Virus record (IMG/VR): IMGVR_UViG_2061766007_004303
Origin: an uncultured virus (IMG/VR IMGVR_UViG_2061766007_004303)
Taxonomy: Duplodnaviria; Heunggongvirae; Uroviricota; Caudoviricetes
Reading direction: 5' to 3' (one strand)
Length of the DNA: 28,511 nucleotides
Made by a program: the position numbers and the translations under genes
Part shown: positions 1 through 28,511 of the stretch, piece after piece
Numbering within the stretch: the stretch's first letter is position 1
Layout: every line of letters starts with the position of its first letter
The notes under the pieces: model-generated
What the model saw: the letters and a program-made list of their open reading frames with translations, nothing else
Told to the model about the DNA's origin: nothing
Databases searched by the model: none

Positions 1-2
1 GC

Positions 3-731
3 AGGGAATACTGGATCGGCGAAACGGAAGTTACGCAGGAGCAGTGGGAAGCCGTCATGGGCAAGGACTCCGCCGGGAACTGCCTTTTCTCCAAACACCC
101 GAAAGTCCCCGTGGTCTATATTTCCTACGACGACGCGCTGGTGTTTTGCGGCAAGCTGAACGACCTGACCGCGCGGCCAGACGGATTCTCCTTCACTCTG
201 CCGACCAATGTCCAGTGGGAATATGCGTGCCGGGCGGGAACGACCACACATTACAACAACGGAAAAGATCAATACCGTGTAAAAACGGACAAGGTGACGG
301 AGTTTTTGTATGAAGCCGCCTATGATTACCCGCCCCACGACCCCGATTTGGACGAAATCGCCTGGTATTATCAGCTGGACGCACCCCGTCCGGTTGCGCT
401 GAAAAAGCCGAANNNNNNNNNNNNNNNNNNNNNNNNNNNNNNNNNNNNNNAAATGGACAGTGCGGAATCTGACTATTTCGTCGATCCGTTCTTTGAACTT
501 GGTTATGTAATCCGGGCGGGGAAAGCAACGCATGAAAAGAAAGTCGAGCGTCGTGGCGGCAGTTTCTGCAGCAATGCGGTCGAATGTGCGGCGGGTTACT
601 GGAACCTCGGGATCGGTGAAACCCAGACGGAACCGGATACCGGATTCCGAATCGTTCTGTCGACCGAACAGAAGTTCGTAAAAGGTTCTGTTGATTGGGA
701 AGAAAAGTTTTCCAAACAGCAGGACGAATAA
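3..731 (+). CDS. Formylglycine-generating-enzyme (FGE-sulfatase/SUMF1) family protein, 5'-truncated by the window edge
   Basis: The frame is open from base 3: REYWIGETEVTQEQWEAVMG...PVVYISYDDALVFCGKLN...LPTNVQWEYACRAGT...RGGSF...TGFRIV. These are the characteristic FGE-sulfatase motifs. An N-gap lies at 413-450. Confidence 0.9.
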   Translation, partial: REYWIGETEVTQEQWEAVMGKDSAGNCLFSKHPKVPVVYISYDDALVFCGKLNDLTARPDGFSFTLPTNVQWEYACRAGTTTHYNNGKDQYRVKTDKVTEFLYEAAYDYPPHDPDLDEIAWYYQLDAPRPVALKKPXXXXXXXXXXXXXXMDSAESDYFVDPFFELGYVIRAGKATHEKKVERRGGSFCSNAVECAAGYWNLGIGETQTEPDTGFRIVLSTEQKFVKGSVDWEEKFSKQQDE

Positions 732-1391
732 TCCCGCTCTGCATCAATTAGTCCTCCCCCCTGTCCGGCAGGCTCCGGGCAGGAAGTCAGCGGTTGAGCA
801 GGAGAAGTGTGGTGGTGTCGGGGTTAGTCGGCTGGGGGTGGTGAGGGGATGTTTATTCATCNNNNNNNNNNNNNNNNNNNNNNNNNNNNNNNNNNNNNNN
901 NNNNNNNNNNNNNNNNNNNNNNNNNNNNNNNNNNNNNNNNNNNNNNNNNNNNNNNNNNNNNNNNNNNNNNNNNNNNNNNNNNNNNNNNNNNNNNNCTTGT
1001 ATAACATTTCAAACGCTTCGTCTCCCTCGCCGAAATGCTCCAGCGCATATTTCGTCCGGCGNNNNNNNNNNATCCGGGTTATGCGTTCGGATAATCTCCA
1101 GAGCTCCTTTGATCATATGCCCNNNNNNNNNNAAACTGTCTGTATCGGTCAGCGGTTCAATCTTTTCTCCTCGCTATTAACAAGGAGAGTTAGGAAATCA
1201 GAGGAAAAAAGAAAAAGACAGTCTTTTGAGGTTGTTTCCGGTGCTGTCCATTTTCGCGTTTCTGGCATGCCGGTAGTGGCCTTTACACGGGAGACCACAG
1301 TTTAGGTTATTCCTGATAATTCCAAGACAGCGACCTTCAAAACAACGTCCGCCCCTGTGTTGTCCTTGACGTTTTTCGTCAGAGGAATCTG

Positions 1392-3101
1392 CTACATGGA
1401 ATCATTCCCGATTTTTAGCACGGGGAAACCATCCGTGAGGGGATGTGACGTATGCCGGATCATGAGGACAGTACGGTCGTGGAAGACACGCAGAACGGCC
1501 TCCAGAAATAACGATTCGTTGTCGATATCAAGGTGAGCAGTGGCTTCGTCGAGGAGCAGGATGCGTGTGCCGCGAAGGAGTTCGCGAGCGAGTGCGAAGC
1601 GAAGGCGTTCACCCGAAGAAAAGTTTCGTGCGGATTCTGTGAGCTCTGTGTCGAGTTTACGCGGAAGCGTGTGGACGACGGCATCCGCTCCGGCGTCGGC
1701 GAGTGCAGTGAAAATGGCGTCGTCGGAGGGCGTTTCGCGGCATCCGAGCGTGAGGTTGGCGCGGAGAGAGGATGGGATAAACTCGGGGAACGGGCCGAGA
1801 TATCCGATCTGACGGCGGAGTGCACGGACATTGTAGTCGTCGATAGGGCGACCGTCGAACAGGATGGAACCGGAAACGGGCTTATAGAATCCGAGGAGGA
1901 GTGCGAAGAGGGTGCTTTTGCCGGAGCCGGAGGGGCCGGAGACGAGGAGCTTCGCGCCTGGTTCGAGCACGAGGTCGATGCCGTCCAGTACGGTGTGGCC
2001 GGGATGATATGCGAAGATGAGTTTTTTTAGTTCGATGGATCCTTTCAGCTCGAAATCTTCGATGCCGGAGTCGAGTCGAGGTTCGCGTGTAGCGTTCTGG
2101 AGTTCGATGAGGCGTGCGGCGGATGCGAGTGCGGATTGTGTAAGCGGGAACGCGCTACAGAGCTGGCTGACGGGGTGGAAGACGTTCATAAGGTAGCAGT
2201 TCAACGCCCAGAGCGAACCGAGAGACCACTGCCCCTTCAGGATGAGGTGGATGCCGACTGAGACGAGGACGCCCTGACAGACGAGCGGGATGAGCCCGGT
2301 AAGGAAGAGGAAGGTGTTTGCAAGCTTGACCGCACGCAGGCGGAAGAGGGTTTCGCGTGCGAATCCTGTGCGGATGGCCCCGCCCACGCGTTCTTCGGCG
2401 GCACTGGACTTCACGAGATCGATGCTTCCGAGCGAGGAAGCGAGCATGCGTTGGTTTCGGGCGTTGAGTTCGCTGATTTCGCGGGAGACGGCGTAGTGCT
2501 GTCCGCGGAACTTGTAGAGCAGGATCGCATAACAGGGGAACACGAGGAGGACAGCGAGCCCGGTGCGAGGGCTGAGGAGGAAGAGGAAGACGAGGCCGCC
2601 CGCGACTTTCAGGAGGTTTGCGAGAACAGTGAAGAGCGTGTTGGAGAAGAAGATCTGAAGCTGGGTGACGTCGTTCGCGAGGCGACCGGCAAGATAGCCG
2701 CCGCCGAGCTGATCGAGCAGACCGGGCGGCAGGTCGAGCAGACGGTCCGTGATGCGTGATTTGAGGCGGAACATGACCTTGTGGACTGTGGAGTTCACGA
2801 CGCGCTGGCGGAGAAGTGCCTCCGAGCGGACCAGCAACATCAGAAGTCCCGCAACAACGAAGAGATACCAGATGCCGTCTGCTTCGCGTCCGGTCAGGGC
2901 GTTGATGAGGCGTTTCTGGATGATCGGGAGGACATAGCCGGCTGCCGTGACGAGCAGGACACCCGCAAGGACTCCAACGTACACCCAGCGCCACGGATGG
3001 ACTGCACGCAAAAAGAAACGCACGAATACAGAGATCTGAGGCCCGGAAGAGTCCTGCGAAACGATTTGATTGTCGTTTCGGGCTAGTGCTTTCAGTTCCA
3101 T
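1392..3101 (-). CDS. ABC exporter (fused TMD + NBD), no C39 peptidase domain
   Basis: About 6 hydrophobic segments are followed by Walker A GPSGSGKS, a variant signature FSSGE, Walker B LLLDEATAHLD and an H-loop. It starts 8 nt after the nucleotidyltransferase stop. Confidence 0.93.
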   Translation of the reverse strand: MELKALARNDNQIVSQDSSGPQISVFVRFFLRAVHPWRWVYVGVLAGVLLVTAAGYVLPIIQKRLINALTGREADGIWYLFVVAGLLMLLVRSEALLRQRVVNSTVHKVMFRLKSRITDRLLDLPPGLLDQLGGGYLAGRLANDVTQLQIFFSNTLFTVLANLLKVAGGLVFLFLLSPRTGLAVLLVFPCYAILLYKFRGQHYAVSREISELNARNQRMLASSLGSIDLVKSSAAEERVGGAIRTGFARETLFRLRAVKLANTFLFLTGLIPLVCQGVLVSVGIHLILKGQWSLGSLWALNCYLMNVFHPVSQLCSAFPLTQSALASAARLIELQNATREPRLDSGIEDFELKGSIELKKLIFAYHPGHTVLDGIDLVLEPGAKLLVSGPSGSGKSTLFALLLGFYKPVSGSILFDGRPIDDYNVRALRRQIGYLGPFPEFIPSSLRANLTLGCRETPSDDAIFTALADAGADAVVHTLPRKLDTELTESARNFSSGERLRFALARELLRGTRILLLDEATAHLDIDNESLFLEAVLRVFHDRTVLMIRHTSHPLTDGFPVLKIGNDSM

Positions 3102-3109
3102 GCGGCAGA

Positions 3110-4292
3110 TTATTTGATGCGGGATGGTGTCGAATCTACGGATTCAACAAGGGCAGTGTATTTTTTCAGGTTAGGATTCCATCGAAGGAACGAGGAAACA
3201 GCACGACATCCCCGCGTCCAGAACCAGCAGACATATCCCCACATGACGCGTCCCCATGCACCATGTTTCGGCAAGTAATAGATTCGCCGTATCATGTCCG
3301 GGTTATGCGTTCGGATAATCTCCAGAGCTCCTTTGATCATATGCCCCTGGGCTTCATGCCTGCTCAGGGAAAGCGATACATTTTCCGGTTCGCCGAGTTT
3401 GCCGCGCAGTTCGAAGATCCGGCGGAAATCAGCTGCTTTTTTCTGGTCTGCCTTGAAATCCGCAATCACATCCGCAGGGAAAAATTCAGGGAATGCCGCC
3501 AGCAAATCTCCCGGATACGGCAAATGCCAACGGATCGCCATATTACGAAGTTCCGNNNNNNNNNNGTATGATCACCGCAGCATCGGTAAGCAGTTTTGGA
3601 ATATGAGCGTGATAATACGATTGCGATGCGGCATGACGGGTGAGCATGAGCAGGTTCATTTCCGGAGACAGCACACGTTGACCGTCTCCGGCGGGATACT
3701 CCATCGTATGGTCCCACATCTCGTGCAAATCTACGTCGTTGAAGTTCGCCAACGTGAAATGAGGCTCGACCGTGTACTGACCTCGTACATGCGGAGAAAA
3801 ATGGTGTTTCGCTGTTTTGAATGCGGCTTCATTGGCGTCCGAATAATGCTCCGGTACTTTCCATCCGTCTTCCGCCAGTACAGCGAGCGCACGTTCACAA
3901 TCATCCGGATGAAACCAGATGTCCCAGTCGTTAAACACGCGCAATGCGGTGTCCGGGTATAAGCGATAAGCCAGGTCCGCACCTTTGATCGGCGCGAACC
4001 TCAGCCCCTGCGCGGCAAGCATACGATAGAGACGTTTCAGTTCTTGTTCTCCAAGGATCGCTTTCGCCTGATGCGCCTGATAGTTTTTCCGGTATTCCAC
4101 TTGCTCCGACTTCGGCAGGACATCGTACAGATACCGATAGAACCATGCCGTCAGACCGAAGTTTCTTACATCGGCTTCCAGTTCGACGCATCGAAACTTG
4201 TTCTGACTGCTATAATACTTCTTAGCATCACCGAAGATACAGGCGCCAAGAAACTGTAACAATGAAGTCGGAATTCCGTAATCGTAGCTCAT
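3110..4292 (-). CDS. Nucleotidyltransferase family protein (NTP_transf_5-like, the type found in lasso/RiPP clusters)
   Basis: Motif IKGADLAYRLYPDTALRVFNDWDIW matches LKG..L...Y.....R...DxD, with VEPHF and LTRHAASQ downstream. The two ORF-track pieces (3543-4292 and 3110-3541) are split only by the N-gap at 3556-3566. The start overlaps the peptidase stop (ATGA). Confidence 0.85.
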
Positions 4293-4903
4293 AGCTCACT
4301 TCCTTCTTTCATCTTGATCTCCTCGGAACACTCGGATTCCATGTCCGACATTTGAGCCGGAATCCTGAAAAAAAGACGTTNNNNNNNNNNNNNNNNNNNN
4401 NNNNNNNNNNNNNNNNNNNNNNNNNNNNNNNACTGTACAGTCCCATCGCGGAATCTCGTTTCTTTTCGGGCCGGGATTCGTAGAATTCCCAGCTTCCGGA
4501 AAAACGGAAACAGATTTCCGGCTGTTCTTTTGAACCGGAGAATCCGCTGCTGGCGATAAAAACGCCTCATCCCGTAGTATCCGCCGTCCACCTGAAGGAC
4601 GACCTTCGGTGATTCGCCGGGAATCATTGCCTCCACGATCATGAACTTGCTTTTTCTTGTCAGTTTCATCTCGTCCGACTGGGGGTTGTTGTCCCCCATA
4701 GTGACTGCATAATCCGGGGTTTTATCGATGATACGATGAACATAGTGAGGTGTACGGTCGAATACGGCTACGATGTCGCCGCATTCCAGCATGCCGAACG
4801 AAATACTGCTCAGAAGCAGGATATCTCCGTGCTTGAACATTCCGCGCATACTGTTCCCGGTATAGTATGCCTTGGTGAAGTCGTCCAGTTCACTCATCAA
4901 CAT
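4289..4903 (-). CDS. S24/S26 signal-peptidase-like protein, soluble Ser/His type
   Basis: YTGNSMRGMFKHGD (catalytic Ser box), GDIVAV, YVHRII and TMGDNN. No N-terminal TM helix. N-gap at 4381-4431. Confidence 0.85.
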   Translation of the reverse strand: MLMSELDDFTKAYYTGNSMRGMFKHGDILLLSSISFGMLECGDIVAVFDRTPHYVHRIIDKTPDYAVTMGDNNPQSDEMKLTRKSKFMIVEAMIPGESPKVVLQVDGGYYGMRRFYRQQRILRFKRTAGNLFPFFRKLGILRIPARKETRFRDGTVQXXXXXXXXXXXXXXXXXXRLFFRIPAQMSDMESECSEEIKMKEGSEL

Positions 4904-4907
4904 GGTA

Positions 4908-4952
4908 TCATTCCTCGGATAGTAACGACCTGGCTCGAAGGTCTTCCAGAAA
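4908..4952 (-). pseudogene. Remnant 3' end of a second pqqD/RRE gene
   Basis: Translates to FLEDLRARSLLSEE*, against FLEDLQARSLLSEE* at the end of 7422-7682. Identity is 36/45 nt and the differences are almost all synonymous. It contains the GAGGA RBS used by the peptidase gene. Confidence 0.8.
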
Positions 4953-4995
4953 CCCGGATATTAAAGAAAAAGTGCAACATGATAAATCATCTCCC

Positions 4996-7352
4996 TCATA
5001 CTTGCAAGCTCGCAAGAAGTCCGTTGTCGGATTCCTCGAATACCAGCTCTGAGCTGAACCCGAGGAACGCGCCCATACCGGACAGCAAGTCGAACTGTTC
5101 CTTGTCCCCGGGGCTGTTTTCACCGAACTTCAGCGTGATCCTGTCTGCCGTTACTCCGGTGACCGTAACACTGTTGTCGCCGTCCGTGTAGGTAAGCAAT
5201 TCAGCATTCCAGTTCGATTCATCACCGCTGGTGAACCAGAGCGTGACGGAGCCAGTCGCGAGCTGTTCCACGGTATCCGTTCCCCAGTTCTCGCAGAACG
5301 TAAACATATCATCCCCACCACCACCGTGCATACGGTCGTTGCCGATGCCACCCGCAATCACGTCGTTGCCGGACGCACCAACAATACGGTCATCTCCTGC
5401 GTCGCCGAACAGCTTATTCTCGCTTTTGTTCGCCCAAAGCGTATCGTTGCCTGCGCCGCCGCGGATCGTCAGGCCATTGCCAACGTATTCAAAGCGCTGG
5501 CTGGTCATATCTACGATGTCATCTCCGGCACCGCAGCGGATTTCGTTAATCCGGGCAATACGTGACTGCTGTGTTTTGATTTCCTCCGGCAATTCCGTAA
5601 ACTCGTCGTCCACGAATATCGCGTCTCCGTTTTCATCATCGGTCAGGCACAGGATATTGGCGTCGTCCGAGCCGAAGAAGAAGCTCTTGATCCGGTTCCT
5701 TCCGTCTGCGGAAACGATCTCGTTCGTTCCAGTCCAATCGTCAATGGAGCCAACGTGCTGGGCATAATACCCGACCTCCCAGTTCTCGTCCGCCGTTGCG
5801 AAGAAAATGTCCCCATCCCCGTCTGAATTGGACTGCAGCACCTTCGGCTCGCCGGGAATGTCGTCGGAATGGATCTCGTTTCCCTCCACCCATTGGTCGC
5901 TGTCTTCGATTCGGACACGCCACTGGTACGTGCCGGCAGGCAGTGCCAGCATATCCAGGGCGTTTGTGGCTGTCGTGACCTGAATGCCGTGCAGGAAGCT
6001 GTCCACGCTGTATTCCACCACGCATCGTCCCGCTTCGGCCGTTTTCCAGCTCACTCGATCCTTCGTACCCATCAATTCCTCCGGTACAGGACTCGGCGTC
6101 TTCACCTCAAGCGTCAGGGAGGAACCGCTCAGGTTCAACGTGAAGTCTTCGTCTCCGATTCTGATCGTGTCGCCGACCATCAGCGTGCCGAGGATGCCTC
6201 CGGATGTGTTCACCACGGAAATCGTATCTTTGAACTCATCCGCACCGCCCGCGAGTGAATAGACGCCCGCTTCCGCAGAATCGGCNNNNNNNNNNNNNNN
6301 NNNNNNNNNNNGGAAAGATCATTCACCAGCACTTCCGCACCCGCGGAGGTCTGCGTTAAATCGAAGTCCAGGGTTGCGCCGTTGCAGGCAGAAACGGATG
6401 CACCGGATTCAAACATCATTGTTCCGGCCAATCTGCCTCCACTGGAGATGCAAACAAAACCGCCGGAATTAGCGGTGATGCCATGCACTGTACCCAGTGC
6501 CTCAAATTGGCCGTCGGAGTTGACTACTGTATTATTTGCCCTGCCACCTTTATAAATATAAAAAGAGCCATCAGCATTGACAGTCGTATTGTTTGCCACG
6601 CCGTCTTTGCGGATATCCATACTGCCACTGGTCATAACGGTGTTGTTCGCTATGCCGCCACTGGAAACAAAAAGAAAGCCATCAGCTTTGACGGTCGTAT
6701 TGTTTGCCACGCCGCCATAACGAAGATCAACACAGGCATTGGAATTGACCTCAGCGAGATTTGCCGTACCGCCGTTGCGGACAATAACAATACTGAAGCT
6801 GTTGACTGTAACGATGTTCGCAATGCCGTCGCTGGAAACCCAGACTTCCCCGCCTGAGTTGACCGTGGTGTCGTTCAGTATGCCATGAACATCCAGACGA
6901 CCGTCGGAGTTGACGATCGTGTTGTTTACTTTGCCGGAGGTGTAGACATAGAGTTCCCCTTCGGCATTGACCGTAGCATTGTTTACCTCGCCGCCGTCAT
7001 ATACATCAAGGTTGCCGCCGGCGTTAATGATGACGTTATTCGCCGTGCCGCCACTGGAAACAAAGAGAATGCCCTCGGCTTTGACTGCAGCGGCAGACGC
7101 GATGCCGGTGGAACTGATGTACATACGGCCGCCAGAATTGAGAACCGTGTTGTAGGCCGTGCCACCTGAATGAATAAAAACAGTTCCACTTTCGTTGACC
7201 TCGGTATAGTCTGCTGTACCGTAGACTTGGACCATACCATCCTTGTTGACTGCAGTCTTGGTCACGATACCACCGCTGCATATGATCAGGGAATCATTTT
7301 CGAGGATGATTCCGTCGGAAGAGTCTCCGCTGGAAATAATGTATTCAGCCAT
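4996..7352 (-). CDS. AIDA-type beta-helix repeat protein with C-terminal RTX Ca-binding repeats (~780 aa, secreted)
   Basis: The N-half has ~19-aa VSSGG.ANNT.VN..G repeats. The C-half has GGAGNDTL, GDAGDDRI, ASGNDVI, GIGNDRM and GGGDDMF nonapeptides. The two ORFs are joined across the N-gap at 6286-6311. No signal peptide. Confidence 0.85.
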
Positions 7353-7421
7353 TTTGAGGCAACTTTTCTTGTGTGTTATTTCTATTTGAACTTAGTAATT
7401 GTCCAGTCATCCCTCAAATAA

Positions 7422-7682
7422 TCATTCCTCGGACAATAACGACCGCGCTTGGAGATCTTCTAAAAAAGCTTTCACGTCGGCTGCGGCCTGTTCTTTCGTC
7501 ACACCGGAAAACCTTTCGACCAAACCGGCGATCATTTCCGACTCGCTGGTTCCTTCTTTCACGCAGCTCCACAGGTAGACCCCGGTTTTATTGATCGACA
7601 TTGCCGCGTTGGTGTTCGGGTCGAAGACCAGGCCGGTTCCGTCGAATTGTTCGGCCATAATTGCAAATGGATTCAGTTTCAT
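7422..7682 (-). CDS. PqqD-family RiPP recognition element (ScmD-like)
   Basis: 86 aa, LNP...EQFDGTGLVFDPNTNAAMSINKTGVYLW...G.SESEMIAGLVERFSGVTKEQAAADVKAFLEDL. This is the typical PqqD pattern (N.TG..LW; DV..FL..L). Confidence 0.92.
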   Translation of the reverse strand: MKLNPFAIMAEQFDGTGLVFDPNTNAAMSINKTGVYLWSCVKEGTSESEMIAGLVERFSGVTKEQAAADVKAFLEDLQARSLLSEE

Positions 7683-7695
7683 ATTCAGCGTCCTT

Positions 7696-8695
7696 TTATG
7701 TGTTTGTTATCGTTGTTTTGTTGTTGCGAAGCTTCCTGTTTTCTTCGGCCAGTTTTGTTACCATGCCGTACCGGTTTCCGCTCGGCACATCAAGCAGCCC
7801 GGTTCCCTTGATAAAATCGTAGATCAATTCGCTCCCCCAGTGTTCCACCGCCAGACGAATCGTGTCCTCTGTGATTTCCGGCAGCCCCATCAATTTGTCC
7901 AGCACTCCGCATCTCAATACGATGCCGATGGAGTCCACCAGGAACTGGCGGGCGGCGTATTCATGCCGGTCACGCAGGAACTCTTCGATCAACGGCAGGA
8001 TCTCGCTTGTCGAGCACATCTGCTCGAATTGCCTCGCCGTAGGGGGCGATGAAAACACCCCGGCTCCGAGGAACCGGTATTCATAGTACGGACCCTCCAC
8101 CACGCTCCGGAACGTCTTTGCATAGTACAGAAGGAAAAACGTAATGTACAGGTCCGTGAATTGTTTGAGCTCAATATCGGGCATGCTTTCCGCCGCTGTA
8201 CGGCAAATGTTCCCCCGGTAGATCTTCGTATAAACGTTGTGCGGGAACCGGTGCATACAGAAGCAGTCGTACAGGATCTTTTCCCCGGACGATTCCATCG
8301 GCCGGCATTGCAGAGACTTCATGAATGCGTCGATGTTTGCCCCTTTCTGGTGTTTCACGCGAATCGCGAACTGAAGGATATCCACATCGTACTCTTCGAT
8401 CAGCCGTACCGCGTTCTCGCATGCTCCGGGCAGCAGAATATCGTCCGAATCCACGAACATCACATACTCCCCGTTCGCCTCAAGCAACCCCATTTTTATC
8501 GCCAGGACGATTCCGCGGTTCTTCTCGAAGCCGTAAAGACGCAGACGATTGNNNNNNNNNNNNNNNNNNNNNNNNNTCATTGAGGCAAAGCACCTCGATT
8601 TCGCGCAGGGACTGCGTTAAAACCGATTCCAGGCATTCCCGCACAGTCTTTTCGCCGTTGTACACGGGGATGATGATCGATACTTTCGGCTTCAT
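7696..8695 (-). CDS. Family 2 glycosyltransferase
   Basis: MKPKVSIIIPVYNGEKTVRECLESVLTQSLREIEVLCLN, then (after the N-gap at 8552-8576) NRG...GEYVMFVDSDD (DxD). The ATG at 8693-8695 overlaps the kinase stop (ATGA). Confidence 0.92.
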
Positions 8696-9357
8696 CGTGT
8701 CTCCAGGCTTTCCAGATAAGTTTCGATCACGTGGATCGGATTCCCCTCCAGCACGGTCAGCAGTGCGCGAGGCGGGAACATACCTGTGATGATTTCCGTC
8801 TGGGTTCGGAGGATCTTCGTCAGGCGCTCTTTCATGCCTCCGGGAAGAGCATTTGCCGCTGATATGAACCAGTAGAACATGGACCGGTAGCACTGGGCAA
8901 AGAACTGGGCATCCTGAATCGGGACGATCTCGTCAAGCCCGGATTCGCTTCGCCCAAGAGCGAGCACTCCGGCAAGCGGGATTTCCTCGCCGGATGGATA
9001 GTTCCATTCGTTCCGGCCCTCCCTGCATACGCTCCACGTCNNNNNNNNNNNNNNNNNNNNNNNNNNNNNNNNNNNNNNNNNNNNNNNNNNNNNNNNNNNN
9101 NNNNNNNNNNNNNNNNNNNNNNNNNNNNNNNNNNNNNNNNNNNNNNNNNNNNNNNNNNNNNNNNNNNNNNNNNNNCCGTCTCCAGCGTCGCACAATGGAC
9201 CAGGAGCGCTTTCCCGCCGTGCAGGATCGAATTCAAACAGGCGAAGATCAGTGTCGCCTGCCAGACATAATTCCGGTAATAAACCGGAGTTCGAGGCTCC
9301 CGTTTCCAGCCGGCGATCAGGACCTGGTTCCAATCCTTTGCGTATGCAATTTCCGTC
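8692..9357 (-). CDS. HprK-related/ScmC-like P-loop kinase, paralog 2 (5' end hidden in an N-gap)
   Basis: Reading 9356 downwards gives ...YVWQATLIFACLNSILHGGKALLVHCATLET[gap]TWSVCREGRNEWNYPSGEEIPLAGVLALGRSESGLDEI...QCYRSMFYW. It is clearly paralogous to, but different from, 9368-10092. Confidence 0.75.
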   Translation of the reverse strand, partial: DGNCIRKGLEPGPDRRLETGASNSGLLPELCLAGDTDLRLFEFDPARRESAPGPLCDAGDXXXXXXXXXXXXXXXXXXXXXXXXXXXXXXXXXXXXXXXXXXXXXXTWSVCREGRNEWNYPSGEEIPLAGVLALGRSESGLDEIVPIQDAQFFAQCYRSMFYWFISAANALPGGMKERLTKILRTQTEIITGMFPPRALLTVLEGNPIHVIETYLESLETR

Positions 9358-9367
9358 NNNNNNNNNN

Positions 9368-10092
9368 TTCCAGAAGAACATCGACCGGTAGCACTGCGCG
9401 AAATACTGCGCCGCGCTCAGCTCCACGATCTCGTCCCGCCCCGTTTCGCTGCGCCCCAGAGCCAGGACGCCGATCAACGGCAGTTCTTCCCCCGAGATGT
9501 AAATCCATTCATTTTTTCCCTCCTTGCAGGCGCTCCACGTCGGCATCCGACGTACATACACCGTTTCCCCTCCGGTGAAATCCAGCAGCGCCATGTCGTC
9601 TGAAATACATTTCCCTCCTTGTGCACGCCATCGCGCCGATGCCGTGCTTTTCCCCATGCCGCTTTCCCCGAACAGCAATACCACCCCTCGTTCCGTTTCC
9701 AATGCCGCACAATGCACCAGCACCGCCTCCGCCCCGCGAAGGATCGCGTTCTCCCCGGCCAGGATCAAGCCTGTCTGCCACGAATACAGTGCGTACTTCC
9801 GGGCGTCGCGCGGCCGGACCTCGCGGCAGCGGAGCAGAAGGTGTCCCCGGTCCGGCGGCAGCCCCATGCTTGTGGTTTTTGCCAGCTGGTGCCATTCGAC
9901 CCCGTCCGGAGCATTTCCAGGCAGGACCAGTTCCGCGTCCGGGATCCCGGATGCGATATCATCCATTTCTTCCGTTTCCAAACCGAGAAGCGTCCCGAAT
10001 TCCGCGAACGGCAGGTCTGCCTCCGGGCAATGCGTCTGCACGCGGATGGCGTCATGATTGTGGAGGCGGATCGTGATTTGTCGGGTATACAT
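9368..10092 (-). CDS. HprK-related/ScmC-like P-loop kinase, paralog 1 (3' end hidden in an N-gap)
   Basis: LVHCAALETERGVVLLFGESGMGKST (H-x-A plus Walker A), ISDDMALL (DD motif) and MPTWS. The likely start is ATG 10092, because the TTG at 10179 lies inside a terminator hairpin. Confidence 0.82.
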
Positions 10093-10138
10093 AGGCTGGT
10101 GAAAGAATTGTCTTGTCTTCTCGAAAATGCTCGGGGGT

Positions 10139-10181
10139 AAAAAGAATGTTTGCACTGCGACGTTTCCCTCGCAGTGCAAAC
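10139..10181 (-). terminator. Rho-independent terminator/attenuator after the precursor peptide gene
   Basis: Perfect 13-bp stem GTTTGCACTGCGA / TCGCAGTGCAAAC (10148-10160, 10169-10181) with an 8-nt loop, followed on the minus strand by ATTCTTTTT. A second imperfect hairpin lies at ~10185-10208. Confidence 0.75.
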
Positions 10182-10226
10182 GGATTACTTGTGATGAATC
10201 ACAGGTAAGTACTGATGAGACGGATA

Positions 10227-10370
10227 TTAATCCAGGTCATCATCACTCGGCTCTTCGCCGCCACTGGGCTGGGTTTCCCCGTAGAGCACCGGCGTCGAGA
10301 CAGCCGTGATGTCGAGGATGGCAGGAGCCTCGTAGGGCTCCTGCGCGAAGGATTTGTTTTCAAATTTCAT
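10227..10370 (-). CDS. Putative RiPP precursor peptide, 47 aa: MKFENKSFAQEPYEAPAILDITAVSTPVLYGETQPSGGEEPSDDDLD
   Basis: Translated by hand; it is below the ORF-track cutoff. An AAAGGA RBS sits 10 nt upstream. YEAPAI matches the YxxPxL RRE-binding leader motif, the tail is acidic and Ser/Thr/Gly-rich, and it sits at the head of a kinase/PqqD/peptidase/ABC cluster. Confidence 0.85.
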   Translation of the reverse strand: MKFENKSFAQEPYEAPAILDITAVSTPVLYGETQPSGGEEPSDDDLD

Positions 10371-10413
10371 AGTTTGTTATCCTTTCTTTGTAAGGTTTGT
10401 TGTTGGTTGATGA

Positions 10414-13400
10414 TTAAGCGAGCTGCGAGAGGACCATGGCGTTGTTCTCGTCGATGCTCAGCTTGTAGTCCGCGGTGACCCATGCGCCTTCCTCGAAGCT
10501 GGCACCAACGCCGTCGAACTTGACGGAATCGGACTTGAAGCTGTCGAAGCCCGCGAAGTTCGTGGTGTCGCCGAAGAGCGTCCAGGAGTCGAGCCCGGTG
10601 GCCTCGAAGTAGTCGCCGATACCCTTCAGAGTCAGCGTGTCGCCCGCGAAGTCGTTGATGAACGCGCCGTTCAGCGTGCTGCCGGCTTCGAACGTCCAGT
10701 TCTCGACATTGGACAGCCTGACCGTGTTCTGCAGCGTGGCGTTGGTGTCGAATCTGTCTTCGTCAAGGAGCTCTTCGCCGTTGCTCAGGACCTCGACATC
10801 GGAGAAGCCGGAGACGAGGCGGGAATTGATTGCGGCCTGGAAACCGGTGAAGGAGAGCGTGCGAGANNNNNNNNNNNNNNNNNNNNNNNNNNNNNNNNTA
10901 GTCCGAACCGCAGCCGCCCCAGATTTCCTTGACGACCAGAGCATCGGCATCGTCGGACTGTCCGGCCAGCGTCAGCTTCGTGGTCTCGACCTTGCCGGAA
11001 CCGAAGGAACCGACGAACAGGCAGCCAGCCATGTTGATCTTCTCGGCGCCGCCGACCGTGAGGGTCACGTTGGAGGATTCGACAAACGTGCAGGAAGAAG
11101 AGGACTTCTTGTTGCCGTAGTTGCCGCCGTACACATCCTTCGCGAACGAACCGCCGTTGATCTTCAGGTTGGTGCTTCCGACTTCCACGGAACCCTGCAG
11201 GTTTTCACCCTGGTACAGGATGCCGGTGGCAACGTAGTTCCCGAAGGTACCGCCGTTGATCGTCAGGTTGATGTCGGCGAGATTGCCTTGCGCATCTTCA
11301 CGGTAATAGACGGCTCTGCCGCTTGCAACGTTGATTCTGTCGCCGCCAACCACGACCTTCGTGAAGCTCCCACCCTCAATCGCGATATTGATATCACCAC
11401 CGAGGTTCACGCCGGCGCGTCCCGTCGTAGCTTCGGTATACTTGCCGCCGTAAATACCGACGGNNNNNNNNNNNNNNNNNNNNNNNNNAACTGCCGTTGC
11501 CCTGGAGGAACAGCGTCGAGGTCGCGCCGCCTTCGATGACCACGTTATCGGCGTAGTACACATTCTCATCACTATCTTTCCAAGAGTAGTTAAGAGCCTT
11601 GTTGATGGCCGTGTTGCCGGTAGCCGTGATCACATTGGTGGCGTCCTTAATCAGGGTGAGTGTCTTCCCTTCCGCATCGAAGGCAAAGTACTTCTTCCAG
11701 TTGTTGGAGGCGTTTTTCCCGCTGATCGTGAGATTGTTATTGCGGAGACCTTCCGTAATACCAGTGATGGTAGCAGGAGCCGTATTCTTCGTGGCCGTGA
11801 GTCCGGTCACGTCAACATCGATTGTGCCGGAGAAGGGCTTCGTGGCAGGAAGAGTGAAGGCCAGCGTGGAGCTGACATCCGTGTAGATCTTGCCTTTGCC
11901 AGTGAGCGTACCGAGGTCGACAGTCATATTGCCGGACGGATTCTCGTCATCCTTATTGGTGGCATAGAACTCACCATCAATTTGCGAGGAGCTAGCCGTG
12001 AAGCTGAAGCCCTGATCGGCCTCGATCACGGAATTTGCGCCCAGCGTGAGCTTGCCGGTGATCGTGGTGTCGCGGTCGAACTCGACTTCGGAGGACGACG
12101 TGGTGCCGCTGATGGTGACATTGCCATTGATCGTGGCGACTCCATCGAAGTCCATGTCAGAATTCGTGATCACGACATTGCCATGGACGATGGTTGCGTC
12201 GGTCTTGGTGAGCTCGTCGGAGTTGACGCGGGAGTCGCCGGTGATCGACAGGACGGTCGCAGAAGATCCCTCGATTCCGATCGTGACAGCGCCTTCGAAA
12301 TCAACTTCGGATCCATTTTTGATGGTGACGGTATTGGCCGTCGCGCCTTCTTCGATGAAGACAACCGAATCATCGATGGTCACAGCTTTCGCCGAGAATT
12401 CGCCGAACGTAACGTCCGCATTCTCCTGGATGGTGACGCTCTTGCTCTCGGAGAAGTCGGCGCCTTCGAACACAGCGGTCGCGGCGGCAATGGAGACGGT
12501 CGCGTTTGTACCGGTAGCGACGTCATTGATGAACTCGATGGATCCGGCGGTAATACCTTCATCATCATCATTAGGCTCTGTCACCTCGGACGCGATGATC
12601 AGGTTGTTGAAATTGAACGTACCAGCAACCAGTCTGCCGGTGGCATTGATCATGTCAACGGTAAGATCCTGCGTTGCAGAGAGGTTCAGATTCAGGTTGC
12701 CGTAAGCATCTTCCTGAGGCACGAAATGGATAAACTCGGTATCATCCGCGATCTGCGTGATGGCATTGGCGGAGGTGAAAGCATTCACAGCATACACATA
12801 TCCATGACCGGCAAACGAGAAGGACTCACCGGGGGCATACTCAGTTGCAAGATCGCTGTACACAAGCAGCTCGGTCATGTCGGCATCGCCGCCGAAGAGG
12901 TACACACCCTTGTTATCACCGTCGTTCTTGACGAAGACCTGGAGATCAGGATTGTTCACAACAATGTCGCCGTTGTTCGCCAGGGTTCCGGTCACGGAGA
13001 TGACCCTCACCGTGTTGTCTTCTCCCAGGACGAACTGGCTGGCGTCGATCGTGATCGTGCCATTGTTGGTGAAATTCTTGACCGTGAACGCGGATTCGAC
13101 GTTGACATTGGCATTGGCATTGTTCACGAAATTGCCCGTCTGAATCGCAGCAGCGTCTTCAGCGGCGTCGATCGTGATCGTGCCACTGTTCGTGACAGCG
13201 CCGAACACGCCGCCGGCGATCGTGAGTTCACCGAGGTTCGTGACAGCGGCGGTATTGCCTGTTTCGCCGACAATAGAAACGGAGGCTGTGGAGGCTGTGA
13301 TGTCGAGCGTGCCGCCCTTGACCATTGCGGTGACGTTTGCGCCGTCAGCCAGCGTGATGGTGCCGGTGAGCTTGCTGATATTCAGGCTGGCGGTGCCACT

Positions 13401-16400
13401 GACCTTGAACGATGCGCCAGCTGCATTGGTAGTGACAGTGGCAGCGGTCACATTGACAGCGCTGATCGAATCGGTGTTCACGATATTGCCGGCGGAGATG
13501 TTGCTGGCATTGATCGTGCCGTTGTTCGTGATGTCGCCAGTCGTCGTGATCTCGACGGCTTTTCCTTCGGCGCCGATGCTGCCGGAGTTGTCGATCGCGT
13601 CGGCATCAATGCTGCCGGCTTCGATCGTGCCGGCGTTGCTGATGGAAGCGCCGCTGATATTGCCGGTGACAATGATCTCACCGGCATTGTTGGTGATGTC
13701 GCCGTCGGCCNNNNNNNNNNNNNNNNNNNNNNNNNNNNNNNNNNNNNNNNNNNNNNNNNNNNNNNNNNNNNNNNNNNNNNNNNNNNNNNNNNNNNNNNGC
13801 GCCGCTGATATCGCCGGAGACGGTAACTTGACCGGCGTTGTCGATGTCGCCGTCGGCCTCAATGCTGCCGGCTTCGATAAAACCATCGCCAGTAGTAGCA
13901 TTATACGCTCCGTTGGTCAGGGTTGTTGCCGTGATCGTGCCCTCTTCGCCAGTCTGGAGATAGCCGTCATTCGTGATCGCATTGGCACTAACGCTGCTGC
14001 CAACAACAGCCTTGGCTCCGGCTTCGTTTACGAACGTACCATCCTCGGAAGTGATATTGATCGCTCCAACGTCGATCTCATTCTTGTTTACGATGGAGCC
14101 GGCATTCAGCGTACCGGCAAAGACATCGCCATAGAGGTTGTTGGTGAGTGCGCCGGTGACGGTAAGAGTTGTAAGTTTTTTACCTTCAACCTGCGAACCG
14201 ACCGTACCGTAGTTCGTAATGGAAGCAGCGGTAATATTGGCGGCGGTGATAAGGGATTTATCAACGGGCTCAGTTGCTCCGTTATCAATGCCGTTCACGA
14301 TATCGCCGGCGGTCAGATCGCCAGTGACCTCAATGCTGCCGACGCCAACNNNNNNNNNNNNNNCGTTGGTGATAGCGGGACGAAGACCAGTCGTCTTGTT
14401 CGGGGTCAGGGTCAGGTTGCCCGTGACATTGATGCTGCCGGCATTGTTCGTGATCGCGCCGGAGCCCGTCACATTGCCGCTGGCGGCAAAGGTTCCGTCA
14501 ATGGCTTCGGCGGTCTTTGTGCCCTTCGTGCCGTTCGTGATCGAACCGACCGCGATTCCGGTATCAGCACTTTCGGCGGTCAGAGACACTGTTCCGGCTT
14601 TGACCGAGACGCTGCTGAAGCTCTTGCCCGTGAGGGTGACGCTTCCGGCATTGTTGATGATACCGCCGACGGTGCTCGCGCTGCCGCTAACCGTACCATC
14701 GTTCGTGATTCTTCCGGTCTTCGTAACGCTAGTGAGCGTGAGCGTACCGGCGTTCGTGATCGCGGAAGCAACAGAAGTACCGGAAACGAGAGTTGCCGCA
14801 GTATTAGCCGCAACATTGAGCGTGCCGCCCTTGGCGATGGTCGCCTTGACGTTTGCGCCATCGTCCAGCGTGATGGTGCCGGTGAGCGAGCTGCTGGTTC
14901 CGGAAATATTCAGCGTGGAGTTGCCGCCGACCGTGAACGTTGCGCCCTCCGCACTGGTATCGACTACCGTCGCACTCAGCGTGGAGCCGGAAACCTTGAT
15001 CGCGCGGCTGTTCTCGATGGTACCGGCCGTCAGGCTGGAGGAAGCACCGGTAACATTGATCGTGCCGCCGTTCTCNNNNNNNNNNNNNNNNNNNNNNNNN
15101 NNNNNNNCTTTTGCGGTCGGAATGGTGAAGCCTTCATCATAGAAACGGATACGGCTGAACTGGGCATTCGTGTTGTTCAGCGCCAGGGTGCCGCCATCCG
15201 TGAAGGTGAGACGCTGCATCTTGAACTGCGGTTCGGCCTCAGCATTGCCGTTGACAGTCAGACTGCCGTTCACGCGGATGTAGGTGCACTGCTGATCTTC
15301 GCCCTCGGACACGCCGGTGCCGTTATACTCGCTGATCACAGAACCGGTCTCGGAAACCGTCACGGACGAATAGGGATTGACCTGAATGAAGGACTTGATG
15401 TCGCCGTTGACAGTCAGGTTGACAGCGCCTGCGGTACGCGTGAATTTGCCCGTGTCAGTGTTGTAATCAGATTCATCCAGCGATTCGCCGACTTTCAGCA
15501 TGGAACCACCGTTCAGCTTGGCGCNNNNNNNNNNTGATCTTCGTCCTGGGTCACGCCGGTGCCGTTAGACTCGCTGATCACGGAACCGGTCTTGGAAACC
15601 GTCACGGACGAATAGGGATTGACCTGAATGAAGGACTTGATGGCGCCGTTGACAGTCAGTTTGACAGCGCCTGCGGTACGCGTGAATTTGCCCGTTTGAG
15701 TGTTGTAATCAGATTTATCCAGCGATTCGCCGACTTTCAGCATGGAACCACCGTTCAGCTTGGCGCCTTCAGCGAGAATGAACTCGGGGAGCGTGGCTTG
15801 AGCGATCGGAGTTTCGCCGTCCTTGTCGTAGACTACGAAGGAGTTACCTTCCTTCTTGTAGATGATATCGTGCATCAGATAGAGGCGTTCCGTGAAGGAA
15901 GCGCCGCCCGCGCCGGTGGTGATGGTAACAGTGGGCTGATCCGTGTAGAACAGGGTTCTGCCGTCAGTGATCGCTCCGGTGAGCACGAGATTCTTCGCGT
16001 TCACAGCGGCAGCTTTGACATCCTGATCAACGCCTGTGGCGCTGTAGGACAGGGCAGAATCTCTCAGGCTGGCAAACGCATTGTAGCCGTAGATGTGACC
16101 ATCAGATGTTTTCTCACCAGGGGTAAGATCCTCGTCCGCATAAGCACTGTTGATGTAAAGCGTCTCGTTGTTCTGGCCTTTCGTAAGCCAAAGACCGGTA
16201 TCAAGCTTGATAAGGCCATAGGTCTCGTCTCCGAGCTTGATGGATCCCGCTTGCGCTCCGTCAACCGTAAACGTGACATCAGCACCAATCGTACCATTAA
16301 TGAGCTGGTAGAGGTCCCATTCGGGCGCCGATCCAGTGTCAAAACCGGAAACAAGGTTGATCGTGCCGGAGGAGATGTTGGCGTTAAGCTTCGTGGCTTC

Positions 16401-18617
16401 GCCAACCGTGAGAGTAACTGCGGCATCTTCCGCAATCGCGAAATTAGTGGCGGTGATGACGCTGTCCGCACCGAAGGAGGAATCGCCGAGGGTAGCGCCT
16501 TCGGCGAACGTGATTGTGCCGGTGAACTTGCCGATATTCAGCTCGGTTTCGGCGTCGGAAACGGTGAAGGTAGCGTTATTGGTGATGCTGTTCGCGTTCA
16601 GGGAACCGGCAACAGCGAAATTGCCTTCGTTTGTGATAGCATCAAATTTATTCTCGCCGCTGAAAACAACATTGAGCTGAGTTGTGACAGAACCCTTGTC
16701 GATTCTGCTGTCCGTGATCGTCGTCGTCTTCTGGGCATCAACGCTCTTGATCGTCATATTCGTTTCGCCGAGATCACTGATTTTCAGCGTCGAATTGCCG
16801 CGGACCTGAGCGGAGGCGGCGGTAATCGTATTAGCCGTGATATTGGACGTAATGAAAGCAAGAGCTTTCCCTTCTGCTGTGATCTCGTCGGCAATCACAG
16901 TTGCAGACGTGATGGTGAGGCCAACGCTGCTGATGAGATCGCCTTCTTCGCCGAGATCCACGGTGCTGCCCGCTTCCAGGGAGAGGGAGCCGCCATCGAC
17001 CGTCAGAGAAGAAGCATTCAGGGTAGCGTTTTTGGCGAGCGTGAGGGAGCTGCCGCTGTTGTTGGTGACAGCACCGGCAGTCAGCGTGCCGTTGACGGTG
17101 ATCTTGCCGTTGTTGGTGATGGTGGAGAGGATGCTGTTTTCGCCGCTGAACGTAACGGTGTTCGGCGTTTCAACTTCGTCCACAAGATAGGTCGCGGGGA
17201 TGCTGACCTTGCCGCCGCTGATGGAGGAAGCAGAGATGGTGGCGTTCTGAAGTGTGATCGTGCTGTTGCCGGAGACAGTGCCAATATTCAGAGAGCTTAC
17301 GCCTTCGACGACAAATGCGCAGGAAGAGGTAAGAGAAAGGGATTCCGCAGTGACAGAGGAATCAGTGATCTCGTACGTGGCGCCGCTGTCGCCGGAGATG
17401 GAGGACGCAACGACGGTTGCGTTGTGTTCCAGACCGATAAGGCCTTTGGTGTTCGAAAGGCTGACCCTCTTCTCCGCAGAACCGAGGACAACGTTCGCGC
17501 CGTCGCTGATGATCTTGGAGTCTGCACCGGAGTTCACGATCGAAGCAGTATAGATTTTTCCCGCAGCAGCAATGTTGAGAGTGCCTTTGTTCGTAATGGT
17601 CGCATAAAGGTCGTTCTCGCCAGAGATGGAAACCGTAGGATTCGAAGACCAGGACTGGATCGTAGCTTTCGTGCCGGACTCGGAACCAATCTTAGAACCA
17701 TTGATCTGACTGTTTGCCATCATGTAGAGCGTACCGGCGGTGAGGCTTCCAAAATCAAAAGTATTGGTTCCGGAAAGTCTCATATCGGCAAGAGTGGCCG
17801 TAGTGGCTTTNNNNNNNNNNNNNNNNNNNNNNNNNNNNNCGCTTGGTGGAGGAAATAGTCGCAGCTTCGATTTTTGCACTTCCGAGCTTAACATACTTGG
17901 AGCTGGCGATACCATTCAGGTTGACGGTACCGGTACCGGAAATATCGATAGTATTGTCCTCAAGAGTATTGGTGTTGATCTCAATGGTGCCAGTACCGCT
18001 GAATTTTCCAGCGACATTGCCCTTGACAATATTGAAGGTACCGTCGTTGGTAACGGTCGTGGCGGTAANNNNNNNNNNNNNNNNNCGTTGTTGTTGACGG
18101 TCGTGGCGGCAAACGCAGCGCCATCGGTCAGGTTGAACGTGGCAGTATTAACAACGTTTGCAACGTCGAAAATGGCGTTGCTGACGGTCACGCTGTTATT
18201 GTTCGTGAACGTTGCATTGCTCGTGAACGTAACGGGGGTGGCTTCTTCTCCCGTGGCTGCATTGTTATTGAAAATGCTGATCGTGCCGTTATTGATGAAA
18301 TCCGTGGCAGTGAGGGCGAAGGACGTGGTCGCGTAGGAGGGGTCGGCGGGGGGTTCGGCAGTGGGGTCGGCGTACAGCACGCTGGAAATGGTCATATTCG
18401 TGCGCGCAGCGATCTCAACGGGGACGTCCGAGTTCTTCATGGTATAGCTTCCGCCATAAACCGTGAACGTTTCCGGCTTTGTGCCTTCATTTTTGTAGTT
18501 GAGGTACGCTTCCGCGAAACGATCGTATGCTTTGTAGCCTTCTTCAGTCAGTGCATCAATAGTCTCGCCGGTGAAGGATTCCTGCAGGAGATAAGTGTCT
18601 TTAGTAAATTCAGACAT
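10414..18617 (-). CDS. Giant (>=2700 aa) T/G/N/S/A-rich beta-strand repeat surface or secreted protein
   Basis: Consecutive minus-strand ORFs of the same composition (ITNNGTI-type repeats) are broken only at N-gaps. It starts MSEFTKDTYLL with an AAAGGA RBS and ends ...YKLSIDENNAMVLSQLA*. No signal peptide, autotransporter barrel or sortase motif was seen. Confidence 0.8.
15299..15764 (-). repeat. Internal duplicated module in the giant protein
   Basis: Two diverged copies of MLKVGESLD.SDYNT.TGKFTRTAGAV.LTVNG.IKSFIQVNPYSSVTVS.TGSVISE.NGTGV...EDQ flank the N-gap at 15525-15534. Confidence 0.85.
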
Positions 18618-18821
18618 TGTTTTTTCCTTTGTTTTGCTGTTTTAGTACAGCGGTTTGTAAGAAAAAGAATTGATTGGTTCGAAGTTCAAGAAAGAAGGGG
18701 TGTATACCCCGCGTGCGAAGTGAGAGTTTTTGCCTCCTTGGTTGAGGTTGTGGGAGAGGTAGCGGGGCGTCCCGCAGACGAGAAGGGAATGATTCCTTGC
18801 GACTCCTTTCTTGATGTTATT

Positions 18822-18827
18822 ATTATA
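18822..18827 (-). promoter_or_regulatory. Candidate -10 box (TATAAT) for the giant-protein/precursor transcript
   Basis: A perfect TATAAT in an AT-rich patch ~205 nt upstream of ATG 18617. The -35 match is weak. Confidence 0.4.
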
Positions 18828-19122
18828 TATAGAGGGTAAAAGAAAATGCGAAAACACAACAGGAACTCTCCGCCCGGCATCATTGAGCTGGGCGAAGGCC
18901 TCTTGTTGAGCTTTCGCATACGTATATTTAAAAGAGGAGGAAACGCGTGTCATAGCCGCAGGGCCCTTTCCATGGCGGGGTGAACGGAACGGAAGGCGGC
19001 AACGGCACGAAACCGTTCGGACTTGGCGGAAGCAGTGCGCGAGAAGGAGAAATAGGAACGCGCACGCATCCAGTCGGCCGAGACCGTAATGGCGACGGAC
19101 GACGAAAGGAAACGCCATCCTA

Positions 19123-19703
19123 CATCGCAGAGCGAACCCGGCACAGAAAAGAAGGCAAAGCCCTCCACAAAAGCTGTTCCATGCTTTGATTTTGCACAGG
19201 GCCGCATTCCGTCGTGACCCGGAACGCGAATGAGCGGAACACTGGAGGAGAGTTGTGCACAATCGGGGTACTCTGAGATGCAGGTGGCGGGGACGCTGGG
19301 CCTCCACTGCGGAAGTGTCGTGTTTCGCGACGACACGAGGGAGAGCAGGCCCTCCACGGGGGCAGTGCCGTACTTTGCTGCAGCACGNNNNNNNNNNGCA
19401 TCGCAGAGCGAACCCGGCACAGAAAAGAAGGCAAAGCCCTCCACAAAAGCTGTTCCATGCTTTGATTTGGCACAGGGCCGCATTCCGTCGTGACCCGAAA
19501 CGCGAATGAGCGGAACACTGGAGGAGAAATGTGCGTAATCGGGATACTTTGAGATGCCGGTGGCGGAAAGCAAACCCTCCACTGCAGCAGTGCCGTACTT
19601 CGCGACGGGGAGGCAGGGCCTCCACTGCGAAAGTGCCGTGTTTCGCGACGGCACGGAGTACAAGCTCTCCGCTGAGGTGGCAGTGAACTCCGCGGCAGCA
19701 CGG
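19123..19703. repeat. Tandem ~276-bp duplication built from degenerate ~45-bp CCTCCAC...GTGCCGT units
   Basis: 19123-19251 and 19399-19527 match at 127/129 nt, then diverge. Shorter units beginning (G/C)CCTCCAC recur several times. The N-gap at 19388-19397 lies between the copies. Confidence 0.8.
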
Positions 19704-19815
19704 AGGGAAAGGGAAAGCGCCGACAAGGACGTGGACAAATCCCCACCGACGCAGAAAGCTGAGGAGGAATTGAACAGAGATTGAACAACGGCGGGTGCCT
19801 GCGCGNNNNNNNNNN

Positions 19816-20224
19816 AGAACCGTTCATGACGGTGATCGTGGTATTGGCGTTCGGATTGAAAACGGCCTTATCCGAGACATTCATCACGGAGTTGTCGAGA
19901 GTCAATTTGACAATCTGTTTGCTCTTAACTTCCGCAGTCTCAGAGGCACCGTAAACGAAGAAGTTATAGCCGCCTTCGATGTTGTCGAGTTTATTGTTAT
20001 TGGTATCGACTGCGGCGAATTTGTCCACGATGGAGTTCGTCACCGTGATCGTGGCTGTTCCGGTCGGAATGGTGAAGTTTTCATCATAGAAACGGATACG
20101 GCTGAACTGGGCACTCGTGTCGTTCAGTGCCAGGGTGCCGCCATCCGCGAAGGTGAGACGCTGCATCTTGAACTGGACCGGTTTGTCTTCGACTTCAGCA
20201 TCGCCGTTGACAGTCAGGCTGCCG
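19816..20224 (-). other. Gap-flanked variant segment of the giant protein gene
   Basis: GSLTVNGDAEVEDKPVQFKMQRLTFADGGTLALNDTSAQFSRIRFYDENFTIPT resembles 15115-15267 (GSLTVNGNAEAEPQFKMQRLTFTDGGTLALNNTNAQFSRIRFYDEGFTIPT) but is not identical. Confidence 0.8.
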
Positions 20225-20489
20225 NNNNNNNNNNGAGGGAAGAGCCTTTGAACGTGAGGTCGGGACGCGTCGAGGCGGAAGTGGACTTGAATTGTGCCTG
20301 GAAAAGGGCGTCAGGCGTGAAGACACGGAGCGACGCGGGCACAGTTGTCCCACGGTCGATGAGATGCCTCTGCATGCATGTCGTGTTGTACGATTCTGTC
20401 ATGTCCGGTCTTCCAAATATTGTATTTTGAGCTCAAAAGTGAGTATCAAAGCGCTTTTTTCTTTGTGCGCGATACTCTATCTTATCATT

Positions 20490-20518
20490 ACAATACACTG
20501 GTAATCCGAAAAAGTCAA
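20490..20518 (-). promoter_or_regulatory. sigma70-type promoter
   Basis: The minus strand reads TTGACT-N17-TATTGT, with a T-rich UP-like tract upstream. It points toward the ORF starting at 20402 and the repeat region. Confidence 0.55.
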
Positions 20519-20598
20519 GAAAAAAAGCGAAAAAAAATTAAAAAAGTTGCGAATTGTGGTTTGAAAAAGTAAACGCACGGGAAAGAAAAAGGCAGGGT

Positions 20599-20753
20599 GC
20601 GTTTAGTCTGACAAAGGGATGGTGTGCGTTTAGTATGACAGAAAAGGGAAGAGCGTTTAGTTTGACACAAGAGTTTCCGGACAGGAAGCAGTTTGTTAAA
20701 ATGAGGCATTGGATTTGGTCCTCCCCTAGGGGGGGAGTGCGTTTAGTATGACA
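20599..20753 (+). repeat. Four GCGTTTAGTNTGACA direct repeats upstream of the IS30 transposase
   Basis: Copies at 20599, 20626 and 20653 (27-bp period) and at 20739. A CTCCCC/GGGGAG hairpin lies just before the last copy. Confidence 0.85.
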
Positions 20754-20779
20754 AAACCTCAAACAAGAAAGGAGTTGTC

Positions 20780-21382
20780 ATGTCGCACTTAACCATCAAA
20801 GAGCGTCTCAAGATCGAACACTGGCTGAACGAAGGCCACAACTTTCAGGAAATCGCGGATTCCCTGAAGAAAGCAAGGTCGACGATCGTCCGGGAAGTCA
20901 GGAAACATCGAAAGGAGAGTCGGGAGGCCGGATACAACCGGATACCGAACTGTTGCATTCATCGCAGGCAATGCAAGCTGAAACATGTGTGTATGCGCGC
21001 CCGGTGTTACCGCCAATGCAGCACATGTTCCCTGTGCAACGAGTATTGCTCTCAATTTCAGGAAGAGCGTTGTGCAAAACTGGAGGAACCGCCATATGTG
21101 TGCAATGGATGCCGGGAGAAGAATCAATGCACACTGAAAAAGCAGTTTTATGTTCACGATGCCGCCGAACGGGAATACCGAAAACTGCTTGTTGAATCAC
21201 GAGCTGGAGCGAATATCACGGAGGAAGAACGACAGTTCCTCAGCGAACAGATTCACCGCGGGATTCAGAAAGGACAATCCGTCCATCACATCCTCGAAGC
21301 AGAGAAGGATCATGAACGCGTTTACGGAGACCGTGAAGAAATATCCGACCCAGCGCATGGATCACAGCTATCTCGCCCTTAA
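20780..21382 (+). mobile_element. IS30-family transposase with Cys-rich insert, truncated before the DDE domain
   Basis: HLTIKERLKIEHWL...EIADSLKKARSTIVREVRKH (HTH_38-like), Cys cluster ending PPYVCNGC, then Y...LVESRAG and GQSVHHI. Homology appears to stop at ~21310 and no catalytic domain follows. AAGGAG RBS. Confidence 0.88.
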
Positions 21383-21428
21383 CAGAGCCTTTGGTCTGGA
21401 CGGACGGGAAGCCGCCATTTTCGCATGA
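21312..21428 (+). pseudogene. C-terminal remnant of a DUF932-like phage/plasmid protein (copy 1)
   Basis: MNAFTETVKKYPTQRMDHSYLALNRAFGLDGREAAIFA* is homologous to 24611-24751. The family call rests on the recalled WSLxNAxTE motif. Confidence 0.6.
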
Positions 21429-21694
21429 CCTATGAACTCGCCAAACACAGAAAGGAGACTGCACGTCCATCCAAACCATGCTCATCTCTCCGTTCCTGAA
21501 CATTTGAATCCGCCAGGAAGGGGCTAAGCTCCGGAGCGGAGAGAAGCTGACGTGGCTCTGATGCAGCCATGTCAGAGAGCCCTGCATCCCGGATGTCGAA
21601 GGAGTGCAAGCCTTCCCTCCGGCTATTTCAAATTCACCAGAATNNNNNNNNNNATAGTATAAGATCGAATAGCATAATATTCTTTTTTACTATT

Positions 21695-21720
21695 CAAGTA
21701 TAAAATAAATTTTATACTTG
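21695..21720. promoter_or_regulatory. AT-rich perfect palindrome (operator or terminator)
   Basis: CAAGTATAAAAT-AA-ATTTTATACTTG, with 12-bp arms. Confidence 0.45.
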
Positions 21721-21748
21721 CAGTAGAAAATCTTATCAAATCTATTTC

Positions 21749-22075
21749 TCATTCTGTTTTCTTGACTTGATAATAAATGGACGTGTTATATAAAACATTA
21801 TTGANNNNNNNNNNGATATTCTCCTCATCAAATCGAATCTTTCTCGGAGATAAAGCAATTTGAGAAATGTAACCTTTTTTCACATATCCTTTAAGCGTCG
21901 GACGTGATACGCCAAGGATTCTCATTGCGTCTCTAGCTTCGATCAGGTGACGTTTTTTTGAATTTTGAGGTGCTGTCTGTGTACACGCGAACAAAATGCC
22001 CTCTGCGTTTTCCTGAGAAATCGTTTCGTCCATATCAAGGATTCTTTTGAGAATATCCAAAGTTGTAGCTTTCAT
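21749..22075 (-). CDS. Excisionase/AlpA-like helix-turn-helix protein
   Basis: LIEARDAMRILGVSRPTLKGYVKKGYISQIALSPRKIRFDEENI. GAGG RBS. The true 3' end is uncertain because of the N-gap at 21805-21814. Confidence 0.8.
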   Translation of the reverse strand: MKATTLDILKRILDMDETISQENAEGILFACTQTAPQNSKKRHLIEARDAMRILGVSRPTLKGYVKKGYISQIALSPRKIRFDEENIXXXXNNVLYNTSIYYQVKKTE

Positions 22076-22211
22076 TGCTTGTTTCCTCGGGTTGGGGGGT
22101 TGTTTTAATACGTGGTCAATATAGCGGAAACGTTAAAGAAAACATCCATTGGAATCATTCCCGGAAATAACAGGATATCAAAAAGTCCTTTTGAACTTGA
22201 TGTGTTCCAAC

Positions 22212-22405
22212 TGGACAGGATGGACAGGCATCTACATCCGGTCTATAGGAAACCCAGATTGTAACACTTTTCTCTCGCCTTGTTATCCGGGTTTTTTCCA
22301 TGCGCGTGCGCATGTGGAAGAACCTGTTCCATCGGACAAGCAAGCCTCTAACCATAATTCTGGGTTTCCTATAGGGTAAGGATCAACGGCTGTCCAGCCT
22401 GTCCA
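22212..22405. repeat. Nested inverted-repeat structure resembling a phage/satellite replication origin
   Basis: Outer arms TGGACAGGATGGACAG / CTGTCCAGCCTGTCCA (15/16). Inner perfect 16-bp arms CTATAGGAAACCCAGA (22243-22258) / TCTGGGTTTCCTATAG (22359-22374). Central CATGCGCGTGCGCATG. Confidence 0.65.
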
Positions 22406-22464
22406 CGACTAGATCCTCGCCCTCGGAATGTGCTTGCCTTTCAGTTTCACCAACGGGACAATCA

Positions 22465-22523
22465 GCGCAAAGTTATATAATGGTTTTGCGCAAAGTTATA
22501 AAACAAAACAGCGCAAACATATA
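22465..22523 (+). repeat. Three GCGCAAA(GT/CA)TATA direct repeats, 23-bp period
   Basis: Copies start at 22465, 22488 and 22511. Confidence 0.75.
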
Positions 22524-23208
22524 AAACTGAGCACGAAACAGTCGTGCCTGAATCGCCCGAGCAGGAAAAGACGGGGGCAGAATTGCGCCCATCCACCGGA
22601 CAAGACCGCTGTATCCGTCGATAATCCGAGCCTTCTCACGGCAATCACGGGCGGCAGCATGGGCTATACGCGCCCTGAAGGTGTTCATCTCCTCGCGATC
22701 TCTGCATTGAAGCCGTGAGCGTAGAGCGCCATTAGCTTTCACCTCAAGCCTAGTTCAGATTAGGGAAAGATTAGGGAAACCGGGTCCGGATGCCGTTTCG
22801 ATTTATATCGCTTGAGGTGAAAGGATGATTTGTCGGGGCATCTTGTTGTCTATCCAACCAAAGCAACCTTCCCCAATTACGGAATATCCGGGAAACTGTT
22901 GATTTTGAGCTCNNNNNNNNNNAAACATAGAACACCTTTGGTCTCTTGCCTCAATCTTGTTCAAACAATTGTGCCGGATGCAGGTTTTTGAGGCGGAATC
23001 CCCTAAAAATCCCCCAAAGGACCCGTTTTAGAACCCGAAAGAGGGGGAGAACCGATGCCCGAAAAACAAATTGCTCCTATTGGATCGCATCGCCCAGAAA
23101 AGCTTGGAGCTCCCCCCAGGTCTGAATACGATTATTCATCGCTTCAAGCTCAACGGTGAGCTCAAAAGTTTTAGGGGATTTTTAGGTGATTTCTGTCACG
23201 AAACACAA

Positions 23209-23249
23209 AAAATCACCCGCTATCATGAAACATGAAAAGGGGTGATTTT
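23209..23249 (-). terminator. Hairpin downstream of the tRNA 3' fragment
   Basis: AAAATCACCC / GGGTGATTTT arms with an inner TCATG-AAA-CATGA stem, and T-runs on both strands. Confidence 0.55.
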
Positions 23250-23260
23250 GAGGTCAAAAG

Positions 23261-23305
23261 TGGTGCACCCGGAGGGATTTGAACCCCCAACCTTCTGATC
23301 CGTAG
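23261..23305 (-). tRNA. 3' half of tRNA-Arg(ACG), an att site rather than a functional tRNA
   Basis: The minus strand reads CTACGGATCAGAAGGTTGGGGGTTCAAATCCCTCCGGGTGCACCA: anticodon loop (ACG), T-arm, acceptor strand and CCA. The upstream sequence has no D-arm or complementary 5' acceptor strand. Confidence 0.88.
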
Positions 23306-23923
23306 GCAAGCTATTTCCTATATCTCCTCAGAACACCCTTTATCTTTTTGTGCCATTTTGAACAGGACCACGATTTTTAATGATTACTTCCATTTATTGC
23401 CGGATACCTACCTAAAAAAAAGCCCTGGCGAGATGATTTGGTCACAAATCTTGACATGATCCGTGAGGCGGGGGGGGTCTCCCTTATTCGGTCAATCAGC
23501 AAGTTAATGATTGCTCGCGAAATATCGGCATAGTCAGAGGACGATTCTACCTTACAGCAACGGCAAAGACGTTTCTCGTCAATTTGACCGTCCATGTTCA
23601 AAGTCTAAGCTCACCGCCATTTTTTATATGCTCTTCGGTGTTGGCGGGAAGACAGGAAAAGTTGGCGCTGTCCCGGCGAAAGAATGGCGTTTCCAGAGTC
23701 TTTTTTGGCGTTTTTCGCTGAAAACTGGCGCCAATAACGTTATTTTTTGAGCTTGAGCGCCAATTTTGGAATGCCGAAACGGCAAACATGTACCCCCCGC
23801 ATCCGGTCCTGAAGGGTATCATCTGAACATAAGCAATATCATAATATATCCATCCTTCCCGAAAAAGAAAATGGTTATCCCCTGTGGTGCCGTTGAAGAA
23901 GGACGCCACAGAGGAATGAATGC

Positions 23924-24181
23924 TTAGATCGTGCTTATTGCTGGAGGTGTGCATCCGCATTGCCGGAAAAACGCATCTATGCTTTTGCGGTCAATGAGAA
24001 CGCGCCCATTTTTGGCTTGATTGAGCTTGATTCTTTGAATATAACCAATGGAAATCCAACGGTCGATTGTGTCCGTAGACACATGGGCATATTGCGCCGC
24101 CTCTTTTCGAGTAATCCAAGATGTCGGCTCTGTTTTTTGATGCCTTTCTCCTTCTATTTGGGGATGGTTTATTGTTTTCAA
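23924..24181 (-). CDS. Excisionase-like HTH_17 DNA-binding protein
   Basis: WITRKEAAQYAHVSTDTIDRWISIGYIQRIKL...GRVLIDRKSIDAFF. AAAGGA RBS. Confidence 0.88.
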   Translation of the reverse strand: MKTINHPQIEGERHQKTEPTSWITRKEAAQYAHVSTDTIDRWISIGYIQRIKLNQAKNGRVLIDRKSIDAFFRQCGCTPPAISTI

Positions 24182-24241
24182 CGTACAGATTCCTTTCTGT
24201 GTTAGTTCCGTTTGAATGGGCGTTTTTGAAGTCGTTCTGAC

Positions 24242-24361
24242 TTAAATGATCATCCAAGGCTTCCTAGACGAGACGGCAAGCCCGGCGATGCCGACGGCTA
24301 CGATCACGCCAAGCGCGATTCTTTCGATCGTGGGCAACGGATAGAGTGGCGGAATAATCAT
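24242..24361 (-). CDS. 39-aa single-TM hypothetical peptide
   Basis: MIIPPLYPLPTIERIALGVIVAVGIAGLAVSSRKPWMII. GAGGAG RBS. Confidence 0.55.
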   Translation of the reverse strand: MIIPPLYPLPTIERIALGVIVAVGIAGLAVSSRKPWMII

Positions 24362-24377
24362 CGCTGGTTCTCCTCGC

Positions 24378-24518
24378 TCAGATCTTGATGTTGTCGGGCA
24401 ACTTGACGCCAAACTGACTGAGAACAATTCCGGCAGCAACGGTCAGCAGAAGCTTTCCAATCAATTTCCATGTGTCAGCATCGTCAAACGGAATGAAGCT
24501 GTTGGTTGTGTTGTGCAT
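24378..24518 (-). CDS. 46-aa single-TM hypothetical peptide
   Basis: MHNTTNSFIPFDDADTWKLIGKLLLTVAAGIVLSQFGVKLPDNIKI. AGGAGG RBS. Confidence 0.6.
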   Translation of the reverse strand: MHNTTNSFIPFDDADTWKLIGKLLLTVAAGIVLSQFGVKLPDNIKI

Positions 24519-24610
24519 AAAGGGGTCCCTCCTATAAATGTGTTTGAGTTTGATGAGGCCGGGCAGTTGCGCCCGACCTCGGTTGGATTGTTGTTTGTAC
24601 TTGGGGATGT

Positions 24611-24751
24611 TCAGGCGGCGAAGAGAGCCGCAGCGCGACCATCCAGACCAAAAGCACGGTTGAGCGCACGATAGCTGAAATCCACGCGCTGCGGAGTGTA
24701 CTTTTTCACGATCTCTGAAAGCGCATTCATCAGCGACCAGCGTGTCGGCTC
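24611..24751 (-). pseudogene. C-terminal remnant of a DUF932-like protein (copy 2)
   Basis: Hand translation gives EPTRWSLMNALSEIVKKYTPQRVDFSYRALNRAFGLDGRAAALFAA*. An in-frame stop lies immediately upstream. Confidence 0.6.
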
Positions 24752-24780
24752 CTAAAAAACAGTCCCTTTTCCGGCATAAT

Positions 24781-25125
24781 ATGATGAACAGGGATGAAAT
24801 CGCCGTCGTGGAAAAGACCTGGGGACCGACAGAGGTAATCCAGTACACCGACAACGAAGGAAAGGTGAAGGAGCTATACGGCGGAAAACTGACCGAGAAT
24901 CTGACGCAGGCGACAGCCCGTGATCTGCTCGCGAACGCAATCTTCAATGTTGAGAGGCGGGGTTATCCGGTCGTTCTGCATGTGCACGACGAGCTTGTAA
25001 CCGAAGTTCCAGATGGTTTCGGTTCCGTTGAGGAGCTGTGCGAGCTGATGTGCCAGTTGCCGCCGTGGGCGGATGGACTTCCGCTGAAAGCCGAAGGATG
25101 GCGTGGAAAGCGATACCGCAAGTAA
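24781..25125 (+). pseudogene. C-terminal fragment of a phage-type family A DNA polymerase
   Basis: YGGKLTENLTQATARDLL, VLHVHDELV (motif C) and PPWADGLPLKAEGW...RYRK*. Only ~115 aa are present. Confidence 0.9.
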
Positions 25126-25218
25126 GCTGACCGTGTGAATGGCAGGGCCGGTTGCATCGAAGGGTGTGATCGGCTCTTCCCGCCATCATGGTCGTTTCCC
25201 ACCTTAGATCGTGGAAAA

Positions 25219-25246
25219 ATCGTGGAAAAGGGCTCTTTTCCACGAT
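25219..25246. terminator. Hairpin between convergent genes
   Basis: ATCGTGGAAAAG-GGCT-CTTTTCCACGAT, a 12-bp stem. The left arm is also duplicated directly at 25208-25218. Confidence 0.5.
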
Positions 25247-25294
25247 CGCCGGTACGAAAGTTTTATTANNNNNNNNNNNNNNNNNNNNNAGACA

Positions 25295-26097
25295 CTATTT
25301 ATTTGGTTTTCGAGATTCCCGATATTCCGACAGATGCCTGCTGCCCTTCTTCGGGTTCAGGTACATGTCGAATTTGATATACCCGTTGAAGTCCTCACCG
25401 AACGCTTCGGAATCCACGGGGCTGAGCGGGGAGTCCGTGCGCTTGTCGTAGAGGAAACAGGCTTTCGCATAATGCCCCGCGACCCTGACGAACACGGTTC
25501 TGTAAGCCCTGTACGAGGAAGACTTGAGCCCGTTGTTGTCCCAGATGCGAATAATCTCTTCGATGGGGATGGAGATCTCCCGGCGCGTGTAGCCGTCCTC
25601 CGGCGCCATCGTCTGNNNNNNNNNNNNNNNNNNNNNNNNNNNNNNNNNNTTCCAATTCCTTTTTGAAGAGGTTGCGTTCCCTGTTGTATTCATCTCCGTT
25701 GCCGAACGGCCGGATCCTGCCGTCGAAGAGATTCTTTTCCAGCACAGATTCTCCTTCTCCGACCAGAAGGATCCCGTCATCCGGATCGTTGGAACGGAGC
25801 CGGACGATGAAGACCGCGGGATACTGGATTGGATCGCCCCAGNNNNNNNNNNNNNNNNNNNNNNNNNNNNNNNCGCCCCATTCGTCCCGCAGGAAATCAA
25901 GTTCGAAATACCTGTTTGATTCCGATTCCTGCCCGAAGGGGATGTCGCGAAGAACCACCTCAACGCCGGAGTCGGGAAATTCAAGGACGCGTTTTCTCTG
26001 ATTGGCGATGTCATACCACACACCCCAGGTCACATGCTCCAGAGTCCGGACTTGTTTCGGCGGCGGAGGCTCTTTCCGCATCACGACACGCATGCCG
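25295..26097 (-). CDS. Hypothetical protein (gap-interrupted, 5' end missing)
   Basis: Three protein-like minus-strand segments separated by N-gaps, ending ...GYIKFDMYLNPKKGSRHLSEYRESRKPNK*. Confidence 0.55.
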
Positions 26098-26108
26098 NNN
26101 NNNNNNNG

Positions 26109-26672
26109 GACTACGGAGAGAAGAGCAACAAGACGCCGAAGAACGAGCAGAAAGTCTCCCACGGCCTCGGCAACCACTGCATCATGGGCATCGGCATGTA
26201 CGACCGCATCACCGGCCTCCAGACCAACCCGACCGCGCTCGCCGGGCCGTTCCGCTACCGCCTCGGCTGGCTGAAGGCGCTCCCGCTGCCGTCGAAGGGC
26301 AAGGTCCGCATCCCCGCCTCCAGCGAATACGGCTACATCTACCGCAACCCGCGGAACCCGGACGAATATTTCCTGCTCGAAAACCGCAACGCCGATTCGT
26401 CGTTCTACCGCGCGCTTCCCTCGCACGGGCTCGCCATCTGGCACGTCGACGACGCCGTGACCGACCAGGAGGAGGACGAGGAGATGACGCCGGAGAAGCA
26501 TTACGAGATCTCGCTCGAACAGGCGGGCGGCGTCCCGCTCCTCGAAAAGCCGTGCCCCGGCACGTTCGGGCATCAGACGCACAACCGGGACTGCAACGGC
26601 ATCGCCACCGATTACTTCTACCCGCCGGACCGCGTCGTCTTCAATGACTTCTCGAAGCCGGACAGCCTCTGG
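26109..26672 (+). CDS. M6-family (immune inhibitor A-like) metalloprotease, internal fragment
   Basis: GLGNHCIMG.G...NPT.....RYRLGW, EYFLLENR, LPSHGLAIWHVD and ISLEQAGG. Bounded by N-gaps; the HExxH motif is not in view. Confidence 0.8.
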
Positions 26673-27151
26673 NNNNNNNNNNNNNNNNNNNNNNNNNNNN
26701 NNNNNNNNNNNNNNNNNNNNNNNNNNNNNNNNNNNNNNNNNNNNNNNNNNNNNNNNNNNNNNNNNNNNNNNNNNNNNNNNNNNNNNNNNNNNNNNNNNNN
26801 NNNNNNNNNNNNNNNNNNNNNNNNNNNNNNNNNNNNNNNNNNNNNNNNNNNNNNNNNNNNNNNNNNNNNNNNNNNNNNNNNNNNNNNNNNNNNNNNNNNN
26901 NNNNNNNNNNNNNNNNNNNNNNNNNNNNNNNNNNNNNNNNNNNNNNNNNNNNNNNNNNNNNNNNNNNNNNNNNNNNNNNNNNNNNNNNNNNNNNNNNNNN
27001 NNNNNNNNNNNNNNNNNNNNNNNNNNNNNNNNNNNNNNNNNNNNNNNNNNNNNNNNNNNNNNNNNNNNNNNNNNNNNNNNNNNATAAGGTTTGAAAAGTC
27101 TGTTTTGCGTGGTATATTATCTACGACACTTCACAGAGTCTTGGAGGACGC

Positions 27152-27461
27152 ATGAAACACGGAAAACAACCTCATTGCTACGTCGTGGCCGGCCCCAATG
27201 GAGCCGGGAAAACCACGTTTGCGCTGAAGTATCTTCCACGGATCGCGTCCTGCCGGGACTTCATCAACGCCGATGAGATCGCCAAGGGACTCTCTCCCCT
27301 CGACTACGAAGCGGGATTGCTGAGAGCGAGCAAAATCTTTCTTGAAGCTCTGAACCGGGAACCGAATCGTTTCCATCTTTGAAAAAAGACTGGGGCACCC
27401 CCTGGAGGTTCAGGACAAGGAACGATTCGCGAAAATACAAGGAGACCTGAACCATGAGTGA
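27152..27461 (+). pseudogene. Zeta-toxin-like P-loop ATPase (COG4185 type), internally deleted and frameshifted
   Basis: [13 protein letters not shown]...[13 protein letters not shown] stops at 76 aa. A second frame carries a plausible C-terminus [32 protein letters not shown] that overlaps the next ATG. Confidence 0.8.
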
Positions 27462-27645
27462 TGAAATGAGAAAAGCTGTTGAAGCTATGCAGAAAGCCGT
27501 GGACGAAGAAATGGAACGCAAGGCGAAACTCGGCTATAAGGCTGTCATCGCCGATAAATATGGCCGTCCCAAGGCCGTCTCCGCCAAATACCTCGTCAGG
27601 AAACGCCGCGCGGAGCTTGCCGCCGCAAAAAAATCCGCTTCCTGA
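27454..27645 (+). CDS. Small partner protein of the zeta-like ATPase (putative antitoxin)
   Basis: 63 aa, A.EAMQKAVDEEMERKAKLGYKAVIADKYGRP. AAGGAG RBS, translationally coupled to the ATPase remnant. Confidence 0.7.
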   Translation: MSDEMRKAVEAMQKAVDEEMERKAKLGYKAVIADKYGRPKAVSAKYLVRKRRAELAAAKKSAS

Positions 27646-27700
27646 CATTCCGTTGTCTTCGGCTTGAACGGTAGACCATTTTCGAAAGGAAAGACTGAAA

Positions 27701-28511
27701 ATGAAGTGGAAAAAACTCACGAAATGGGGATTTCCCCTGTTCCTTTTTGTTCTTCTGTTCGGCGTCGTTGATTTCGCGCTGAAGGGGTACTGTATCGAAA
27801 ACGCGTGGAACATCGGACGCAAAAAGACAACTCTTTACGACCGGTATTACGAGTATTCCCCGGACGGAAGCAAACTTGTTTATTCCTGCCTCAAAAAAAC
27901 GGAACTCAGTCAGCCGTTCTTTCAGACAAAAGACACTTACATCCTCGTTTCATTGATCATCGATCTGGAAGCCGCCCAAAAGGAGATGATCCCCGTGATC
28001 CTGGAAAGGGAGAACTGGTCATCCGCCTACAGACAGACCAAAAGCAAAGACAGGACAAAAACATCAAACTTTTATGAACTGGCTGAATTGGTCCGGGATG
28101 GAGATCATGTCCTCNNNNNNNNNNNNNNNNNNNNNNNNNNNNNNNNNNNNNNNNNNNNNNNNNNNNNNNNNNNNNNNNNNNNNNNNNTTGGGGTTCCCTC
28201 GAATGGACAACCTGCTTACGACGGGGCACGACTACGGGGATTACGTCTGCCTCGCGTTTCCGCAGCCGGAAACTGTGAACGGCGACCACTGCGACATGCT
28301 GGTGTATCCGCGTGCTTCCGTCTTCGACGAAAAGGTCCAGAAGGATATCATAGCGGAGAATTATCAGTTTCGGGACGAGTTCGAAAAACAGAGTCACGCA
28401 GCATGTATCCTGATGACGCCGCTGGCGGTCATCGGGGATCTCGTAATGCTGCCGTATTATATCATTCATATCTTTTTGAGCGCAATGAGCGGCGGACATC
28501 CCCCGTTTTGA
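27701..28511 (+). CDS. Hypothetical membrane protein
   Basis: Not in the ORF track as one unit. It reads MKWKKLTKWGFPLFLFVLLFGVVDFALKG..., open to the N-gap at 28115-28187, then continues to ...ILMTPLAVIGDLVMLPYYII...PPF*. AAAGGA RBS. Confidence 0.65.
   Translation, partial: MKWKKLTKWGFPLFLFVLLFGVVDFALKGYCIENAWNIGRKKTTLYDRYYEYSPDGSKLVYSCLKKTELSQPFFQTKDTYILVSLIIDLEAAQKEMIPVILERENWSSAYRQTKSKDRTKTSNFYELAELVRDGDHVLXXXXXXXXXXXXXXXXXXXXXXXXXGVPSNGQPAYDGARLRGLRLPRVSAAGNCERRPLRHAGVSACFRLRRKGPEGYHSGELSVSGRVRKTESRSMYPDDAAGGHRGSRNAAVLYHSYLFERNERRTSPVL

What the first reader, a model, noticed from the sequence alone, without database searches (positions are those of the whole stretch)
1392..10370. RRE-dependent RiPP-like cassette with no visible class-defining enzyme: precursor, 2 kinases, GT2, PqqD, S26 peptidase, nucleotidyltransferase, ABC exporter
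Seen: eight co-oriented genes, several with ATGA overlaps, headed by a YxxPxI peptide. Established: PqqD/RRE domains bind YxxPxL leaders. HprK-like kinases (paeninodin PadeK type) phosphorylate precursor Ser, and an NTP_transf_5 enzyme (pseudomycoidin PsmN) is implicated in glycosylating the phospho-peptide. The kinase PTWS and PqqD FD..LxFDPxT patterns recall SynChlorMet ScmC/ScmD, whose cassettes carry two radical SAM/SPASM enzymes. Here no asparagine-synthetase-like cyclase, B2 protease, radical SAM, YcaO or LanM is visible. Inference: a linear phospho/nucleotidyl/glyco-peptide pathway with an S26 leader peptidase, apparently an uncharacterised RiPP type.
Basis: partly seen in the sequence, partly recalled or inferred. 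Interest (0 to 1): 0.9.

Follow-up and report, generated by a model that had tools for sequence, protein, structure and literature searches.

The report
Lentisphaeria linear phosphopeptide (LPP-like) gene cluster
This rumen-bacterium operon encodes a small acidic peptide plus a kinase, a leader-binding protein, a soluble signal-peptidase-like protease, sugar-adding enzymes and an exporter, the same enzyme set as the linear polyphosphorylated peptides described in 2026 and so far reported only from Bacillota.

Summary
The cassette is real, on the minus strand, and conserved in rumen Lentisphaeria. It needs three corrections. Contigs of 4 of 4 public runs join 9368 to 8778, so there is one 299-aa kinase; the "second kinase" is most likely a scaffolding chimera. 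The 143-aa ORF at 3110-3541 is the C-terminus of the nucleotidyltransferase. An AIDA/RTX-repeat gene (4996-7352) lies inside the operon and was overlooked.

The conserved core is precursor, HprK/PEPCK-fold kinase, PqqD leader-binding protein (RRE) and a soluble Ser/His/Asp S26 peptidase. GT2, NTP_transf_5 and the ABC exporter are accessory. No lasso cyclase, B2 protease or radical SAM gene was found in the window, in 12 close loci, or bridged inside the kinase gap.

It is no longer uncharacterised: Popov et al. (Nat Commun 2026, PMC13381572) described this enzyme set as linear polyphosphorylated peptides (LPPs), calling them "restricted to the Bacillota".

New here:
- a PVC-group lineage with acidic cores;
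- a different peptidase architecture;
- linkage to giant adhesin genes;
- sister cassettes in the same class that add a radical SAM/SPASM enzyme (SynChlorMet-like);
- natural PqqD-S26, S26-NTase and S26-ABC fusions.

Verdict: new variant of a known kind, of moderate interest.

The parts
10227..10370 (-). Precursor peptide gene (47 aa). The leader carries EPYEAPAILDI and is followed by a short hydrophobic stretch, an invariant Gly and an acidic G/S/D/E-rich tail.
   Evidence: ORF and sequence. Homologous small ORFs lie directly upstream of the kinase in 7 of 12 close loci. They align with invariant Y13, E14, P16, I21, V24 and G31. A further 13 of 20 more distant loci have a YxxPx-hydrophobic ORF upstream of the kinase.
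9368..10092 (-). HprK/PEPCK-fold peptide kinase, N-terminal 241 aa, cut by gap 9358-9367. It carries the P-loop GESGMGKST and an SDD motif.
   Evidence: NCBIfam ScmC 1e-11, HprK_rel_A 7.8e-7, Pfam Hpr_kinase_C 0.0041, all below cut-off. 176 homologues of about 290-300 aa. Invariant P-loop and DD. AlphaFold model of the 96%-identical P0001, pLDDT 91.5, matches PEPCK (E 4e-6) and HprK/P 1knx and 1ko7 (E 1e-4).
8692..8778 (-). 3' end of the same kinase gene (last 28 codons plus stop, overlapping the GT2 start by ATGA).
   Evidence: Contigs of 4 of 4 runs join 9368 to 8778 with 88 letters between. 725+88+87 = 900 nt, in frame.
8779..9357 (-). Pieces of a second kinase variant (9176-9357 and 8779-9040, with gap 9041-9175). 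Most likely inserted by the scaffolder and not part of this operon.
   Evidence: Depth is zero in X3, X4 and X5 over bins 8828-9337; only X1 covers them, and its contigs join back onto kinase-1 positions 9572 and 9677. The fragment is 99% identical to P0033 residues 198-312. No tandem kinase in any of 12 close loci.
7696..8695 (-). Family-2 glycosyltransferase (frame broken by gap 8552-8576).
   Evidence: PF00535 1.3e-7 (N-terminal piece) and 5.6e-11. The L001 orthologue is an intact 346-aa GT2, 3.8e-34. Contigs fill the gap with about 26 letters.
7422..7682 (-). PqqD-family RiPP recognition element (86 aa).
   Evidence: PF05402 2.4e-15; ScmD 7.5e-11 (42 bits, cut-off 100). The profile's best PDB hits are LppB 9x8z_B (1.1e-3) and lasso TbiB1 (1.2e-3). 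Invariant N31 and D69 align with LppB N33 and D70.
4996..7352 (-). AIDA-repeat plus RTX-repeat surface protein. Two ORFs here (6210-7352 and 4996-6216), probably one gene broken at gap 6286-6311. It lies inside the operon.
   Evidence: PF16168 8.7e-28, TIGR04415 3.6e-43, PF00353 1e-12. L011 has a single 985-aa AIDA+RTX protein downstream of S26, 60% identical in the RTX part.
4289..4903 (-). Soluble S26B-type (Ser/His/Asp) leader peptidase with an extra C-terminal domain (gap 4381-4431).
   Evidence: sigpep_I_arch 6.5e-8, Peptidase_S24 1.3e-3, below cut-offs. S16, H54, R55 and D75 are invariant in 55 sequences. Model pLDDT 94.8; its N-terminal half matches LexA, UmuD, SEC11, SpsB and SipA. Natural fusions to PqqD, NTase and ABC.
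3110..4292 (-). NTP_transf_5 nucleotidyltransferase. One gene, split by gap 3556-3565 into ORFs 3543-4292 and 3110-3541.
   Evidence: PF14907 2.3e-28. Both pieces match single 396-399-aa proteins in L001, L009 and L012.
1392..3101 (-). MsbA-like half-ABC exporter (569 aa, no C39 peptidase domain).
   Evidence: PF00664 and PF00005; MsbA_rel 226 bits, HlyB type 215 bits, below cut-offs. Orthologues adjoin the cassette in L006 and L012, are fused to S26 in L007, and lie upstream of the giant adhesin in the genome of L011.
10414..18617 (-). Context: giant repeat adhesin-like gene(s) directly upstream and co-oriented, fragmented by gaps, with a conserved C-terminal domain of no known family.
   Evidence: ORFs. 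Homologous giants of 729 to more than 3,800 aa, with conserved C-termini ending ...LT.(L/I)A, precede the precursor in 9 of 13 loci including the window. No NCBIfam match for their ends.

Best explanation
This is an LPP-type (linear polyphosphorylated peptide) RiPP pathway of a rumen Lentisphaeria bacterium.

Proposed order of events:
1. The 47-aa precursor is bound through its YEAPxI leader by the PqqD-family RRE.
2. The HprK/PEPCK-fold kinase phosphorylates, possibly repeatedly, a Ser or Thr. The site would be either in the PV(S/T) position or in the first residues after the invariant Gly.
3. The RRE presents the leader to the soluble Ser/His/Asp S26B-type peptidase, which removes it near the hydrophobic stretch before the invariant Gly.
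4. The NTP_transf_5 enzyme and the in-cluster GT2 probably add sugar to the phosphate or the peptide.
5. The MsbA-like ABC protein exports the small acidic product, which stays linear.

What is shown elsewhere: RRE-dependent S26 cleavage and Ser polyphosphorylation, demonstrated in the Paenibacillus alginolyticus lpp system. What is inferred here: everything about this peptide, including the phosphosite, the cleavage site and the glycosylation.
For: 1. The gene set matches the lpp core. It comprises a YxxP precursor, an HprK-like kinase, a discrete RRE, an archaeal-type S26 peptidase, PF14907 and an MsbA-like ABC. The order here is A-K-B-S-N-D against A-K-B-S-D-N in the paper (PMC13381572, sections 6 and 7). 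Relative L025 has kinase-PqqD-S26-NTase-ABC contiguous.
2. The core is conserved. In 12 close loci, PqqD follows the kinase in 11 and S26 is present in 9. The precursor is found in 7 of 12, and in L002 an assembly gap sits where it would be.
3. Functional residues are conserved.
   - Kinase: P-loop and DD.
   - RRE: N31 and D69, aligned with LppB N33 and D70.
   - Peptidase: S16, H54 and D75, against LppS S29, H68 and D93.
4. Fold checks agree. The kinase model matches PEPCK and HprK/P. The peptidase model matches LexA and signal-peptidase folds.
5. Natural fusions tie the parts together.
   - PqqD-S26 in 10 of 13 N-terminally extended S26 homologues tested.
   - S26-NTP_transf_5 in P0257, from a Lentisphaerae MAG.
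   - S26-ABC in L007.
6. No class-defining enzyme was found.
   - 0 of 124 flanking ORFs in the 12 close loci match Radical_SAM, Asn_synthase, Transglut_core3, YcaO or LanC.
   - No rSAM-like frame in a six-frame scan of the window and L001-L012.
   - PF13471 in 0 of 5 related genomes.
   - The kinase gap is bridged.
7. The leader shares YxxPx(V/I)Lxxx-PV with P. alginolyticus LppA, read by eye from the paper's supplement row; this was not computed.
Against: - Sequence links to the Bacillota proteins are weak. The RRE profile hits LppB only at E 1.1e-3, no better than lasso TbiB1.
- The paper's BLASTP-based SpI set holds no Lentisphaerota entry.
- I could not compare LppS, LppK or LppN directly.
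- The second half of the LPP leader motif (HQxIxFETxxS) is absent, and the cores are acidic rather than Gly/Asn/Lys-rich.
- The peptidase lacks the roughly 25-residue N-terminal segment that in LppS contacts LppB, and it carries an extra C-terminal domain.
- NTase and ABC each accompany the core in only 3 of 12 close loci, and GT2 in 1 of 12.
- LppN showed no activity in the published system, so glycosylation is unproven anywhere in this family.
- No expression or product data exist for this organism.
- The window is a gappy scaffold. The position of the AIDA/RTX gene inside the operon was not verified by independent contigs.
Confidence: 0.72

Rival explanations
1. The cassette serves the neighbouring giant adhesins rather than making a free natural product. 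Either the small acidic phosphopeptide, or the kinase and peptidase themselves, act on or with the giant surface proteins. Possible roles are secretion cofactor, surface anchor, Ca2+-binding matrix or regulator.
For: A giant adhesin-like gene with a conserved, unclassified C-terminal domain sits directly upstream and co-oriented in 9 of 13 loci. AIDA/RTX genes lie inside or beside the cassette in the window, L010 and L011. In the genome of L011 the ABC gene lies on the far side of the giant gene. The paper notes that Bacillota lpp clusters sit in capsule loci and speculates about biofilm. Earlier scan notes on rSAM-bearing relatives in other phyla also mention giant surface proteins; these notes are unchecked.
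Against: The linkage is restricted to the close clade. More distant rSAM-less loci (L023-L032) have unrelated neighbours. The precursor has a typical RRE-binding leader, and the enzyme set works on a small peptide in the published system. The giants show no shared leader-like N-terminus: the FxxPxI seen in L001 is not kept in the window. This reading concerns biological role and is compatible with LPP chemistry.
Confidence: 0.12
2. It is a radical-SAM (SynChlorMet-like) peptide pathway whose rSAM/SPASM maturase is encoded elsewhere, so the product is cross-linked as well as phosphorylated.
For: The kinase and RRE score best against ScmC and ScmD. In the same class, 5 of 20 sampled loci, plus L020, have an rSAM/SPASM gene next to a homologous kinase, usually together with PqqD and S26. 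Some precursors contain Cys pairs, for example in L003, L005 and L011.
Against: The rSAM-linked kinases are the distant branch (profile E 1e-22 to 1e-36 against 1e-45 or better for rSAM-less loci). There is no rSAM-like frame in the window or L001-L012. A ScmE-like gene (E 1.3e-53) is present only in G005 and belongs to its own complete cassette. G001-G004 have only generic rSAM hits of 67 bits or less on other contigs. The window's precursor has no Cys.
Confidence: 0.07
3. It is a phosphorylated lasso-peptide cluster (paeninodin or pseudomycoidin type) whose cyclase and B2 protease are hidden in gaps or elsewhere in the genome.
For: The leader motif, the kinase, the NTase and the ABC are all typical of paeninodin-like clusters (review PMC8498205, passages read). 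If the core started at V24, a Glu would sit at core position 9 (my own reading of the sequence).
Against: PF13471 (B2) is absent from 5 of 5 related genomes. Each genome has only one strong Asn_synthase match, about 290 bits and housekeeping-like, on a different contig. There is no cyclase in 12 close loci or in 15 further loci. The kinase gap is bridged by 88 letters. An S26 peptidase takes the place of B2.
Confidence: 0.02
4. The window copy is a decaying or mis-assembled remnant and makes nothing.
For: There are 30 gaps and a chimeric kinase region. Decayed relatives exist: L004 has an in-frame TGA in PqqD and no S26; L012 has His-to-Pro at the catalytic His and a truncated kinase beside an integrase; L008 has a truncated kinase.
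Against: Outside the gaps all window genes are open, with catalytic motifs intact. The same arrangement is assembled independently in runs of other studies at 95-99% identity. L001 shows the intact arrangement without any N.
Confidence: 0.05

Closest known systems
Linear polyphosphorylated peptides (LPP), lppA-K-B-S-D-N of Paenibacillus alginolyticus DSM5050 and other Bacillota (Popov et al., Nat Commun 2026, PMC13381572; sections 6, 7, 11, 12, 35 and supplementary file 2 read)
   Same: The enzyme set is the same: HprK-like kinase, discrete PqqD RRE, archaeal-type Ser/His/Asp S26 peptidase, PF14907 NTP-transferase and MsbA-like exporter, with no cyclase. The gene order is nearly the same. The leader has YxxPx(V/I). 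The RRE keeps the Asn and Asp that hold the leader's Pro and Tyr. Both sit in a cell-surface gene neighbourhood.
   Different: - Phylum: Lentisphaeria (PVC group), whereas the paper calls LPPs restricted to Bacillota and its data set has no Lentisphaerota entry.
- Precursor: the leader lacks HQxIxFETxxS, and the cores are short and acidic (G/S/D/E) instead of Gly/Asn/Lys-rich.
- Peptidase: about 190-200 aa, with a short N-terminus and an extra C-terminal helix plus beta domain, against 151 aa for LppS.
- Kinase and RRE: they score best against ScmC and ScmD models.
- Accessory genes: GT2 and an AIDA/RTX gene lie inside the operon, while NTase and ABC are often missing in relatives.
- Sequence similarity to LppB is only marginal (E 1e-3).
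Tailoring module of phosphorylated lasso peptides: paeninodin PadeK and pseudomycoidin PsmK/PsmN (review PMC8498205, passages read)
   Same: An HprK-like kinase acts on a linear precursor. A nucleotidyltransferase is implicated in adding hexose to the phosphate. There is a PqqD-type B1, a [Y/W]xxP leader and an ABC exporter.
   Different: There is no Asn-synthase-like cyclase and no B2 cysteine protease. An S26 serine peptidase is present instead. The precursors do not end in Ser, which is the PadeK target.
SynChlorMet cassette (NCBIfam TIGR04248 ScmD, TIGR04249 ScmC, TIGR04250 ScmE, TIGR04251 ScmF). I know of no experimental work, and a full-text search for 'SynChlorMet' found 0 papers.
   Same: The best NCBIfam matches of the kinase and the RRE are ScmC and ScmD. 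Sister loci in the same class (L020, L033, L034, L036, L041, L042) pair the homologous kinase with a ScmE-like rSAM/SPASM enzyme. All but L041 also carry PqqD and S26.
   Different: The window and its close relatives have no radical SAM enzyme. The ScmC and ScmD scores (45 and 42 bits) are far below the equivalog cut-offs (125 and 100).
SipW / SEC11-type (S26B) signal peptidases
   Same: Ser-His(-Asp) catalytic residues with GxSM, HR and GDNN motifs, and a LexA/signal-peptidase fold.
   Different: No predicted membrane anchor was seen by eye. The peptidase is cytoplasmic and RRE-linked, and it has a C-terminal domain of its own.

Membership tests
LPP (linear polyphosphorylated peptide) RiPP clusters | Archaeal-type S26 (SpI-like) leader peptidase with a Ser/His/Asp triad | tested here: met
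   S16, H54 and D75 are invariant in 55 homologues. sigpep_I_arch 6.5e-8, sub-threshold. S24/S26 fold. The paper gives S29, H68 and D93.
LPP (linear polyphosphorylated peptide) RiPP clusters | Discrete PqqD-type RRE next to the peptidase, with the Asn and Asp that fix the leader's Pro and Tyr | tested here: met
   PF05402 2.4e-15. N31 and D69 are invariant and align to LppB N33 and D70 in 9x8z_B.
LPP (linear polyphosphorylated peptide) RiPP clusters | The RRE belongs to the LppB clade | tested here: inconclusive
   The profile hits LppB at 1.1e-3 and lasso TbiB1 at 1.2e-3. No tree was made, because the LPP RRE sequences are held only in the paper's supplement.
LPP (linear polyphosphorylated peptide) RiPP clusters | HprK-like kinase | tested here: met
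   Hpr_kinase_C 0.0041, HprK_rel_A 7.8e-7, ScmC 1e-11, all sub-threshold. P-loop and DD invariant. The model matches PEPCK and HprK/P.
LPP (linear polyphosphorylated peptide) RiPP clusters | PF14907 NTP-transferase and MsbA-like exporter in the cluster | tested here: met
   Both are in the window. Each is present in only 3 of 12 close loci. Among the further loci the NTase is in 6 of 20.
LPP (linear polyphosphorylated peptide) RiPP clusters | Precursor with the YxxPxVLxHQxIxFETxxS leader motif | tested here: not met
   Only the first half, YExPx(I/V), is kept, followed by PV in the close clade. HQxIxFETxxS is absent.
LPP (linear polyphosphorylated peptide) RiPP clusters | No macrolactam cyclase or B2 protease needed | tested here: met
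LPP (linear polyphosphorylated peptide) RiPP clusters | Poly-phosphorylation of a core Ser and RRE-dependent cleavage | not testable with these tools
Lasso peptides | Asn-synthase-like macrolactam cyclase (C) and transglutaminase-like B2 protease | tested here: not met
   PF13471 in 0 of 5 related genomes. There is only one housekeeping-strength Asn_synthase per genome, on other contigs. None in 27 loci.
SynChlorMet cassette | Two PqqE-like radical SAM/SPASM enzymes (ScmE, ScmF) beside ScmC and ScmD | tested here: not met
   No rSAM-like frame in the window or L001-L012. The ScmC and ScmD scores are below the equivalog cut-offs. Sister loci do carry a ScmE-like gene.

The most novel reading that the evidence does not exclude
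The kinase-RRE-S26 triad may be an old, phylum-spanning RiPP core. It can be combined either with NTase and GT2 (LPP type) or with rSAM/SPASM (SynChlorMet type).

In rumen Lentisphaeria it would make short acidic phospho(glyco)peptides that work together with giant adhesins, for example co-exported with them, bound to them or to Ca2+, or shaping the cell surface. If so, this would give LPP-type peptides, whose role is unknown, their first biological function. It would also show that LPPs are not a Bacillota speciality.
Probability: 0.22. Interest if true: 0.75.

Novelty: new variant of a known kind. Interest (0 to 1): 0.45.

Why it matters
LPPs were described only in 2026. Their final structure and role are unknown, and they are stated to be restricted to Bacillota. 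This cluster and its relatives add five things.
- **Wider range.** The same logic is common in an unrelated, uncultured rumen lineage. 39 of 301 sampled genomes of the class carry the kinase, not all in rSAM-less cassettes.
- **A second precursor family.** Comparing it with LppA helps separate what the RRE, kinase and peptidase each read.
- **Natural fusions.** PqqD-S26, S26-NTase and S26-ABC fusions independently support the published RRE-peptidase mechanism and tie the still-inactive NTase to the pathway.
- **A link to SynChlorMet.** LPPs connect to the never-characterised SynChlorMet cassettes through sister loci that add an rSAM/SPASM enzyme.
- **A lead on function.** The clade-specific linkage to giant adhesins suggests a cell-surface role.

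Tried and rejected
- **Whole genome of the window.** None is held, so absence of a cyclase or rSAM was tested only in related genomes and loci.
- **Kinase against solved structures.** The kinase profile found nothing at E below 0.4. The fold link to HprK/PEPCK comes only from the model.
- **Reaching Bacillota LppS.**
  - The word-based S26 search returned only close Lentisphaeria relatives.
  - The S26 profile search of 1.84 billion representatives found 4,278 hits, but the library has no names.
  - The cluster look-up named only one Lentisphaerae MAG.
  - The LppS, LppB and LppA sequences were seen in the paper's supplement but not entered into any tool. Direct alignments and an RRE or SpI tree were therefore left out.
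- **Leader-like N-terminus on the giant adhesins.** An FxxPxI was seen in L001, but the idea was rejected. The Pro is not kept in the window, and other giants start differently.
- **Gene calling.** My greedy ORF calling can hide genes under longer shadow ORFs. It missed a 249-aa radical SAM gene (no SPASM) on the opposite strand in L028, found by BLASTP and confirmed with Pfam. I therefore added a six-frame rSAM HMM scan. No comparable six-frame scan was made for cyclase, YcaO or LanM.
- **Other window ORFs.** The Pfam scan of the remaining window ORFs failed on a coordinate error and was not repeated.
- **Literature.** Searches for 'SynChlorMet' (0 papers) and for NTP_transf_5/PF14907 (2 papers held a term; the one listed is on phosphonate biosynthesis and unrelated) gave nothing.
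- **Kinase-2 coverage.** The lack of contig cover over the kinase-2 pieces in X3-X5 is not by itself proof of absence. The argument rests on the joints.

Full report
**What is in the window.** The window is a scaffold with 30 runs of N, 1,336 bases in all. The cluster lies on the minus strand between 10370 and 1392. Family scans give these genes:

| Gene | Coordinates | Evidence |
|---|---|---|
| Precursor, 47 aa, no family | 10227-10370 | Y13-E-A-P16-A-I18 |
| HprK-related kinase | from 10092 | ScmC 1e-11, HprK_rel_A 7.8e-7, Hpr_kinase_C 0.0041, all below cut-off |
| GT2 | 8695-7696 | PF00535 on both sides of gap 8552-8576 |
| PqqD | 7422-7682 | PF05402 2.4e-15; ScmD 7.5e-11, below cut-off |
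| AIDA-repeat ORF | 6210-7352 | PF16168 8.7e-28 |
| RTX-repeat ORF | 4996-6216 | PF00353 1e-12 |
| S24/S26-like peptidase | 4289-4903 | sigpep_I_arch 6.5e-8, below cut-off |
| NTP_transf_5 | 3543-4292 | PF14907 2.3e-28 |
| 143-aa ORF, no family | 3110-3541 | see below |
| ABC exporter | 1392-3101 | PF00664 and PF00005 |

ATGA overlaps join kinase to GT2 and S26 to NTase. A giant repeat protein, broken by gaps, lies upstream at 10414-18617 and is co-oriented.

**Corrections to the observation.**

*One kinase, not two.* Homologues of the kinase are single proteins of about 290-300 aa. None of 12 related loci has two in tandem. I laid Logan contigs of four runs from four studies on 7400-10450. 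In 4 of 4 runs a contig joins 9368 to 8778 with 88 other letters between. Record 10 of X3 (1,807 nt) runs from GT2 through the kinase into the precursor. The lengths 725 + 88 + 87 sum to 900 nt, so this is one in-frame gene of 299 codons.

The pieces read as 'kinase 2' (9176-9357 and 8779-9040) have depth only in X1, which may be the source sample. There they sit on small contigs whose other ends fall on kinase-1 positions 9572 and 9677. The larger piece is 99% identical to P0033, a different family member. The second kinase is therefore most likely a second variant threaded into the scaffold. The only gap that could have hidden a gene does not.

*Other corrections.* The 143-aa ORF is the C-terminus of the NTase, because both pieces match single 396-399-aa PF14907 proteins in L001, L009 and L012. 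L011 has a 985-aa AIDA+RTX protein, 60% identical in the RTX part.

**Relatives and the conserved core.** A search with the kinase found 176 proteins. Those that carry a name are from Lentisphaeria MAGs. A scan of species-representative genomes gave 12 loci, all from rumen Lentisphaeria or Victivallales MAGs. Presence of each part in these 12 loci:

| Part | Loci with it |
|---|---|
| PqqD after the kinase | 11 of 12 |
| S26 peptidase | 9 of 12 |
| NTase | 3 of 12 |
| ABC | 3 of 12 |
| GT2 | 1 of 12 |

Small ORFs homologous to the window's precursor lie just upstream of the kinase in 7 of 12 loci. In L010 an AIDA-like gene sits between them. In L002 an N-gap sits exactly there. The eight precursors share M1, Y13, E14, P16, I21, V24 and G31. 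The pattern is K/E-rich N-terminus, (E)PYExPx(I/V)x(D/E)Ix(P/A)V(S/T/A), then 2-5 hydrophobic residues, an invariant Gly, and an acidic G/S/D/E tail with a Ser within 2-6 residues of that Gly.

L001 shows the clean, N-free arrangement: giant adhesin, precursor, kinase, GT2, PqqD, S26, NTase.

**Is a class-defining enzyme hidden nearby?**
- None of 124 flanking ORFs in the 12 loci matched Radical_SAM, Asn_synthase, Transglut_core3, YcaO or LanC at E of 1e-4 or better. The downstream neighbours are unrelated housekeeping genes.
- My greedy ORF choice can hide genes; it did so once, in L028. It found no frame in the window or in L001-L012 at E of 0.01 or better.
- In five genomes behind the loci, PF13471 (lasso B2) was found in 0 of 5.
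- Each of those genomes has one strong Asn_synthase match (190-299 bits), on a different contig from the cassette, which I take to be AsnB.
- A ScmE-like rSAM (E 1.3e-53) occurs only in G005, and there it belongs to a separate cassette.

**Sister cassettes.** G005 has a second, distant kinase homologue in the arrangement PCAT, HlyD, PqqD (ScmD 1.8e-17), S26 (sigpep_I_arch 4e-13), rSAM/SPASM (ScmE 9.8e-54), kinase (ScmC 1.2e-9).

Sampling 301 genomes of the class, 39 have a kinase match at E of 1e-20 or better. I fetched 20 of these loci:

| Feature | Loci with it |
|---|---|
| PqqD | 17 of 20 |
| S26 | 13 of 20 |
| NTase | 6 of 20 |
| rSAM/SPASM beside the kinase | 5 of 20 (L033, L034, L036, L041, L042) |
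| YxxPx-hydrophobic ORF upstream of the kinase | 13 of 20 |

- L025 carries kinase-PqqD-S26-NTase-ABC contiguously.
- L036 combines the NTase and the rSAM.
- In the 15 loci without an adjacent rSAM, 111 ORFs gave no cyclase, YcaO or LanC match. The one radical SAM gene there, in L028, lay on an ORF left out of that scan: a 249-aa radical SAM without SPASM, on the opposite strand 2.4 kb away.
- The rSAM-linked kinases are the lower-scoring branch.

It describes a sister type, not this cassette.

**The parts look functional.**
- *Kinase.* The P-loop GESGMGKST and SDD are invariant or nearly so in 42 sequences. The model of P0001, 96% identical to the window's kinase, has pLDDT 91.5. It matches PEP carboxykinases (E from 4e-6, TMq about 0.5) and HprK/P structures 1knx and 1ko7 (E 1e-4). 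That HprK/P and PEPCK share a P-loop fold is from my own knowledge.
- *RRE.* The 11-sequence profile hits LppB (9x8z_B, E 1.1e-3), TbiB1 (1.2e-3) and TfuB1 (0.02). Its invariant N31 and D69 fall on the LppB residues N33 and D70, which the paper shows hold the leader's Pro backbone and Tyr hydroxyl.
- *Peptidase.* S16, M17, H54, R55 and D75 are invariant in 55 sequences, and no Lys is invariant. The model (pLDDT 94.8) has an N-terminal beta domain that matches LexA, UmuD, human SEC11A/C, SpsB and SipA. The Foldseek E-values are weak (0.014-0.3), but the probabilities are high for the LexA and SEC11 rows. A long helix and a small beta domain with no match follow.
- *Wider peptidase family.* The profile finds 4,278 representatives at E of 1e-3 or better, and 40 at 1e-30 or better.
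- *Fusions.*
  - Of 13 hits with an N-terminal extension of about 100-150 residues that I scanned, 10 carry PqqD there.
  - P0257, from a Lentisphaerae MAG, is S26 fused to NTP_transf_5.
  - P0388 is S26 fused to Wzy_C.
  - L007 has S26 fused to the ABC exporter in one 785-aa ORF.

**What it is.** A full-text search led to Popov et al., Nat Commun 2026 (PMC13381572). I read sections 6, 7, 11, 12 and 35 and searched its supplements.

[quoted passage not shown] The precursors bear YxxPxVLxHQxIxFETxxS.

Its experimental findings are:
- In B. subtilis the P. alginolyticus cluster gives a precursor with 1-4 phosphates on core Ser3.
- LppS (S29, H68, D93) removes the leader after T-1 and needs LppB.
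- LppK is needed for phosphorylation and for efficient cleavage.
- LppN had no visible effect.
- The final product and the biological role are unknown.

The window's gene set and order match this. By eye, the leaders also share YxxPx(V/I)Lxxx-PV with LppA.

The paper says LPPs are 'restricted to the Bacillota'. Its six supplementary files contain no 'Lentisphaer' or 'Victivall'.

**How it differs from published LPPs.**
- The host belongs to a different phylum.
- The second half of the leader motif is missing, and the cores are acidic.
- The peptidase has only about 13 residues before the catalytic Ser. LppS has about 28, including the helix that contacts LppB. The peptidase here also has an added C-terminal domain.
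- GT2 and an AIDA/RTX gene lie in the operon.
- NTase and ABC are often absent in relatives.
- Kinase and RRE sit closest to the ScmC and ScmD models.
- Similarity of the RRE to LppB is marginal.

I could not align LppS, LppK or LppN with the window's proteins, because those sequences were available only as text in a supplement. Homology with the Bacillota family, as opposed to assembly from the same parts, therefore remains open.

**Adhesin linkage.** A giant adhesin-like gene with a conserved C-terminal domain of about 100 residues, ending ...LT.(L/I)A and with no NCBIfam match, precedes the precursor in 9 of 13 loci including the window. In the genome of L011 the cassette's ABC homologue lies upstream of the giant genes. 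The linkage is not seen in the more distant rSAM-less loci.

Earlier notes of this scan on rSAM-bearing relatives in Acidobacteriota and archaea also mention giant surface proteins, and two of them name LPP as the closest known system. These notes are unchecked leads. This scan had thus met the rSAM-bearing relatives before on other DNA, but not this rSAM-less Lentisphaeria form.

**Verdict.** The proposed mechanism is probably right by analogy with a system characterised in 2026. The claim of an uncharacterised RiPP type no longer holds. What remains new is a PVC-group variant of LPP biosynthesis, with its own precursor family, its own peptidase architecture, an adhesin context and a visible bridge to the SynChlorMet cassettes.

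Noticed in passing
window 10414-18617 (-); L001 1328-9661; L005 30-8312; L011 45-9809; L010 44-7240 and 7518-9935: Giant repeat adhesin-like proteins (729 to more than 3,800 aa) have no obvious signal peptide (by eye) in the two copies whose start lies within the DNA held (window and L001). They share a C-terminal domain of about 100 residues ending ...LT.(L/I)A, which matches no NCBIfam model. They sit directly upstream of the precursor in 9 of 13 loci.
   Followed up: partly
L007 11135-13489; proteins P0257, P0279, P0280, P0287, P0351, P0382, P0388: Natural fusions of the S26 peptidase: to the ABC exporter (L007), to NTP_transf_5 (P0257), to an N-terminal PqqD domain (10 of 13 extended homologues scanned), and to a Wzy_C O-antigen-ligase-like domain (P0388).
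   Followed up: partly
L020 7186-13883 (-); L033, L034, L042; L036; L041: Sister cassettes in the same class have the arrangement PCAT, HlyD, PqqD, S26, rSAM/SPASM (ScmE-like), kinase. L036 combines S26, ABC, NTase, rSAM and kinase. Their precursors also carry YExPx-hydrophobic leaders (L036, L041).
   Followed up: partly
L004 about 4697-4951; L012 10474-11145; L008: Decayed copies of the cassette. L004 has an in-frame TGA at the conserved Trp of PqqD and no S26. L012 has His-to-Pro at the catalytic His of S26 and a truncated kinase next to a phage-type integrase. L008 has a truncated kinase next to an integrase.
   Followed up: partly
window 18640-19800: Two near-identical stretches are visible in the ORF translations, a tandem duplication of a few hundred bases between gaps, just upstream of the giant gene's start.
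   Followed up: no
window 20780-21382 (+) and 21700-28511: The right third of the window is fragmentary. By eye it holds an HTH/transposase-like ORF, small excisionase-like HTH ORFs and a DNA-polymerase-like fragment, with many gaps including 411 N at 26673-27083. It may be mobile or mis-scaffolded DNA. No family scan was completed for it.
   Followed up: no
L028 12152-12898 (-): A 249-aa radical SAM protein (Radical_SAM plus Fer4_12, no SPASM) lies on the opposite strand 2.4 kb from an rSAM-less cassette. By its size and domains it looks like an activating enzyme rather than a peptide maturase.
   Followed up: partly

Follow-up and report, generated by a model that had tools for sequence, protein, structure and literature searches.

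The 47-codon open reading frame described here encodes, with a probability that we put at about three in four, an LppA analogue, the precursor of a linear peptide that an LPP-type pathway phosphorylates and probably goes on to glycosylate. LPP (linear polyphosphorylated peptide) clusters, lppA-K-B-S-D-N, are found in Paenibacillus alginolyticus DSM5050 and its relatives (Popov et al., Nat Commun 2026, PMC13381572). They were published in May 2026 and are termed restricted to Bacillota (PMC13381572). The host of the gene described here is an uncultured rumen bacterium of the Lentisphaeria, so that this is most likely an LPP-type precursor in a phylum with no earlier report of such products; six supplementary files of PMC13381572 hold no entry containing Lentisphaer, Victivall or Verrucomicrob. 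The window, which is the whole stretch of 28,511 nucleotides that was analysed, carries all five LPP core gene types together with the precursor, and these genes are co-oriented (Table 1).

Table 1. Features around the peptide gene, with positions in the window.
Feature	Position	Strand	Size or state	Basis
Giant repeat protein gene	10414..15501	minus	about 1,700 aa; masked stretches interrupt the frame	
Conserved C-terminal domain of giant protein	10417-10866	minus	last 150 aa	
Peptide precursor gene	10227..10370	minus	47 codons and TAA	ORF call and conservation
Proposed leader	10278-10370	minus	M1-G31	boundary inferred
Proposed core	10230-10277	minus	E32-D47, ETQPSGGEEPSDDDLD; about 16 residues, acidic	boundary inferred
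Terminator-like hairpin	10148..10181	minus	13-bp stem with 7 G-C pairs, then ATTCTTTTTA	
HprK-like P-loop kinase	9370..10092	minus	visible part 241 aa; C-terminus lost in a run of 10 N	
Second kinase copy	8692..9357	minus	N-terminally incomplete; other frame, with a run of 135 N inside	
Family 2 glycosyltransferase (GT2), accessory gene	7696..8695	minus		PF00535, E 5.6e-11
PqqD-type RiPP recognition element (RRE)	7422..7682	minus	86 aa	PF05402, E 2.4e-15
AIDA-type strand-loop-strand repeat protein	6210-7352	minus	inserted in cassette	family search
RTX calcium-binding repeat protein	4996-6216	minus	inserted in cassette	family search
SipW/archaeal-type signal-peptidase-I-like protease, proposed leader peptidase	4289..4903	minus		TIGR02228, E 6.5e-8
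PF14907 nucleotidyltransferase	3110..4292	minus	about 394 aa; a single gene that a masked stretch divides into two ORFs	
MsbA-like ABC exporter	1392..3101	minus	569 aa; without C39 peptidase domain	domain matches

The peptide gene runs from an ATG at 10370-10368 to a TAA at 10229-10227, and an AAGGA motif ends 9 nt 5' of the start codon. Its translation is MKFENKSFAQEPYEAPAILDITAVSTPVLYGETQPSGGEEPSDDDLD. The ORF is short and matches no Pfam or NCBIfam family, which would suit a chance ORF or an untranslated spacer separating the giant gene and the kinase operon. Conservation rules this out for practical purposes and leaves it a negligible probability. We aligned 25 distinct homologous small ORFs from Lentisphaeria/Victivallales genomes, in which the frames are intact, Y13 and P16 are invariant (25/25), G31 is present in at least 90% and the start is preceded by a Shine-Dalgarno-like AAGGA. 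The homologue profile gives E-values of 1e-14 to 4e-22 per genome in a six-frame genome search, and the changes among strain variants are conservative or synonymous. The exact 47-mer is present in a public protein collection. Homologues have been deposited as 'hypothetical protein', for example a 47-aa protein of Victivallis lenta, a cultured human-gut species. Judged by its conservation, the ORF is a real gene.

A first-pass annotation had picked out this ORF as encoding a precursor-like peptide with a YxxP leader and an acidic, hydroxyl-bearing tail, a description that the aligned homologues support. The ORF, RBS and ATG were as described, all the residue numbers given (Y13, P16, L29, Y30, G31, T33, S36, E39 and S42) are correct, and the peptide is Cys-free and has no aromatic residue past Y30. 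A PqqD protein and an S26-type protease had been suggested as partners, and both are encoded in the window cassette. The short-ORF scan upstream of related kinases that had been proposed beforehand was positive.

In that scan the kinase served as the anchor for collecting related loci. Of 11 close loci, eight have a homologue of the peptide upstream of the kinase, directly so in seven and, in L010, at a distance of 2.6 kb, behind a second giant gene. In six of eight distant loci, whose kinases are 31-46% identical, a homologue adjoins the kinase. Five kinase loci are without the peptide, and their genomes carry homologues on other contigs. Across the order, 19 of 251 genomes have a peptide match and 61 a kinase match, and all 19 fall within the 61, a co-occurrence that could reflect shared ancestry inside one order. 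The negatives of the peptide search are soft, since it missed the peptide of L038 (genome G508) even with that peptide in the model. When 401 genomes of the phylum were searched for the peptide, three weak hits (L016-L018) fell within long, unrelated ORFs and were set aside.

The peptide family divides into a conserved N-terminal part and a variable tail, with mean pairwise identities of 0.41 and 0.21. In the homologues the YxxPxΦ motif is followed by (D/E)-Φ-x-(P-V-S/T or S/T-x-L)...Φ-x-G, and the spacing from the Tyr to the conserved Gly is 15-19 residues; in LppA there are 16 residues from the Tyr to the cut site (PMC13381572). LppA cleavage requires F-3 (PMC13381572), and the residue at -3 from the proposed cut is hydrophobic in 20/25 of the peptides here. 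The tails together comprise 297 residues, of which 32% are Asp or Glu, 17% Gly, 13% Pro and 11% Ser, and which include a single basic residue, an Arg (Lys 0, His 0). The C-terminal residue may be D, G, E, F, L, V, W, S, N, I or P.

LppA is phosphorylated at core Ser3 (PMC13381572). A Ser lies at most six residues past the conserved Gly in 17 of 18 aligned peptides, a figure equalled in 0/5000 shuffles, and a mechanical rule gives 19 of 25 peptides against a shuffle mean of 11.8, with 19 reached in 9/5000 shuffles; because the peptide sequences are related, these controls overstate significance. The exceptions are L046, with a Ser-free tail, and L027 and L047, where the first Ser is at core position 8-9. 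S36 would be the best candidate for the phosphosite, and T33 and S42 are alternatives.

The kinase has ScmC-like (E 1e-11), HprK_rel_A (E 7.8e-7) and Hpr_kinase_C (E 4e-3) matches, all below curated cut-offs, and 19-20 of 20 homologues retain its GESGxGKST P-loop. The second kinase copy ends in a TGA that overlaps the GT2 ATG. Only one kinase, of 290-300 aa, is present in related loci; given the runs of N and the two copies, the window locus may be mis-joined here. The GT2 gene stands beside the kinase only in the window and in L001, two loci of the 21 with a kinase. In the DNA fetched for these 21, the kinase keeps company with the nucleotidyltransferase in five, an ABC gene in five and the protease in 14.

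The nucleotidyltransferase scores well above the PF14907 cut-off (E 2.3e-28; 99.8 bits against 31.2), and its two halves match single genes of 396-397 aa in L001 and L009. The exporter matches ABC_membrane (E 1e-26), ABC_tran (E 2.3e-26) and MsbA_rel (E 9.8e-67). In L007 the protease and the exporter are fused in one ORF of 785 aa. At the place equivalent to that of the two repeat proteins inserted in the window cassette, L011 has one protein of 985 aa that unites the AIDA-type and RTX repeats.

The RRE has three residues, N31, D69 and F73, that are invariant in 17/17 homologues and align with N51, D88 and F92 of PDB chain 9x8z_B. These would be N33, D70 and F74 of LppB, given an offset of +18 that we infer and that was checked on V35 and C39 as well. 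In LppB the Asp (D70) grips the leader Tyr and the Asn (N33) the Pro kink, together with F74 (PMC13381572). A profile of the RRE searched against the PDB finds TbiB1 (E 1.6e-6), LppB (E 2e-4), TfuB1 (E 1.6e-3) and PbaB1 (E 0.012); as the lasso protein TbiB1 outscores LppB, membership of the LPP clade is not established by this search.

The signal-peptidase-like protease scores below the TIGR02228 cut-off (32.6 bits against 51.85). Residues S18-M19, H56-R57, G70-D71-N72 and D77 are invariant in 14/14 of its homologues. The Ser/His/Asp set of LppS is S29, H68 and D93 (PMC13381572), and the protease residues appear to correspond to it, a mapping made from spacing and not from an alignment. A narrow-pattern locus search from the protease alignment found 12 loci, all in Lentisphaeria, and a homologue search found 255 proteins, the 120 listed being close relatives that are unnamed or 'hypothetical'. 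These searches neither tie the protease to LppS nor separate it from LppS.

The linkage of the peptide gene with the giant protein gene is tighter than that with the kinase, a point that the first-pass annotation had missed. In the window the giant gene ends 43 nt 5' of the peptide gene. The peptide gene is directly behind the C-terminal domain of the giant gene, on the same strand, in 22 of 27 peptide loci, with the peptide start no more than 303 nt from the tblastn match to this domain. Ten giant-peptide pairs stand away from any kinase gene, and in five genomes 9 of 13 giant C-terminal domains are followed by a detected peptide gene. This linkage is a new feature. The C-terminal domain was modelled with a pLDDT of 84. 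A VIA-align comparison gave the C-terminal ends of autotransporter beta-helices as the best matches, which are weak (Z of at most 6.9), and Foldseek gave no match in the PDB at E <= 0.001. The model hints that the domain may be the end of a beta-helix, and no more than that.

Between the peptide and kinase genes stands a terminator-like hairpin. It lies 46 nt past the peptide stop codon and has a folding energy of -32.8 kcal/mol (z -5.8; 0/200 shuffles as stable). By eye, a similar hairpin lies 3' of the homologue in L001. The hairpin is not general, and in most loci the kinase starts 20-60 nt past the peptide. A 382-nt contig from one RNA library covers 10221-10608. It differs from the ORF at one position, which is synonymous, and from about 160 bases of the giant-gene 3' end upstream of the ORF by 14 substitutions and 6 gapped bases. 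The kinase region (9449-10183) has no contig in four RNA-library runs, and the contigs show neither silence nor termination.

Alternatively, the peptide might stay unmodified and work as a small companion to the giant beta-helix protein (as its cap, chaperone or anchor, say, or as a co-factor in secretion), and the kinase/PqqD cassette would act on something else. The adjacency counts, the pairs far from kinase genes, the RNA contig that joins the giant 3' end to the peptide ORF and the hairpin all speak for this. We nevertheless consider it unlikely. The invariant YxxP is a motif bound by PqqD-type RREs, and the RRE here keeps the binding residues; every peptide-positive genome has the kinase; and in L034 and L039 the peptide adjoins the kinase where there is no giant gene. 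Scattered precursor genes are normal among RiPPs. A role with the giant protein is also compatible with modification, so that this reading and that of an LPP-type precursor can be combined.

We tentatively suggest one such combination, which is possible rather than probable. In Victivallales a YxxP-leader RiPP precursor and a giant beta-helix protein may form a fixed two-gene module, in which the mature acidic phospho-/glyco-peptide would be a dedicated ligand or co-factor of the C-terminal cap domain. It might, for example, act as an anchor, an aid to folding or secretion, or a calcium-loaded adhesion partner. Different tailoring cassettes would serve the module, either kinase-only and LPP-like or radical SAM plus kinase and SCM-like. 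If this is true, LPP-type peptides gain a concrete, testable function.

The related genome G018 has Cys-containing YxxP peptides behind two other giant-protein genes. After one of these peptides come genes for an ScmE-like radical SAM protein (E 4.8e-57) and ScmC-like and ScmD-like proteins.

For the LPP-type pathway that we favour, the order and chemistry of the steps are taken by analogy from the published Bacillota system. The PqqD protein would bind the leader through Y13-x-x-P16-x-I18, and the HprK-like kinase would phosphorylate a Ser just beyond the boundary between leader and core. The PF14907 nucleotidyltransferase and the GT2 may extend from the phosphate. The RRE would present the leader to the signal-peptidase-like protease, which would cut at or next to the conserved G31 and release the acidic core, and the MsbA-like transporter would export it. 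Binding, cleavage and phosphorylation of the peptide are thus predicted activities, as are the sites of cleavage and phosphorylation, the glycosylation and any role with the giant protein.

Among named families, those of the SynChlorMet system (TIGR04248-TIGR04251: ScmD, ScmC, ScmE and ScmF) give the kinase and PqqD protein their best scores, and the first-pass annotation had labelled the locus an ScmC/ScmD-type cassette. If so, the peptide would be the precursor of a cross-linked product made with radical SAM enzymes, as the G018 locus with a giant gene, a Cys-containing peptide and ScmE/ScmC/ScmD-like genes might encourage one to think. The scores do not bear the label out (44.7 bits against an equivalog cut-off of 125 for ScmC and 42.1 against 100 for ScmD). 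The window lacks the radical SAM/SPASM maturases ScmE and ScmF, no radical SAM family being found among 35 window ORFs scanned, and the peptide here has no Cys. We rejected a bona fide SynChlorMet cassette on the sub-cut-off scores and this lack of a radical SAM gene in the window, and regard such a precursor as very improbable. The HPr-rel-A system (TIGR04352, HprK-related kinase A; TIGR04353, PqqD_rel_X) likewise combines a PqqD-family chaperone with a distant relative of HprK; the genes here match it weakly, with 28.5 bits for a cut-off of 200 and 19.7 bits for one of 35.

The closest likeness among lasso peptides is to paeninodin/pseudomycoidin-type clusters, which have an HprK-like kinase (PadeK/PsmK), a PF14907 transferase (PsmN) and a GT2, and in which a PqqD-type RRE reads a [Y/W]xxP leader (PMC7533575, PMC13381572). 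In these clusters a phospho-Ser anchors further decoration (PMC7533575, PMC13381572). A lasso precursor, with a ring from G31 to E39 and with the cyclase and B2 protease encoded elsewhere in the genome, would fit the YxxPx[ILV] leader, the Gly at a conserved distance from the Tyr, which resembles residue 1 of a lasso core, and the kinase, nucleotidyltransferase and GT2, which are known tailoring genes of such clusters (PMC7533575, PMC13381572). The first-pass annotation had raised this ring and doubted it, rightly in our view. A scan of window ORFs turned up neither an Asn-synthase-like nor a transglutaminase-like gene, and PF13471 exceeded its cut-off in none of five related genomes, which are incomplete MAGs. 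An acid occurs at core positions 7-9 in 15 of 25 peptides, fewer than the shuffle mean of 17.1. Position -2 is occupied by Y, E, Q, L, T, H, A, R and others and has no conserved Thr, and the tail lacks bulky plug residues. In place of a B2 cysteine protease there is a dedicated signal-peptidase-like protease, so that leader removal would be by a predicted serine protease, and a C-terminal Ser is not a family feature here. With the cyclase and B2 protease not found in the window ORFs scanned, the ring acid unenriched and the Thr at -2 unconserved, the lasso precursor was rejected as exceedingly unlikely.

The LPP system offers the fuller likeness. The locus encodes an RRE of the PqqD type as a discrete protein, with the Asn, Asp and Phe for the leader Pro and Tyr retained, a kinase that is HprK-like by distant similarity only and predicted to be active, a signal peptidase I homologue with a predicted Ser/His/Asp set, a PF14907 NTP-transferase and an exporter of the MsbA-like kind; both systems are without a macrolactam cyclase. 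LPP precursors have 35-200 aa, an N-terminal YxxPx[V/L/I] and a variable C-terminus, which the peptide here fits, as it does in having a Ser near the predicted core start. The first-pass annotation had called the precursor of ScmC/ScmD-type cassettes poorly defined, which no longer holds for the precursor type here because the gene set is that of the published LPP clusters. The differences are clear. The host is a diderm of the Lentisphaeria/Victivallales, not one of the Bacillota, and precursor genes in Lentisphaeria are often scattered. The LPP leader consensus YxxPxVLxHQxIxFETxxS is not shared beyond YxxPxΦ. The homologue cores are strongly acidic and 11-23 aa long, against 45 aa in the LPP system, and the PDB search places the RRE no nearer LppB than lasso B1 proteins.

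The same enzyme logic as in LPP would thus be present in gut and rumen Lentisphaeria, including Victivallis lenta, to which this locus adds a leader of another kind, acidic cores that are very short, and a strict neighbourhood of giant beta-helix proteins. The LPP set is also connected with the uncharacterised SynChlorMet-type cassettes, because the leader type and the giant-protein context are common to both. Bacillota clusters lie in capsule loci, whereas the neighbours here are giant proteins of beta-helix/RTX type, and this neighbourhood gives a handle on function that the capsule-locus clusters do not offer.

The small ORF encodes a 47-aa peptide (MKFENKSFAQEPYEAPAILDITAVSTPVLYGETQPSGGEEPSDDDLD), reading from an ATG at 10370 to a TAA at 10227. 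The sequence AAGGA ends 9 nt upstream of this ATG, in agreement with the ribosome-binding site and start codon proposed by the first-pass annotation, whose residue numbers are all correct on the translation. A strong terminator-like hairpin (10181-10148) lies 46 nt past the peptide stop and consists of a 13-bp stem followed by ATTCTTTTTA; its folding energy is -32.8 kcal/mol (z -5.8), and equally good folding was found in none of 200 shuffles. Directly upstream is the gene for a giant repeat/beta-helix protein, the 3' end of which is covered by contigs of four RNA libraries, drawn from two studies. Contig X14 (382 nt) spans 10221-10608 and joins the entire peptide ORF to this 3' end. Within the ORF it differs at one base, 10272, where G>A at the third position of codon T33 is silent; the ~160 bases of the giant gene just upstream hold 14 substitutions and 6 gapped bases. 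X14 hints weakly that the peptide ORF is expressed and under purifying selection, RNA contigs being blind to RNA strand, ends and level and open to DNA carry-over.

All genes from ~20.2 kb to 1.4 kb of the window lie on the minus strand. Several stretches read N, and some reading frames are therefore artificially broken.

Features of the peptide gene neighbourhood in the window
Feature	Coordinates	Strand	Remarks
Large repeat proteins, the last of ~1,700 aa	15501..10414 (last)	-	last ends 43 nt before peptide gene
Peptide gene	10370..10227	-	between giant gene and kinase gene
HprK-like P-loop kinase	10092..9370	-	after peptide gene
Second, incomplete kinase copy	9357..8692	-	beyond run of 10 N
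Family-2 glycosyltransferase (GT2)		-	between kinase copies and PqqD gene
PqqD protein	7682..7422	-	
AIDA-type and RTX repeat proteins	within 4996-7352	-	between PqqD and protease genes
Signal-peptidase-like protein	4903..4289	-	sole named similarity: archaeal-type signal peptidase I
PF14907 nucleotidyltransferase	4292..3110	-	split by masked stretch
MsbA-like ABC exporter	3101..1392	-	

The tandem kinase copies (8692-10092) contain N runs at 9358-9367 and ~9041-9175. The first copy is lost after residue 241 at the 10-N run, the second is present from ~residue 80 in another frame, and related loci have a single kinase of 290-300 aa. They may reflect true duplication, the joining of paralogous loci in the scaffold, or masking. 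Repeat proteins of the AIDA and RTX types are also found within the cassette at a related locus (L011:7851-10808). Visual inspection shows no hydrophobic signal at their N-termini, and no type I membrane-fusion or outer-membrane partner for them is in view. Helix-turn-helix genes (HTH_38, HTH_17) flank the giant genes of the window at 20780-21382 (+) and 21749-22075 (-), and tyrosine-recombinase (phage integrase) genes occur downstream of the cassette at two related loci (L005:11873-12706, L010:11691-12707); this may be a mobile region or one prone to recombination. Outside the cluster, a sulfatase-modifying factor (FGE) domain is matched in fragmentary form at 57-731 (+) (E 3.5e-10).

Related loci were anchored on the kinase, giving 11 loci of 50-62% identity in rumen and gut Lentisphaeria MAGs. 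The scan for short ORFs upstream of related kinases proposed by the first-pass annotation finds a homologue in 8 of these 11. One homologue (L010) lies 2.6 kb upstream of the kinase with a second giant gene between, and in another copy (L008) Cys replaces Tyr and the start codon is not obvious. Three loci (L002, L006 and L007, in genomes G461, G215 and G459) are without the ORF at the kinase, and in every one of these genomes a different contig carries a homologue. At more distant kinase loci (31-46% identity, n=8) a similarly built small ORF adjoins the kinase in six, and the remaining two genomes (G496 and G497) have such ORFs elsewhere. A chance ORF is ruled out because the small ORF is conserved.

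Across the order the peptide profile matches 19 of 251 genomes and the kinase 61, all 19 being among the 61. This co-occurrence is only suggestive because the genomes are related and the profile search missed one peptide seen by eye (in G508). The family is narrow, since a phylum sample of 401 genomes contains only three real matches. The public protein collection contains the exact peptide and most homologues, either without a name or called 'hypothetical protein'. The homologue at L037 comes from Victivallis lenta and is found on 876 contigs. Strain variants keep the Tyr, Pro, Gly and Ser. In genome G132 an identical 42-aa precursor gene lies no more than ~10 nt from the end of each of two contigs (C9 and C31; loci L040 and L032), which suggests that the repeated upstream giant genes break assemblies.

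The alignment contains 25 distinct peptides, 18 of which formed an earlier set. Y13 and P16 are invariant and G31 is kept in at least 90%. The N-terminal part is K/E-rich and is followed by Y-(E/Q)-x-P-x-(I/V/L)-x-(D/E)-(I/L/V) and a short hydrophobic run up to the Gly, which is 15-19 residues from the Tyr. Mean pairwise identity is 0.41 ahead of the Gly versus 0.21 past it, bearing out the conserved YxxP leader and variable core that had been anticipated. The tails past the Gly have 11-23 residues and are 32% Asp+Glu, 17% Gly, 13% Pro and 11% Ser; their 297 residues include one basic residue (Arg) and no Lys, His or Cys. Of 18 aligned peptides, 17 have a Ser no more than six residues past the Gly (shuffled-tail mean 9.9; 17 reached in 0/5000); when the Gly is chosen mechanically, 19 of 25 do (shuffle mean 11.8; 19 reached in 9/5000). 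The exceptions are L046, with no Ser in the tail, and L027 and L047, where the first Ser is at position 8-9. In 20 of 25 peptides a hydrophobic residue occupies position -3 relative to the putative cut. Tails often end in P-(D/E)-x-x-x-D-L, which may be a recognition or export signal. In alignment A6 (window residues 41-47) the window has EPSDDDLD and seven others end in PDL, tails being otherwise variable.

Two known peptide classes were considered and rejected. A lasso precursor was already doubted in the first-pass annotation for want of a cyclase in view; the window contains neither cyclase nor B2, PF13471 is above its cut-off in none of five related (incomplete) genomes, and an acid at ring positions 7-9 is found in 15 of 25 peptides, under the shuffle mean of 17.1. 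The label of a ScmC/ScmD-type (SynChlorMet) cassette does not hold, as ScmC scores 44.7 bits against a cut-off of 125, ScmD scores 42.1 against 100, and a radical SAM gene is absent. No asparagine-synthetase-like, transglutaminase-like or radical SAM gene is among the 35 window ORFs scanned.

At its C-terminus, the giant protein has a domain of 150 residues that is conserved in alignments. A gene ending in this domain immediately precedes the peptide gene, in the same orientation, at 22 of 27 loci (15/19, plus 7/8 further), with ≤303 nt separating the domain's tblastn match from the start of the peptide. Two of the other five loci are truncated at a contig end and three (L008, L034 and L039) lack the domain gene. 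Ten of these pairs have no kinase gene nearby. In the reverse comparison, among 13 C-terminal domains in five genomes, nine are followed by a peptide gene (order-wide search) and one directly by a kinase. Two further domains, in the 5.5-Mb Victivallis-like genome G018, are followed by Cys-containing YxxP peptides. These loci, L059 (G018:C34:18500-23000) and L060 (G018:C7:34800-39000), encode 46- and 53-aa peptides with YEKPEL and YAKPEL, the Cys being in the tails. After the peptide L059 has a ScmE-like radical SAM/SPASM gene (E 4.8e-57) and ScmC-like and ScmD-like genes, a SynChlorMet-like arrangement that includes a candidate precursor. From this pairing with both kinase-type and Scm-like cassettes, the giant protein and YxxP peptide look like a module served by different tailoring cassettes. 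The predicted structure of the C-terminal domain (pLDDT 84) resembles the C-terminal ends of autotransporter beta-helices, for example the IcsA autochaperone region (Z 6.9, 123 residues aligned), although Z values around this level are common; Foldseek gave no matches to the model at E ≤ 0.001.

The gene set of the window is exactly that of linear polyphosphorylated peptides (LPP), described by Popov et al. (Nat Commun 2026, PMC13381572). LPP clusters have no macrolactam cyclase, and their precursors, 35-200 aa long, combine a conserved N-terminus that includes YxxP with a variable C-terminus. The kinase LppK places several phosphates on core Ser3. The protease LppS cuts after T-1, 16 residues past the Tyr, only when the leader is presented by the RRE protein LppB, and requires leader F-3. 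In LppB, D70 holds the leader Tyr and N33 the Pro kink. Alignment of the window PqqD profile to the LppB chain 9x8z_B places N31, D69 and F73 on chain N51, D88 and F92, which are LppB N33, D70 and F74 with an offset of +18, which holds for V35 and C39 of that paper as well. All three are invariant in 17/17 Lentisphaeria RREs. The protease keeps S18-M19, H56-R57, G70-D71-N72 and D77 in 14/14, and the kinase P-loop is kept in 19-20 of 20. At L007:7135-9492 (+) protease and ABC exporter form one 785-aa ORF, as expected for a leader peptidase coupled to export; this is similar to bacteriocin peptidase-exporter fusions, but with a serine signal-peptidase fold.

By analogy, the RRE would bind the leader at Y13-x-x-P16-x-I18 and the kinase would phosphorylate a Ser shortly past the boundary, S36 being the best candidate site. 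The PF14907 enzyme and GT2 may extend the phosphate, the protease would probably cut at or beside G31, and the exporter would release an acidic core of ~16 residues. What is observed here for this pathway is conservation; the chemical steps are transferred from the system described in Bacillota.

LPP are stated by Popov et al. to be restricted to Bacillota, and six supplementary files of PMC13381572 contain no Lentisphaer*, Victivall* or Verrucomicrob* entries; a full-text literature search on linear polyphosphorylated peptides found no further relevant paper. The leader differs from the LPP consensus beyond YxxPxΦ. The RRE matches LppB at E 2e-4 versus the lasso protein TbiB1 at E 1.6e-6, so LppB is no closer, and kinase and protease family matches are below curated cut-offs. 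Within the DNA covered around 21 kinase loci, the protease is present at 14, the nucleotidyltransferase at five, an ABC gene at five and GT2 at two. This kind of system has been known since 2026; new here are the design of leader and core and the tight, unexplained link to giant beta-helix proteins.
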